From: Candidatus Krumholzibacteriia bacterium
GTDB taxonomy: Bacteria; Krumholzibacteriota; Krumholzibacteriia; JAJRXK01
Assembly (NCBI GenBank): GCA_041484665.1
Contig: JBGPIA010000005.1
Location: 179,342 to 243,341, forward strand
DNA: 64,000 bases
Direction: 5' to 3'
Shown here: in pieces, positions 1-64,000 of the stretch
Numbering within the stretch: position 1 is the stretch's first letter
How the letters are laid out: every line of letters starts with the position of its first letter
Position numbers and translations under genes: made by a program
The notes under the pieces: generated by a model
Database searches by the model: none
Told to the model about the DNA's origin: nothing
Seen by the model: only the letters and a program-made list of their open reading frames with translations

Positions 1-746
<746 letters not shown>

Positions 747-750
<4 letters not shown>

Positions 751-1439
751 GACGCGCCCCCCGCGCCCCCCGCTCCGCGCGGCCGCCGCGGGGGGGCCGC
801 CGGTCCGTCGGTGGGGCGTGGCCGCGCCGGTCCCGTGACCGCGGCCTGCGGCTCGCTCGTGCGGGGCGGCCGCAGCGTAACTGTTGCCAGCTCGTCTGCG
901 CTTGGGGGCGGCAGGTCGGCGGGGTCGGCCAGGCGCAGCAGCACGGTGCCGCCCTCCACTTTCTGGCCCGGCTTGACCAGCACCTCGCCCACAACCCCGG
1001 CACGGGGCGCGGCGAGCTCGTTCTGCATCTTCATCGCCTCGAGCACGATCAGGGGCTCGCCGGCCGCCACGCGCTGGCCCGGCTGCACCTTGATCGTCAC
1101 CACCAGCCCGGGCATCTCCGCACGCAGCTCCGAGCGCCCCTCGTGCGTGCGCCGCGCGCCGCCGGCGGCTGCGGCCAGCTCGTCGAGCACCTCGACGTGC
1201 TCGCGCTGACCGTTGAGGAACGCGGCGCGCAGCCGCGGGCCCAGGCGCGCGATGTCCACCAGGAACATGCGTCCCTCCTGGCGGATCGACACGCTGCGGC
1301 CGCCATCCAGGATGCGCAGGTCCTCGAAGCTGGACCCCCGCGCGGACTCCACGCGTACGCGGCCCGCAGCGTCGCGCACCACGGTTGCCCGGGCGTCCAG
1401 GCCGACGCGGCGGATGTGGTAGGTCTTGCGCAGCTCCAT
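747..1439 (-). CDS. biotin carboxyl carrier protein (biotin/lipoyl domain)
   Basis: AEMPGLVV...[10 protein letters not shown] biotinylation motif; in operon with biotin carboxylase; Pro/Ala-rich tail. Confidence 0.9.
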
Positions 1440-1490
1440 GATGATCTCGCCTGTCTTCGAAGGCTCACGGGCCCCAAACGGTCCGCACGC

Positions 1491-3194
1491 TCACTTCGGG
1501 CGCCGCTGCACCAGACTGCGGCCGGCCGTCCCCCAGCGCGAGAGGGGAGGGGGGACGCACCCCGCCGGGCCGCTGACGCCGCCCGGCGCGCCACTCTCGC
1601 GACTCTCGCCGCGCGCGTCCCCCGCGCCGCCGGTGTCGCTCGTCCCGCCCGCGCCGGTCTCGGCCAGAGCCAGCGCCGCCGCCAGCGCGTCGAGCTCGTC
1701 GGCGCGCAGCTCGCGGCGCAGCTCGTCGGGCTTGAAGCGCTCGCCCAGGAAGTGCGTGGAGTACCGCCCGGCCAGGAACTCCGGCTGCTGCAGTACCCAC
1801 TGGTGGAGCGGGACGTTGTGGGCGAACCCCAGCAGGCGGTACTCGGCGAGCGCCCGGCGCCCCCGGGCGATGGCCGCGGCGCGGCCCTCACCGTAGACGA
1901 TCAGCTTGGCCAGCAGCGGATCGTAGTAGATCGGGATCTCGTAGCCCTCGCGGATTCCCAGGTCGTTGCGCACGCCCGCGCCCTGCGGCGGCTGCAGGCG
2001 GATCACCCGCCCCAGGCTGGGCGCGAAATCGCGCCAGGGGTCTTCGGCATAGATGCGGAACTCGATGGCGTGCCCGCGCTGGCGCAGGTCCTCCTGCCGG
2101 AAGGGCAGCGGCTCGCCGGCGGCCACACGCACCATGGCGGCCACCAGGTCCACCCCCACGACCCACTCGGTGACCGGGTGCTCCACCTGCAGGCGCGTAT
2201 TCATTTCGAGGAAGTAGAAGTTGTCCTGCTCATCGACGATGAACTCGACCGTGCCCGCGCCGACGTAGCCCGCCGATTGGGCGGCCTTCACGGCGGCCGT
2301 GCACAGCTGCTGGCGCAGCGCCGGCCCAATCGACGGGCTCGGGCTCTCCTCGATCACCTTCTGGTGACGCCGCTGCACGCTGCACTCGCGCTCGAACAGG
2401 TGCACGCACTGTCCGTGGGTATCGGCCAGGATCTGCACCTCGATGTGGCGGGGGCGCTGCAGGGACTTCTCCATGAAGATCTCGCCGTCGCCGAATGCGC
2501 CCAGCGCTTCGCCCTGGGTGCGCTCCAGCGCGGTCGCCAGCAACTCCGGCCGCTGCACCACGCGCATCCCCTTACCGCCGCCGCCCGCGGCGGCCTTGAG
2601 CATCACCGGGTAGCCGATGCGCTGGGCAAAGGCCTGCGCCTGCGCCAGGTCGCGCAGCGGCTCGGTCAGCCCCGGCACGACCGGCACGCCTGCCTGCTCC
2701 ATGAGCCGGCGCGCGGCGATCTTGTTGCCCATTTTGCGCATGGGCTCCGGTGGCGGGCCGATGAACGTGAGCCCCGCGTCGGCCACCGCCTGGCTGAACT
2801 GCGGGTTCTCGCTGAGGAAGCCATAGCCAGGATGGATCGCGGTGGCGCCGCTGCGGCGCGCCGCCTCCAGCATGCGATCGATGCGCAGGTAGCTCTCTGC
2901 CGACGGCCCAGGTCCTACGGGCCAGGCCTCATCGGCTGTGATGGTGTGTAGCGCCTCGCGGTCGGGCTCGCTGTAGACGGCCACCGCGGTGATGCCCAGC
3001 TCGCGCAGCGCGTGCTGCACGCGCACGGAGATCTCACCGCGATTGGCAATCAGCACCTTCGAGAAGGGAGGGCGCTGCGGCGCCGGCGCCATCGACGCTG
3101 CGGCCGCCGTCCCCGGCGCCACCGAGCCTGCCGTTCGGGCGGCCGCCGCTCCCGGCGCGGGCGCGGCAGGGCGGCGGGTGCGCTGCGCGCTCAT
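1491..3194 (-). CDS. accC: acyl-CoA carboxylase, biotin carboxylase subunit
   Basis: [61 protein letters not shown]; start could be a downstream ATG. Confidence 0.93.
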
Positions 3195-4747
3195 AGCGGG
3201 ATGTTGCCGTGCTTCTTGCGGGGGAGCTCAGCGCGCTTGTTGCGCAGGCTGCGCAGGGCGGCGATCAAGCGCGCGCGCGTCTGCGCCGGCTCGATGATGT
3301 CGTCGAGATAGCCCAGGCTGGCCGCCACGTACGGGTTTACGAAGGTCGCCTGGTACTCGGCGATCTTCTGCTGGCGCACGGCCTCGGGGTCGGCGGCGGA
3401 TTCGATCTCACGCCGGTAGAGGATGTTCACGGCCCCATCGGGGCCCATCACCGCCAGCTCCGCCGTCGGCCAGGCGACGTTCCAGTCCCCGCGGATGTGC
3501 TTGGAGCTCATGACGTCGTACGCGCCGCCGTAGGCCTTGCGGGTAATCACCGTCAGCTTGGGTACGGTGGCCTCGCAGTAGGCGTAGAGCAGCTTGGCTC
3601 CGTGCTTGATCAGCCCGCCGAACTCCTGCTGCGTGCCGGGCAGGAAGCCTGGCACGTCCTCGAAGGTCACCAGCGGGACGTTGAAGCAGTCGCAGGTGCG
3701 CACGAAGCGCGCGCCCTTGAGGCTGGCATCGATGTCCAGCACGCCGGCCAGCTGCCGGGGTTGATTGCCGACGATGCCCACCGCCTGGCCGCCCAGGCGC
3801 GCGAATCCCACGACGATGTTGGGGGCGTACTCGGGATGGATCTCGAAGAACTCCCCGTCGTCGACCACCAGTCCAACGACATCCTTCATGTCGTACGGCT
3901 GCCGGGGATCGTCGGGGACGACACCGTTGAGGCGCGACTCCCGCCGGTCGACCGGATCGCGGCAGACCGTCACCGGTGGGTCTTCCAGGTTGTTCTGGGG
4001 CAGATAGCTCAGCAGCTTCTTCACCAGCAGCAGGCACTGCTGGTCATTGGCCGCGCGCAGGTGGGCCACGCCGCTCTTGCTGTTGTGCGTGCGCGCGCCG
4101 CCCAGCTCCTCGGCGGTCACCTCCTCGTTGGTGACCATCTTGATCACGTTGGGGCCCGTGACGAACATGTGGCTCGTGCCGTCCACCATGATCGTGAAAT
4201 CGGTGATCGCGGGGCTGTACACCGCGCCGCCGGCGCAGGGCCCCATGATGGCGCTGATCTGGGGCACCACGCCCGAGGCCATGGTATTGCGCCAGAAGAT
4301 CTCGGCGTAACCCGCCAGGCTCTGCACGCCCTCTTGGATGCGCGCGCCTCCGCTGTCGTTGAGGCCGACCAACGGGCAGCCATTCTCCAGCGCCTGGTCC
4401 ATCAGGCGGCAGACCTTCTCGGCGTTGGCCTCGCTCATGCTGCCGCCAAAGACGGTGAAGTCCTGGGCGAAGACGTAGACCTGCCGTCCGTCGATCTGCC
4501 CGACGCCGGTCACCATGCCGTCACCGGGCGGCTGGTTGGACGCCATCCCCAGATCGGTGCAGCGGTGCGTCACGAACACGCCCGTCTCCTGGAAGCTGTC
4601 CGGGTCCAGCAGCAGGTGGATGCGCTCGCGCGCCGTGAGGCGGCCCGAGGCGTGGATCTTATCGATCCGCTCCTGGCCGCCGCCGAGCATGGCCAACTCG
4701 CGGTGGCGGTTCAGCTCCGCGAGCCGCTCCTGGAACTTTTCACCCAT
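3191..4747 (-). CDS. pccB: acyl-CoA (propionyl-CoA) carboxylase, carboxyltransferase beta subunit
   Basis: [48 protein letters not shown]-terminal KKHGNIPL; start set at MGEKFQ (ATG 4747). Confidence 0.92.
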
Positions 4748-5036
4748 CGTGTGGTCCGGTTCCCCGGTTTCTGGTTGGTCCACGGCGCAGGTCCACGAGA
4801 GGCCGCCCATGGGTCCGAGGTGGTGGACGGCCGCGTCGAGTCCGCGCCAGCGCGGGCCGCGGGTCACGCGGACGTGCGGGCGGGACAGGGCTCTCCCGCT
4901 TGGCCCGCGGCCGTCACGCGCGGCCCTCGGCGGCTCGAACGCCAAGAATACCAAGGGGAATCGGTGCCGCCCACCGGCAAGTGAGCCCGTCCCAGCTTGC
5001 GAGGCGGATGCCCGCCCCGGGGGACGCGGTGGGGTT

Positions 5037-7826
5037 CTACTCGACCTGCAGCACCGAGTTGCGCCCGCCGAACCCGTCGGAGACCGCCGCGGGGTTCTCC
5101 GGGTCGGCGATCCAGTGGTCGCCGTCGATGGCGAGCTTGTACTCGAAGCGACCCGGGCCCAGGCGTACCTCGGCGCGCCAGCGCCCGTTCCCCAGGGCGG
5201 CCATGGGCGTCGCTGCGGGAGACCAGCCGTTGAAACTCCCCACCACCGCCACCGTCCGGGCAGCCGGGTTGACGTAGGTGATGGGCACCAGGCGCACCTC
5301 CGTGCGTGCCCGGTTCTCCGGGGTCGCGGGCCGCGCGGGCTGCCCGCTGATGTAGGCGTAGCCGTCCATGAGGTGCTCGAGTTCGTTGCTCACCGAGTGC
5401 AGCGGCCCCTGGTCGACGTCAGCGAACTGCAGGCGGAAGCGGGCGCGGCGGCCGGCGCCACCGGCGACCTTCACCAGCACGTAGTTGGTTCCGATCGCGA
5501 AGCCAGCGTCGGCTTGGGTCTGCCGGCGAAAGCCCTCCAGCCGCGCCACCTCCTCACCGGCGATCCGCACCAACGCGGGGGAGTCGCACTCCAGCCGGAC
5601 GGTGGCTTCGCGCGTGGAGGTGGTCAGCGCCGTGAGGGCGTACCACACGCCAGCCGGCCCGGACGCGTCGGCCAGGGTGATCCAGCCGTCCTCCTCCAAA
5701 CGTGTCGATGGCAGGTGCTGCCAGTGCGCCGGCCCCGCTGGCGCCGGGTAGCCCTCCCCCAGATCGATCGCTCCGTCGGGGCCCTGGCGCGCGTTGATGG
5801 CCGCGGCCATACCGGTCCAATCATTGGGCCCGGCCGCTGGGCTCTCGAAGGGACCGATCCACAGCCACCGGAAGTGGACCGGCACCTGCGTTTCCAGAGT
5901 CGAGATCAGGCGCGTCGCGTCGTGGAAGCGCCACTGCACCGCGACCAGCCCCGGCGCGAGCAACGGCGGCGGCGCGAGCTGCAACGTCCAGGTCCGCTGC
6001 TCGCCCGGGCCGAGCGTGAAGTCGGCTTCGCTGGCGGGACTCACCACCCACTCGGTCGGCGCCATCAGCTCGAAGCGGCCAGCCTGCTCGTTCTCGACCT
6101 GGTTGGCGATCTCGACCTCGCAGACGGTCCGCGGCGGGCTGGCCTCCTCGGCCACGATCCGGACGCTCGCGCGCAGCGCCTCGACGACGGAGGTGCCGGG
6201 CGCGTAGGCCGGGCGCCCGTGGGGGCCGCGCAGGACCAGCCACCAGAATCCGGTCCGGTCGGGCAGCGGCGGGAGCTGCCCGCGCAGCTCCAGGGTGTCT
6301 TGCAGCACGACCGCCACGGGCGAGGCCGCCATGAGCGTCGTGCCGTTGGTCCAGGTCGCCGACCAGCTCCCTTGCGCCGCGTTGACAGCGTCGGCGCCGG
6401 AACGGTACCGCACGTGGAGCAGCGGGCTGGCACCTCGCGCCGTCACGTGCGGGAGTACTTCCGCCGCGTAGGCCGCGTCCACCGTCGGGCGCAGCAGCAG
6501 CTGGATCGCGTCCTCCGCCAGGCGGTCCAGCGCGTCGCCCATCCACTGCGCGAGATCCTCGTCGCGCCAGCCGAAGGCCGCGGCCTTCGCATCGCCGTTG
6601 GGCGAGCGGGTGGTCATGCGCCCCGCCGCGAAGCGGTTGCGGCGCTCGACCGGATTGAACGACCGCCACTGCTCCGCGCGGGCGACCAGCACGTGGGCCA
6701 GCGAGTCCGCGCCCGTCCCCGCGCCTGGATCAGGCCGCTGCATCAGTGCCAGCGTCTCGTCGCGCTCCAGCGGCTGCAGCACGAGCGCGCGCGACAACAG
6801 CTCCACGATGGACCGGGTGCGCAGCAGCGGCTGCCACCGCCCCGGCCGCGCCGGAGCCGTCACCGCCGTTACGGTGGCGCCCGCGCTCGTCGTCGCGCCC
6901 CCGCCCAAGCCCTTGCTCGAGACGCCCCCCGTCGCGGCCCAAAGCCGCAGCGGGACCCGATCCCGATTGGGCAGGCCGTGGGCGCGCAGGGCTTGATCGG
7001 TCAGCTCGACGAGCTCTGGATCGTAGAGGGCGGCGATCGCCGTGCGCAGCAAGGCGGCCGTCTGCTCCGCGGTGAACAGACTGAGCTCGGGATGCCGCGG
7101 CCAGTCGGCCTTGGGGTCCAGCCGCCGGATCGCGCGGCCGGTGCGCTGGGCCTGCGAAACGCTGACATCGTTGCCGACCAGCAGCGACTCGGCGGTCGCG
7201 GTCGCCCGCGCGTGCACCGTGGGCGCCTCGAGCGCCAGCGGCAGGAGGCAACCCAGCGACAGCGGCTCGTCGATCAACCGGCCCGCGGTGTCCAGCGCGG
7301 CGTACCCGCCAGTCTGCGGATCGTACAGCTGCGCCATCATGTGGCGGTGGACGAGCGCGCGCTCCCGCCACCAGACCAGCGCGTCGAAGAAGTACTCCCG
7401 CCGCGCGGCCATCTCGGCTAAGGCCTCCGCGTAGACCAGCTGCAATCCCGGCAGGACCGCTGCGGTCCGGCACCCTTTCAGACCTGCAGCGCGCAGCACG
7501 CGTGCGTCCTCGCGCCACAGCCCGCCGTTCTGGGGGTCGAGGTGGCGGCCCAGCCAGAAATGCCACCGCGCCAGAGCGCGGTAGGTGTTCTCATCGGGGG
7601 GCAAGCCGGCCCGCTCGGCCTCGGTCACCGCCGCCGCGAGCAGCGGCAGCTGGGCCGTGTTGAAGCTGCGGGCCATGGTGTCCAGGTCGCCGGCAGCACC
7701 CTGCGCGCTGGTGACGAAGAATGGCCGCAGGGCAGAGAGATCCTGCGCCGGCGCCGCCACGGCCGCACCGCTGAAGAGGGCCAGCGCCAGGGGAATAGCT
7801 GGGAACAGACGGATCGCGCGCGCCAT
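5037..7826 (-). CDS. large secreted protein with C-terminal glycogen-binding (CBM48/AMPK-beta-like) domain
   Basis: Signal peptide ([14 protein letters not shown]); C-terminus [40 protein letters not shown] is typical of CBM48-like domains. Confidence 0.7.
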
Positions 7827-7927
7827 TATCGGCCCCAAGTGGCTGCAAGCGGCAGGCCAGAGGCCCTTGTCTCCACGTAGGTTTGCTGCTTGGATGGGAC
7901 GTCACCCCCCATCCCCCCGGAGCCACC

Positions 7928-9109
7928 GTGAGTGCATCGCTTCCGCCTCTGGCCCAGGTTGCCGCTGCCGCGCGTACGCCGATCGGACGCTACCTGGGCA
8001 CCCTGTCCGATCGCACCGCCGTGGAGCTGGGTGTTCATGCGGTGACGGCCGCCCTGGAGCGCGCCCAGGTGGAGCCGCGGTCGGTGGACCTGCTCGTGTT
8101 CGGGCTGGCCCGCGGGGCCGGCACCGGACCCAACCCGGCGCGGCAGGTGAGCGTGCGTGCTGGACTTGCGCACACGACGCCGGCCTACACCGTGAACATG
8201 GCCTGCGCCAGCAGCAGCCAGGCGATTCTGGAAGGCGTCGCGGCGCTGGCGCTGGGCAGGGCGCGTCGCGTGGTGGTGGGGGGGATGGAGAGCATGAGCA
8301 ACGTCCCGTACCTGCTTCCCAAAGCGCGCACGGGGTATCGCATGGGCCACGCGCCACTGGTGGACGCCATGTACCAGGACGGTTTCCACTGCCCGCTCGC
8401 CGATCAGCTCATGGGCGCCACCGCCGAGACGCTGGCCCGCGAATACGGGATCAGCCGGCGCGAGCAGGACGCCTACGCGCTGGAGAGCCAGCGGCGCGCC
8501 GGGGTGGCGTGGAGCGCGGGGGAGTTCAACGATGAGATCGCGCCGGTGCCGGCCGACGGCCCGCGGGCGGGTCTGGACCGCGACGAGCATCCGCGGCCCG
8601 ACACCACCCTCGAGGCGCTGGCCAAGCTGCCGGCCGTGTTCGCCCAGGACGGCACGGTGACGGCCGGCTCGAGCAGCGGCCTCACCGATGGGGCGGTGGC
8701 GCTGGTCCTGGAGCCGCCCGGCGCGCGCCGCGACGCTCTGGCGGAAATCGTCGATTACGAGGTGGCCGGCGTGGATCCAGCGCGCATGGGGATCGGTCCG
8801 GTGCCCGCCACGCGGCGGCTGCTGGCGCGCACCGGCCTGCACCTGTCCGACATCGGCCTGGTGGAGCTCAACGAGGCGTTCGCAGCGCAGGTGCTTGCCT
8901 GCGCGCGTGACCTCCAGCTCGATCTGACCCGCACCAACGTCCGGGGAGGCGCGATCGCGCTGGGCCATCCCATCGGCGCCACCGGCGCGCGCATCACCAC
9001 GACCCTCATCCACGCCATGCGTGACCGTGGGGCCCGCCTGGGGCTCTCCACCCTCTGCGTGAGCGGTGGCATGGGCGTCTCCATCCTGCTGAGGCAGCCC
9101 GTCAGCTGA
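7928..9109 (+). CDS. thiolase (acetyl-CoA C-acyltransferase)
   Basis: [51 protein letters not shown]. Confidence 0.93.
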
Positions 9110-9407
9110 GGGCTGGTGCCTGCGGACTCCTCCGCAGGCCGCTGCGCGGGTTCACGCTCCCAAGCGCTTCCCGTCGCGGGGCCACGGCGCGCCGCGCCCC
9201 TGCGATCCTCACGCACCCATGCCGCTCGGCGCGGTCACGACGTGGCAGACCGCCTGGAGCAAGCGCCGTGCAGCCGCCACCGTGCAGCGCGAGCGGCGTC
9301 TGGTGGGCGAGCGCCCGGCGGCGCATGCGCCTCTCCCTCGCGGGGCCGCCGCTGCGATAGACTCCATGTCACGCGAATCGAGCTCGACACCTCCAGGAGA
9401 CGCATCG

Positions 9408-10481
9408 ATGTTCGCACCCCGATCGTTGGCCGCGGACGCGCGGCCGGGTCGCACGCCGCTGCTGCCTGCCCCGGCCCTGCCGCTGGCCTGCGCCCTGCTG
9501 CTTGCGCCGGCCTTGCTGCTCGCGCCCGCGCTGAGGCCGGCTCCGGCGCTCGCCTCCAAGCCCGTCGATGCCAAGGTCCTCGCGGCCAAGGCGGTCGTGC
9601 AGGACGGCGGCTATGCGCCGCGGCCAGGCGCGTTCGCCACGGTCTTGACCGAGAGCGAGCCCAACGACACTCCGGCCACCGCCAACCCCGTTGCCGTCGG
9701 GGAGTCGATCGAGGCGGCGCTCACCAGTGGCGACGTGGACTGGTTCCGCGTGACGGCAACTGCCGGTGAGTACTTCACCCTCTCCACCTCCGCGCGCGAC
9801 GGGAGCTTCACCGACACGGTGATGCGCGCCGTGGGGTCCGATGGCGCTACCCAGCTCGCGACGGACGACGATGCGGGCGCCGGTCTGTTCTCCGCGCTGG
9901 AGCATTTCCTCTGCCCGGCCGGGGGAGTCATCTACGTCGAGGTCCGGCACTTCAGTCAAAGCGGGCAGGGCGCGTATCTCTTCGGCGTCGAACCCGGCAG
10001 GCCGCCTCTGCCGGCTCCCGCCAACGATGCCCGCGGTGGCGCCGTCGTCGTCCAGTGCACTAGCGTGACCTCCGGCACCACTCGCGGGGCGGCCAGCGAC
10101 GTGAGCAACGACGACGTCGCATGCGTTCCCTACGCGCCCAACGGGGGCGACGTGTTCTATCGCGTGGCAGTTCCTTACAGCTACCAACTCACGGTCCAGG
10201 CCTCCACGGCGACCAGCACCGACCCCTCGCTTTACCTGCTCGTGGACTGGGGGGCGGGGGCCCTCACCTGCATCGCCGGCTCCGACGCCGGGTTCGTCGA
10301 CGAGGACGAGTTGGTCAGCTTCGTCAACGACCACCCGGGTGATCCCCCGATGGTCACGATCGTCGTGGACAGCTGGAGCGCGCGGAGCGAGGGCGAGTTC
10401 ACGTTGGCGGTCTCGTGCGAGTTCCTGGTCCCCATCCAGCAGTCCACGTGGGGCGCGCTGAAGGCCGTATACGGGGAGTGA
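9408..10481 (+). CDS. secreted PPC-like (pre-peptidase C-terminal) domain protein with STWGALKAVY tail
   Basis: RBS aggaga before ATG 9408; hydrophobic signal region; ESEPNDT..GDVDWF..DDDAGAGLFS; paralog of the next gene. Confidence 0.75.
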   Translation: MFAPRSLAADARPGRTPLLPAPALPLACALLLAPALLLAPALRPAPALASKPVDAKVLAAKAVVQDGGYAPRPGAFATVLTESEPNDTPATANPVAVGESIEAALTSGDVDWFRVTATAGEYFTLSTSARDGSFTDTVMRAVGSDGATQLATDDDAGAGLFSALEHFLCPAGGVIYVEVRHFSQSGQGAYLFGVEPGRPPLPAPANDARGGAVVVQCTSVTSGTTRGAASDVSNDDVACVPYAPNGGDVFYRVAVPYSYQLTVQASTATSTDPSLYLLVDWGAGALTCIAGSDAGFVDEDELVSFVNDHPGDPPMVTIVVDSWSARSEGEFTLAVSCEFLVPIQQSTWGALKAVYGE

Positions 10482-10673
10482 GCCTGCGCCGGGAACCCCG
10501 CCGGCGCTCCGTTTGGGTCTGCAGCTGTTGCTTGCGCGGTTGCCCCCGCGGTTGCCCGCACCCGCGGCTGGGCTCCCCCTGATTCTGATTATGTGATGGG
10601 CCGCCGGAGCATCCGGCGGCCTTCATAACCCTGCCCGGACGGGCGTTTTTTCCCTCGCATCGGCACTTGGCAG

Positions 10674-10703
10674 TTGTTCCGCGAGCGGGCCGCCCTCTAT
10701 ACT
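10674..10703 (+). promoter_or_regulatory. candidate sigma70 promoter for the 10905 gene
   Basis: TTGTTC-N18-TATACT. Confidence 0.35.
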
Positions 10704-10904
10704 GGCCATGCCTTCTCGTGGGACCCCGGTCCAGTCCGCGTACCTGAAGTCAGGTCGTTCTCGCCGAGGAGGTGGACATCCGAGCCAACGGCTGGAAGAG
10801 GCTGCGACACCGCGCGCCCGCACCGGATCCACCCGCTGGATCCCCTCCGGCTTGTCAGCTCGCCGTGGGCCCCTGATCTGATTTCCCACCGACCGGAGGT
10901 GTTC

Positions 10905-11915
10905 ATGCGTGCATCTTGGTCACGGTTGATCCTCGCAGCGCTGTGTCTGGCTCTATTTGCGACGGCCGCGTTTGCCGAGGACGAATTGCAGTTCAAGGCC
11001 CGTATCGACAAGCTGGCGGAAGCCGCTCGGTTCACGCCGGATTTCAGCATTCCGCTGGCCGTCATCAACGAGACCGAGCCCAACAACTCGTGCGCCGCGC
11101 CCGATCCGGCGGCCATGCTCGCCGGCCAGATCAACGCGACGCTCTCACCGGCAGGCGACGAGGACTGGTTCTACTTCAACGGCGCGGCCGGCCAGTGCCT
11201 GACGCTGGCCACCGCCTCGGTGGCCGGCAGCACGACCGACACGCAACTCTACCTGTACGACGCAGCTAGCTGTGGCAGCCCGGCTGCCTATCTGGTCTGG
11301 GACGACGACGCAGGCCCCGGCCTGTTCTCGTTGATCAGTGCCTTCCCGCTGCCCGCGGCGGGCACGTACTACGTCCGGGTCAAGCACTACAGCGCCTCGG
11401 GGACGGGAGCCTATCTCCTCACGACAACGCTGGCTGCTTGCCCCTCGGCTCCGCCCAACGACCTGTGCGCCCATGCGATCCCGGTGCACTGCAACTCGCT
11501 GGTGCAGGGCACGACGGAGAACGCGACCAACAACATCACCGAGAATGTGTCCAACCCGTGCGTCATCGGTTCCTCGGCCGCCGGACCGGACGTGTTCTAC
11601 TCGATCTGCGTGCCCAACGGCGTCCAGCTCCAGACGGTGACGACTCCGTTGTCGATCTGGGATCCGGCGATCTGGTTCGTTACCAACTGCAATGATGCGA
11701 CGACCTGCGTCGCCGGGACCGATGTGGGATTCTCGGGCGATCCCGAGACTCTCGACTGGACCAACGACACCGGCGCCGAGGTCTGCCTGTACATCGTGCT
11801 GGACAGCTGGACGGCCAGCCAGGTCGGTGCCTTTACCATCGAGATCGGCTGCCAGCAGGTCGTCCCGGACGTCAAGTCGAGCTGGGGCACCATCAAGGCG
11901 CACTACAAGAACTAG
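10905..11915 (+). CDS. secreted PPC-like domain protein with SSWGTIKAHY tail
   Basis: RBS ggaggt; signal peptide MRASWSRLILAALCLALFATAAFA; ETEPNNS..GDEDWFYF..DDDAGPGLFS..PPNDLC. Confidence 0.8.
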   Translation: MRASWSRLILAALCLALFATAAFAEDELQFKARIDKLAEAARFTPDFSIPLAVINETEPNNSCAAPDPAAMLAGQINATLSPAGDEDWFYFNGAAGQCLTLATASVAGSTTDTQLYLYDAASCGSPAAYLVWDDDAGPGLFSLISAFPLPAAGTYYVRVKHYSASGTGAYLLTTTLAACPSAPPNDLCAHAIPVHCNSLVQGTTENATNNITENVSNPCVIGSSAAGPDVFYSICVPNGVQLQTVTTPLSIWDPAIWFVTNCNDATTCVAGTDVGFSGDPETLDWTNDTGAEVCLYIVLDSWTASQVGAFTIEIGCQQVVPDVKSSWGTIKAHYKN

Positions 11916-12109
11916 CGCCGACCGCAAGCGTGCCGAGCGGGCGACTGGCTCCCCCGCCGGCCGCCCGGCGCGGCGCGGGAGTGCCTGCGGCGTCACGCCG
12001 GCTTCGAGCATGTGGATGTCGAGCGGGCCGGGTCCTCCCGGCCCGCTCGCGTTGGATGCCTGCCGCAACTCCAGCGCGGGCCCGTTGAGCCGCCTCCCTT
12101 CCATCCCGT

Positions 12110-13691
12110 ATGCTCGTGGCCAAGACTCGAGCGGGCGCGCCACCTGGCCTCGAACCAGCGGTCCTTGGTGGCTTGCGAAGCGTGCGCCCGTCCTGGCAGT
12201 TGTCCGCCCGCCGGGCGGATGCTCGCCCTGCACCATCGAAAGGCAGCTGGCTCGCCATATTCCCCAGCACGCGCTGCTCGTCACCGTTGCTTCGCGGCGC
12301 TCGATCCCGCTGCACCAGCCTCTGCGGCCGTCGCGTCCTGTCCCTTGGCCACGGTTGGCTCCGCCGTATCACGGGTTCCGTCCCTTCCACCCCGTCGCGC
12401 CGGTGGGCCCTGCGGGCCGTGCTCGGCCTGCTGCTGATCGCGCTGCCGGCGCTGGGTGCGGGCGGGCCGGCGCGCGCGGGGTTGCTCGCGGCCGCGGGTT
12501 TGCCGGAGCTCGCCGGGCCGTAGGACCAGCGGGCGCCCGTGGGCAGCATCGGGGTGTACTTCGACCCTGCCTACAGGCAGCAGAGCAGCGCCGTCGCGGT
12601 GCCATTCGCCCCGTTCAACTTCTATGTCGTCGCCAAGGGGCTGCAGCAGCCGGGAGTGCTGGACGGCATCGGCGCCTACGAGTGCGCGGTCCAACCGCCC
12701 GCGGGGTCGTTGGTCGCCACACACACGCTGCCGGGGAGTTACATCGATCTCGGCGCCGGTGATGACAACTGGATCGTCGGCACGGGCGGCTGCCGCTCGT
12801 TCGTCGACAACGGTGGCGACACCTACCTGCTCGTCACCTACAGCTGCCTGTTCTTGGCAGCGCCCGGCCAGAACCTGCCGGTCAGAGTGACGCCGGCTGC
12901 GCCGACCAGCTTCACGCCCGCCGGGCCGGGATTCCTCGTTGTCAACAGCGGTGACGCGGTCTGGATCCTGCGCCGTACCGTGGGCCTGCCCTAGGGTGCG
13001 GCTCCGAGCGCGGACGCCGCGAACCCCCCGTGCGCGTCTGGTCCAACGCGGGGAGCAGCTGGCACTGGTCATCGACAGGGCGGGTGCGCTCTACGGCCTC
13101 GATCTCGAGCTGCGCTACGATCCGGTGCGTCTTGCGCTGCCGGAGCTGGGCGAGCCGGGCGCCGGCCTGCGCGTGGAAGCCCAGCGAGCCGACGGGACCC
13201 GTGCCGTGGGCTGGGCAGCGGCACAGCCGCTGGGGGGAGCGTCCGGCGTGATGACCGTCGTGCTGCCCGCCGTGGTGCGCGGCGCGCATGACGCGCGGCT
13301 GGAGGTGGCGTCGCTCTGGGGCTACGACGCGCAGGGCACCAGGGTGCCGATCGCGTGGGATGGGAAGCCCTGGGGTTGGCTAGCCCCTGCGGCAGCCCCC
13401 CTGCCCACGCCGCGCACGGAGCGGCTGCTCTCCAGCGCGCCGAACCCCTTCAATCCGAGCACGACGCTGCGCTTCGAGCTGTCCAGCCCGGCGCGGGCCG
13501 TGCTGGAGATCTACGACGCCAGCGGCGCGCGCGTGGCAACGCTCTTGGTCGAGGCGCGCCCGGCGGGCGTGGGGGAGGTCATGTGGAACGGAACGGACGC
13601 GAGCGGCCGCAGCGTGGCCAGCGGCGTCTATTTTGCGCGCCTGCGGGCCGCGGCCCAGAACCACGTCTTGCGCATGGTGCTGGTCAAGTAG
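12110..13691 (+). pseudogene. interrupted secreted protein ending in an FlgD-Ig/T9SS-like C-terminal domain (start uncertain)
   Basis: Signal-like segment, in-frame TAG at 12521-12523, same-frame SIGVYFD.. domain ending in dockerin-like VNSGDAVWILRRTVGL, then a frame change near 12990 into cohesin-like and PNPFNPSTT..SGVYFARL domains. Confidence 0.55.
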
Positions 13692-13802
13692 CGCATCGGG
13701 GGCGGCGCGGCGTCGCCGCGCCGGCCTAGAGCACGCTTGCCAGGTAGCAGGGGGCGGTCAAGCCGACCGCCCTCTTGCCGTTTCGGCCAAGGCGCGGCCG
13801 CC

Positions 13803-15218
13803 CTAGTCATAGGTGCGGTGCGTGATGACCGTGGTCTCGCCGGCGCGGATCTCCACGCGCTGGAAGGTCGCCGTCTGCGCCACGGCCCCGTCGCCGTCGA
13901 GCACCTCGACCACGACGCTGTGCACGCCCGCGGGCAGGCGCATGCGCGCCAGATGGATGCGGTCGGGCAAGAGCGTCCAGCTGCGCGTGTCGGCGCGCTC
14001 GGTCGCCGCGGCGAACACATTGGCGAGAAAGCCGGCGGCCTCGCCCTGCTTCTTGGCTTGCTTGGTCAGTGCGTACTTGGCGATCGCCCGGGCAATCGTC
14101 TTCAGCAGGCGGGTGCCCTGCCCCTCCTCGAAGGTGAGCCGTGCGACCGCCGAGACGTCCTCGGCCAGTACGGTCTCGCTGGCCCGCTCGCCCACGCGCA
14201 GCCGCGCGCCGACCAGGCGGCTGGGCGTCTGGACCAACTCCGGCATCGCTACCACCAGCCAGTAGTCCAGCTCCACCGTGTCGAGATCGATGAGCAAGGC
14301 ACCCCGATGGCCGCGCGTCGCCACGGAGGAGAACAGCTGATCGCTGCTCTTGTCCCGGTCGGTCTTCAGGATGGGGAACTGCAGCTGCTGCTCCTCGAAG
14401 TGGGCAACGAAGCCGCTCTCGTAAACCAGCAACAGCTCGCCCTCGCCCGAGCACAGCGGGAGAGCCTCCAGCGAGTCCACCCCGCCCTTGGCGGTGAGCT
14501 CGGCCGCCTCGTCGCCGAAGCCGAACGCGCGCGCCCAACGCGCGTGGTCGGCGAGCAGCTGCGGGGGTGCCGGTATCCCCCACAGCGAATCGTACTCGCC
14601 GTAGGCCGCCTGGGCGCGGCGGGCGGCCACCAGGGCCGCGTTGCCGTCGCCGTCCTGCGCGTACAGCATCCCGGCGATCCATTCCACGCAGGCGTCGTCG
14701 GTGTACCCTTTCTTGTTCGCGCGCAGGTCCTCGAGCACCTGCAGGCGCTGGCCGACCCGCCGGCACTCCACCAGCGCGTCGTCGGTCTCGTCCAACGCCA
14801 GGTAGTTCAGCGCGCCGTATAGGTGCAGGAGCACCTGCTCGTGCGGGTAGCCGCTGTAGGCCAGCTTGCCATCGTTGGTGAGGAACGCGGCTACGCCGCG
14901 GCTGACGCTCTTGGTGTAGAGGTCGTCGATCTTCTGCTCGGCGAGCTGCAGGGCCTGGTTGCTGGGCTCGAACTGGCCGTCGTAGTGCAGCAGCAGCCCG
15001 CGCTCGAGCAGGTTGAGAACGTCGGGGTCCTTGCCCCCGCGCTCCTTCAGCAGCTCGAGCGCGCCGGCCAGGTCGCCGGTGGCCACCTTGCCGCGCACCT
15101 GCTTGGCTCCGGTGGCGTACGTGGCGCACCCGTTCAGGCACGCGGGCGCGCAGGCGAGCGCGAGCAACAGGAGGGCGCGGGGACGCGAGCCGCCCGCGCG
15201 CCCGTGCGCCGGGATCAT
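13803..15218 (-). CDS. COG3014-like lipoprotein
   Basis: Lipobox LNGC; YSGYPHE..YGALNYL..DDALVECRR; TERADTRSWTLLP; coupled to an LpoB-like gene. Confidence 0.75.
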   Translation of the reverse strand: MIPAHGRAGGSRPRALLLLALACAPACLNGCATYATGAKQVRGKVATGDLAGALELLKERGGKDPDVLNLLERGLLLHYDGQFEPSNQALQLAEQKIDDLYTKSVSRGVAAFLTNDGKLAYSGYPHEQVLLHLYGALNYLALDETDDALVECRRVGQRLQVLEDLRANKKGYTDDACVEWIAGMLYAQDGDGNAALVAARRAQAAYGEYDSLWGIPAPPQLLADHARWARAFGFGDEAAELTAKGGVDSLEALPLCSGEGELLLVYESGFVAHFEEQQLQFPILKTDRDKSSDQLFSSVATRGHRGALLIDLDTVELDYWLVVAMPELVQTPSRLVGARLRVGERASETVLAEDVSAVARLTFEEGQGTRLLKTIARAIAKYALTKQAKKQGEAAGFLANVFAAATERADTRSWTLLPDRIHLARMRLPAGVHSVVVEVLDGDGAVAQTATFQRVEIRAGETTVITHRTYD

Positions 15219-15228
15219 CGCGACGGCT

Positions 15229-15870
15229 CTACGGCTTGTACTTCCCGCGGGCGATGTACTTCTTGATCTTCTTGTCGCCGATCCAGGCTTTCTCGTTGGT
15301 CTGGATGTCGATCAGCTCGAGGTTGGTCTGGTAGAACACGACCTTCTTGCCGCCCTCCTCGTCCTCGATGGCGTTGATCGTGCCCATCAGCATGTAGTCG
15401 GCGCCCTTCTCCTTGCCGAACTTCTTGACCGTCTCGGGATCGGAGAAGTCGGCCTGGTCCGTGCGCTCGGCGCGCACGTCGCCCCGCTCCGTCGAGCTGG
15501 CGACCACACCCACCAGGCCGCTGTTCACGAAGGCCTGCTCGAGGTCCTTGGTGAAGGCCTCGGCGGCGATGTGCTCGGCGCTGCGATTCTTCACCGTGCC
15601 CACGATTACAACGGGCTTCTTGCCCGCTCGGGCGGCGTCGAAGCGCGCCAGCCACGGCCGGTTGAGGCTGTCCTTGATCATCTCCTGCGAGACCATCTGC
15701 GAGTCGGTGTCGTTCCAGCGCCCACTGAGATCGACCTGGGTGTTGGTGTCGAGGCGGGTGACTTGCTTGCCTGCGCTGCAGCCAGCGAGCGTGGCCGCCA
15801 GCGCCACGCCCAGGCCGCACAGGACGAGATTCCGGGGATTCCGTCGGCGCGCGCCTTGCGCGAACATCAC
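15229..15870 (-). CDS. penicillin-binding protein activator LpoB-like lipoprotein
   Basis: RBS ggaggt; lipobox LAGC; DLSGRWNDTDS, KNRSAEHI, GADYML.G.I, FYQTNLEL. Confidence 0.8.
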   Translation of the reverse strand: MMFAQGARRRNPRNLVLCGLGVALAATLAGCSAGKQVTRLDTNTQVDLSGRWNDTDSQMVSQEMIKDSLNRPWLARFDAARAGKKPVVIVGTVKNRSAEHIAAEAFTKDLEQAFVNSGLVGVVASSTERGDVRAERTDQADFSDPETVKKFGKEKGADYMLMGTINAIEDEEGGKKVVFYQTNLELIDIQTNEKAWIGDKKIKKYIARGKYKP

Positions 15871-16120
15871 GCGATACCTCCAAGGAGTCGGGTGCTCAGA
15901 CCGGGTCCCCCCGCTGCGCCCGCCGCGATGGACGCAGGGGCCGGATCGGGCGCGTCGGGCGCGCACGCCCGGGTCCGAGCCGGACGTCCAGCGGGGCGAC
16001 GGCCGGGAGACTAGCGCACACCCCCGGTTGCGACAAGCAAGGGCCTGTGGTACAAGGCGGACGACCGCCGCCGCGGCCCGCGGCTGGGCGTCGACCCCGC
16101 AGCAAAGGAGCGGTCCGACC

Positions 16121-16909
16121 ATGGGCGTCGATCTCGAAAACGTCCGCTTCGCCGTCGCCGACGGCATCGCCACCGCCACCATCGACCGGCCCAAGGTGCT
16201 CAACGCCCTCGACCGCCGTACGCTGGCGGAGCTGAGCGAGGTCGTCGACCGCGTGCGCACCGACTCCGCCGCGCGTGTGCTGATCCTCACCGGCGCCGGG
16301 GAGAAGGCCTTCGTCGCCGGGGCGGACATCAAGGAGCTCGCCTCCAACTCGCCGATCGAGAGCAACGAGCACGCGAGGATGGGGCAGGCCCTGATGGACC
16401 GCCTGGAGGGCCTGGGGAAACCTTCGATCGCGGCGATCAACGGGTTTGCCCTGGGCGGTGGCCTGGAGCTGGCGCTGGCCTGCACGATCCGCATCGCCTC
16501 GCGCAACGCCAAGCTGGGGCTGCCCGAGATCACCCTGGGGGTGATCCCCGGATTCGGCGGCACGCAGCGCCTGCCCCGCGTGGTGGGCAAGGGGCGCGCG
16601 CTCCACATGATCCTCTCCGGTGCGCCCATCGATGCCCAGACGGCGCTGGGCTACGGGCTCGTCTCGCAGGTGACCGAACCGGAGCAGCTGATGAACGCGG
16701 CGCGCGAGCTGGCGGCGAAGCTGGCGGGCTACAGCGCCTTTACGCTGCGCTTGGCCGAGGAGACCGTCCGCCTGGGCGGCGAGATGTCGTTGCAGCAGGG
16801 GCTCGCGTACGAGGCGTCACAGTTCGGGCTGGCGACTGCCGCGCAGGACTACCGGGAGGGCATGGGGGCGTTCCTGGAGAAGCGCAAGCCCGCCTTCAAG
16901 GGGCGCTGA
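16121..16909 (+). CDS. enoyl-CoA hydratase/crotonase
   Basis: KAFVAGADI, GFALGGGLELA, LPEITLGVIPGFGGTQRL, AFLEKRKPAFKG; RBS aaggag. Confidence 0.92.
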   Translation: MGVDLENVRFAVADGIATATIDRPKVLNALDRRTLAELSEVVDRVRTDSAARVLILTGAGEKAFVAGADIKELASNSPIESNEHARMGQALMDRLEGLGKPSIAAINGFALGGGLELALACTIRIASRNAKLGLPEITLGVIPGFGGTQRLPRVVGKGRALHMILSGAPIDAQTALGYGLVSQVTEPEQLMNAARELAAKLAGYSAFTLRLAEETVRLGGEMSLQQGLAYEASQFGLATAAQDYREGMGAFLEKRKPAFKGR

Positions 16910-17093
16910 GGCCCGGGCGCGCGAGGCGGCGACGCGCGCACCCGGACAGCGCGCTCCCTTGCGCGCGCGCACGTGGTGCGCTTTCCCTGCCGCTCAACGC
17001 AGAGGCCCTGGTCCGTGCGAACCAGGGCCTGCGTGTCGCCCTTCTCAACCCGTATCCGTCGACACCGATGCCGGCCGGGGGACCCGAGCGGAG

Positions 17094-17450
17094 CTACTGC
17101 GTCCCGCTCGTCCCCCTGGCCTGCGGTTGGGCCTGTGATGGGGGCTGTGATTGGGCCTGAGCTTGCTGCGCGGCAGCCTGCTGCCTGCAGCACCCTGGGG
17201 CCGGGAGTCCGCCTGCTGTGCGCGGGCAGCCTTGCGCCTGCAAAGCGCCAGCCTGGTCCTTGCAAGCGGCTTGTGCCTGCATGTAGGGGCACGCACCAGC
17301 ATCCGCCGGTGCGGTTGGGGAGGAGGTCAGGGGGTTGACCGCCGCAGCCGACTGCGACGAATTCGAGGCGGGAACAGGTGGAACCGTGCTTGCGGCGAAG
17401 GCGAATCCGACGAGAACCAAAGCCGCCAGCGCTACGATCAGACCTCGCAT
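17094..17450 (-). CDS. small secreted Cys/Gln-rich hypothetical protein
   Basis: RBS ggaggt; signal peptide MRGLIVALAALVLVGFAFA; ACPYM..AC..GCP..GCC; Gln-rich tail. Confidence 0.6.
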   Translation of the reverse strand: MRGLIVALAALVLVGFAFAASTVPPVPASNSSQSAAAVNPLTSSPTAPADAGACPYMQAQAACKDQAGALQAQGCPRTAGGLPAPGCCRQQAAAQQAQAQSQPPSQAQPQARGTSGTQ

Positions 17451-17837
17451 GCAGACCTCCCCTTGCTGTGGGCCGGGCCAAACCAAGGAAGTGGGGCGGA
17501 CCCGGGCAAGTCGAAAGTGCGAAGTACTCATGATCCACGGAGGAGCGCCCCGCCGTCGCCGCGCCGTTGCCGCGCTGCCCCGCCGTTGCCGCGCGGCCGC
17601 CCCGCCTCCGCGCCGCCCCGTCACCGCGCCGCGCCGACGCGGGGCCAGCGCACGGACTGCCCGCGGATTGCGGCCTCGCGGCAATTGCCCGATACTCACC
17701 GCGCGCGAGCGGATGCGGGGTCGACGCCGGGGCGGTGGCTACGCGCCCGGCACGTTCACGCGTCCACGGCGCGGCCCAGCGGCAGCGTCACGATCGCATC
17801 ACAGTTCCAGAGCATCGCAGGACGTGAGGAGATCGCA

Positions 17838-19052
17838 GTGGAACGCATCTTCATCCTGGGCGGCGCGCGCACCCCGATGGCCGAGTGGGCCGGCGGCAAG
17901 ACCGGCACCGGCAAGCCCGGCGGGGCGTTCAACGACATCAGCGCCATCGATCTCGGGGCGCACGCGGCCAAGGCGGCGCTGCGACGCAGCGGGACCGACG
18001 CCGCGGCGATCGACCATGTCGTCTTCGGGAACGCGCTGCAGACCAGCCCGGATGCGATCTACGGCGCCCGCCACGTGGGGCTCAAGGCCGGCGTGCCCAA
18101 GGAGAAGCCCGCGCTCACGATCAACCGGCTGTGCGGCTCGGGGATCGAGGCCGTGGTGCAGGCGGCGCACCTGATCCGCCTGGGCGAGGCGCGGCGGGTG
18201 CTGGCCGGGGGAATGGAGAACCTGTCGCAGGCGCCGTTTCTGATCCGCGGCGCGCGCCAGGGCATCAAGCTGGGGCAAGGCAAGCTCGAGGACTCCCTCA
18301 TGGCCTCGCTCATGGACAGCTACTGCAACAGCTATATGGCGATCACGGCCGAGAACCTCGCGCGTGACTTCGGCATCGGGCGCCGCGAGCAGGACGAGTT
18401 CGCGCTGCGCAGCTTCAACCGCGCCGAAGCGGCGATCAAGGCCGGCGTGTTCGCGCAGGAGATCGAGCCGGTCGAGCTCAAGGGTCGCAAGGGTGAGATG
18501 ACCCTGTTCAAGGACGACGACCACTTCTTCGTGAACTGCACGCTCGACGGCCTGGCGGCTCTGCATCCGGCATTCGCCAAGGACGGCTTCGTGACGGCCG
18601 GCAACGCCAGCGGCATCGTCGACGGAGCGGCGGCCGTCGTCGTGGTGGGCGAGAGCGTCCTCAAGGAGACGGGCGCCACCCCGCTGGCCGAGGTCCTTGC
18701 CCACGCGGTGGTCGGCGTGGAGCCCAGCCGCATGGGCATCGGCCCCGTACCCGCGATCCGGCTGGCGGTGGAGAAGGCCAAGCTCTCGCTCGGTCAGATC
18801 GACCGCTTTGAGATCAACGAGGCGTTCGCCGCACAATACCTCGCCGTCGAGCAAGAGCTGAAGCTCGACCGCGAGAAGGTGAACGTGAACGGCGGCGCGA
18901 TCGCGATCGGCCATCCGCTGGCGGCGACGGGCACGCGACTGCTGCTGACCCTCGCGCTGGAGTTGCGGCGCAAGAAGCTCGGCTACGGCGTGGCGAGCGC
19001 GTGCATCGGTGGCGGGCAGGGGATTGCAATGGTGCTGCGGGCAGCCGCGTAG
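17838..19052 (+). CDS. thiolase (acetyl-CoA C-acyltransferase), second copy
   Basis: RBS gaggag + GTG; NRLCGSG, TAGNASGIVDGA, EINEAFAAQ, GHPLAATG, ACIGGGQG. Confidence 0.93.
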   Translation: MERIFILGGARTPMAEWAGGKTGTGKPGGAFNDISAIDLGAHAAKAALRRSGTDAAAIDHVVFGNALQTSPDAIYGARHVGLKAGVPKEKPALTINRLCGSGIEAVVQAAHLIRLGEARRVLAGGMENLSQAPFLIRGARQGIKLGQGKLEDSLMASLMDSYCNSYMAITAENLARDFGIGRREQDEFALRSFNRAEAAIKAGVFAQEIEPVELKGRKGEMTLFKDDDHFFVNCTLDGLAALHPAFAKDGFVTAGNASGIVDGAAAVVVVGESVLKETGATPLAEVLAHAVVGVEPSRMGIGPVPAIRLAVEKAKLSLGQIDRFEINEAFAAQYLAVEQELKLDREKVNVNGGAIAIGHPLAATGTRLLLTLALELRRKKLGYGVASACIGGGQGIAMVLRAAA

Positions 19053-19161
19053 CTGCGAACCGCTCCGACGGGCACGGCCCACCGGACGCGCTGGGGTCGA
19101 CGCTCGATCCTCTGCGAACCCTGCCCCGCAACCCTAGCCCCGCGAGTCGCCGCGATAAGGT

Positions 19162-19626
19162 CTAGGCGGCGCCCTTGTGATGGGGCGGCACCTTGACCGT
19201 GAGCACCGGGCACGGCGCCTGGCGCACGACCCGCTCGGTCACGCTGCCCAGCAACAGATGGGTCAGCCCGGTGTGCCCGTGCGTGGCCATGACGATCAAG
19301 TCGATCTGGTGCTCCTTGGCGTAGCGGGCGATCTCGCCTGCGGGACTGCCCTGGCCGGTCGCCGTCACATTCCTTGGACCGTCCAGCGCGGTGTCGTGCA
19401 CGAGCTTGGCCAGCCCCTCCTTGAGCGCTGCCTCTCGCTTCTGCTGCATCTCAGGGTAGTTCACGGTCACCCATGCGAAGTCGGCGGGCTGCAGCACGGG
19501 CTCCATGATATGGAGCACGTGGATCTGGGCCTTGAAGGTGTCTGCCAGCTGCTTGACGTACGGAACCGCCACGCGGCTCGCGTCCGAGAAGTCGGTGGGA
19601 AAGAGGATCTTCTGAAAGGCGGGCAT
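19162..19626 (-). CDS. universal stress protein
   Basis: KILFPTDFS..DLIVMATHGHTG..LLGSVTERVVRQAPCPVLTV. Confidence 0.93.
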   Translation of the reverse strand: MPAFQKILFPTDFSDASRVAVPYVKQLADTFKAQIHVLHIMEPVLQPADFAWVTVNYPEMQQKREAALKEGLAKLVHDTALDGPRNVTATGQGSPAGEIARYAKEHQIDLIVMATHGHTGLTHLLLGSVTERVVRQAPCPVLTVKVPPHHKGAA

Positions 19627-19866
19627 GATCGAGCACCTCCAGGGGGTCCGCTGGTTCTGCCACGCCCCAGCTGGGTACGATGCCCGGTGGTGGGCCCAGC
19701 CCAAGGTGCGGCCTGGCGTCCCGCTGGAACAATAGGAAATCGGGCCGGCGACTTCAACTGCGCGCGGGCCGCGCACAGGGGTTGGCGGAAGGCATCCCCC
19801 GCGCTACCCTGGACGCCGCTCACCGGCGAGCCGCCGGTCGGCGCCCAAACATCACGGAGGCAGGCG

Positions 19867-20919
19867 TTGTCCAGCAAGCGCATCGGAGTGGTCCGCGGAG
19901 ATGGCATCGGGCCCGAGGTGGTGGAGGAGGGGCTGCGCGTCCTGCGGCACGTGGCCGAGCGCACGGGCTTCAGCTACGAGATCATCGAGTACCCCTGGAG
20001 CGCCGAGCATTATCTCGCCACCGGCGAGACGATGCCCGAGTCGGTGCTCGCGGAGTACCGCGAGCTCGACGCGATCCTGCTGGGCGCCATCGGCGACCCG
20101 CGCGTGGAGACCGGCAAGCTGGAGGCCGCCATCATCGGCGGCATCCGCTGGAAGCTCGACATGTACCTCAACCTGCGGCCGGTCAAGCTCTACCACGCCG
20201 ACCTCTGCCCGCTGAAGGACAAGCGGCCCGCGGACATCGACATGGTGTTCGTGCGCGAGAACACCGAGGGCCTCTACTGCCAGATCGCGGGCTTCTTCAA
20301 GCAGGGCACGCCTGACGAGATCTCCACCCAGGAGATGATCAACACGCGCAAGGGCGTGGAGCGCGCGGTGCGCTACGCCTTCGAGCTCGCGCGCAAGCGG
20401 CCGCGCCGCAAGCTCACCCTCATCGACAAGGCGAACGCTCTGCGCTCGCAGGACCTGTGGACGCGCACCTTCGAGGAGGTGGGCCGCGAGTACGAGGACG
20501 TCACCCGCGAGCACGCCTACATCGACGCCGCCTGCATGTGGATGGTGAAGAACCCGGAGTGGTTCGACGTCGCGGTCGTGGACAACATGCTCGGCGACAT
20601 CATCACCGACATCGGGGCCATGATCCAGGGCGGTCTGGGGATCGCGGCCTCGGGCAACATCCATCCCGGGCAGGTGAGCATGTTCGAGCCGATCCATGGG
20701 TCGGCTCCCAAGTACAAGGGGCAGGGCAAGGCCTGCCCGGTGGCGGCCATCTCGGCGGTGGGGATGATGCTCGATTTCCTGGGCGAGGCCCGCGGCGCGC
20801 AGATGGTCGAGGGCTCGATCGGGCGCGCACTGGGCGAAGGCCGCATCCGCAGCCTGAGCGCGGACGGCGGGCTCAAGACCCACGAGTACACCGACGTGCT
20901 GCTGAAGGGAATGCAGTAA
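19867..20919 (+). CDS. leuB: 3-isopropylmalate/isocitrate-family beta-decarboxylating dehydrogenase
   Basis: GDGIGPEV, NLRPVKL, VRENTEGLY, DKAN, DNMLGDIITD, FEPIHGSAP; TTG start with RBS ggagg; substrate not provable. Confidence 0.75.
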   Translation: MSSKRIGVVRGDGIGPEVVEEGLRVLRHVAERTGFSYEIIEYPWSAEHYLATGETMPESVLAEYRELDAILLGAIGDPRVETGKLEAAIIGGIRWKLDMYLNLRPVKLYHADLCPLKDKRPADIDMVFVRENTEGLYCQIAGFFKQGTPDEISTQEMINTRKGVERAVRYAFELARKRPRRKLTLIDKANALRSQDLWTRTFEEVGREYEDVTREHAYIDAACMWMVKNPEWFDVAVVDNMLGDIITDIGAMIQGGLGIAASGNIHPGQVSMFEPIHGSAPKYKGQGKACPVAAISAVGMMLDFLGEARGAQMVEGSIGRALGEGRIRSLSADGGLKTHEYTDVLLKGMQ

Positions 20920-21055
20920 CGGCCGCAAGGCAGCCCGCGCCGCGAAGCAGCTGCCAGGCGGCGCGCGGAGAGCCGCCGATCGCACGCCCCGGCCAGCGCG
21001 CAGGGCCACAGCTCGCACGCCCCGGGCGTCGCGTCCGGGCGTCGCGCGGCGGCGC

Positions 21056-24000
21056 CTAGGAGCTCGACTGCAGCTGGGCCAGCAGCTTGCGCGCGTCTTG
21101 CGCGGGCGCGAACCCCGCGTCGGCCCCGGCCCACACCGACAGCGCGCGCTGGACCTGATCGCGCGCCCCCGCGCGATCGCCTTTCTGTTGCAGCAAGAGC
21201 GCCATGGCGACGTTGGTGCGCGGATCGAAGGGGTCCAGCGCCAGGCTCTTCTGCAGCAGATCCGTCGCCGGGTCGAGCTCGCCCAGCGCGCGATAGCAGA
21301 TCCCGGCGTAGCGCATGGCATCGCTGTTGGCGGGCTCGATCTGCAGCACGCGCTGGTAGTGCGCGATCGCTTCTTTGTAGCTCTCGCGCAGCTCCTGTGC
21401 CCGGCCCGCGCACATGGCGGCCCGTGGCCGCAGCGCCTCCATCTTGAAGGTCTCGATCAAGCGCTCGAAACCGGGCAGATAGGCCAGCGCGCTGTCGCCG
21501 TTTCCCAGCTCGAGGTGGATCCGCAGCCGCCCCGCGGCCACCAGGTCGCGCAGCATGGGCGGCAGCGCGTCGCGCGTCTGCGCCACCTGCCTCCAGGCCT
21601 CGCCCGCGTGACCTGCCGCGGCCAGCAGGTCGAGCGTCATGAGCCGCACGGCTGACAGCTGGGCCGGCGGGTAGACCGCCGGAGCTTCCCGCAGCCACAC
21701 CTCGCGCTCCTTCACCGCGGCCTCGAGCTGGCCCAAGAACCGTAAGTGGTTCATGCGAGCCTCGTGAGCGCTCACGACGTCGACGGGGCTGGTCGAGCCC
21801 CGGATCGCTTCCTGCAGCGCTGCCGTCGCGTCGGCGATGCGGCCGGACCTGCGCAGCAGACGCGCCCGGATGAGCTGCGTCCCGATGTCTCCCGGCTCGA
21901 GCAGCAGCGCCTTCTCCGCATCCGCCAGCGCCGCGTCCAGCTTCCCCATGTCCTCGCGCAGCTCGGCCAGTGAGGAGAACGATCGGGCGTCGGAAGGGGC
22001 CTGCGCGGCGTAGCGCTGGTAGTAGGTCTCGGCCTTGGCGAACTCCCCGATCTGCCGGTAGGTGTCCCCGATGTCGCGCAGCAGGCTGCGTTGGCCCGGA
22101 TCCAGCTCGAGGATGCGCTCGTATTCGGCGATGCTCTCGTGCCGCTGGCCGCGCAAGGCGTAGATGACCGCCAGCTGCCGGTGCGCGAGCGCATCATCTG
22201 GGTGCAGCTGGGCCCACATCTCGCTGACCGCCAGCGCCTTGTCGGGCTCGCGCTTCACGTTGAAGTAGTACGAGGCCTTGATCATGAACTGGGTGGGCTC
22301 GGGCAGCCGGTACATCCCCTTCATCGCGGCCTCCATCGCCGCATCGGTCTTGGCCGGATCCTGCGCGTTGGCATACACGACGAAGCGCGCGAAGTGGGCC
22401 AGCGCGAAGTCGGGATCCAGCTCGACGGCGTGCTCCAGCAATGGGCGGGCGCCCTTGTAGTCGTTGTGCAGCCACAGCGCGACCGAGCCCTCCGTGAAGG
22501 CGCGATAGGCGTCCTCGGAGGAGGTGGTCATCTCGGCAACGGGCAGGTCCCGCTGCTCGGCCAGATGGCCAGCCGGCAGGTCCAGGTCGGCGCGCAGCCG
22601 CAGCGAGACCTGGTCGACCAGCGCGAACAGGGTGGGGGCGTGGAAGCTGCGGGTGGCGACCTCTTGCGCCTGCTCGGTGTCGTGGAGCACGGTCGTGGCC
22701 ACCCATCCGTCCCCCTCGCGCGTGACGCTCCCGGTCACGAAGAACGGCGAGAACAGCTCGGCGGCGATCTTGCGCTGCAGCGCCCGCGGCACGTCCCGGC
22801 CGTCGCCGTGCCCGGCGGCCTGCAGCTTGGCCAAGTAGTGCTCCGGGTGCCACACCGTCACGAACGGATCCTGCTGCAGATCGAGAGCGAGCAGATCGAT
22901 CAGCGCGTACCCCATCCAGTCCTGGCTGGCCTGGCGTGCGGTGTTGTCGAAGGGGAAGACGGTGAGTTGTTTGCGGTAGGCCTTCTTGGGGATCACATGG
23001 AGCGTGGTCTGACCCTGCTCGTCCTTCACGGCGAGCGTCGTCGTCACGCCGCCCAGGTCACGCCCGCGAAACAGCACCAGCAGGACGGCGGCAGCGACGC
23101 ACACGTTCACAGCCCGCAGGCCCCAGCGCGTGCGCGCGCCCCGGCGCGCCCGCGTGCGCGCAGCCTTAGAGGACGACCCTGGTGACGCCGCCGCGCCGCG
23201 CCACCACGCGCCCACCAGCACGGCCGGCGCGAGCAGGGCCAACGCAACGGCCGCCAACTCGGCCCAGGCCGGCGACACCTGCGCCCGCTTCGCGACCACG
23301 CCGATCAGCTGCACGAGCCCGTATCCGCACGCCGCATAGATCAGCGCCGCATGCACGACCTTGCGCCGCCCTAGCTCGCGCAGCAGTCCGGCGGGTTGGG
23401 GCAGTGGCCCCGTCGCCTCGGCCGCCTTCGCCGTCGCCGCCGCCCCCACTCCCGCAACGGAGCCCGCGACGTGAGCCGCCACGGCGCGCAGATCGGCGGC
23501 CAGCTCATCGGCGCGCTGGTAGCGCGCCGAGGGCTCCTTCTCCATACACCGCAGCACGATGCGCTCCAGCTCGGCCGGCACGTCACCGCGCAGCTGCGAC
23601 GGTGGACGCGGCGGCTCGTTGAGGATCTGGTGGATCACCGCCAGGGGCTGCTCGGCCCCATACGGCAGGTGGCCGGTCAGACACTCGTAGAGCACGACTC
23701 CCAGGGCCCACAGGTCGGTGCGCGCGTCGCTGGCCTGCCCCTTGGCCTGCTCGGGGCTCATGTGTGAGATCGTGCCCAGGCTCGTCCCGGGCATCGTCAG
23801 CTGCGACTCCCCCGCGCGGCGCGCCAGGCCGAAGTCGAGCACCTTGATCCCGCCCTCGGGGGTGAGCATGACGTTGCTGGCCTTGATGTCGCGGTGGATG
23901 ATCCCGCGAGCGTGGGCGTGGGCCAGCGCCTGGGCCAGGGCCACGGCGATCTCGAGCACCTGCTCGAGGGGAAGCGGTCCGCGCTGCAGGCGCTTCTGGA

Positions 24001-24277
24001 GGGTCTCGCCCTCGACGTACTCCAGCACCAGGAAGCGACGCCCCTGGTCCTGGTCGACGTCGTAGATCGCGGCGACATGGGGGTGGGACAGCTCGGCGGC
24101 GGCCCGGGCCTCGTTCTCGAAGCGCCGCAAGGCGTCGGCGTCGCGCGCGAGCTCGGGGGCGAGGAACTTGAGCGCTACCTGGCGCCCCAGGCGCGTGTCC
24201 TGCGCCAGGTAGACGTCGCCCATGCCGCCCCGTCCCAGCAGCTTCCCGATGCGGTAGCGCGAGACGGTGTCTTCCAT
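21056..24277 (-). CDS. Ser/Thr protein kinase with transmembrane segments and TPR array
   Basis: LGRGGMG.VY, VALKFL, HRDIKASN, DFGLA; about 3 hydrophobic helices; C-terminal TPR-like repeats. Confidence 0.92.
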   Translation of the reverse strand: MEDTVSRYRIGKLLGRGGMGDVYLAQDTRLGRQVALKFLAPELARDADALRRFENEARAAAELSHPHVAAIYDVDQDQGRRFLVLEYVEGETLQKRLQRGPLPLEQVLEIAVALAQALAHAHARGIIHRDIKASNVMLTPEGGIKVLDFGLARRAGESQLTMPGTSLGTISHMSPEQAKGQASDARTDLWALGVVLYECLTGHLPYGAEQPLAVIHQILNEPPRPPSQLRGDVPAELERIVLRCMEKEPSARYQRADELAADLRAVAAHVAGSVAGVGAAATAKAAEATGPLPQPAGLLRELGRRKVVHAALIYAACGYGLVQLIGVVAKRAQVSPAWAELAAVALALLAPAVLVGAWWRGAAASPGSSSKAARTRARRGARTRWGLRAVNVCVAAAVLLVLFRGRDLGGVTTTLAVKDEQGQTTLHVIPKKAYRKQLTVFPFDNTARQASQDWMGYALIDLLALDLQQDPFVTVWHPEHYLAKLQAAGHGDGRDVPRALQRKIAAELFSPFFVTGSVTREGDGWVATTVLHDTEQAQEVATRSFHAPTLFALVDQVSLRLRADLDLPAGHLAEQRDLPVAEMTTSSEDAYRAFTEGSVALWLHNDYKGARPLLEHAVELDPDFALAHFARFVVYANAQDPAKTDAAMEAAMKGMYRLPEPTQFMIKASYYFNVKREPDKALAVSEMWAQLHPDDALAHRQLAVIYALRGQRHESIAEYERILELDPGQRSLLRDIGDTYRQIGEFAKAETYYQRYAAQAPSDARSFSSLAELREDMGKLDAALADAEKALLLEPGDIGTQLIRARLLRRSGRIADATAALQEAIRGSTSPVDVVSAHEARMNHLRFLGQLEAAVKEREVWLREAPAVYPPAQLSAVRLMTLDLLAAAGHAGEAWRQVAQTRDALPPMLRDLVAAGRLRIHLELGNGDSALAYLPGFERLIETFKMEALRPRAAMCAGRAQELRESYKEAIAHYQRVLQIEPANSDAMRYAGICYRALGELDPATDLLQKSLALDPFDPRTNVAMALLLQQKGDRAGARDQVQRALSVWAGADAGFAPAQDARKLLAQLQSSS

Positions 24278-24404
24278 GACGGGGGCTCCGTGGACGCTTG
24301 GACGATGCACTCGTCGGCGCGGCACGCTGCGCCAAGGCGAGCGAGGTGCGAAGAAGCTACCGCCCCGCGCGCCTTCCGACAACCGGCGCTCGCGCAGCCG
24401 CCGG

Positions 24405-27002
24405 TCAGCGCACCATGGTCAGCGCGCGCGATTGCGCCGTGCCCCATCCCTCGAGCCGGCACCAGTAGATGCCCGACGCCGCGGGCCGTCCTGCGTCGTC
24501 CAGTCCGTTCCAGACCACGGAGTGCGCGCCGGCCGGCAGGCTCGCGTCCAGCAGCGTGCGCACGAGCCGGCCGCGCAGATCGAAGACCCGCAGCCGCACG
24601 GCGCCACTCGCGTAGAGCGTGAATGGAAGCGTCGTCGCCGGATTGAACGGGTTGGGCACGTTGACCGCCAGCACGAAGGGCGCGTGGCGCGCCGGGGCCG
24701 GCGGCGCGGCGGTCGTTGCCGGCGGCAGGTACACCACGGTCAGGCGCGTGCCCGCCCCGCCGGCGGCGAAGTCGTCCCATCCGTAGAAGCTGCCGGGCTC
24801 CAGCGTCCCTTTGCTCGCGACCAGCCCCAGGAAGTTCCCGGGCGCGTATCCGGGCCGGCTCACGAACGCCTGGACCAAGGGCGAGAGATCGGGGGAGACG
24901 TAGTCGTCGCCGGCCGTCCAGCGCCCCGCTGCGGGCCAGGTCAAGGTCGGCGCGGCGAGCGGATGGTGCCCGATCAGGTCGCCGACGAGGCCGTTGGTGA
25001 AGGGCGCCGCGTCGTCCACGTCGTACAGATGGATCGCCATGCCGCCCGCGTCGCTCGCGCCCTGCAAGGGGCAGGCCCGCACGGTCAGGAAAGCGTGCTG
25101 GATGGTCGCACCTTTCGGGACGTCGAGGGCGAACTCCATGGCGCTGGTCGCCTGGTCGGGATCGTTGCTCGCGATGTCGTACGGCTCCCCCGCGGCGTAT
25201 CCCGAGCTGCGCACCTCCGACCGCGCCGACATCGCGTCGCGGTTGTCGGCGGCGATCGTGTAGGTGCGCGCGACGAGCTGCGGCTGGGCGGGGTCGGGGA
25301 GCACCGCGACGCGCTGCTCGCCGCGCAGTCCCGTCGCGTCGCTCGCCCAGGCGATGATCTCGTACCAGATGACCGCCAGGCTCTCACCATGGGAGCCGGC
25401 GACGAAGCTGCCGCCCTGGCCTGTCATGTCCTGGATCACGGGGTGCACGTGGTTGAGGTGGTGCAGGAGCACGGTCCAGTGCAGCTGACTCGCTGGGATC
25501 GCCCCCTCCTCGAGGTCGCGGGCGGAGCCGGCGAACGCGATGACATGGTCCACGATGAACAGCGAGCTGTCGGCCGGCGTGAGGACGGTCACGTCGGGCG
25601 GCAGGTTTCCCACGGTGATCGTCATGGGCGGTGACGTGTTCGAGCCGCCGCGGCCGTCGGTGACGGTCAACGTGGCTGCGTAGGTGCCGTTGACGGTGTA
25701 CGTGTGCGTGGGGTTCTTGGCGATGGACGGCGACGAGACATCCCCGAAGCTCCACTGGTAGCTCAAGGCGTCGCCATCCACGTCGTAGGAAGCACCGCCG
25801 TTGAAGCTCACCGCCAGAGGCGCGTAGCCGGCCGTGGGGGTGGCCATTGCGACGGCGGTCGGGTTGCGGTTGGCTGTTCCGGTGTAGAAGATCCGCCGCA
25901 TGGCCCCCGGTGCGTAGGTGCAGTAGTAGAGCGCACCGTCGGGACCCAGCTCCAGGTCGACCGGCCCGTACAGCAATCCGGTCGCTGCGGTCTGGATCCA
26001 GGGGTAGGTGACGCTGACCACCTGGTTGTGCGAATCGAGCACGATGCGGCCGAGGTGGCCGCGCGAGTGGTCGAAGAAGAAGAAGTTCCCGGAGTACTCC
26101 GCGGGAAAGTTGCTGCCCTGGTAGAAGACATTGCCCACGATTGCCGCGGAGCCCAGGCTGTGATCGTAGGAGAAGATCGGATCCACGAAGGCCGGGTTGG
26201 GCGCGCTGGCGATGCCTTCGACCACGGGCCAGCCGAAGTTCGCCCCCGGAGGCCCCGTGTCGACCTCTTCCCAGCTGTTGTAGCCCACGTCGCCGATGAA
26301 GGGGATCCCCGTGCCCGGCTGGATGGAGAATCGGAACGGGTTGCGCAGGCCCCACTGGTAGATCTCGGGCCGCACGCCTGCCACGCCCACGAACGGGTTG
26401 TCCGAAGGTATCGTCCCGTCGGGGTTCACCCGCAGCAGCTTGCCCTCCAGTCGCGAGCGATCCTGGGGATACGGTGAGAGCCAGCCGGTGTCGCCCGTCG
26501 AGACGAACAGCCGGCCGTCGGGCGCGAAGCGGACGCAGCCACCGACGTGAAAGCCGTCACCCGCGGGGATCGGGCCCAGCACCACGTGCTCGCTCGCCGG
26601 ATCGATCGTGTCGCCGTTCACGGTAAAGCGCGACAACTGGTTGGCATTGCCGGTCTCGTTGCCCGTGGATGGCGTATACACCAGGTACAGGTACGGTGGG
26701 TTGGGGAACCCAGGCGCGAGCTCCATCCCCAGCAGGCCCTGCTCATCGAAGCGCTCCACGCTCAAGGTCAGCATCGGCGTGGGGAGCAGCTGCCCGTTCT
26801 CGAACACCACCAGGTTGCCGCTCTGCTCGCCCACGAGGATCCGGCCGTCCGGGGTGAAGACGAAGCAGGTCGGGATGGTCAAGCCGTTGATCACCAGCTC
26901 GTCGTTGAAGCCGGGCGGATAGACCTGGCCCGAACCTGGCTGGGGGGAGGCCAGCAGACAGGCGACGGCGACGGCCAAAACGGCTCGGTACGGCGGGCGC
27001 AC
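24405..27002 (-). CDS. glucose/sorbosone dehydrogenase-family beta-propeller + PKD + FlgD-like C-terminal domain
   Basis: Signal peptide; EQGLLG, GKLLRVNPDGTIPSDNPF, GLRNPFRFS, GANFGWP; PKD SYQWSFGD..NPTHTY; PNPFNP..SGIYWCRL. Confidence 0.85.
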   Translation of the reverse strand: MRPPYRAVLAVAVACLLASPQPGSGQVYPPGFNDELVINGLTIPTCFVFTPDGRILVGEQSGNLVVFENGQLLPTPMLTLSVERFDEQGLLGMELAPGFPNPPYLYLVYTPSTGNETGNANQLSRFTVNGDTIDPASEHVVLGPIPAGDGFHVGGCVRFAPDGRLFVSTGDTGWLSPYPQDRSRLEGKLLRVNPDGTIPSDNPFVGVAGVRPEIYQWGLRNPFRFSIQPGTGIPFIGDVGYNSWEEVDTGPPGANFGWPVVEGIASAPNPAFVDPIFSYDHSLGSAAIVGNVFYQGSNFPAEYSGNFFFFDHSRGHLGRIVLDSHNQVVSVTYPWIQTAATGLLYGPVDLELGPDGALYYCTYAPGAMRRIFYTGTANRNPTAVAMATPTAGYAPLAVSFNGGASYDVDGDALSYQWSFGDVSSPSIAKNPTHTYTVNGTYAATLTVTDGRGGSNTSPPMTITVGNLPPDVTVLTPADSSLFIVDHVIAFAGSARDLEEGAIPASQLHWTVLLHHLNHVHPVIQDMTGQGGSFVAGSHGESLAVIWYEIIAWASDATGLRGEQRVAVLPDPAQPQLVARTYTIAADNRDAMSARSEVRSSGYAAGEPYDIASNDPDQATSAMEFALDVPKGATIQHAFLTVRACPLQGASDAGGMAIHLYDVDDAAPFTNGLVGDLIGHHPLAAPTLTWPAAGRWTAGDDYVSPDLSPLVQAFVSRPGYAPGNFLGLVASKGTLEPGSFYGWDDFAAGGAGTRLTVVYLPPATTAAPPAPARHAPFVLAVNVPNPFNPATTLPFTLYASGAVRLRVFDLRGRLVRTLLDASLPAGAHSVVWNGLDDAGRPAASGIYWCRLEGWGTAQSRALTMVR

Positions 27003-27112
27003 GCAGGCTCCGGAGGTCGTGGGGGGACATGTAGGGTGCTGGGGAGAGCGGGGCGCTGGCGCGCGGTCTCCCTGGGCCCAACTGGTTGGGATTATAGCAG
27101 GTCCGCCCTTCC

Positions 27113-27141
27113 TTGACCCTCCCGAAAGGGGGCACTATAGT
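27113..27141 (+). promoter_or_regulatory. sigma70-type promoter of tRNA-Leu/tig
   Basis: TTGACC-N17-TATAGT. Confidence 0.65.
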
Positions 27142-27236
27142 GTGCTGTCCCCGGTGGGGGGTCGCTCCCTGGCCACCGGGATCGCCCGCCGGCAGCGAGA
27201 ATGGGCTGGCCCTGCATGCGGGCGCCTCCCTCTTTC

Positions 27237-27321
27237 GCGAGAGTGGCGGAACTGGTAGACGCGCAGGATTTAGGTTCCTGTAAGGAAACTTGTGGGGGTT
27301 CGAGTCCCCCCTCTCGCACCA
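27237..27321 (+). tRNA. tRNA-Leu(TAG)
   Basis: GCGAGAG/CTCTCGC acceptor stem, CAGGA-TTTAGGT-TCCTG anticodon arm, long variable arm, GTTCGAGTC T-loop, encoded CCA; usual position before tig. Confidence 0.95.
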
Positions 27322-27412
27322 GGCTTCACCGCGAGGGCGCGTACGGATGAGACAGCGGGCCCGCTGGGGCGGGGCCCGGGTTGCGGGGTTCCGCAGGGAG
27401 GGTTGCGCCACC

Positions 27413-28954
27413 ATGACCGACGTCAGTCCCTTCCGCATCGAGCTCGAGGTTCCCCAGTCCTGGGAGCGGCGAGCACGTGTGGAAGTCTCCGCCGAGCAGA
27501 TGGAGGCGGCGCGCCAGGGCGTGGTCAGCGGGCTGCGCAAGAAGATCACCATGCCCGGCTTCCGCAAGGGCAAGGTGCCGCTCGAGGTGATCCAGCGCGA
27601 CTTCGCCGAGCGCATCGACCAGGAGGCCCTGGAGCAGATCATCCCGGCCGCCTACCGCCAGCTGCTCGCGAGCCACGACCAACTGCGGCCGGTGAGCGAC
27701 CCGCGCGTCGAGAACCTGCACTTGCACGCAGGCGAGCCGGTGCACTTCGACCTGATGGTCGAGGTCCGCCCCGAGATTCAGCTGCAGGGCTACAAGGGGC
27801 TCCAGATCGAGCGGCCGGTCGTCGCGGTCACCGAGCAGCACGTTGACAGCGCGATGGAGCAGCTCGCCGAGCGCAACACGCGCTGGCTCCCCGTCAGCCG
27901 CCAGGCCCGTGCCGGCGACGCCCTGCTGATCAGCTTCGCGCCGCTGCAGGAGGACGGCGCTCCCGACGAGTCCCAGCGCACGAACGACTACGCAATGGAG
28001 CTGGGCGGCGACGGCGTGCTGCCCGAGTTCAGTTCGGCGCTACAGGGCCTGCAGCCCGGCGAGGACACCCGCGTCGACGTCACCTATGCGGCGGACTACC
28101 CGCGCCAGGACCTGGCCGGCAAGAGCATGCGCTTCCACGTGGCGCTCAAGGAGTTGCGCGAGAAGCAGGTTCCGCCACTCGATGACGAGTTCGCCCGGTC
28201 GGTCAGCCCGCACACGACGTTGGGGGAGCTGCGCGCGGAGGTGCGCGCGGAGCTGGAGCGGGCGAGCCGGCACGAGAGCGACCGCCTGGTCCACGAGCTG
28301 ATGATCGATCGCATCCTGGCGGCCAACGATGTCCCCGTGCCGCCCAGCCTCGAGGCACGGTACCTGCAGGCCATCCTGCGCGATTTCGAGCGCAACGCCG
28401 GCCAGCCGCTCGACGACGCCGCGCGCGAGCAGCTCTGGGAGCGCTACCGGCCCGCCGCCCACCGCGCCGTCCAGCGCCTGTTCGTGCTGGAGCAGCTGCG
28501 GCAGGTCGAGGGGCTTGCGGTCGGCGACGAGGAGCTGCAGGAGCGCATTGCGGAGCTGGCCGCGAGCCGGAAAGTCACGCCCGACGAGATGCGCCGCGCA
28601 TTGCAGGGCAGCAACAGCCTGGAGCGCTTGCGCAACGATTTGGTCGAGGACAAGGTGTTCGCGCTGCTCACGGAGAATGCCACGATCACCGTGGTCGAGC
28701 GCACGGCCGCGGAGGTGCCGCTGCGCCAGGCTCCAGACGCCGGAGTGGGCACCGGAGTGGACACCGGATCGGACACCCGATCGAACTCCCGATCGGACAC
28801 CCGCTCGGCCGCCACTGCAGGCGCCGGATCGGCCGTCCGGCCGGCCAGCTCGGCGGATGGCGGCACGGAGGGCGGCCCGGAACGCGAGCGGGGGCTGGAG
28901 GCGGCGGGACCCCTCGATGCCCGGATGCGGGGCGCGGACAGCGCCGCAGCGTAG
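27413..28954 (+). CDS. tig: trigger factor
   Basis: [10 protein letters not shown] ribosome-binding motif, FKBP-like domain, LDDEFA; tig-clpP-clpX-lon synteny. Confidence 0.93.
28740..28811 (+). repeat. degenerate 12-bp tandem repeat in the tig C-terminal extension
   Basis: ccggagtgggca ccggagtggaca ccggatcggaca cccgatcgaact cccgatcggaca cccgctcggccg. Confidence 0.7.
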
Positions 28955-29009
28955 GACATCCGATGCGGTGGGGCGGCGCCGGATGCCACCCGCCAAAGGA
29001 GTGACGACG

Positions 29010-29624
29010 ATGCTGGTGCCGATTGTGGTCGAGCAGACGGGGCGCGGCGAGCGTGCCTACGACATCTACAGCCGCCTCCTGAAGGATCGGATCGTCTTCA
29101 TCGGATCGCCGATCGACGACACCGTGAGCAACCTGGTCATCGCCCAGCTCCTCTTCCTCCAGGCGGAGGACTCCGAGCGGGATATCTACTTGTACATCAA
29201 CAGCCCCGGCGGGGTGATCTCGGCAGGCTTGGCGATCTACGACACGATGCAGTACATTTCCAATGACGTTGCGACGATCTGCATGGGTCAGGCGGCCAGC
29301 ATGGCGGCGGTCCTGCTGGCGGCGGGGGCTGTGGGCAAGCGCGCAGCGCTGCCCCATTCCCGCATCATGATCCACCAGCCGATGGGAGGCAGCCACGGGC
29401 AGGCCTCGATGATCGAGATCTACGCGCGCGAGATTCTCTATATGCGCGATAAGCTCAACGAGATCCTCGCCAGCCATACGGGGCAGCCGATCAAGAAGAT
29501 CGCCAAGGACACCGACCGGGACTTCTTCATGTCGGCGACGGAATCGAAGGAGTACGGACTGGTCGACCGGGTGATCGAGAAGCGTCTGGAGCTCAACGGA
29601 GGGGACAAGGGGACGACGAGCTGA
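29010..29624 (+). CDS. clpP: ATP-dependent Clp protease proteolytic subunit
   Basis: [43 protein letters not shown]. Confidence 0.97.
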
Positions 29625-29694
29625 ACGAGAGTGGTCGGCCGCTCGGCGCCTTCGGCGCGCGACGGCAGTGGGGCACCGGACTTCGGCGGGTGTC

Positions 29695-30951
29695 ATGAAG
29701 ACCAAGAAAGGCAGTCCTCAGGTGATCAAGTGCTCGTTCTGCGGACGCGGACAGGACGAGGTGGCGAAGCTCGTCTCCGGCCCGTCGGTCTACATCTGCA
29801 ACGAATGCATCAAGCTGTGCAACGACATCCTCGAGGACGAGTTGCCGGCGATCAGCGCCCTCGAGGCGAAGGACTTCCCCAAGCCCCACGACATCAAGAA
29901 GGCGCTCGACCTCTACGTGGTCGGGCAGGAGCACGCCAAGCGGACCCTGTCGGTTGCGGTCTACAACCACTACAAGCGCATTAACCACCGCCGCGAGGCG
30001 GATGACGTCGAGCTGGACAAGAGCAACATCCTGCTGGTGGGCTCCACCGGCACGGGGAAGACGCTGCTGGCGCAGACGCTCGCCCGCATCCTCAAGGTGC
30101 CCTTCGCCATCGTCGACGCCACCTGCCTCACCGAGGCGGGCTACGTGGGCGAGGACGTGGAGAACATCCTCGTCAAGCTCCTTCAGAACGCCGACTACAA
30201 CCTGGCGGCCGCCGAGCGCGGCATCGTCTACATCGACGAGCTCGACAAGATCGGGCGCAAGAGCGACAACCCGTCCATCACGCGCGACGTGTCCGGCGAG
30301 GGCGTGCAGCAGGCGCTGCTCAAGATGCTCGAGGGCACCGTGGCCAACGTCCCGCCCCAAGGCGGGCGCAAGCACCCGCAGCAGAAGTACCTCGAGGTGG
30401 ACACGCGCGACATCCTCTTCATCTGCGGCGGAGCCTTCGAGGGGCTCGACCGCATCGTGTCCCAGCGCGTCGGCGACAAGATGCTCGGCTTCGAGACCGC
30501 CTCGCGTCGCAAGCCCGTGACGCAGCGGGGCAAGATCCTCCAGGAGGTCGAGCCCGCCGATCTCATGAAATTCGGCCTCATTCCCGAGCTGGTCGGCCGC
30601 CTGCCCGTGGTGGCCGCCCTCGAGGAGCTCGACGAGGGCGCCATGGTGCGCGTCCTGACCGAGCCCAAGAACGCCATCGTGCGCCAGTACCAGAAGCTTT
30701 TCGAGATGGAGGGCGTGGAGCTCGTCATCGACGAGGAGGCGCTGCGCGCGGTGGCCAAGCGCGCGATCCAGCGCAAGACCGGGGCGCGCGGCCTGCGCGC
30801 GATCCTCGAGGACGTGATGCTGGGCTTGATGTACGACATTCCCTCCAATCGGGACGTGCTCCGGGTGGTCGTCACCAAGGAGACGATCGAGGAGAACCTC
30901 GAGCCCGAGATCTTCACGACGGGCGATCAGCTCCGCCTCAAGGAAGCCTGA
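29695..30951 (+). CDS. clpX: ATP-dependent Clp protease ATP-binding subunit
   Basis: CSFC..CNEC zinc finger, [36 protein letters not shown]. Confidence 0.97.
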
Positions 30952-31179
30952 TCCGCTCCGGCACAACGTGGTGGGTGACAGCCCGGGGAGGCCTGCACGC
31001 CGGCGGCCTCCTCGTCGTGTCTTGAGGAGGGCCGCCGCGGCCGGCGAAGCGCCGGGGCAGGCGCGATGCGGCGCCGGCTGGCCCGGGTCGGCGCAGGCCG
31101 GCACGAGTCGGCGGGGGTCGCCAGGGCCAACACGCGGTTACGCAAGGTTCGGCCGAGACGGGCAAGGGAGGCGGCCAGG

Positions 31180-33696
31180 ATGAGCGACGAGACCGATCGC
31201 ACCCCGCCGGCGCAGAGCCAGGCGGAGCGTCGCGCGAAGCTGCCGCTGCTGCCGCTGCGCGACGTGGTCATCTTTCCCGGCGCGGTCCTGCCGTTGTTGG
31301 TGGGACGGGAGAAGTCGATCCGCGCGCTGAAGGTGGCCTCCGAGGGCGACAAGCTGCTGGTGGTGACCGCCCAGAAGGAGGCGGACGTCGCCGACCCCAC
31401 CGAGGAGGACCTCTACCGCATCGGCACCATCGTGCGCGTGCACCAGATCGCGCGCCTGCCGGACGGCACCACGCGCATCCTGATCGAGGGGCTCGGCCGC
31501 GCCCGCATCCGCCGCTTCTTCGACCGCTCCGAATACCTCGAGGTGCGCGTCGAGGAGCTGGAGACCGCCTTGGCCGAGCAGAGCACCGAGTTCGAGGCGC
31601 TCTCGCGCCAGCTGCTGGACTCCTTCACCGAATACGTGGGGCTCAACCGTCGCCTGACCGATGAGGTGGCGGTCAGCGTGGGCCACATCGAGGACGTCGA
31701 GCGCCGCGTGGACACGATGTGCGCCTACCTGATGGCGCGCGTCAGCAGCAAGCAGCGCCTGCTGGCCGAGACCGACCTGATGCGCCGCATGCGCGAGCTG
31801 GCCCACGTGCTGCACCGCGAGGTGGAGATCCTGCGCGTCGAGCAGCGCATCGAGGGCGAGGTCAAGAAGCAGGTCGAGAAGGGGCAGAAGGAGTTCTACC
31901 TCAACGAGCAGCTGCGGGCCATCCGCAAGGAGCTCGGCTACGGCGCCGACGACGACGACGAGATCGAAGAGCTGGTGCGCAAGATCGAGGACACCGGCAT
32001 GACCGACGAGGCGCGCGACGTCGCCCTCAAGGAGGTGGGGCGCCTGGCGAAGATGGCGCCCATGTCACCCGAGTCCTCGGTCATCCGCAGCTACCTCGAG
32101 GTGCTGCTGGCGCTGCCGTGGAAGGCGCGCACCGACGACCAGCTCGACACGCGCCGCGTCGCCAAGCAGCTCGACCTGGACCACTTCGGCCTGGAGAAGG
32201 TCAAGGAGCGCATCCTGGAGTTCCTGAGCGTGGTGAAGCTCAGCGGACGGCTGCAGGGCTCGATCCTCTGCCTGGTGGGGCCGCCGGGCACCGGCAAGAC
32301 GAGCCTGGGCCGCTCCGTGGCCGAGGCGATGGGGCGCAAGTTCGTGCGCGTCTCCTTGGGCGGGGTGCGCGACGAGGCGGAGATCCGCGGGCACCGGCGC
32401 ACCTACATCGGTAGCCGCCCGGGACGGATCCTGGAGGGGATGCGCAAGGCCGCCACGCGCAATCCGGTGTTCCTGCTGGACGAGATCGACAAGCTGGGGG
32501 CCGATTTCCGCGGCGACCCCAGCGCGGCGCTGCTGGAGGTGCTTGACCCCGAGCAGAACCGCAACTACAGCGACCACTTCCTCGAGATCCCGTTCGATCT
32601 CTCCGAGGTCTTCTTCATCTGCACGGCGAACGTGCTGCACCAGATTCCGTCCGCGCTGGAGGATCGCATGGAGATCATCCGGCTGCCGGGGTATCTCGAT
32701 CACGAGAAGGTGGCCATCGCGCGCGACTTCCTGCAGCCCAAGCTGCTGCGCAACCACGGCCTGGAGCGCGCGCGCTTCTCCATCAGCGACCAGGCCATGC
32801 TGGACGTCATCAACCTCTACACGCGCGAAGCAGGCGTGCGCGACCAGGAGCGGCAGCTGGCCAAGGTCTGCCGCAAGGTCGCGCGCGCAAAGGCCGAGCG
32901 GCGCCGCGTGCCGCGCACGATCCATCGCGGCAACCTGCACCGTTTCCTGGGGCCGCCCAAGTACCTGCACCGCCGCGTCGACCAGGAGCCCGAGGTGGGC
33001 GTCGTCACCGGCCTGGCCTGGACGCCGGTGGGGGGCGAGATCCTCGAGATGGAGGTCGCGATCCTGCCCGGCACCGGCAAGCTGGTACTGACGGGCAATC
33101 TCAAGGAGGTCATGCGCGAGAGCGCGCGCGCGGCGCTGAGCTACGCGCGCAGCATCGTGCCGTCTTCGGCCGAGCGCCTGGCCAAGAGCGACATCCACAT
33201 CCACGTGCCCGAGGGAGCGGTGCCCAAGGACGGCCCCAGCGCAGGCATCGCCATGGCGACGGCGCTGGTGTCGGTGCTGACCGGACGCAAGGTCCGCCGC
33301 GACGTCGCCATGACGGGCGAGATCACGCTGCGCGGGCGCGTGCTCCCCATCGGCGGGCTGCCCGAGAAGGCGGTGGCGGCGCAGCGGGCGGGCTGCACGC
33401 ACATCATCATTCCCAAGGAGAACGACAAGGACTACCAGGAGCTCCCGCGCGACGTGCAGAAGGGCTTGCGCTGGCAGCAGGTCAGCCGCGTGGAGGAAGT
33501 CCTCAAGCTGGCGCTCTTGCCCGAGGATGCGGAGACGCGCATCCCGCCGCAGGAGCTGCTCGAGCCCGCTCGCGAGCTCAAGGAGCACCTCGAGAAGCTG
33601 CCGCTGCTTCCCGAGCGCTCCGATCGCCCTCCGCGCCCCAAGACCGGGCCCCCGGGGCAGGCGCTGGACATTCCGCCCAAGGGCACGCCGCACTGA
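31180..33696 (+). CDS. lon: Lon protease
   Basis: LPLRD, GPPGTGKTS, RGHRRTYIG, LLDEIDK, PKDGPSAG, PIGGLPEK. Confidence 0.97.
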   Translation: MSDETDRTPPAQSQAERRAKLPLLPLRDVVIFPGAVLPLLVGREKSIRALKVASEGDKLLVVTAQKEADVADPTEEDLYRIGTIVRVHQIARLPDGTTRILIEGLGRARIRRFFDRSEYLEVRVEELETALAEQSTEFEALSRQLLDSFTEYVGLNRRLTDEVAVSVGHIEDVERRVDTMCAYLMARVSSKQRLLAETDLMRRMRELAHVLHREVEILRVEQRIEGEVKKQVEKGQKEFYLNEQLRAIRKELGYGADDDDEIEELVRKIEDTGMTDEARDVALKEVGRLAKMAPMSPESSVIRSYLEVLLALPWKARTDDQLDTRRVAKQLDLDHFGLEKVKERILEFLSVVKLSGRLQGSILCLVGPPGTGKTSLGRSVAEAMGRKFVRVSLGGVRDEAEIRGHRRTYIGSRPGRILEGMRKAATRNPVFLLDEIDKLGADFRGDPSAALLEVLDPEQNRNYSDHFLEIPFDLSEVFFICTANVLHQIPSALEDRMEIIRLPGYLDHEKVAIARDFLQPKLLRNHGLERARFSISDQAMLDVINLYTREAGVRDQERQLAKVCRKVARAKAERRRVPRTIHRGNLHRFLGPPKYLHRRVDQEPEVGVVTGLAWTPVGGEILEMEVAILPGTGKLVLTGNLKEVMRESARAALSYARSIVPSSAERLAKSDIHIHVPEGAVPKDGPSAGIAMATALVSVLTGRKVRRDVAMTGEITLRGRVLPIGGLPEKAVAAQRAGCTHIIIPKENDKDYQELPRDVQKGLRWQQVSRVEEVLKLALLPEDAETRIPPQELLEPARELKEHLEKLPLLPERSDRPPRPKTGPPGQALDIPPKGTPH

Positions 33697-34778
33697 TGGC
33701 ATCCCACCAGGTCGAGCTGGTGACGCTCGCCCCGACCCTGCGGGAGTGCCCGGCCGACCCGATTCCCGAGATCGCCTTCAGCGGGCGCTCCAACGTCGGC
33801 AAGTCCTCGCTGCTCAACCTGCTGGTGGGCCGCAAGCGCCTTGCCCACACGAGCGCGGCGCCGGGCAAGACGCAGACCCTGGTCTACTACAAGGTCGACG
33901 AGCGCTGGCACCTGGTGGACATGCCCGGGTACGGCTACGCGCGCGTGCCTACGGAAGTGCGTCGGCGCTGGACCGCCGCCGTCAGCGAGTACCTGCACGG
34001 ACGCGAGCAGCTGGCGGGCCTGATCCAACTGGTGGACATCCGGGTCGGCTTCACTCCGGACGACCGCTCGCGATTGCACGAGCTGGTCGCCCTCGACAAG
34101 CCGTTTTGCCTGGCCATGACGAAGGCCGACAAGGTGCCGCGTGCCCGGCAGGAGGAGATCGTGGCCGGCCATCTGGCCGGGCTGAGCCTGGCACCCGACA
34201 CGGGGGTGATTCTCACCTCGGCCCTGCACCACTACGGGCAGCGAGAGCTTTGGGCGTGGATCGGCCAGGTGCTGGCGGGGCGCATCGGCCGCCCGCTTGT
34301 CCTGTCGCCTGCGCGCACGGAGGCCGTCCAACCGGCAGAGCCCCGCCCAACCCCCGCGAGACAGCCGCACCCAGGGCGCGCGCCGGGCCGCCCGCCTGGC
34401 AAGCGATTCGCGCAGCGAGTCCCGGCGCCGCGGCCGGCGGGCCGAGCCAAGGCCTCCCCAGCCCGGTCGGGCACGCAGCGATCGACCTCCGGCGGCGGCA
34501 AGGCATCGCCCATTCACCCCGGCCCGCAGCGCTTGAGGGCAGCCTACGGCAAGGGCTCCCCGGGACGGTCCGGCCCGCCGCGCTCCAGGACCGCTGACGG
34601 GAGGGGCTCGCCTTCTCGGCCGGGGCCACCGGGCCCCAAGGCAGCGTACGGGAAGGGCTCTCCGGGTCGGCCGGGGCCACGGGGCCCCAAGGCAGCCTAC
34701 GGCAAGGGGTCCCCGGGTCGGTCGGGGCCGCCGCGCAGCGGCCGCGCCCGCAGCAAGGGCTCCAAAAGGTCGCGTTGA
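33696..34778 (+). CDS. engB: ribosome biogenesis GTPase YihA/YsxC with long basic repeat tail
   Basis: GRSNVGKSS, PGKT, DMPGYG, TKADK; overlaps the lon stop. Confidence 0.92.
   Translation: MASHQVELVTLAPTLRECPADPIPEIAFSGRSNVGKSSLLNLLVGRKRLAHTSAAPGKTQTLVYYKVDERWHLVDMPGYGYARVPTEVRRRWTAAVSEYLHGREQLAGLIQLVDIRVGFTPDDRSRLHELVALDKPFCLAMTKADKVPRARQEEIVAGHLAGLSLAPDTGVILTSALHHYGQRELWAWIGQVLAGRIGRPLVLSPARTEAVQPAEPRPTPARQPHPGRAPGRPPGKRFAQRVPAPRPAGRAKASPARSGTQRSTSGGGKASPIHPGPQRLRAAYGKGSPGRSGPPRSRTADGRGSPSRPGPPGPKAAYGKGSPGRPGPRGPKAAYGKGSPGRSGPPRSGRARSKGSKRSR
34539..34742 (+). repeat. four 51-bp (17-aa) tandem repeats in the engB tail
   Basis: AAYGKGSPGRSGPPRSR / TADGRGSPSRPGPPGPK / AAYGKGSPGRPGPRGPK / AAYGKGSPGRSGPPRSG. 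Confidence 0.85.
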
Positions 34779-34803
34779 CACCCCCCGGCCGGCTGCGTAT
34801 ACT
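34775..34803 (+). promoter_or_regulatory. near-consensus sigma70 promoter
   Basis: TTGACA-N17-TATACT overlapping the engB stop codon. Confidence 0.8.
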
Positions 34804-34955
34804 GCAGATACGCATCACACTGGCATGCTTCTAGTTAGCTTGCCGGGGAAGGACTCCCGGGGGGCGCGTATCCGCTGCAGACCGCGCAACGGGCAGGTCG
34901 TGCCCAGGCGGAAGCGGCGGGGAAGAAAGGGCAACGCGTAGGAATCGAGGTTAGC

Positions 34956-35435
34956 GTGCTGCGGCTGCGTGCAGGGAGTGCCGTACTGGCCCTCGCTGTG
35001 GTCGTGGTGACGGTAGCGGGCCTCATCCAGGCCGCGTCGGCCACGCAGGACCAGATGTGGCGTCTCCCCGGGTTCTCCGGGGACCGGAACGGATGCCTGA
35101 TCTGCCACGTCGGGCCGTCCGTTACGTCCCAAACCGTCAATCCCACCGACTGGATCAATGCTGAGACCTCGCTCAGCTCCTTCGGGAAGGACTGGGTGCG
35201 TTCCGGCAGGACGTGGAGTGTCCCGCTCGCCGCGGGCAACTCCGACGGGGACGCCTGCACGAACGGCTTCGAGCTGAACGACGAGAACGGAAGCTGGCAG
35301 TACAATCCCAACGGTCCGCAGATCGCGCGCCCGGCGGGAAGCAACCCCAGCGACGCCACGGACTGCGCCTTGCCGCTAAACGAGCAGAGCTGGGGCGTGT
35401 TGAAGGCCTTCTTCCGGGAAGACTTCCGCCGCTAG
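34956..35435 (+). CDS. small secreted CxxCH protein with SWGVLKAFF tail
   Basis: Signal peptide; CLICH; SFGKDW..NSDGDACTNGFEL Ca-binding-like loop; RBS gaggt + GTG. Confidence 0.7.
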   Translation: MLRLRAGSAVLALAVVVVTVAGLIQAASATQDQMWRLPGFSGDRNGCLICHVGPSVTSQTVNPTDWINAETSLSSFGKDWVRSGRTWSVPLAAGNSDGDACTNGFELNDENGSWQYNPNGPQIARPAGSNPSDATDCALPLNEQSWGVLKAFFREDFRR

Positions 35436-35508
35436 GCACGGGGAGAGTCCGCCCCTTCGCAATCGACAACCCGAAGCGATGGCAGCATCGCTTCCGCGCC
35501 GTTCAGTG

Positions 35509-35534
35509 ATGCCCCGCTGGACGGGCGTTTTTTT
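35509..35534 (+). terminator. candidate intrinsic terminator/attenuator upstream of purA
   Basis: ATGCCC-N8-GGGCGT stem running into a T7 tract. Confidence 0.5.
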
Positions 35535-35552
35535 GTGGGCCCGGAGAGTTGG

Positions 35553-36869
35553 ATGGCGACGCGATCGGTCTGGGCGGTGGTCGGGGGTCAGTGGGGAGAC
35601 GAGGGGAAGGGCAAGGTCGTCGACCGGCTCACCGACGGCTTCGACCTGGTCATCCGCCCCCAAGGGGGAGCGAACGCGGGGCACACGATCAAGCTCGGCG
35701 ACGAGAAGTATGTCCTGCACCTGCTGCCCAGCGGCGTGATGCGCGAAGGGGTCCGCTCGCTGCTGGGCTCCGGAATGGTCGTCGACCTCGGCAGCCTGCT
35801 CAAGGAGATCGACGACCTGGCCGAGCGTGGCATCGATGTGAGCGGCAGGCTGTTCCTCGCCAGCTCCGCCAACCTGCTGCTGCCCTACCACAAGCGCCTG
35901 GACGAGCTGCGCGAGAAGACGCTCTCGCGCAAAAGCATTGGCACCACCGGGCGCGGTATCGGTCCGTGCTACGAGGACAAGATGGCGCGCACGGGGCTGC
36001 GCGCCGGCGATCTGCTGCGCCCGCGCGACGCGCTGCGCCGCCTGGTGATCGACCGGGTGCTCGCTGCGAACAAGCTCCTGGCGGGGCGCTACGATGCCCC
36101 GGCCATGGCGAGCGAGGCGGTGGCCGAGGAGCTGCTGGGCCAGGCGGAGCGCGGTCGCTCGCTGGTTGTGAATGGCTACGAATTCCTGCGCCCGGTGCGC
36201 GAGGGCAAGTGGCGCACGCTGCTGGAGGGCGCCCAGGGCAGCCTGCTGGACGTGGACCACGGCACCTACCCCTACGTGACCAGCAGCAATTGCACGATCG
36301 GCGGGGCGCTGACCGGCTCGGGGCTTCCGGCGCGCTGCCTGGAGCGCGTGATCGGCGTGTACAAGGCCTACGCCACGCGCGTGGGCAACGGGCCGTTCCC
36401 CACCGAGCTGTTCGCCGACGAGGCCGAGGACCTCCGTGCGCTGGGCGCGGAATTCGGCGCGACGACCGGGCGCCCGCGGCGCTGCGGATGGTTCGACGCG
36501 GCAGCCGCTCGGTACGCCGCCGAGATCAACGGCATCGACGAGGTCGCCCTGACCAAGCTGGACGTGCTCACCGGCTCGGAGATCGTGCGCATCGGCGTCG
36601 GCTACGAGCTGGCCGGTAAGGCACTCCACGAGTACCCCGTCGATATCGACCGTCTGATGCGCTGCAAGCCGGTCTACCAGGAGATGCCCGGGTGGAAGGA
36701 GACGATCACCGAGGCACGTCGCTTCGACCATCTCCCCATCAACGCCCAGCGCTACGTCGCCGAGCTGGAGGCTCGCATCGGCGCGCCGGTGCGCTACATC
36801 TCCACCGGAGCGCGGCGCGAGGCCTGGATCGACCGGCAGGCGGCCGAGCGCAAGGCGACGACGGCGTAG
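35553..36869 (+). CDS. purA: adenylosuccinate synthetase
   Basis: QWGDEGKGK, QGGANAGHT, IGTTGRGIGP, EGAQG..DHGTYPYVTSS, TRVGNGPFPTE, TTGRPRRCGW. Confidence 0.97.
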   Translation: MATRSVWAVVGGQWGDEGKGKVVDRLTDGFDLVIRPQGGANAGHTIKLGDEKYVLHLLPSGVMREGVRSLLGSGMVVDLGSLLKEIDDLAERGIDVSGRLFLASSANLLLPYHKRLDELREKTLSRKSIGTTGRGIGPCYEDKMARTGLRAGDLLRPRDALRRLVIDRVLAANKLLAGRYDAPAMASEAVAEELLGQAERGRSLVVNGYEFLRPVREGKWRTLLEGAQGSLLDVDHGTYPYVTSSNCTIGGALTGSGLPARCLERVIGVYKAYATRVGNGPFPTELFADEAEDLRALGAEFGATTGRPRRCGWFDAAAARYAAEINGIDEVALTKLDVLTGSEIVRIGVGYELAGKALHEYPVDIDRLMRCKPVYQEMPGWKETITEARRFDHLPINAQRYVAELEARIGAPVRYISTGARREAWIDRQAAERKATTA

Positions 36870-36917
36870 CGCCAGCGTGGCCACGGCGTAGCGTCAGCGC
36901 GGCCGCAACGTAGCGTC
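36861..36917 (+). repeat. 22-bp tandem repeat (about 2.5 copies) at the purA stop
   Basis: acggcgtagcgccagcgtggcc acggcgtagcgtcagcgcggcc gcaacgtagcgtc. Confidence 0.6.
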
Positions 36918-36966
36918 GATCGAGCGCCGACGCCGCGCAGGCGCAGCGCCCGCGGAGCGAGGACGG

Positions 36967-39132
36967 TCAAAGGCGCCGGTCGCCCGCCAGCCGCACCAGC
37001 GCGAAGTGCACGTCAGTCGCCGGATGGAACGCGACGTTCTCGCTCGCGCGCGCTTGCAGCGCCGCCGGGACATCGCCCGCCGCGATCACGTCCCAGATCA
37101 CCCACTCCACGCCCTCGTGCTGCAGGCGCTGCACGTCGAGGTCGGTTGGCGAGGCGGACAAGATTTCGATGTGCCTCTGGTCCAGTGGCAGCGCGAGGAC
37201 GCCTCCCATCAACGTCCCCATGCGGCTCCAGGGCGAGCGGGCGATGTGTCGCGCCTGCAGGAACTCCGCACCACCCTTGCCCTGCGACATACCGGCGAAC
37301 AGCGCGTCGACCGTGGGAAGAAAGCGCTTCTGTGCCGTGATGGGATCGCGCACGCGCTGGGCCTGCCATTGCGCCCGGGCGGCGGTGGCCGACTCCCACG
37401 TTCCCACGGCGGCCAGAGCCACGCCCCACACCGCCACCAGGCCCACGGTCCACGCCCGCGCGCGTTTGCCTTCCGGGCGCAACTGGTCGTGCAAGAGCGC
37501 CGCCAGCGCCGGAAGCCCCAGGCCGTGCAGCCAGAGCGTGAAGCGCGCCCACCAGGCGGCTGGCTGGGCGAACAACGCCAGCAGCCCGAACACCGTCAGC
37601 AGCGCCAGCGACGATAGGCGTGTCGCGCGCGCGGCACCTGTCCGCCACAGAGCCACGAGGGCGACCAACCCGCCGGCCGGCCACAGCCAGCCGAGCCCTC
37701 CGGTGGCGTAATGGCTGCGGATCGGAGCGTCGGTCTGTAGCCACGACCAGGGCATGCGCGCGGGCCTGGGCACGTGGCGCAGCCAATCGGGCATGTCCTG
37801 GTCGGTCATGAGCCGCGGGTCGTAGCCCGCGATCAGCACGCGCGCCCCGAAGCGCACCTGGACCGGATACAGGGGGTTGCCCGTATGGAGGAGGTCACGC
37901 GCGTACCAGTATCCACCGACGAGCACTGCAGCCAGAATGCCCAGGCTGCACCAGGCTGCAACGCGCCGGGGCGTCGCGCGCGCGCGTTGGGTGGAGGTAC
38001 GCGGAGAGCCAGGGCGCTGCGCGTCCACGCGCGGCGGCTCAGCGCGATGGCTTCCGGTGTGCCGTGCCGTTGCGCGCTGCGTGCTCGCCCGCCGCGCGAT
38101 CGCCAGCGGCAGCACGAGCACCGCCAGGATCAGGAAGAACGGCAGGCCCAAACCCTTTACGCCCAGCATCAACCCGCAGCACAGGCCCCACAGCACGGCG
38201 GTCAGCCTGACTGGCGGCCCGTCGCCCGCGATCAACAGGGTCGAGGCGGCCAGCGCCGCGAATACGGCACACGCGAACGCCGGCTCGACGTAACACGTGG
38301 CGCTCAGAATCGCGAATGTGGGAACCCACGCGATCGCGCCGGCGGCGACCCAGCGCCACGCGCCGCGCGCGCCCAGGCTCTGCGCCAACACCGCCAGCGC
38401 CACGGCGCCCAGCGGCCAGAACCACAGGCTGCTGGCGTCGACCAGGCGGCTCGTCCCAGTCAGCCGGTGCACGAGGAAGCTCACGACCTCCGCCGCCATC
38501 GGATAGCCATTGGCGAAGGGGATGTCGGTGAGCCCCGGGATCCAGCACACGCGGCCCGCGGCCGCCCAGCCGTTCATTGCGGGCAGATGGTAGTAGAGAC
38601 CGTCCCAGTCGTAGTCGGGGCGCTGCCAGGTCAGCGCCCACAGCTGGATCCAGGTCCAGGCTGCCCAACCGCAGGCAACCAGCGCGGCGGCGACCGACCA
38701 GCGTGAGACGGCGGCTGGCGTGGCGGCTGGCGTGGCGGCTTGCGTGGCGGCGGGCGTTGCCGGGCCGATCACTCTGGCGGGCGTCGCAGCGGCGGTCGCC
38801 GGGGTGGTCGCGGTGCTCGTCGCCGTAGCCGTGCGGAACGCTCGCGCGAATGCGACAGCCAGGCACGCCGCCGCGAGCACGATGCCGCCCGCAAGAGGGC
38901 GGGAGAGCGCGATGCCCATTGCCGCGGTGCCCAGGCACAGCGCCTGGACCAGGGCGTGCAGGGCGGCCAGGAAGACGAAGCTCGCGACGAGGCCCCAGCG
39001 ATTGCGCTGCGGTGCTGCGGCGCCCGCGCTCACCATCGCCGCCGGCTCTTCATGGCCGCCGCCGCGAGCTGCAACCGCCGCGCTGCCATCGCCACGCGCT
39101 GCCGCCACCGCGAGCTGCCACCACCCGACCAT
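36967..39132 (-). CDS. polytopic membrane protein, GT-C/ArnT-like
   Basis: Many TM helices; DWDGLYYHLP, YP..AE, G.KG, WYARD..TGNPLYP motifs; start uncertain. Confidence 0.6.
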   Translation of the reverse strand: MVGWWQLAVAAARGDGSAAVAARGGGHEEPAAMVSAGAAAPQRNRWGLVASFVFLAALHALVQALCLGTAAMGIALSRPLAGGIVLAAACLAVAFARAFRTATATSTATTPATAAATPARVIGPATPAATQAATPAATPAAVSRWSVAAALVACGWAAWTWIQLWALTWQRPDYDWDGLYYHLPAMNGWAAAGRVCWIPGLTDIPFANGYPMAAEVVSFLVHRLTGTSRLVDASSLWFWPLGAVALAVLAQSLGARGAWRWVAAGAIAWVPTFAILSATCYVEPAFACAVFAALAASTLLIAGDGPPVRLTAVLWGLCCGLMLGVKGLGLPFFLILAVLVLPLAIARRASTQRATARHTGSHRAEPPRVDAQRPGSPRTSTQRARATPRRVAAWCSLGILAAVLVGGYWYARDLLHTGNPLYPVQVRFGARVLIAGYDPRLMTDQDMPDWLRHVPRPARMPWSWLQTDAPIRSHYATGGLGWLWPAGGLVALVALWRTGAARATRLSSLALLTVFGLLALFAQPAAWWARFTLWLHGLGLPALAALLHDQLRPEGKRARAWTVGLVAVWGVALAAVGTWESATAARAQWQAQRVRDPITAQKRFLPTVDALFAGMSQGKGGAEFLQARHIARSPWSRMGTLMGGVLALPLDQRHIEILSASPTDLDVQRLQHEGVEWVIWDVIAAGDVPAALQARASENVAFHPATDVHFALVRLAGDRRL

Positions 39133-39142
39133 GGCCGTCCGC

Positions 39143-40864
39143 TCACCATTCCTGGAAGATCTTCAGCGTGATCGCCCACTGGTCGTAGAAGTCGGTGGTG
39201 GAGACGTCGTAGCGCAGAGACACGCCGCGATCGTGGCGCAGGTACAGGGTCCCGGCGGCATTGTACGAGTGGCTGTTGTAGCCGACGAGCGCTGTCGACG
39301 GGCCGACCAACATGTAGGCCACCGTGCCGGTCTCGAAGCCCGCCCCGAGCACGAGCTTGCGGTGCTGGTTGTAGAGCAGGCCGGCGCCCGCCGAGCGCGA
39401 GGTCGTCCTGCCGGGATAGCCGAGGTCGATGCGGCCCGAAGCGGCCAAGCTCCACGGTCCGCCGAGTCCGTAGCGCAGTCCCACCCCAAAGCCGTCGGAG
39501 CGGTTCTCGGCCTTGCTCTGGACGTGCGTGTAGCCGGCGTTCAGCGTGAGTCGGTCGGCCCTCAGCATTCCGTGCATGATTCCGGCATCGAAGCGCCAGT
39601 CGGGGAAGATCACCTCGCCGGTGCCGGTGCTGAAGCCCAGCGAGGCGCTGGTGTCCCGCCGCAGGAAACGCGTGTAGGACAACCCAGCGCCGACCCCCTC
39701 GTCGCCGAAGCGGGCCGCCCGGCCCACATCCACGCGCCAGCCGTCCACGAAGGCGCGCGCGAGAGTGAAGCTGGCGAACTCCGCGTCGGAGGTGCCCAGG
39801 CCGGCGGTGTAGTGGCCGTAGCTTGCGCCAAGCTCCAGAAGGCGCGTCCATGCCACATCCGTCGCGCGCGCCGTCGAGGCGCCGCCGGCGATCAGTGCCA
39901 GCACGGCCGCGCCCGCCGTGGCGGCCACGCCCGCCATGCCGGCCGTGCCGGCCGTGCCTGCCGTGCCTGGCGTGCGCGCTGTGCGCGTCTTGCTTGCCTT
40001 AGCCGCCTTGCCCGCGGCCTTCGTTCCGTTGGCCCAGGTGCGCGGACGGCGCGGCCAGGTCGCCTGATGGTAGGGGAGCGTGCGCCAGCTCATCGCCCAG
40101 GCGTACAGCCCGACGATCAAGCCCACGTCCAGGGGCAGGCCGAACATCCAGAACAAGAGAGGCATTACGAGCAGCGAGCCGTGGTGGATCAGGATGGCGT
40201 GCCCCAGGTACTGCATCGGGATGAACAGCGTCAGATGCAGCATCACCAACAGCACCAGCGCTAGTTTCTTCTTGCGGCTGAAGTCCAGCGTGAAATAGGT
40301 CGCGCCCAACAGCACCGGCACCAGGCCCGTCAGGAACATCCCGGCGATGAGCACCACGTGGGTGTAGCCGGCGATGTCGTAGGGGAAGGCCCCGGGGAAC
40401 AGCCAGAAGAATACCAACGAGCTGGTCTGCACCAACGCCGCCAAGCGCAGCAGGTAGACCAACGGCAGCGCACGGCGGCGCGGCAGCAGGAAGCTGACCA
40501 GGAACGCGATGGCGGTGACGGCTATGGTCGTGAGCCAGATGGTGCGCGACAGCGGTGCCGCCGTGGCCGCGACCATGGGGAACTCGAGATGGAAGCGGTG
40601 GAGCACCGTGTAGCGCACCGGCTGGACTGAGGCGGTGAGGCCCAGCGCGCCTCGCCAGAACTCGAGGATGGCCATCCAGAGTCGGCTGACCTGGTTGATC
40701 GCGAGGAACCACGCGACCGCGAGCGCCACTCCCAGCGTCGCCGACAGTGCGATGCGCGCCGCGCGCAGGTCCAGGGTGAGGATCGCGCGGTGCGGCACGA
40801 TCACGCCGCCACCATGCCCGCGCTCGCGCAGCGCGGTCTCGATGGGATCGACGTGCCGACTCAT
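39143..40864 (-). CDS. inner-membrane domain fused to a YaiO-like outer-membrane beta-barrel
   Basis: N-half has about 6 TM helices; C-half has amphipathic beta strands (RFGDEG.GAG, IFPDWRFD) ending in aromatic IFQEW. Confidence 0.6.
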   Translation of the reverse strand: MSRHVDPIETALRERGHGGGVIVPHRAILTLDLRAARIALSATLGVALAVAWFLAINQVSRLWMAILEFWRGALGLTASVQPVRYTVLHRFHLEFPMVAATAAPLSRTIWLTTIAVTAIAFLVSFLLPRRRALPLVYLLRLAALVQTSSLVFFWLFPGAFPYDIAGYTHVVLIAGMFLTGLVPVLLGATYFTLDFSRKKKLALVLLVMLHLTLFIPMQYLGHAILIHHGSLLVMPLLFWMFGLPLDVGLIVGLYAWAMSWRTLPYHQATWPRRPRTWANGTKAAGKAAKASKTRTARTPGTAGTAGTAGMAGVAATAGAAVLALIAGGASTARATDVAWTRLLELGASYGHYTAGLGTSDAEFASFTLARAFVDGWRVDVGRAARFGDEGVGAGLSYTRFLRRDTSASLGFSTGTGEVIFPDWRFDAGIMHGMLRADRLTLNAGYTHVQSKAENRSDGFGVGLRYGLGGPWSLAASGRIDLGYPGRTTSRSAGAGLLYNQHRKLVLGAGFETGTVAYMLVGPSTALVGYNSHSYNAAGTLYLRHDRGVSLRYDVSTTDFYDQWAITLKIFQEW

Positions 40865-42036
40865 GACGTCACCACCCCGCCCTTGCCCGCCCAGGCGCTG
40901 CCATGGAGCACGGAGCCCAGCTGGATCTCCAGCGTCTCGGCCCGCAAGGTCGTCGGGCGCTGCGGCGTTCCCACGACGCAGCCACGGGCCAGCTTGAGGT
41001 GCCGCTCCGCCAGCGCCGGTCCGTGGATGACGCAGCCCTCGCGCACGATCAGATTGCGCTCGCTCACCACGCTGCCCTCAACCTGCACGCCGGCCTCCAA
41101 CACGACATTGTGGCGGCCCTTGAGGCTGCGCCGGCACAACGATCCGGCGCCCACCACGAGCTCTCCAATCACCACCAGATCGAAGTCCACAAGCGACCCC
41201 GGCGGAATCTTCAGGTCCCCGCGCACGAGCGCGCGCCCGACGCTGAAGTCTGCCAAGTGCCGCAGCTTTTGGGGGTGGAGCGGCCGCAACGAGGAGGCGT
41301 CGAGCAAGGCGGCGCCTGGTGCTGTGGGTTCGGCGCCGTGGGGCGCGGTGTCGCCCTGCGGCGAGGGCGCGGTGGCGCCCTGCGGTGCGGGCGCCGCGGT
41401 GGCGAGCACCTCGCCAAAGCGGATGAGCGGAGCATTCAGGCGATCGAAGCGGCAATCGCCCAGGACGGTCAGGGCCACGTCTGCCGATGCGCGGCCGTGC
41501 AGATGGCAGCGCGGGCCAACGTGCAGCTCGCGCCCCGCGTGGATCCAGCGCATGACCGAGGAGTCCGGCCCCAGGTTGACGTCGCCTTCGGCGAGGACGG
41601 CGCGGTAGCGGCTCTTCGCCGCGCCCATGAAGGCGCCGGCCGCGTACAGCTCGCGGGTGTACGTCGCCGCTGTCATCGGGTGGAGGTCGGCCATGGAGAG
41701 CAGGATTCGGTCGCAGCGCCGCGCGCTTTCCTCCTGGGGAGCGAGCGTCATGGCGTAGCCGCCCGGCATGATGGTGAACGGCTCGACGTTGCCCAGCCGG
41801 CCCGACAACGGCTTGCCGGTCTCCTGCGCCGAGCGCAGCAGGGGCGCGAAACGCTGCGGCAGCAGCCCGCGGAAGCCGTTGGCCAGGTGGCGGACGTCCA
41901 CGCGCGAGTCGGCCGAGACCGACAGGGGCTGGACGTCGCGGCGCCGCCTTATCTCCAGCAGCCCAGGCAGGAACGCCAGCGCGAACAGCGCGACCGTCAG
42001 CGCGAAAAACAGGGCGTAGACCAGCGGAATGCTCAT
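40861..42036 (-). CDS. membrane-anchored beta-helix (bactofilin/polymer-forming-like) protein
   Basis: N-terminal TM helix then repeats such as VLAEGDVNLG, VRGDLKIP, VEGSVVSE, IHGPALAE; ATGA overlaps on both sides. Confidence 0.6.
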   Translation of the reverse strand: MSIPLVYALFFALTVALFALAFLPGLLEIRRRRDVQPLSVSADSRVDVRHLANGFRGLLPQRFAPLLRSAQETGKPLSGRLGNVEPFTIMPGGYAMTLAPQEESARRCDRILLSMADLHPMTAATYTRELYAAGAFMGAAKSRYRAVLAEGDVNLGPDSSVMRWIHAGRELHVGPRCHLHGRASADVALTVLGDCRFDRLNAPLIRFGEVLATAAPAPQGATAPSPQGDTAPHGAEPTAPGAALLDASSLRPLHPQKLRHLADFSVGRALVRGDLKIPPGSLVDFDLVVIGELVVGAGSLCRRSLKGRHNVVLEAGVQVEGSVVSERNLIVREGCVIHGPALAERHLKLARGCVVGTPQRPTTLRAETLEIQLGSVLHGSAWAGKGGVVTS

Positions 42037-44183
42037 CGGCGGTGTCCGTTGTGCTCGGTCTTGTGCCAGCGCAGCTCGCGGCGCGGATCGACGGCGATCA
42101 TCTGGCGCAGCGTCTCGCGCGAGACGGCCAGGATCGTCACCAGGAAGCCCAGCAGGATGAACGGGATGAGCCGGGCGCGCTCGCGCGTGCGGTCCAGGTG
42201 AGTGGCTGCGGCCACCTCGAAGAACGTAGCGAAGTTGCCGATCGTGGAGTACGAGGCCACCAACAGGATGATGATCAGCCCGGGCTTGTTGACGCCCAAG
42301 TACCAGAGCGACAGCGCGATGGCCCACCCCAGCACAAGCAGGGGCGACATGAAGAACACGCCCAGCAGCAGTAGCCCGTCGAGCCTCTCCCGCACGCGCG
42401 TGCGACGGTTGAAGATCAGGCGCCGGGTGTAGCGCCACAGGCACTGGTTGTGGCCGCGCGACCAGCGGACCACCTGGCGCACCCGCTCGTCCCAGCTCTC
42501 CGGGACCTCTTCGTAGCACTCCGAGCGATTCTGGTAGACCGTCTTCCAGCCGGCCAGCAGCAGCCGGTAGGTGGCGTCGGTGTCCTCGGCCAGGCTGTCG
42601 ACGCTCCAGCCGCCGACGCTCTCCAGGGCGCCCTTGCGCACGCCGCCGACCGTGCCGCCGTACTGGGGGACCAGGCGCAGGTTCATGCGCGCCTGCTGGT
42701 CGACCTGGTAGCCGCCCGAGCGCTCAAGATCAATCAGGCGCGTCAGCACGTTGGCGCCTGCGTTGGACGGCACCACGCGCCCCATGACCGCGCCGACCTC
42801 CGGATCGAAGAACGGCGCCACCAGCTGCCGGATCAGCCCCTTGCCGGGTACGTAGTCGGCGTCGAACACCAGAACGATCTCGGTGTCGACGAACTGCATG
42901 GCATCGCGCAGTGCCGCTCCCTTGCCCGCCTTCCCGCTCGTGCGGTGGTAGGGGCGGATCACGTCGGGGTGCTGGCTCGCGTACGCGTCGATGATCTCTG
43001 CGGTCTTGTCCGTGGAGCGGTCGTCGACCGGGATGATCTTCAAGCGCTCGATGGGATAGTCGACGATCAGCAGCGCATCCAGCATGCGCGCGATGACCGC
43101 CTCTTCGTTGTGGGCGGGGACCAGCACGGTGATGCTCGGCCAGTCCGCGCTGTCCACGTCGAGGTAGGGGAAGCGCTGGCGCCCGAAGAGCCGATTGAGC
43201 GTGAAGGCGTAGTGGCGTAGTAAGTAGAGGCAGACCAGCCCGACGATGACGTAGAGCAGGATCACCTGCGCGAAGATGTGCGGAGGGTAAGCCGAGAGAG
43301 GGATGGGGGCGGAGGAGGCGGCGGAGGGGACCTCCGAGGGGACTGCGGAGTGGACCGCGGAGTGGACTGTGGAGGGGGCGATGCGCGTTACGGTGTGGGC
43401 GGCGGGGCGCGCAGCGGCGTGCGGTGCGTCGGGCGGGTGGGCGTGGGTCGCTGCTCCGGTCACAGCTTGGGTCGGGCTGTGGGCTGCCGTGGGCCCGGTG
43501 GCGTGGGCGGAAACGTGCGCGGCCCCTTGTGCGGCCGCGGCGCCGGCTTTGAGGGGTGCCGTGGTGGCATGTGGCACGGGTTGTACGGCCGGTCGGCCGG
43601 CACGGTGGGCCGTCGCGGGAGGCGCCGGATGGGTTGCGGCGTGGGCTGCGTTGTGGGCTACGGCGTGGGCTACGACGGGAACCGCCGCGTGGGTTGCGGC
43701 GTGGGCTGCAGCAGGATGGGCTGTGGTGCGGTCTGCAGTATGGGCTGGGGCGGGTGGGGCGGCGTCGGGTGCCGCGTGTTCCGCTACCGTGGTTGCCGCA
43801 CGGGCGGCAGCAGCGGTGGCGCGAGGTGTGGCAGCGGCCGCTACCGCAAGCGGCGCGAGGCCGGCGACCAACAGGAAGGCGCGCGCAGCGGCAACGAGGG
43901 CCGCCAGCGCGATCGACAGGGACGTCGGCGCCTTGGAGGGGAAGAACGGGGAGTGCCGTGGGGCAACGAGCAGGCTTGACGCCGACTCCCCAGGCCTGTG
44001 GCCGGTCAACCAGTCACCTCGGACGATCCCGTCCGCCCCAGAACCCTGTGAGTATACCGGATCGGCCAGGCGTGTGGTGAACGAACTGCGCACGGGGGCT
44101 GGGGCAGCGGCGGTCTGGCCATCGGGCCGCGGGCTGGCGATCAGCTCGCGAGCAAGCGGGTGGGCGAGGAGTCGGCCGCGCAC
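42033..44183 (-). CDS. processive family 2 glycosyltransferase with His/Ala/Pro-rich N-terminal extension (start uncertain)
   Basis: VPAHNEE, DDRSTD, GKGAAL, FDADY, SLAED, QVVRW (QxxRW), C-terminal TM helices. Confidence 0.85.
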   Translation of the reverse strand: MRGRLLAHPLARELIASPRPDGQTAAAPAPVRSSFTTRLADPVYSQGSGADGIVRGDWLTGHRPGESASSLLVAPRHSPFFPSKAPTSLSIALAALVAAARAFLLVAGLAPLAVAAAATPRATAAAARAATTVAEHAAPDAAPPAPAHTADRTTAHPAAAHAATHAAVPVVAHAVAHNAAHAATHPAPPATAHRAGRPAVQPVPHATTAPLKAGAAAAQGAAHVSAHATGPTAAHSPTQAVTGAATHAHPPDAPHAAARPAAHTVTRIAPSTVHSAVHSAVPSEVPSAASSAPIPLSAYPPHIFAQVILLYVIVGLVCLYLLRHYAFTLNRLFGRQRFPYLDVDSADWPSITVLVPAHNEEAVIARMLDALLIVDYPIERLKIIPVDDRSTDKTAEIIDAYASQHPDVIRPYHRTSGKAGKGAALRDAMQFVDTEIVLVFDADYVPGKGLIRQLVAPFFDPEVGAVMGRVVPSNAGANVLTRLIDLERSGGYQVDQQARMNLRLVPQYGGTVGGVRKGALESVGGWSVDSLAEDTDATYRLLLAGWKTVYQNRSECYEEVPESWDERVRQVVRWSRGHNQCLWRYTRRLIFNRRTRVRERLDGLLLLGVFFMSPLLVLGWAIALSLWYLGVNKPGLIIILLVASYSTIGNFATFFEVAAATHLDRTRERARLIPFILLGFLVTILAVSRETLRQMIAVDPRRELRWHKTEHNGHRR

Positions 44184-44215
44184 GGGGCGCCGGTGCCGCG
44201 CCGGAGGATGCCAGC

Positions 44216-44244
44216 TTGTCGGGGGGAGAGGGCGTGCCTACACT
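44216..44244 (+). promoter_or_regulatory. candidate sigma70 promoter of tRNA-Lys
   Basis: TTGTCG-N17-TACACT about 85 nt upstream of the tRNA fragment. Confidence 0.5.
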
Positions 44245-44330
44245 CGGGCGGCCTGCGGGCGGAGGCCGTGTTCGCTCGCCTCCCGCGATGCGGCAGGTGC
44301 GGCGGATGGGTCGTGTCTGCAAGTTGGGAT

Positions 44331-44372
44331 GGGCCGCTAGCTCATCTGGTAGAGCAACGGACTTTTAATCCG
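44331..44372 (+). tRNA. tRNA-Lys(TTT), 5-prime part only (truncated; probable att junction)
   Basis: GGGCCGCTAGCTCATCTGGTAGAGCAACGGACTTTTAATCCG followed by non-tRNA sequence; no T-arm or CCA. Confidence 0.85.
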
Positions 44373-44536
44373 AAAACTGCGCCTCCACGGCCCCGTTCCT
44401 AAGCTCCACTCCGAGCAATTCTTCAACAGCGCGACTTGCGCGTTTGTGCCTTGTTTTGTAGGATTTCCTGCGCGACGCACACCTTGTCAGCGCGTCGCAG
44501 CCAGGGTCAGCCTGGGTCAGGCGTGCGCGGCGCAAT

Positions 44537-44560
44537 CGGAACCTGAAACGGAACCTGAAA
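44537..44560 (+). repeat. perfect 12-bp direct repeat, candidate integrase arm-type sites
   Basis: cggaacctgaaa x2 between the tRNA junction and integrase start; imperfect ccagggtcag/cctgggtcag pair at 44501-44520. Confidence 0.6.
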
Positions 44561-44581
44561 AACGCCCTGGAGGGTGGGGAG

Positions 44582-45808
44582 ATGCGCTTCTCAGACCGCG
44601 GCATAGCGGCGCTGAAGCCACGGGTGCGGGCGTATGACGTGCGGGAAGCACGCGGGTTCACCCTGCGGGTCTGGCCGAACGGCACGAAATCCTGGCACTA
44701 CGTGTACGACCTACACCGCAAACGCCGACGCTTCCACCTCGGCACGTACCCGCTCCTGAGCGTGGAGGCCGCACGCCAAGCGCACGAGCACGCACGAGCC
44801 CAGCGAGCCCAGGGAATCGACCCCTCCGTTGCGGCCGCGGAGGCACGCACAGCCGCAGCCGCCCAGGCGGTCCAGGAAGCCGCAAGCGCCCCAACGGTTG
44901 CGTGGCTGGTCGCGGAGTACATTGAGCGCTGGGCAAAGCGACGCAAGAGGACGTGGCGTGAGGACGAGCGCATCCTCCGCAAGTACATCCTCCCCCACTG
45001 GGGGGACCGGCAAGCCGCGTCCATCACGCGCCGCGACGTGAACACCCTCCTCGACAGCCTCATTGATGGAGGCATGGGAGCGGGCGCGAACAGGGTCTTT
45101 GCGATCACGCGCAAGATGTTCAACTTCGCACTCGCCCGCGACTTCGTCTCCGCTTCGCCCTGCCACCAAGTCAAAGCACCTGCACCCGAACACCGCCGCG
45201 ACCGGGTCCTCACCGCGGACGAAATCCGCGCATTCTGGACTGGCCTAGACGATGCGCTACTACCGCCCGGCACGAGGAGCATGCTGCGCCTCGCACTCCT
45301 CACTGCGCAGCGCATCGGAGAAATCGCCGGCGCACGCTGGGACGAATTCGACCTCGACGCGGGGTGGTGGACGATTCCCGCGGAGCGAGCCAAGAACAAG
45401 CTTGCCCACCGCGTCCCCCTCACCAAACCAGTACTCCGCATCATCGCCGAAGCACGCTGGACCAGTCAGGCGTCACCCTACGTCTTCCCCGCGCACCGCG
45501 CAGGACAACCCGTCCGTGTCAGCACGATAGGCCACGCCCTACGCGAATGGCTCACCAGCGACCAGCGACCCGCAGGCCTTGCAGCATTCACCGCCCACGA
45601 CCTACGGCGAACAGCCGCCAGCCACATGACAAGCCTCGGTACACCGCGCCTAGTAGTCGCAAAGATCCTGAACCACGCAGAACCAGGAGTCACCGCCACC
45701 TACGACCGGCATGCCTACGACGCCGAAAAACGCGACGCCCTCAACCGCTGGGCAACCCACCTCGAGACACGCACCAAGAACCACGAGCGCACCAGCGCGG
45801 AGGCATGA
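44582..45808 (+). CDS. tyrosine integrase (P4-like, N-terminal arm-binding domain)
   Basis: LRVWPNGTKSW..LGTYP.LS; catalytic TAQRIGE, AKNK, HDLRRT, ILNH, TYDRH. Confidence 0.95.
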   Translation: MRFSDRGIAALKPRVRAYDVREARGFTLRVWPNGTKSWHYVYDLHRKRRRFHLGTYPLLSVEAARQAHEHARAQRAQGIDPSVAAAEARTAAAAQAVQEAASAPTVAWLVAEYIERWAKRRKRTWREDERILRKYILPHWGDRQAASITRRDVNTLLDSLIDGGMGAGANRVFAITRKMFNFALARDFVSASPCHQVKAPAPEHRRDRVLTADEIRAFWTGLDDALLPPGTRSMLRLALLTAQRIGEIAGARWDEFDLDAGWWTIPAERAKNKLAHRVPLTKPVLRIIAEARWTSQASPYVFPAHRAGQPVRVSTIGHALREWLTSDQRPAGLAAFTAHDLRRTAASHMTSLGTPRLVVAKILNHAEPGVTATYDRHAYDAEKRDALNRWATHLETRTKNHERTSAEA

Positions 45809-45976
45809 CAACGACCACGACCCAGCACGGAAAGCCACGCGACGCGAGCGTGGATCAGGGCGGCGCTCCTGCGTCTGGAATCCGTGTGCACAACGGCGCG
45901 AGGCGGATCTGATCGCAACCAACAGACGCACCATCGCGATCGACCTGACGAGCATCCTGAGGAGGGCGGAGCGGGT

Positions 45977-46838
45977 ATGGAGTACTTCAGCGACCGGGAA
46001 GGCGGAGCCCGCCCCGCCACGAACCTGGAGATTGGCTCAGCCGCGTGGGGCGGATGCGTCGCGCTCGTCGGAAAGTACATCTCGAACGGAGGGTTTGGCA
46101 TCGACTTCCGGGACGACTGCCCGGACGGCCGCGGGCCCATCGGCACCGACAGCCACGAGTTTGGCCTGGCCGTGCGGGGCGAAATCCCCGAACTCGACTG
46201 GCCACTCCAACCGCGCACACCGCCCCGCACCCCCGTCATTCTTGACTTCTTGGAACTCTGCTGGCAGCACGTTGCCGAGCCCATCGAAGGGTCCTACACA
46301 GCTTCTTCGGTCACGCCCATCTCGGCTTCGAGCGCGAACAAGGACAGCACGAATTCCTGGAGGGCGTGAACCGGATCTTCACACGCAACCAGCTCGCGTA
46401 CCGGATGGGAGAAGGCGGGCGCGTCGTACGGTTGGGTCCACCGGTGCTCCAAGAACAGCTCGCGGCCCACGATTCGCGACCGGTGACGACAAGCTCGACG
46501 AGCTACTCGCAATCGCACAACGAAAATTCCTCGACCCCGATCCAGTTGTTCGCCGCGAGGCCCTCGAGAAACTCTGGGACGCCTGGGAACGACTGAAAAC
46601 GCTCGAACCTGGCAAGGACAAGAAGGCATGCACGAACGCGCTGCTGGACAAGGCAGCAGCTGAGCCCACATTCAGAGAGCTCTTGGAGACGGAAGCGCTC
46701 GCACTCACCGAGGCGGGCAACACCTTCCACATACGCCACAGCGAGACTAGCCAAGTGGAGCTTGGCACCGAGGACCACGTAGACTACTTGTTCCACCGCC
46801 TCTTCGCGCTCATCTGGCTGCTCCTCCGCGCGCGTTAG
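45977..46838 (+). pseudogene. AbiJ N-terminal-domain-like protein, two frameshifts
   Basis: YFSDRE..WGG..CPDG; one base missing near 46297 and one near 46467; restoring them gives SFFGHAHLGF..NRIFTRN and TGDDKLDELL..LEKLWDAWERLKT..FHIRHSE..YLFHRLFA. Confidence 0.7.
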
Positions 46839-46899
46839 AAAGGCCACCGGAGTTTGACCTTCACCCACGTGGTCAGTGCCTGGCTGCCGACGGAGCCTG

Positions 46900-47445
46900 T
46901 CAGGCCAGCGAGCTGCCCAAGACGTCGCCCAGACCGAGGTTCGTCAGACGGATCGTCATGGCCTGCTCGCTCACGTCGTAGCGTCGGGCGAGGCGCGTGA
47001 TGAGTTCATCCGCGTCGAGCCCATCGGTTTCCTCTTCTTCCGCGAGGTCGTCGAGAAGAAACCCTGCCGGCATCAACAACTCCGCAGCAAAACGGTTTGC
47101 CTCTACCTCGCGCGGATCAGTTCCTGTTGCAGCTCGGGAGTCGCGAAAGCGCACTGGGAAGCTACGGTCCACGAAGACCGCGTCGGTCTTCCCGTGGATC
47201 AGCAGATGACCTAATTCGTGGGCAATCGTGAACCGTTGTCGTGCCTCCGCATCGAGACTATTGACACCGATGATCCAATCCTTCCCACGCCGGACCAGCA
47301 TGCCCGAAAGCTGATCCGCGAAGGGTTGGTAGCGGACGACGGCGCCACATTGGCGGGCGAGCTGTTCAACGGGAACTGGAGGCTGCGCCACCCCCGCGGC
47401 GTCCAGTACCCTTTCTGCCTTTCGACGGATTGCGGGCGAGTCCAT
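46900..47445 (-). CDS. ImmA/IrrE-family metallo-endopeptidase
   Basis: RQRFTIAHELGH (HExxH), EVEANRFAAELLMP, C-terminal VS..AM.IRL. Confidence 0.92.
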   Translation of the reverse strand: MDSPAIRRKAERVLDAAGVAQPPVPVEQLARQCGAVVRYQPFADQLSGMLVRRGKDWIIGVNSLDAEARQRFTIAHELGHLLIHGKTDAVFVDRSFPVRFRDSRAATGTDPREVEANRFAAELLMPAGFLLDDLAEEEETDGLDADELITRLARRYDVSEQAMTIRLTNLGLGDVLGSSLA

Positions 47446-47776
47446 GGCCGACCTCCTGAGGGACAGGCTCTGCTACGAGGCTTTCATAGTACGCTTGGAT
47501 TTCCGAGGTAATTTTGGGGTGGGGGGCCGCCGCACCCGACGGCGCGGGCGGCAACTGCGGCAGGAGGTCGTGGGGGTCCACCCCGAGCACACCAGCGATA
47601 TGGTAGATGGCGTGCACCGGCGGGCGCTGCTTGCCCTGCTCCACGTTCACGATGGAGATCCGGCTCAACCCAACCAAGCCTGCGAGTCGGCCCTGGGACA
47701 GCTTCTGCTGCTCCCGAGCCCTCCGGATTCGGCGGCCAATCTCCGCGTAGAGCGCCCGTGCCTGATCGTACGCCAT
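47366..47776 (-). CDS. XRE-family HTH regulator
   Basis: IGRRIRRAREQQKLSQGRLAGLVGLSRISIVNVEQGKQRP; overlaps the peptidase start. Confidence 0.9.
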   Translation of the reverse strand: MAYDQARALYAEIGRRIRRAREQQKLSQGRLAGLVGLSRISIVNVEQGKQRPPVHAIYHIAGVLGVDPHDLLPQLPPAPSGAAAPHPKITSEIQAYYESLVAEPVPQEVGHGLARNPSKGRKGTGRRGGGAASSSR

Positions 47777-47858
47777 GCTGGCACCATAGCTGTCCTGACA
47801 CTAAGACGTCTACCACGATTACACTGTATGCCACAGCTACAGATCTACGAAAATCAGG

Positions 47859-47886
47859 TTGACAGCCTGGTGACCGTGCGTATCCT
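47859..47886 (+). promoter_or_regulatory. candidate sigma70 promoter for the divergent operon
   Basis: TTGACA-N16-TATCCT in the AT-richer intergenic region. Confidence 0.55.
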
Positions 47887-47948
47887 GGCCCGCAATCCGC
47901 CGTCTCGCCCCAACGCGCGGAGCTCTCGTCACCAGGAAGGAGACGCCG

Positions 47949-48209
47949 ATGGCCGACCGCCAGGTCGCCCGCAGCCGCAAGGACAAGTTGGGCGACATCA
48001 CCGCGCTGTGCAATCCCGCCGAGTCCTGGTCGCCACGATCGAAGTTGGACGCGATCAGCGACATTGAGCTCGGGATTCACAGCTACTACGTCCTCGTCGG
48101 CGGCGCACGCGCCAACATCCACGTCGTCAACGGCCCGGGTGGCAAGTACCTGCGCACGAGCCACGACATGACGACCCACAACAACCTCGATGACCTACCC
48201 GACTGCTAG
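47949..48209 (+). CDS. DUF3892-like small protein
   Basis: RBS aaggag; DAISDIE.G..YYV..VVNG..KYLRT..D.T.NNLDDLP. Confidence 0.75.
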   Translation: MADRQVARSRKDKLGDITALCNPAESWSPRSKLDAISDIELGIHSYYVLVGGARANIHVVNGPGGKYLRTSHDMTTHNNLDDLPDC

Positions 48210-48243
48210 GTGCAGCCGGGTAGGCCCAGAAGGAGCGGAGACG

Positions 48244-48429
48244 ATGAGCGAGCACTACAAGCCCGGAGAGAGAGTCCCACGCTCGGGGCAGTACCAGCGC
48301 GTCGGCAAACGAGGCGGAGCCGGCCCGGAGGTGACTGGCACAAAGGGAGAACGTTTCCCACCCACGCCGGAGAGGGGACAACGGTACCGGCTCGTCGACC
48401 CGACCAAGAACAAGTCGGGCCGACCGTAG
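48244..48429 (+). CDS. YjzC-like small protein
   Basis: YKPGERVPRSGQY..G.RGG..EVT..KGERFPPT; RBS ggag. Confidence 0.75.
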   Translation: MSEHYKPGERVPRSGQYQRVGKRGGAGPEVTGTKGERFPPTPERGQRYRLVDPTKNKSGRP

Positions 48430-48565
48430 CGCGCGGCGGAGCCCGGGCACCCGACCGCCGGGCCAATGCCCACGCCCGAGCGTGCTGTCGGACGGACCGC
48501 GCGACGCAGGACGAGAACGCCGCTGAGGCCGCGAACCACGTGGTCTTGGGATGAGGAGGTTGACG

Positions 48566-49117
48566 ATGACGACGATGACCGCGTTCCTGGCACACTCTAC
48601 TAAAGACGCCGCGCTTGTACGTCGCGTAGCCCGTGCGAGCCGGCGCAGCGGCTTCACACCCTACCTACACGAGAACGACCCGCGGCCGGGAGAACCCCTC
48701 CACGCGAAACTTCAAGACGCGATCAGCTCCTCCGACGTGGTGATCGCGCTACTCACGCGCGAGGGCACAGAATCTGCGTACGTGCACCAGGAGGTGAGCT
48801 GGGCCCTCAAGGCAGACAAACGCGTCATCCCGCTCCTCGCACCAGGAGTACCCGCAGAAGCGCTCGGCATGTTGCAGGGAACCGAGCACATCCCCCTCGA
48901 CCCCACCAACCCGACGGCGGGGATACGCACGCTGGGACGAGCACTGCGGCGATACCAGCGCCAAGCTGCATGGCCGTGCCTGCTGACCTTGATCGCTGTA
49001 TGGGCCGGTTGGAAATGGTGGCTGCGCACACGCTCAGCGGTTAGCGTCCAATCCAAGGGCGTAACGGCATCACATACACGCAGCACCACGGCACCGATCG
49101 CGGCGAGGGATGTGTGA
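48566..49117 (+). CDS. TIR-domain protein with C-terminal hydrophobic segment
   Basis: AFLAHSTKD, DAISSSDVVIALLT, SAYVHQEVSWA (catalytic Glu), KRVIP; RBS gaggagg. Confidence 0.85.
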   Translation: MTTMTAFLAHSTKDAALVRRVARASRRSGFTPYLHENDPRPGEPLHAKLQDAISSSDVVIALLTREGTESAYVHQEVSWALKADKRVIPLLAPGVPAEALGMLQGTEHIPLDPTNPTAGIRTLGRALRRYQRQAAWPCLLTLIAVWAGWKWWLRTRSAVSVQSKGVTASHTRSTTAPIAARDV

Positions 49118-49662
49118 TGTCAAAGGCGTTCGATACCTCAGTGGACGAACTCAGGCGGGTTTGGGCCGCGTCGGACCACTTCGATTCCAAGGTGCTCACC
49201 TTCACGGGCCTTGTGGGAGCGGCGTTTGCACTCATCGCGGGCCAACTGCACCGCATGCCCGGTCTGCCCGTCTGCGCAGCCGTGCTCGTTTGGGTCGCGC
49301 TGTTATCGCTCGGCGCCTTCGCCGTCCTCGCGCTAAGCGCAACCTTCTGGATCCGCGGGGCAGGCGCGGTCAACCCGCAGCAAATTGCCGAGCACCCCGA
49401 GTTCCTTAAGGACGATGAGCTATTCGAGGCCAAGGCCTCAAAGTCACTCGGTGAGGCGTTCGCTCGTTCGCTCGCACAACATCAGCGCAAGACCGCACGA
49501 TTCAAGGTTGCGCAGCTCGTCCTTGTGGCCGCCGGGTTTAGCTTCGGCGCCGGGCTCATGGTCTGGTACATTCAAGCATCAAGGCCGCAGCCAGCTCTAA
49601 CGTCGACACGAGTGCACGCGGTCCCTGACACGACTGCCGTGCGTGAAGGAGTACAGCGATGA
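49117..49662 (+). CDS. 3-TM membrane protein
   Basis: TGATG coupling to the TIR gene; three hydrophobic helices. Confidence 0.7.
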   Translation: MSKAFDTSVDELRRVWAASDHFDSKVLTFTGLVGAAFALIAGQLHRMPGLPVCAAVLVWVALLSLGAFAVLALSATFWIRGAGAVNPQQIAEHPEFLKDDELFEAKASKSLGEAFARSLAQHQRKTARFKVAQLVLVAAGFSFGAGLMVWYIQASRPQPALTSTRVHAVPDTTAVREGVQR

Positions 49663-49781
49663 CGCAGAACGAGTGGAAGTACGACGGCGAGCGCCCTGAG
49701 TCCGCGCCGCCAGAACCACCCGATACTGCTCCGGAGCTCGCCCCCTACGAGATCTCCAGAGGGCTTCCAGACGGCAGCTGA
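49659..49781 (+). CDS. 40-aa Pro/Glu-rich small ORF
   Basis: ATGA overlap, RBS aaggag; MTQNEWKYDGERPESAPPEPPDTAPELAPYEISRGLPDGS (below ORF-track cutoff). Confidence 0.45.
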   Translation: MTQNEWKYDGERPESAPPEPPDTAPELAPYEISRGLPDGS

Positions 49782-49898
49782 GTGGCAGCGCAGGCGGGTT
49801 CGCCCGGTGCGCTCGCTGAGTGACGTAATTGGTGCGAGCGGCACCAAAGCGTTCAGCATTAGGGGGATCGCTCTCAAGCCAGCGTGGTAGACGGATTT

Positions 49899-50961
49899 AT
49901 GAAGACACTTTTTGTCATGGGCGCCGGCGCATCCCAAGCGGCGGGCTCGCCGCTCATGCAGGACTTCCTGGACCGGGCCGAGCAACTCGTCAAGGGGAAT
50001 GCCCTGAACGACGCGCCGGCAGCACACGAGGCATTCAGCGCCGTCTTCGACGCGCTCGAGGACCTGCAGCGGACGCATGCGAAGTCAGCCATCGACCTGG
50101 ACAATCTGGAGGCGGTCTTCAGCGCGTTCGAAATGGCAGGGTTCCTTGAGCATCCACCGATGCGGACACCACACGCAGACGTCCGCAAGGCGCTCGTGCG
50201 GCTCATCTGGACAACCTTAGGAGAAGAGCAACACCTTCGCCATCACGGGCGACGGGTTCCGGGTCCCAGAATCCTATGCCCAGTTCTTCGACCTCCTCGC
50301 CGGACTCCGCAAGCAGCAGGCGTACGGCGATACCGACTACTCCTTCATCACCTTCAACTACGACCTCGTTCTCGACGTCGCACTTCGCGCGAATGGCTGG
50401 TCGGTCAACTACGGGCTCACCGGCGCGCAGGGTGGCGTCCCCTTGCTAAAGCTGCATGGATCCATCAACTGGGCCGAGTGCGCGGAATGCCGCCAAGTTC
50501 TTGACTTCAACTTCTGCGACATCGACTTCCGGCGAATAGCAAGCGTCCACTCAAGTGTGCATCTTCCGGTGACAGCGCAGCTCCCGAAGATGGAGCACTG
50601 CGGAACGAAGGTTAGCGACGTGCCCTTCCTCGTGCCGCCGACCTGGAACAAGAACGCGACGAACCCGTCACTCCTCAATGTCTGGAAGCGAGCCGCGCAG
50701 GAGCTGACCACCGCGGAGAACATCTTCGTAATCGGCTACTCCCTGCCGGCAACAGACCTCTTCTTCCGCTACCTCTTCGCACTCGGAACAACCGGACCTA
50801 CCCGGATAAAACGGTTCTGGGTCTTCAACCGCGACCCAACCGGGGCCACCGAGTCACGATTCCGAGAACTCGTCGGCCCGGCGCTGCGTGCGCGCTTCCG
50901 CTACATACCATGCCTGCTCAGCGGCGTGGCCTCGATCCTGAGCACGCAACTGGGGAGCTGA
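49899..50961 (+). pseudogene. SIR2-like (SIR2_2) NADase-fold protein, one frameshift
   Basis: FVMGAGAS; one extra G at about 50220; corrected frame gives ITFNYD, LLKLHGSINW, CAEC, LVPPTWNK, IGYSLP.TD. Confidence 0.8.
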
Positions 50962-51219
50962 AGCTTTGTGGCCGCTGCACTTCAGGACTGGCACTGCAGT
51001 CGGCGGTACGGTGGCCGACGACGCGATCCCGGAACAGCGGGAGCAAGGCCGCCGGGACCTGGTCGCTAAGGGGGATACGCACTGATGTCAAGCGCACTTA
51101 GCCGTTCGCGGCGCGGCGGCGCGCGAGGAGCCGGGCGACGCGGGTCTCGATTAGGTCACCCGCTATAGCCCTGATTGGGTGTGCCCAACGTTGCCGCTCA
51201 ACTGCGAGCGCACCCGCGC

Positions 51220-51879
51220 TCACGATGGGAATTCGTCGGGCCTCACTGCGCGCCCGATAGCCGCAGCGGCGAATCCGGCGGCTCCAGCGTGCTCACGCGC
51301 ACTGAGCCGGCTCCCTCGATCGTGCGCGGCCCCGGGAGTGACGGCCTCCGTCGTCGCGATGATCAGCCAGAGGAGGACCACGAACAACCCCAATGCGCGT
51401 TCTATGACGAACACCTTTTGGCGAAGAATGAAGGTTCCGAGCCATCCTTGTGGCAACGAATGCGCGGCCGAGAGATGGTCGAAACTGATGCTCCTCGGGC
51501 CAGGGCGCCCGACTAGAAGCGCGTGGATCCGCTCGAAAGTTGAGAGGACGGCGCCCGCAGAGGTGTTGATGCGGATCTCGACCTCGCGCGCCTGGAACAA
51601 CCGCAGCAGGTAGATCTGGATGAAATGTTCAATGGTCGCGACCGTCAGCAACGAAAAAAGGAACCCCGTCACGGCAAGAACGATCTTTGCCGTGTAGGCG
51701 CCTACAGAGAAGACGGCGGCTAGCAGACCGCCATGGAGCGCAAAAAGCGCCAACATCCGCTGATAGCCCACGTTAAGCACCGTATTGTACAGCTGCACTG
51801 CACTCTGGTATTCCACCAAGAGCACCTTCAGCTCAGGAGAGATGTCATCGCCCGACGCCTTAGATATCGTGGTACTCAT
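51220..51879 (-). CDS. small multi-TM membrane protein (RipA/SLATT-like layout)
   Basis: LLVEYQ..Y helix followed by two TM helices, a soluble loop and a third TM helix; AT-richer codons. Confidence 0.55.
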   Translation of the reverse strand: MSTTISKASGDDISPELKVLLVEYQSAVQLYNTVLNVGYQRMLALFALHGGLLAAVFSVGAYTAKIVLAVTGFLFSLLTVATIEHFIQIYLLRLFQAREVEIRINTSAGAVLSTFERIHALLVGRPGPRSISFDHLSAAHSLPQGWLGTFILRQKVFVIERALGLFVVLLWLIIATTEAVTPGAAHDRGSRLSAREHAGAAGFAAAAIGRAVRPDEFPS

Positions 51880-52716
51880 GTAAACCTGCCTGCCACAGGC
51901 CGCTCAACGGCGCGGCGGCTCCGTGGTGGACGGGATTGTGAGCTTGTTCGCGGGATCGCCCGGCTGCTCCAACTGCCAGATAGTCCGGCACTTCGTTGCG
52001 GGTGCGCAACGTCCGGACTATCCAGCAGTTACCTGCGACAGTAATCCTGTGCAATGGGTAGCGACGTACAGTCTATCGCGCCAGCTGCCCGCTGCCAAGC
52101 TACTCGCAACCCATGTTGCCGGAAGCGGTTGCGGCTCTGCGCGGGCCAGGCTGTCCCTGCGATACATCCCGCCGCATCGCCGTGTATCCGGCTCGACGGC
52201 GCGCGCACCGCACCGTCAAGAGCCCTCGTCGACGAGGCGCGCACCAGCGGTAGGTGTAGGCCCCGACTGGTGGTCGCATGGCCGGATGATCGGTGCGCGC
52301 TCTGGGCGGCGGTGGCGCTACTCCGCGATCTGTTCTGACCAGAGCGCGGTCTTGGCGATGGCCCGTAGGGCGCGCTCCAGCCAGGAGGAGCGGAGTGCGT
52401 TTGGGCCGTTCGGCAGCAGGACAGCGCCGAACCAGCAATGGAGTCGCAAACGGGCTTGCGCGCCGCCGGCTGATAGGTGTACTGTCCCCAGTTGGTGGCG
52501 CTCGTGCGAGCCGCTCATTCGGTTCGGCGAGTATTGACCGGGTCCCACACCCACCGCCACACACCAACGCCGCTCGCGCCCCGGCCCATTCTCGCCCGTT
52601 CGCGGTTCGAAGCATCACGCCCTCACGCCGTTCGCCACAAGCGCAAACCGCCGAAGCCGCTCTGTTCCCAATGACGGCTGAGCCCGTCGTACACCCATTT
52701 TCAGGGAGGTACGGTC

Positions 52717-54450
52717 ATGAGAAGGAGCTCATTCTGCACCCAGGGCGTACTCGTCCTCGCAGTTCTCGTGCTGACCTGGGTGGTCGGTTGCGAGAAGACG
52801 CCTGGCCCGGTCGGCGGCGCGGCCGAGCCTGCATTCTCGGCGGCGATTCCGCCGTCATCCCCCGTCCTGCACGGGGCGATCATGAGCCCCCTCGAGGGCG
52901 TAACGACCGCATGGCAGCCCGTGCGTGACGGCGACGTGATCCCGATTCCGCGCGGCGTGCCAGTGGAGTTCGGGTATCTGGACGCGGAGGGGTCGCTTAT
53001 CTCGTGGGTTGGGGCGACTGAGACGCGCAGGGATGGCGGGGCATCGTACGCGGTCTGCCCCGTGGACCAGCTGGGTGACATGCACGTGCGCGTGGACGCA
53101 ACAACCGATGGCGGCGGACAGCAGCTCGGAACGCGCACAACCCGCTTCACGGTGAGAATCGTCGACGCCGACGTGGCGGGATTCGCCGTACTCGACGCCA
53201 CAGTGACGGTGGAGCCACTTCTCGTGCGGGACAATGCCTCCAACTTCGAGACCATGCAGGCGTACTTCGGGGGCTCGATAACGATGCTAGCGGAGGTCGG
53301 GCCTGGACACTACCGCACCTCCGTACAGCGAGCCTGCCAACTGACCGCGACGGTCAGCAACCCAGGGCTCGCCCGCCTGACAGAGTGGCGCGTCGACGGC
53401 GTGCCCGTGCTCTTCGGAGGCGCCGTCACGGATGGGTTCGCCGGCGTGGGTGCCCATCATGTTTCCATCGGCCCGCCAAGCCGCGCTGTGGACCTCCAGA
53501 TTGACACGTACGACGTGACCATCAAGAAGCCCGCAGGCGTGAGCGGACCCCTGCCGGAAGGAGAGAGCTTGACGTTTGCGGCCGTCACCAGTCCGCCTGG
53601 CCTCGAAAGCCAAGTCACCTGGCTTTCGAGCACAAAGTACGGCTCGGCACTGCCCGTTCTGGGGCGGGGCCCCAGCTTCACGGTCCAGTTCGACCAGTCC
53701 TGGGGGCAGGGGGATGGAAGCGTCCAACAATGGCTGGGGGTACGCGCGGACAACGCCCTCGTCGAGCAGGACCAAGTCTTCTCGAGTATGGCTTTTGGCA
53801 GCCGGGGCGTGACGGTCACAGTGCCCACCACCAGCCTCAATGTCCCCGCCAATCTCGACGGAAACCTAGCGGTGTCCGGCATCGGAGTCGTCAATGGCTC
53901 GGTGCAAGTCACGTTTAGCGGTCCGATCGTGGTCAGCGTGGCAGTAGCCAACGACCAGACTGTGGCGAGCACTGCCGGCACGAGCGTGGACTTCCTCGTG
54001 GGCGACGCCGCGCATGTAAGCTCCGTGCGGGTGAACGGGGTCCTGACCCCGCTAACCACCCTCGTCAGTCAGTTCGCCGCGGACGCGGCAACTGGCAACA
54101 ACCCAGCGACGTGGTCTCCGCTTGGTCGGATCATGCTTGGGATGTTGGCATTGGAGATGACGCCGGAATGGCGCGCAGACGTCAGCGTCGAGCGGTCAAG
54201 CTGTCCGGTGACGGCGCACAAGGCCGAGCCCGGATTCTGGTGCCGGTTAGACGCTGCTGTCGGGTCGGCCTGCCTTCTCCTCCTCGTGGCCGGAACATGT
54301 GCCGCATTGCTGGCCCCGTGTGGGGCAGCAACCACGATCACCTTCGGCGGGGTAGTCTTCCTGTGCGTCCCACTCATTGCCGCGTGGGCCACCCTCGCCA
54401 CCGGTGGCGCCGCCGGCCTCTACGCGTACATCATATCAATCTGGTGTTGA
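52717..54450 (+). CDS. lipoprotein, conserved N-terminal region + Cys-rich hydrophobic C-terminus
   Basis: RBS ggaggt; lipobox VVGC; paralogous to 55193-56827 up to QDQV. Confidence 0.75.
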   Translation: MRRSSFCTQGVLVLAVLVLTWVVGCEKTPGPVGGAAEPAFSAAIPPSSPVLHGAIMSPLEGVTTAWQPVRDGDVIPIPRGVPVEFGYLDAEGSLISWVGATETRRDGGASYAVCPVDQLGDMHVRVDATTDGGGQQLGTRTTRFTVRIVDADVAGFAVLDATVTVEPLLVRDNASNFETMQAYFGGSITMLAEVGPGHYRTSVQRACQLTATVSNPGLARLTEWRVDGVPVLFGGAVTDGFAGVGAHHVSIGPPSRAVDLQIDTYDVTIKKPAGVSGPLPEGESLTFAAVTSPPGLESQVTWLSSTKYGSALPVLGRGPSFTVQFDQSWGQGDGSVQQWLGVRADNALVEQDQVFSSMAFGSRGVTVTVPTTSLNVPANLDGNLAVSGIGVVNGSVQVTFSGPIVVSVAVANDQTVASTAGTSVDFLVGDAAHVSSVRVNGVLTPLTTLVSQFAADAATGNNPATWSPLGRIMLGMLALEMTPEWRADVSVERSSCPVTAHKAEPGFWCRLDAAVGSACLLLLVAGTCAALLAPCGAATTITFGGVVFLCVPLIAAWATLATGGAAGLYAYIISIWC

Positions 54451-54639
54451 AGCAGACCTGAGGGCGAGACAAGCGCAAGGGAACATCTGGCAAGACGGTC
54501 GGAAACGGTCCGATGGGAGAGGCCTGGTAGAGGCGGAGATGACTGACGTGTGCCGCGCCGACCGAGAGGCGTGCCGACGCGGCATCTGCCGGAGCCGCAT
54601 GGGCGGGGGTCAGGTGGACATGAAGGTGGGCGGTGGGGG

Positions 54640-54740
54640 ACGGTGGCCGCCCTGGAGACCTTCGGCAGCCACGCCGCCAACTTCCACCCGCACATACACG
54701 CCATCGTACCCGACGGGGGCGGCGCCCCGGACGTCCGCTT
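54640..54740 (+). mobile_element. IS91-family (HUH) transposase remnant
   Basis: ETFGSHAANFHPHIHAIVPDGG HUH motif; rest of gene absent. Confidence 0.65.
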
Positions 54741-55192
54741 CGAAGGGCCATCGATGCGGAGCTCCGCGTCCCCGACGCGATGAACACGCCAGCGGCAGCA
54801 AGCGCGCGCACACGACACCACGACGCAGCAGCGCGACGCTGACGCGCAGGGGCGCACGGCGGCGTTGCCCCCGCGGTCGCAGCACCCCGATCAGCGCCTC
54901 GACGGCCGGGTGGGAGTACGCGATCGGCTGCGCCTCACGATTCGTGGGGGGAACTCGTCGGTGGTTTGCGTCTCTACAGGTACGCAGCCGGACGGACCGC
55001 CCACGCCCGGCGCGGATGTTCGGCGACGCTCACGCCCTGCCGGCCGCGCATGTCGTGCGTGACGGGCCTGCCGTGCACCCAAGGGTACTGCTCCAGACCC
55101 GGCCACGACTGGGGGCGTCCGCGCGCCTCACCCACCCCCCGGCGCCCGCCCCGGCACGCACGCCGCGGTCAGCGGTCAAGGAGGACCCTACC

Positions 55193-56827
55193 ATGCCGCG
55201 TCCCACCCACGACGTCACGCACCGGCAACCCCGGCAAACGTGCACACTCCCGCTACTCGCGCTGCTCGTCCTCGCGGGCTGCGCGCATGACCTACCAACC
55301 ACGCCCGCGCGCAGCACCCCCACCGACTCTCAGACCAGCGAGGCCTCGACGCTCCTGGGACTCCAAATCGGACCCCTCGAAGGACTCACCCAGGCATGGC
55401 ACACGATCACCCCAGCAACCCCCCTGCTCATCCCGCGGGGTACGACCCTGCAGCTGCGCTGCGACGCTGACGCGAACGCACGCACGCAGTGGACCGGCGC
55501 GGACGAGACCCAGCGCGACGCGACGACCACCTGGGCGTCAGCACGCATCGGAACCGGCGTGCACAACATTCTACTCCGCATCACCCAACCCGACGCGGAA
55601 CCCCGGGTGTACCGGTGCGTGATAAAAGGAGTCGCCCCAACCACCATCCCCAGCCTGCGCGAAGCCACCCTCACCCCCGCACCCCTCGCCGTCAGCCCGG
55701 AAAGCGAGTCCAGCCAGGATATGCGCTCCTTTTTCGCCGGCTCAAACGCCGTCCTACAAAGCGGCGCTGACGGCACGTACGAGACGTCCGTGGCACGCGG
55801 CCTGGACGTACATGCCACCAGCGACACGCCGGCGTACGACGCGCTCATCGAATGGTCCCTCGACGGCACACCCCGCGCGCTCGGGTCGTCGACACGCATC
55901 ACGCTTGACACGCCGGGACGCCACCACCTCACCGCGCGCCTCGCACGCAGTGAGCGGGACCTCCTGGTCGACGCGTACACCGTGCGGATCCTGCGTGAGG
56001 GTGACCGCGCACGCCCCATCCAAGACGGCGTGGTCGCCACGTTCTACGCCGTCACAGACCCCCCCGGACACGAGCACGACGTCACCTGGCGAGCCGACAC
56101 GGCCGCCGGCACGGTCCTACCCCAAGTCGCAGAGCCCGGCCGCTTCAGCGTGGTCTTCGAGGACACGTGGACCACGCGGCCCGACGGGCAGCGATTCCAG
56201 TGGGTCGGCGTACGCGGGGACAATGCGATCGTCGTGCAGGACCAAGTCGACCCCGTCGTGTACGGCGTCGAGCAAGTAGGCGGAGAGTGGTGGGCGTACA
56301 TCCGCACGCGCAGCGGCCAACCACTCATCGCGGCCCCCTTCGACTACACCACCGCGGTCATGGACACGTCACGCACCACCATCCTGGGGTACGACGAAGC
56401 AGGACTCACCAGCCTCGAGAACACGCCCAACACCGCACAAATCGCCCTGCTGCAAAGCACACCCGCACAGGTCGGAGCATTCCTGTGGCAGGACGGCTTC
56501 CCGAACTTCCCCGGCTCGGACGCGCAACGCGCCATCCTCAGCCGCCTCTCCCAGATCCTCATGTACATCGTCCACGCAGCGGTGCAATTCATCCTGGGCA
56601 CGACCTGGACGCCGGACGGGTGCACGAACGCCCCGGACTTCAACTTCAAGGACTGCTGCGACGACCACGACCACTGCTACTGCACGGGCGGCAACGAAGC
56701 AGCACGCAAACTCTGCGACCAGAAACTCCGCGACTGGATAAAAATGCGCGGCCACCCCATACTCGCACGCATCTACTACTGGGCCGTACGCGCATTCGGC
56801 AAAAGCCACTTCAACTACACAAGCTAG
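55193..56827 (+). CDS. lipoprotein, conserved N-terminal region + phospholipase A2-like C-terminus
   Basis: RBS aaggagga; lipobox LAGC; DGC..CCDDHDHCY..GG..R..CD..YYWAVRAFG. Confidence 0.78.
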   Translation: MPRPTHDVTHRQPRQTCTLPLLALLVLAGCAHDLPTTPARSTPTDSQTSEASTLLGLQIGPLEGLTQAWHTITPATPLLIPRGTTLQLRCDADANARTQWTGADETQRDATTTWASARIGTGVHNILLRITQPDAEPRVYRCVIKGVAPTTIPSLREATLTPAPLAVSPESESSQDMRSFFAGSNAVLQSGADGTYETSVARGLDVHATSDTPAYDALIEWSLDGTPRALGSSTRITLDTPGRHHLTARLARSERDLLVDAYTVRILREGDRARPIQDGVVATFYAVTDPPGHEHDVTWRADTAAGTVLPQVAEPGRFSVVFEDTWTTRPDGQRFQWVGVRGDNAIVVQDQVDPVVYGVEQVGGEWWAYIRTRSGQPLIAAPFDYTTAVMDTSRTTILGYDEAGLTSLENTPNTAQIALLQSTPAQVGAFLWQDGFPNFPGSDAQRAILSRLSQILMYIVHAAVQFILGTTWTPDGCTNAPDFNFKDCCDDHDHCYCTGGNEAARKLCDQKLRDWIKMRGHPILARIYYWAVRAFGKSHFNYTS

Positions 56828-57029
56828 GAAACAACACGCACGGACACGCGTGAACGCAGAACACGGCAAACCAGCCACCGGCGCCCCGGAGTGCCGCAGC
56901 AGCCGCCCGCCGCGCCGCGGCGTCCGGTGCCTGCCCAGAATCAAGCCGCCGCCCGCCCGGCCGCGCGGTCCGCCGCCGCGCATCCCGTTGTCCCTGGGCA
57001 TGGGTCCCCCAACCTACCGGCCGAAGCTG

Positions 57030-57325
57030 ACCTCGACCCCTCGGTGGGCAGCGTTGAGGACTCCTACGACAACGCGCTGGCGGAAACGATCATCGGGCTG
57101 TTCAAGACGCAGCTCATCCAGCATCAGGGCCCGTGGCGGCACGCCGAGCAGCTCGAGTTGGCCACGCTGCGCTGGGTGGGCTGGCACAACAACGCCCGCT
57201 CGCTCGAGCCCCTGGGCTACGTGCCACCGGCGGAGTTCGAGCAGGAGTACTATCGCAGGCAGGAAGCTCTGGCCACGGGGGCCGGAGTCAGACAAACGAA
57301 TCTCCGACGAACACGGGGCGATTCG
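57030..57325 (+). mobile_element. IS3-family transposase C-terminal remnant with degenerate right end
   Basis: SVGSV.DSYDNALAETIIGLFK..GPW..ELATLRWV.W.N..LGYVPPAEFE followed by tctccgacgaacacggggcgattc. Confidence 0.85.
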
Positions 57326-57327
57326 CT

Positions 57328-58047
57328 ATGCGCGTTCGCACAGCAATCAGTGCTTCCGCCGCCCTTCTCGCACTTATTGTAGCTGCGAACATCTGGGGCG
57401 TGATGGAGCACCTGGTCGACACCCTCTGGAATGCGCTGCTGCGCCTCCTCGAGCATGTCTCCTGGACGGTAGTGGTCCTCATCACCGTCTGGTTGCTCCG
57501 CAAGCAGCTGGCTGAGCTCATCGTCAGTATCGCGCACAAGGTGGGAAAGCTCGCGGGGTTTGGGAGCAACCAGTTCTCAGCCTCGTTCTGGCCCGAGCAA
57601 GGCCCCGCAGGCCCCCCGCCCGGCGGGGAAGCCGTGCCGCGGCGGCCTCGCAGACCGAGCCCGAAGGCGCCAGCCCAAATCGCATTCCCAGCAGAGGTCC
57701 AAGCAGCGATGGACGCGGAGGTCGCCCAACTTGGGATCGCCCCCACGGCTCTGGGAACAGAGGCGGTCGAGCTTCTTTCCACCTTGCTCATCCACGAGGA
57801 GGAGCATGGCCTGGGCTGGCCGGGCACGTGGGGCATGAACATCACCGGGCCCTCCGAGGTGCGAGAACGATTCGACCGTGGCGTTCGTGAGACACTCCAG
57901 CGCGACCTCGTGGTGCGATTCCACGACGATGCGGGCCGCCCGATGATCGGGCTAAGCTTCACGGGACGCGCGTTCTGCCGGCACTTCAGAGCGGCACTCT
58001 CCGGCGACCTCTGGGAAGAAGCACGACAAGCACAGATGCAGCAGTAG
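57328..58047 (+). CDS. hypothetical membrane-anchored protein
   Basis: N-terminal hydrophobic helices (VSWTVVVLITVWLLRKQL) plus a soluble domain; start may be MEHLVD. Confidence 0.5.
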   Translation: MRVRTAISASAALLALIVAANIWGVMEHLVDTLWNALLRLLEHVSWTVVVLITVWLLRKQLAELIVSIAHKVGKLAGFGSNQFSASFWPEQGPAGPPPGGEAVPRRPRRPSPKAPAQIAFPAEVQAAMDAEVAQLGIAPTALGTEAVELLSTLLIHEEEHGLGWPGTWGMNITGPSEVRERFDRGVRETLQRDLVVRFHDDAGRPMIGLSFTGRAFCRHFRAALSGDLWEEARQAQMQQ

Positions 58048-58348
58048 CGAGATAAGGCAAACGAGAGAAATCGGCGCACCTTCACGGAAGAGGCCGGCGT
58101 CACGATCAAGCCGATGAGCCCCGCCGGAGAATTTCGGACCCAGCACATCACCGACCAAGAGCACGAGAGCGGGAGATAGGGCCCGATGCCCCCGGCGACA
58201 TGACGAGCCGATCAGCCAGCGCGGACTCCAACGCACCGGGGGGCATGGCCATGCCTGACCTCGCGATCTCAGTATTCCGAAACACGCACCATCACCGATC
58301 CCTGCCGCAACTGTAGGTTCGCCAAAGTGACGTAGGAACAGGTTGCCG

Positions 58349-60115
58349 ATGGGTACTGCAAGGCATCATCTCGTCGCAGCCGTACTGATCTGGGGCGCCA
58401 CGGGCGGCTTACTTCCCAACCCCGCGCGCGCGGAAGCGAGAGGAGCACCCTGGCCCTCCGCGCAGGCCCTCGCTGGCACATGGCGCGTCGCAGCAACCGG
58501 CGACCTCGTATTCCCCGCTGACGCCTGGCACCTTCGCATTGGATAGCGATGCGAAGGTGACTCCCTGAAAGGCGACGCTGTGATCCTCGCCAGCGGTTTT
58601 CGCTTCACCACGATCGCCCTGGGCTACGACGCCGCGGCACACGTATGGCGCGGCCCTTGGAGTCCGTTCGGTGGCGTCCGGGTCTGCTTCGACAGTCTGG
58701 GAAGCTCCGCGGTGGGACGCCACATCTACGCGACCCGGTGGGACACCCTGCAGGTCTTCAGCCCGATGGTGTGGTCGCGCGTGAGTGACGCGCCGGCGAT
58801 CAACGAGCTCTTGACGAGTGGCGCGGCCTTGGAAGCGATGCAACGCGGTGAGCCGCTCCTCTACAAGGACATTCAAGGGACCATCAATGCCGGCAGCATG
58901 AAGTTCTCACACAGAGTCGTGGTTCTGGACAGTCGATTCGAGGGTGCCGTCAATTTTACGCAAGCTCAGTTTCTTCAAGGCGCAGATTTCGGCCGCACCG
59001 AATTCAAAGACATCGCCACTTTTGTCTGGGCGAGATTCCTACGTAATTGCAGCTTTGCAGGCGCCCGGTTCAGGAACCAAGCCCTGTTCAGCTACGCGCA
59101 ATTCGCTGCGACGAACCCGAATCACGATGGCGTATTCCTTCTGAATGGCGCGCAGTTTGCAGATGTTGCCGACTTCCGTGCGTGCAAGTTCGAGGGTACC
59201 ACATGCTTTGGAGCTGGTGACTTTGTACGCGGTGCGTCGTATTTCAATTCCAGCCATCAGGTTCTCGACTTTACATGCGCGCGATTCCACGGAGAGCTCG
59301 ACCTGTCTGGGCTGGTTGGTACGGCATTGCGTCTCGGAGGCTTGCGTGGCGAGGACGTGCTCGTGACGCGCGCCCATGAGCGAAGCGTATCGTTCCTGCC
59401 GCACCTGCCGACGAGTGCCGATGCCCCGGTCTCAGCGACTGAGCCCACGCGAATTCACGGAGTGGTCAGCCTGCGCGCGGCGGCCGTAGACACGCTTGTG
59501 TTGGAGGAGGTGACGATCGATGGTGATTTGTTGCTCGAAGACGCCAACGTACAGAAGCTAAGCATGTTCCGCACGCATGCAGGCGCCTGCCGCATGGATG
59601 GAATCCGACTGCAGGAGACGTTGAGCATGGACGCGCTGAGTGCACAGGGAGTCGTGGGGAGCGTGGCCGAAATCCTGCCGATGGGCGCGAGCCGCAGCGG
59701 GTTGGACTCGCGGACGCTCGCTGCCCTGGCCGAGCCGATGAGGGCCCAGGGGCGTCCCCGAGATATGAACGATCTACTCCTTGGGGCCAACTGGAAAGAG
59801 GGCCGGGAGCTCTGGGCGCGTCGCGATGTGCCCGGGTTAGCGGAGTGGATGGGTTTGCTGATGGTGGGATTTGGCCGAAGCGCCACGCTTGTACTGCTCA
59901 TGCAGGGCTTAGCGGTAGTCGCTTTCGCCGGAGCGTTTTGGGTCGGGGGGAGCCGAACAACGGCGTGGAATGCCATGGTCCGGCGGCCCAGAAACACGGA
60001 AATCACCTTCTGGTGTGTTGCCGCTCACGACCAACCGCCGAATTCTGGACATCTCGCCGTGGGTGCTGAGTGCAGCGCTGCTTTCATTCCCCGTTCCGTT
60101 CCGGCGTTAGCATAG
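58349..60115 (+). pseudogene. pentapeptide-repeat protein with in-frame TAG, C-terminus probably cut by the IS21-like element
   Basis: ORFs 58343-58546 and 58580-60115 share one frame, separated by TAG; F.GA.F/A.F repeats; TM helices then abrupt change near 60010. Confidence 0.65.
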
Positions 60116-61085
60116 AAGTGGGTACGGGTATCATGGGGCGCAGTGCGAAGCCTCCGTCGCGGCGCTCGATGCGGCGCTCGGCGCGCAGGCGCGCCAGCGC
60201 CTCGCCGAGCGTTGCGTTACGCGTGCGCGTTATCTGTCGCAGGGCGTCGCGGCCGAGCGGCGCGGCGGCAGCCTCCAGGGCGGCGAGGATGCGGTCAGCG
60301 AGCGCCGTGGTCGTGGGTTCAGGCAGGGTGTCGGTCGGCACGACGCGCAGGTGCGGCGCGGGCTCGCCCGCCAGTTCCAGGACGGCGGGTGGCGGTGCGG
60401 GTGCGCTGCGGTGTTCGGCGGAGAGGATGAGCTGCCGTTCACGCCTGCGCAGAAAGAGGTTGCTGTCCCCCCAGGCGTGCAGATCGCCGGAGCCGCGCAG
60501 CGCACGGCCATCCGCGGGCCCGCCCTGCTTGCGCAGGTGGTGCACCAGGATCAGTGCCAGCCCGTAGTTGCGCTGCAGCAGCCGCAGCTCGGCCAAGAGC
60601 GCCGACATGTCACCCGCCGAGTTCTCGTCGATGCGATGGAGCCGCACCAGCGGATCCAGGACCACCAGCCGCGGACGGTGGCGTTGCACGGTTGCTTCCA
60701 GCCGCGCCCGATCGCGCTCGGTGTCCAGACGCAAGCTCGGGCAGAGGATCAAGCCCACGTCGAGGCCGGCCAGCGCAATGCCCCGCGCTCGGGCGATGGC
60801 CTCGATGCGCGCACGCAGCGCGGCCGGCGCGTCCTCGGCGCCGTAGAAGAGCACGGCCCCGGGGTCGGCCACGCCGAAGCGGCCCAGGGCCGGCGTACCG
60901 CTGGCGACGCTGACCGCCAGATCCAGCGCCAGCCACGTCTTGCCGCACTTGGGCGCGCCGCCGATCAGCCCCACCCCCTGCCGGCTCCACAGACCCTCGA
61001 CCAGCCAGGGGCGCGCCCCAGGCTCGGCGGGCACCGCATGGGCCAAGACCACCGTCAATAGCTCAGCTTGCAGCGCGGGCGCCAC
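60084..61085 (-). CDS. AAA_25/RecA-like ATPase with C-terminal HTH
   Basis: WLVEGL, GAPKCGKT, AED, LVVLDP, LVHHLRK, LRGSG. Confidence 0.85.
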   Translation of the reverse strand: MAPALQAELLTVVLAHAVPAEPGARPWLVEGLWSRQGVGLIGGAPKCGKTWLALDLAVSVASGTPALGRFGVADPGAVLFYGAEDAPAALRARIEAIARARGIALAGLDVGLILCPSLRLDTERDRARLEATVQRHRPRLVVLDPLVRLHRIDENSAGDMSALLAELRLLQRNYGLALILVHHLRKQGGPADGRALRGSGDLHAWGDSNLFLRRRERQLILSAEHRSAPAPPPAVLELAGEPAPHLRVVPTDTLPEPTTTALADRILAALEAAAAPLGRDALRQITRTRNATLGEALARLRAERRIERRDGGFALRPMIPVPTSMLTPERNGE

Positions 61086-61860
61086 GGCCGCGGGCCTTCT
61101 GCGCGAGCTCGGCCTCGCGCTTGCGGTAGCTGTCTCCCTCGATGCGCAGGATCTCCGCGTGGTGCGTCAGGCGATCGATCAGCGCCGTGGCACAGGCGGC
61201 GTTGGGGAAGACGGTGTTCCAGTCGGCAAACGCCAGATTGGTCGTCAGCACGATCGCCCGCCGCTCGTAGCGGCGCGAGACGATCTGGAAGAGCAGGTCG
61301 GCCGCGTGGTTGTCATAGGACAAGTACCCGACCTCATCGATGCACAAGAGCGCGGGCTGGGCGTAGTGGCGCAGTCTGCGCTCCAAAGCGCGCGCGGTTT
61401 CCTGCTTGGCCAAATCCAGCAGCAGGTCGGAGGCGGTGGTGAAGATGGCGTTCGCGCCGCCCAGCACCGCGGCATGGGCGAGATTCTTGGCGATCATCGT
61501 CTTGCCCAGGCCCTGGGAGGCCACCAGCACGACATTCTCGCCGCGCTCGAGGAAGCCCAGGCCCAAGGCCCGCTCCATCGCCGCCCGATCGATCTTGCGC
61601 GGCCACTCCCAGTCGAAATCGGCCATCGGCTTGAAGCGTCCCAGATGCGCCCGGCGCAGGCGACGCTCCACGCCCTTGCGGGCGCGCTCCTGTTGCTCCA
61701 GCCGCGCCAGCTCCTCCAAGAGCTGCCGCGGCGAGTAGCGGCTGCGGCTGGCCCGCGCCAGGAAGTCATCGAGCTCGTCGGCCACCAGCCACAGGCCCAG
61801 CGCGCGCAGCGCCTCCGGCAGGTCAGGCGTCGGGGTCGTCGTCGCGTTCTCCGAGGGCAT
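61063..61860 (-). CDS. istB: IS21 helper ATPase
   Basis: [42 protein letters not shown]. Confidence 0.93.
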
Positions 61861-63322
61861 CGTAATCCTCCAGTCGGTGGGGGGTGATGCGCAGGTCGCG
61901 GATGCGCGGATCCGCCGGGAGATCCACCTGCACGGGCGGCGGCAGCCCCCGTGCACGCCGGCGCTGCTCCAGCAAGTGAGCGATCGAGCCGCTGGAGGCT
62001 GCCCCGCGCTCCAGCGCCAGGCGCGTCGCCTCGCACAGCTCGTCCACTCCGTAGTCGTCCAACAGCCGCAGCAAGCGGCTGGTGTGGAAGCCCAGGTTGT
62101 CCCCGCGCAGCGCCAGGACCTCAAACAACGCGTCGGTCTGGGGCACGCACGCGCGCAGGCGGTCGCGCCCCTTCAGCTCGCGCGCGTTACGCTTCCATTG
62201 CACCAAGGCTTCGATGTGGGAAGCGTCCTCGATGCAGGCGCCACGGTCGTAGCAGCGCACGTGGCGCGCCACCTCCCGCTCGCCGTCGAGGACGCGCACC
62301 AGCGCGACTCCGGCCACCAAGGTCAGCGGCTTGCGCACCAGCGTGTGGGGGATGGAGTAGAGATTGCGGTCGAACCGCACGTAGGGCGTCTTGCCGCTGC
62401 GCACCACCCGCTGCAGATCCGTCTCCAACGGATGCGCAGGCAAGGGCAGCAGGTAGGCCCGCTCCCGCTGCAGCGCCTCGCCGACGGTGAGGTCCGCCTC
62501 GCCCGGGACGCGCCGCTGGTGCGCCACTTCGTCGCGCCAGCGCCGGAATTGGGCATTGAGATCATCGACATCCCGGAAGGGCCGCGCCGCGAAGAAGCTC
62601 GTCCGTAGGTACTGGATTTGGCGCTCCACGCGTCCCTTCTCATTCCCGCGGGCCACCGCCACCGGGCGCGGAGCAAAGTGGTAGTGTGCGCACAGCTCCA
62701 GCAGCCGCGGATGGAAATGGATCGCCTCACCGCGCCGCTCCAGCACCGCGCTCTTGAGGTTGTCATAGAGCAAAACCCTCGGGACCCCCTGAAACGTCGC
62801 GAAGGCCTCCAGGTGTCCGCGCAGAAAGCTCTCCAGCGTCTGGTCCAACGTGAAGACCGCGTGCAGCGCCCGCGACCAGCTCAGCACCATCACGAAGCAC
62901 GACAGCAGCCGCTGGGCACGCCCCACCTCCACGGCGCCGAAGCTCCCCCAGTCCACTTGTCCCTGCTCGCCGGGCATCACCGTCAGTCGCAGATAGGCCT
63001 CCGCCTGCGGCGCCGGCCGCTCGCGCGCCACCGCCCGGCGCAGCTGCACCACCGAGGCCGTGTAGCCCCGGGCCCGCAGCATCTCGTACAGCCGTGTCGC
63101 CCGCAGCCGCGGGTACTGCCGCAGCGTCTCGCGGAGGAAGGGCAGATAGGGATCCACCGCGCTGGAGCGCGGGCGTGCCAGGTAGCCCAGAAACCGCTCC
63201 GCCTCGATCGCCCGCAGCACCGTGTCCCGATGCACGCCCAACGCCGCCGCGATCGTCCCCACCTTCCAGTGCTCGGCGTAGTACAGCCGCCGGATCTCCG
63301 CCCGCTGCTCCGCTGAGATCAT
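61823..63322 (-). CDS. istA: IS21 DDE transposase
   Basis: N-terminal [38 protein letters not shown]. Confidence 0.93.
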
Positions 63323-63349
63323 CGCCGCACCTCGCAGGTGCACCACCGC

Positions 63350-63772
63350 TCACACGCGCCGACCCACCAACACCGAACGACTCCACCACGCTTCCCATCG
63401 CACCCACCGCCCCCACCGACCGCACCGGCAGCAGCACTGCCTCGACGTGACACCATCGCGTCTCTCCTTCCCGGCCACCCGTCCCCCGGGGGCCGCTGAG
63501 GGAGGGACACTCACCGACTGCTGCTGGATCGGGGAAGATGGATCCGTCACGCGGGCGCGCCGCCGCACCCGGTAGGCTTGCTGGCGATCCCGATGATCGA
63601 GCCGCCCCTCGGGGCTGCGCTGATGGCGGGCACGCGCCGCCCGCTGGCGGCGCGCATAGCCTCGTGCACGGCACGCCTCGTTGCAGTAGGCGTGACCGCG
63701 ATCACAACGACCGCAGATGAAGAAGGGTCGATTGCAAAGCCGGCAGGCCCGCATCCGCAGCGGCGTCTCCAC
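63350..63772 (-). CDS. small Cys-rich (Zn-finger-like) basic protein upstream of istA
   Basis: CRLC..F.ICGRCDRGHAYC..C followed by an Arg-rich helix RHQRSPEGR..HRDRQ. Confidence 0.65.
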   Translation of the reverse strand: METPLRMRACRLCNRPFFICGRCDRGHAYCNEACRARGYARRQRAARARHQRSPEGRLDHRDRQQAYRVRRRARVTDPSSPIQQQSVSVPPSAAPGGRVAGKERRDGVTSRQCCCRCGRWGRWVRWEAWWSRSVLVGRRV

Positions 63773-64000
63773 GTCCCCGCCCGCCGGAGGCCCGCTGGGC
63801 CCTCCGCTGGACAGACCGGGAGACCGACGCCATACTCACAGCGTCGAACACGTCTCCACGGTATCCGTTCGGGCAACCCATGTTGAGCTGACCGCTGGCG
63901 CCTGACACTGTCGGGCACCCCCTGGGAGGTGGTGTCCGATGAGCTCGAGGAAGTCGTGGCTGGCCAGGACGCTGGCCAAGCCCTACTGGCGGGAAGCCGA

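What the first reader, a model, noticed from the sequence alone, without database searches (positions are those of the whole stretch)
52717..56827. Paralogous lipoproteins with a shared ~350-aa N-terminus and unrelated toxin-like C-termini: candidate new polymorphic-toxin family
Seen: both genes have an RBS and lipobox and align block by block (PLEGVTTAW/PLEGLTQAW, IPRG, W.GA.ET.RD, YFGGS/FFAGS, YRTSV/YETSV, EWRVDG/EWSLDG, AVTSPPG..VTW/AVTDPPG..VTW, QWLGVRADNALVEQDQV/QWVGVRGDNAIVVQDQV). Similarity stops right after QDQV (53778 and 56248), where 13 nt are identical (gcaggaccaagtc). Beyond it the proteins are unrelated: one ends in a hydrophobic Cys-rich segment, the other in a PLA2-like domain. 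Known: a conserved carrier, a sharp junction motif and a variable tip is the architecture of CdiA (VENN), Rhs (DPxG) and MafB toxins. Inference: the N-terminal region, which I cannot assign to a family, is a surface-anchored carrier for exchangeable effectors. No immunity gene is evident, so variable enzymes or adhesins remain possible.
Basis: partly seen in the sequence, partly recalled or inferred. Interest (0 to 1): 0.82.

Follow-up and report, generated by a model that had tools for sequence, protein, structure and literature searches.

The report
Three-Ig module carrying swappable secreted cargo
The two genes belong to a rare, uncatalogued bacterial protein family in which one conserved three-part front end is repeatedly fused to very different secreted enzymes and small disulfide-rich proteins, only a minority of them toxin-like, so it looks like a general surface-display or export tag rather than a classical toxin-immunity system.

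Summary
Observation confirmed: two lipoprotein genes in a tRNA-Lys integrase island share a ~300-aa region (31% identity, E 1e-39) that ends at QDQV; their tips are unrelated. The region is an uncatalogued module of three Ig/PKD-like domains (pLDDT 94.5). It has at least 285 relatives at E<=1e-30, in Phycisphaerae, Acidobacteriota and 5 of 208 genomes of the host's phylum.

Tips swap exactly at the module's end: 176 tips form 105 clusters, and trees that keep same-tip carriers together are rejected. Tip B is a phospholipase A2 behind a ~120-aa domain; tip A ends in a hydrophobic Cys hairpin and also occurs without the module.

The polymorphic-toxin label fails its tests. Only 13 of 176 tips are strictly toxin-like (30 counted generously), Pfam found no nuclease tips, and 39 of 40 informative loci lack a plausible immunity gene. 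Many tips are proteases, Ig-like or Cys-rich domains.

Best reading: a mobile display or export module fused to existing secreted proteins, like APD1/2 or MafB-N but spread across phyla; these two cargoes may be antibacterial. The module's mechanism is inferred.

The parts
52705..52709 (+). Ribosome-binding site GGAGG of gene A
   Evidence: sequence
52717..54450 (+). Gene A, 577-aa lipoprotein: signal/lipobox, three-Ig module, tip A
   Evidence: module match E 3.7e-107 to profile A2, which includes it
52717..52791 (+). Signal peptide II of A ending VVG-C25
   Evidence: sequence; rule-based call
52867..53778 (+). Conserved module of A (aa 51-354): Ig-like D1 ~51-151, D2 ~152-267, D3 ~268-354 ending WLGVRADNA...QDQV; D3 most conserved (19 of 87 columns >=90%)
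   Evidence: AlphaFold2 pLDDT 94.5, pTM 0.85; fold searches; conservation
53779..54231 (+). Tip A front part: beta-rich domain plus helices, ending in a conserved V-x-R motif (54187-54195) and a linker; possible pro-domain (inferred)
   Evidence: alignment A4; model mean pLDDT 63.9, no fold match
54232..54447 (+). Tip A end: hydrophobic Gly/Ala/Cys-rich two-helix segment GFWC...ISIWC; possible membrane-active peptide or membrane anchor (inferred)
   Evidence: pLDDT about 30-50 here; hydropathy 1.75 over the last 60 aa, 2nd of 172 tips
54631..54743 (+). Remnant of a Y2_Tnp transposase (IS91-type, family name recalled) between the two genes; 12 related copies elsewhere in the genome
   Evidence: Pfam Y2_Tnp E 1.1e-6; blastn and tblastn
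55179..55184 (+). Ribosome-binding site AGGAGG of gene B
55193..56827 (+). Gene B, 544-aa lipoprotein: signal/lipobox (Cys30), three-Ig module, pro-PLA2-like tip; codon usage differs from A and from core genes (T3 0.03, A3 0.15)
55352..56248 (+). Conserved module of B (aa 54-352), ending QDQV
56249..56605 (+). Tip B front domain (~120 aa), shared with P0064 and P0116; possible pro-domain or inhibitor (inferred)
   Evidence: alignment A3, 41-42% identity over the whole tip
56606..56824 (+). Secretory phospholipase A2 domain, DGC...CC-x-x-H492-D493-x-C-Y intact
   Evidence: PDB 4aup (group XIII PLA2) E 0.0014, 8k1w E 0.0024, 7ygk E 0.0077; PF09056 E 0.0011, below its curated cut-off
56891..57382 (+). 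Integrase-core (rve_3) transposase remnant right after B (IS3-type, name recalled), where an immunity gene would be expected
   Evidence: Pfam rve_3 E 1.7e-6
44330..45808 (+). Left end of the island holding both genes: 43-nt piece identical to tRNA-Lys(TTT), then a tyrosine integrase (44582-45808)
   Evidence: GC mostly 61-68% over 44-60 kb against mostly 67-75% before

Best explanation
The shared region is an uncatalogued, horizontally spread N-terminal add-on module of three packed Ig/PKD-like beta-sandwich domains. It follows a Sec signal peptide (a lipoprotein signal here and in its nearest relatives) and is fused in frame, at the end of its last strand (QD-x-K/V), to the front of existing secreted proteins. 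It most likely holds the cargo at the cell surface, as a rigid stalk and through a conserved binding face on domain 3, much as dockerin, PKD or APD-type domains do. Shown: fold, family size, sharp junction, repeated cargo exchange, cargo existing without the module, absence of linked immunity genes. Inferred: the display or attachment role, the binding partner, and exchange by recombination at the conserved module end. In this window it carries a phospholipase A2 (B) and a hydrophobic disulfide hairpin (A), each behind a 120-140-aa front domain. Both would act on membranes from outside and could be antibacterial, with the front domain keeping them inactive until cleavage (inferred by analogy to halocin C8 and HalI).
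For: Three tandem Ig-like domains, pLDDT 94.5, pTM 0.85; best per-domain matches are PKD/Ig domains of surface proteins, Z about 9. 485 relatives at E<=1e-3, 285 at <=1e-30. 176 tips fall into 105 clusters, 79 of them singletons; median Cys 3.4% in tips against 0.35% in modules. In 34 pairs of modules at least 60% identical with different tips, identity falls from 0.59 at the last module residue to 0.18 and then about 0.1. The nearest module shares its tip cluster in 7 of 171 cases. AU tests reject one clade for tip-A carriers (p 9e-50) and for PLA2 carriers (p 2e-5). Cargo includes trypsin, subtilase, M23, S11, DUF922, beta-lactamase-like, FG-GAP, TIG, CARDB, PKD and dockerin domains. Tip A occurs alone behind a signal peptide and a short EF-hand/dockerin-like motif (P0156). 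Two cargo families occur in the host genome at places with no module. In L019 the next gene is a secreted M10-like metallopeptidase, as if the module had been added to the first gene of an existing pair (inference). Genomes hold 1-3 full copies at scattered places.
Against: No binding partner or surface location was shown. No transporter or anchor gene recurs beside the module. Its strong conservation (median 38% identity over all pairs; 19 near-invariant columns in D3) is more than a passive stalk needs. The two cargoes in this window, plus Rhs, DUF7689 and DUF4347 cargoes, do look like toxins. The 150 representatives are clustered at 50% identity, which removes same-tip close relatives and inflates the apparent rate of swapping. 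About 125 of 155 proteins have no Pfam-named tip and could hide unknown toxins. The motif in P0156 is called dockerin-like from memory; Pfam gave no hit.
Confidence: 0.58

Rival explanations
1. A true polymorphic toxin or effector family. The module delivers interchangeable outside-acting toxins (PLA2, cell-wall hydrolases, hydrophobic Cys peptides, Rhs). Separate immunity genes are unnecessary because the front domain of each tip inhibits it, or because the targets are distant organisms such as protists.
For: Carrier, sharp junction and variable tip. Zhang et al. list Tox-PLA2 as a polymorphic toxin domain with no immunity protein listed (PMC3482391, passages). Four Rhs fusions: L009, L035, L044/P0038, L077. 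11 tips end in hydrophobic Cys-rich segments and 6 are M23/S11/beta-lactamase-like. Both genes sit in an integrase island with defence-like genes. Halocin C8 carries its immunity inside its precursor (10.64898/2026.07.27.741052, passages).
Against: Strictly toxin-like tips are 13 of 176, generously 30 of 176. No nuclease, deaminase or ART tip was found by Pfam. One plausible immunity-like neighbour in 40 informative loci, and it follows a subtilase tip; none at the 3 Rhs loci examined. No orphan cassettes in the host genome. No halocin C8 model hit among 45 proteins. Many tips are Ig, TIG, CARDB, PKD, FG-GAP or dockerin domains.
Confidence: 0.2
2. The module is an N-terminal export or maturation signal recognised by a dedicated, unidentified machine (outer-membrane translocon, folding helper for disulfide-rich cargo, or self-cleaving unit). 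It releases or covalently displays whatever follows QD-x-K.
For: D3 and the junction Asp are near-invariant (T291, E297, G341 100%; W302 99%; D352 97%). The host's third copy lacks D3 and has no cargo. Cargo is Cys-rich, and 68 of 176 tips end in Pro against 14 of 151 neighbouring genes. An ECF sigma gene lies within about 2 kb upstream in 6 of 30 loci, 4 of them with a Ser/Thr kinase beside it.
Against: No transporter gene recurs among neighbours. A presence in 5 of 208 genomes of the phylum with 1-3 copies fits poorly with a dedicated machine unless it is a general one. Tip A exists without the module. The terminal-Pro control is crude and not limited to secreted proteins.
Confidence: 0.17
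3. No special system: an ordinary PKD/Ig-type stalk that drifts among secreted proteins like many accessory domains. The two adjacent copies were gathered by chance in an IS-rich island.
For: Weak PKD hits in several members. Atlas nearest clusters are PKD proteins, score 0.87, under the 0.9 mark. A and B are only 33% identical in the module, are not sisters with support, differ in codon usage and are separated by an IS remnant.
Against: The three domains travel as a fixed unit just after the signal peptide, or after a dockerin-like part, with one shared end point. Free PKD repeats vary in number and place (general knowledge).
Confidence: 0.05

Closest known systems
Amoebophilus APD1/APD2, Microscilla-N and MAFB-N constant N-terminal domains (Zhang et al. 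2012, PMC3482391, section 37 read whole)
   Same: Signal peptide, with a lipobox for APD1/2, then a conserved domain, then very different C-terminal effectors; proposed surface anchoring; parallel deployment of varied cargo, some not toxins (APD).
   Different: Those domains are confined to one genus or species. This module spans Phycisphaerae, Acidobacteriota and the host's phylum at 1-3 copies per genome. It has no MafA-like partner gene, no immunity arrays and no host-directed ubiquitin-system cargo was seen. Sequence similarity to APD and Microscilla-N was not tested directly.
Classical polymorphic toxins CdiA (VENN), Rhs (DPxG), MafB, TANFOR (PMC3482391 background read; PMC7073777 abstract and section list only)
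   Same: Constant carrier, conserved junction motif, exchanged tips; some members carry a complete Rhs core and a PLA2-like or metallopeptidase tip.
   Different: No linked immunity gene, no orphan cassettes, no nucleic-acid toxins found; most cargo is disulfide-rich and non-toxin.
PKD / bacterial Ig-like and dockerin accessory domains of secreted enzymes
   Same: Ig beta-sandwich fold (Z 9.1 to the PKD domain of the archaeal surface protein 1l0q); weak PF00801 hits; appended to hydrolases; found together with dockerin domains.
   Different: No Pfam or NCBIfam model covers the module; it is a fixed three-domain unit with its own motifs and no whole-length structural match (Foldseek TM <= 0.28 in the PDB rows shown).
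Group XIII/XIV secretory phospholipase A2 (PDB 4aup, 1faz; Tox-PLA2) for tip B
   Same: DGC...CxxHDxxY core with the His-Asp pair.
   Different: Preceded by a ~120-aa domain of no known family and tethered to a lipoprotein module.
Halocin C8 precursor ProC8 (HalI + C8) for tip A (10.64898/2026.07.27.741052, passages)
   Same: Secreted precursor with a front domain and a short C-terminal peptide (76 aa in C8, ~72 aa here). That C8 is Cys-rich and hydrophobic is recalled.
   Different: No hit to halocin models in NCBIfam or Pfam; analogy only.
VARTIG of Thermococcales (PMC8416519, abstract and section list)
   Same: Ig-domain surface proteins with a variable C-terminal part, organised like polymorphic toxin systems, function unknown.
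   Different: There the variable part is itself an Ig domain and the gene heads a variable gene cluster; here the genes stand alone and carry unrelated folds.

Membership tests
Polymorphic toxin systems (Zhang 2012) | Constant N-terminal trafficking or anchoring domain after a signal peptide | tested here: met
   Module follows a signal-like N-terminus in 145 of 155 proteins by a crude rule. Its role in trafficking is inferred.
Polymorphic toxin systems (Zhang 2012) | C-terminal domains exchanged by recombination at a fixed point | tested here: met
   No active exchange was seen in 4 runs of this population.
Polymorphic toxin systems (Zhang 2012) | The variable domains are toxins | tested here: not met
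   13 of 176 strictly and 30 of 176 generously toxin-like; many named tips are general proteases or Ig-like. Most tips are unnamed, so hidden toxins are possible.
Polymorphic toxin systems (Zhang 2012) | Chromosomally linked immunity gene | tested here: not met
   43 loci examined, 3 too short; 1 of 40 has a plausible candidate (L033); none after genes A or B. Gene calls were by a crude composition score.
Polymorphic toxin systems (Zhang 2012) | Standalone toxin-immunity cassettes for replacement | tested here: not met
   tblastn of 176 tips against the host genome finds only A, B and scattered genes of two cargo families; none downstream in the window. Other genomes were not tested this way.
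Polymorphic toxin systems (Zhang 2012) | Demonstrated toxicity to related bacteria | not testable with these tools
   Needs bench assay
PKD domain (PF00801) / bacterial Ig-like families | Ig-like beta-sandwich fold | tested here: met
PKD domain (PF00801) / bacterial Ig-like families | Score above the curated cut-off of a Pfam or NCBIfam model | tested here: not met
   No hit for P0001, P0002 modules. A few relatives reach about the PKD cut-off on the whole-protein score (P0068 25.7, P0141 24.5 against 23.5). NCBIfam: 2 single weak hits among 20 members, E >= 0.079.
APD1/APD2, Microscilla-N, MAFB-N | Restricted to one genus or species and expanded there | tested here: not met
   Found in several phyla at 1-3 copies
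APD1/APD2, Microscilla-N, MAFB-N | Sequence homology to those domains | not tested
   No direct comparison; only the absence of Pfam and NCBIfam hits
Secretory PLA2 groups XIII/XIV (tip B) | DGC motif and CxxHD catalytic segment in a small helical domain | tested here: met
   (E 0.001-0.008; below the PF09056 cut-off)
Secretory PLA2 groups XIII/XIV (tip B) | Ca2+-dependent phospholipid hydrolysis | not testable with these tools
   Needs enzyme assay
Halocin C8 family (tip A) | Match to the halocin C8 or HalI models | tested here: not met
   No NCBIfam hit at E<=0.01 for tip A and relatives; no Pfam hit
Halocin C8 family (tip A) | Shared fold | tested here: inconclusive
   Model of tip A is low-confidence (mean pLDDT 63.9); best Z 6.0 to generic helical hairpins

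The most novel reading that the evidence does not exclude
The module is a cross-phylum export or maturation tag: an unrecognised envelope machine, or the module itself by self-cleavage at QD-x-K, handles any disulfide-rich cargo fused behind it. This lets uncultured Planctomycetota, Acidobacteriota and the host's phylum field immunity-free outside-acting weapons (pro-PLA2, a new class of hydrophobic Cys pro-bacteriocins, Rhs) alongside digestive enzymes, some under ECF/kinase control.
Probability: 0.17. Interest if true: 0.82.

Novelty: new variant of a known kind. Interest (0 to 1): 0.52.

Why it matters
It defines an unmodelled domain family (at least 285 distant members) that marks secreted cargo in poorly studied phyla, and it gives a ready list of about 100 unrelated, mostly unnamed extracellular domains with exact boundaries. 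These include candidate antimicrobials: a pro-phospholipase A2 and several hydrophobic Cys-rich peptides. It shows that the 'constant front, variable tip' design need not mean a toxin-immunity system, and that such front domains can cross phyla, whereas the described examples are confined to one genus. If the module proves to be an export or display tag, it points to envelope biology not yet described in these bacteria and could serve as a display scaffold.

Tried and rejected
Homodimer prediction of the module gave no answer (score 0.00); this is no evidence either way.

The 13-nt identity as a recombination site is rejected as ordinary (71 of 903 pairs). A and B as a recent duplication is rejected: 33% module identity, no supported sisterhood, different codon usage. 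Tips A and B as distant homologues is rejected.

No relatives in viral contigs: 0 of 19 candidate stretches; viral structures give only generic Ig matches. No solved relative by sequence (best E 0.33). No fold match for tip A; the Atlas gave only unnamed clusters under 0.8. No standalone form of tip B among proteins of 105-336 aa (0 of 91 candidates); other lengths were not searched.

No RNA holder listed, so expression is untested. No joint at either QDQV junction in 4 runs of contigs; contigs drop rare variants. The multi-copy element between A and B was considered as a cassette site, but it is a transposase remnant with longer copies elsewhere.

PF26780, precomputed for P0008 only, is not in the held Pfam; it appeared on 1 of 13 proteins, so it probably lies in that tip, unverified. 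Cluster look-up named an organism for 1 of 10 proteins.

Literature searches listed no paper describing this module. They cover only the held open library; Additional File 1 of PMC3482391 (APD and Microscilla-N alignments) was not read. Look-ups of earlier findings by sequence and by words found no note on this family.


Full report
OBSERVATION. Gene A (52717-54450, 577 aa) and gene B (55193-56827, 544 aa) are real open frames with ribosome-binding sites and lipoprotein signals. They are 31% identical over about 315 columns (E 1e-39). Similarity ends at QDQV (53778 and 56248), and the tips are unrelated (probability 0.1%). The 13 identical nucleotides are ordinary: 71 of 903 pairs of module ends share such a run. 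The 24 listed public runs that hold the stretch are sediment metagenomes. In four laid runs, contigs of X3 and X5 bridge both junctions with no differences, and no joint at QDQV appears.

SETTING. The genes lie in a lower-GC island that begins with a 43-nt piece identical to tRNA-Lys(TTT) and a tyrosine integrase and runs to the contig end. A Y2_Tnp transposase remnant separates A from B, and an rve_3 transposase remnant follows B. B's codon usage differs from A's and from core genes. The modules are 33% identical and are not supported sisters, so the two genes probably arrived separately (inference). A third, 2-domain copy with a lipoprotein-like signal and no cargo lies on contig C1. Earlier scan notes call the host probably Krumholzibacteriota; I did not verify the name.

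THE MODULE. Pfam and NCBIfam have no model for it, and no solved structure is related by sequence. AlphaFold2 on a 20-row alignment gives three tandem beta-sandwich domains, pLDDT 94.5, pTM 0.85. Fold searches return generic Ig/PKD domains: best Z 9.1 per domain, no whole-length match. The Atlas's nearest clusters are PKD proteins at 0.87, a lead only. Domain 3 is the most conserved (19 of 87 columns at 90% or more, against 11 of 101 and 6 of 116); the searches behind searches used D3 patterns, which may bias this. A profile finds 485 representatives at E<=1e-3 and 285 at <=1e-30; I saw the best 150. Named genomes are mostly Phycisphaerae/Planctomycetota and Acidobacteriota (22 loci). It is rare: 5 of 208 genomes in the host's phylum, 1-3 full copies in each of 21 carriers, 0 of 19 viral candidates. 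A crude rule finds 123 signal-peptide-like, 22 lipoprotein-like (several wrongly) and 10 truncated or unclear starts among 155.

THE TIPS SWAP. From 183 module-bearing sequences, the 176 tips of 40 aa or more form 105 clusters, 79 of them singletons. In 34 pairs at least 60% identical in the module but with different tips, identity drops from 0.59 at the last module residue to about 0.1 beyond it. The nearest module shares its tip cluster in 7 of 171 cases. This is inflated, because the library collapses relatives above 50% identity. Independently of that, AU tests on a 27-row subset reject one clade for the three tip-A carriers (p 9e-50) and the three PLA2 carriers (p 2e-5). The groups were defined from tips, the subset was chosen, and P0002 is a long branch. 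Six rows of atypical module length were left out of the large tree.

WHAT THE TIPS ARE. Pfam scans of the 155 proteins, NCBIfam on 45 and 6 of the 28 added locus proteins name about 30 tips. They include trypsin, subtilase, M23, S11, DUF922, beta-lactamase-like, Rhs, DUF7689, DUF4347, DUF6073, FG-GAP, TIG, CARDB, PKD and dockerin. No nuclease, deaminase or ADP-ribosyltransferase appeared. My hand tally is 13 of 176 strictly toxin-like (3 Rhs, 3 PLA2, 2 DUF7689, 5 DUF4347; reading the last two as papain-like and caspase-like is recalled). Adding 11 hydrophobic Cys peptides and 6 cell-wall-type enzymes gives 30; 12 more are general proteases. Tips are ten times richer in Cys than modules. 68 of 176 end in Pro against 14 of 151 crudely called neighbours; this is unexplained and the control is weak. 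Cargo exists without the module: tip A alone behind a signal peptide (P0156, 45% identity), and two cargo families elsewhere in the host genome.

TIP B is 41-42% identical along its length to two other module-borne tips and ends in a secretory PLA2 domain with His492-Asp493 (PDB 4aup E 0.0014; PF09056 E 0.0011). TIP A has a beta-rich front domain, a conserved V-x-R motif, and a 72-aa hydrophobic Cys segment modelled with low confidence as two helices; no fold or family matches. Both read as front domain plus a ~75-aa membrane-directed unit. [quoted passage not shown] The tip A helices could instead be a second membrane anchor.

NO IMMUNITY SYSTEM. Zhang et al. call linked immunity a key feature of polymorphic toxins (PMC3482391, background read whole). 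Of 43 loci examined, 3 were too short; of 40, one (L033, a subtilase tip) has a plausible small co-oriented unknown gene. The other close neighbours are a toxin-antitoxin pair, transposases, transporters, a metallopeptidase or opposite-strand housekeeping genes (most of these names are my reading of the translations). The only recurring neighbours are ECF sigma factors and Ser/Thr kinases: an ECF within about 2 kb upstream in 6 of 30 loci, with a kinase beside it in 4. Kinase-linked ECF groups are known (PMC7826278, passages). No matched background was available for those genomes.

MECHANISM. Shown: a fixed three-Ig unit after a signal peptide, fused at its last strand to many unrelated extracellular domains, spread patchily across phyla, with no immunity apparatus. 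Inferred (0.58): it displays or tethers its cargo at the cell surface, is added to existing secreted genes by recombination, and here is lipid-anchored with two possibly antibacterial cargoes. Rivals: an immunity-free toxin family (0.2), a dedicated export or processing signal (0.17), a drifting PKD stalk (0.05).

COMPARISON. It works like APD1/APD2, Microscilla-N and MAFB-N (PMC3482391 section 37) but is not lineage-restricted. It is not a member of the classical polymorphic toxin systems, failing on toxin content, immunity and cassettes. TANFOR (PMC7073777) and VARTIG (PMC8416519) were seen as abstract and section list only. Six literature searches listed no description of this module.

VERDICT. 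Real and uncatalogued; a new variant of a known design; interest 0.52.

Noticed in passing
G000:C1 ~973830-974660 (L001:9813-10754, -): Third copy with a lipoprotein-like signal, only domains 1-2 and no cargo; hints that domain 3 goes with cargo.
   Followed up: partly
window 44330-45808 and G000:C40:3715-3789: 43-nt piece identical to tRNA-Lys(TTT) next to a tyrosine integrase; the full tRNA is on a 9.8-kb contig, and the island runs off the end of contig C5.
   Followed up: partly
window 45711-51879: Defence-like genes in the island: PDC-S32-like part (E 1e-29) apparently in two frames, CapP-like IrrE peptidase with an HTH partner, DUF3892, a TIR protein with a hydrophobic end followed by a membrane protein, and a weakly SIR2-like gene in two overlapping ORFs (49884-50504, 50443-50961).
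   Followed up: no
window 60084-63772: IS21-type element (IstA, IstB) with an extra AAA_25 ATPase gene and a small Cys-rich ORF; its end near 63850-64000 recurs at several contig ends.
   Followed up: no
window 54631-54743 and 12 other places in G000: Y2_Tnp transposase remnants are scattered through the genome, four on contig C28 within 15 kb.
   Followed up: partly
window 55001-57000: Gene B region is strongly C/A-skewed on the coding strand (GC skew about -0.2, AT skew +0.22 to +0.27; third-position T near 0 in the tip), unlike A or core genes.
   Followed up: no
family-wide (P0003-P0155, loci): 68 of 176 tips end in proline and 74 have a Cys in the last four residues; possibly a C-terminal stability or sorting feature of secreted proteins in these phyla.
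   Followed up: partly
L013, L033, L037, L046, L047, L052 (upstream), L023 (downstream): ECF sigma factor, often with a Ser/Thr kinase, next to the module gene.
   Followed up: partly
L069:1120-3204 (+): Tip made of many short C-P-x-x-x-T-type repeats, resembling a repetitive peptide precursor.
   Followed up: no
P0016 / L081:274-2481 (-): Two modules in tandem, the second with a dockerin-like insert inside domain 1, then a 50-aa Cys-rich tail.
   Followed up: no
L009, L035, L044 (P0038), L077: Signal-peptide Rhs proteins using this module as their front end, with different Rhs tips (PLA2-like by my reading, M35 metallopeptidase, unknown) and no evident immunity gene in the three examined.
   Followed up: partly
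window 42033-44183 (-): Glycosyltransferase-like membrane protein with a long Ala/His/Pro-rich N-terminal repeat region, next to the island edge (name from my reading).
   Followed up: no
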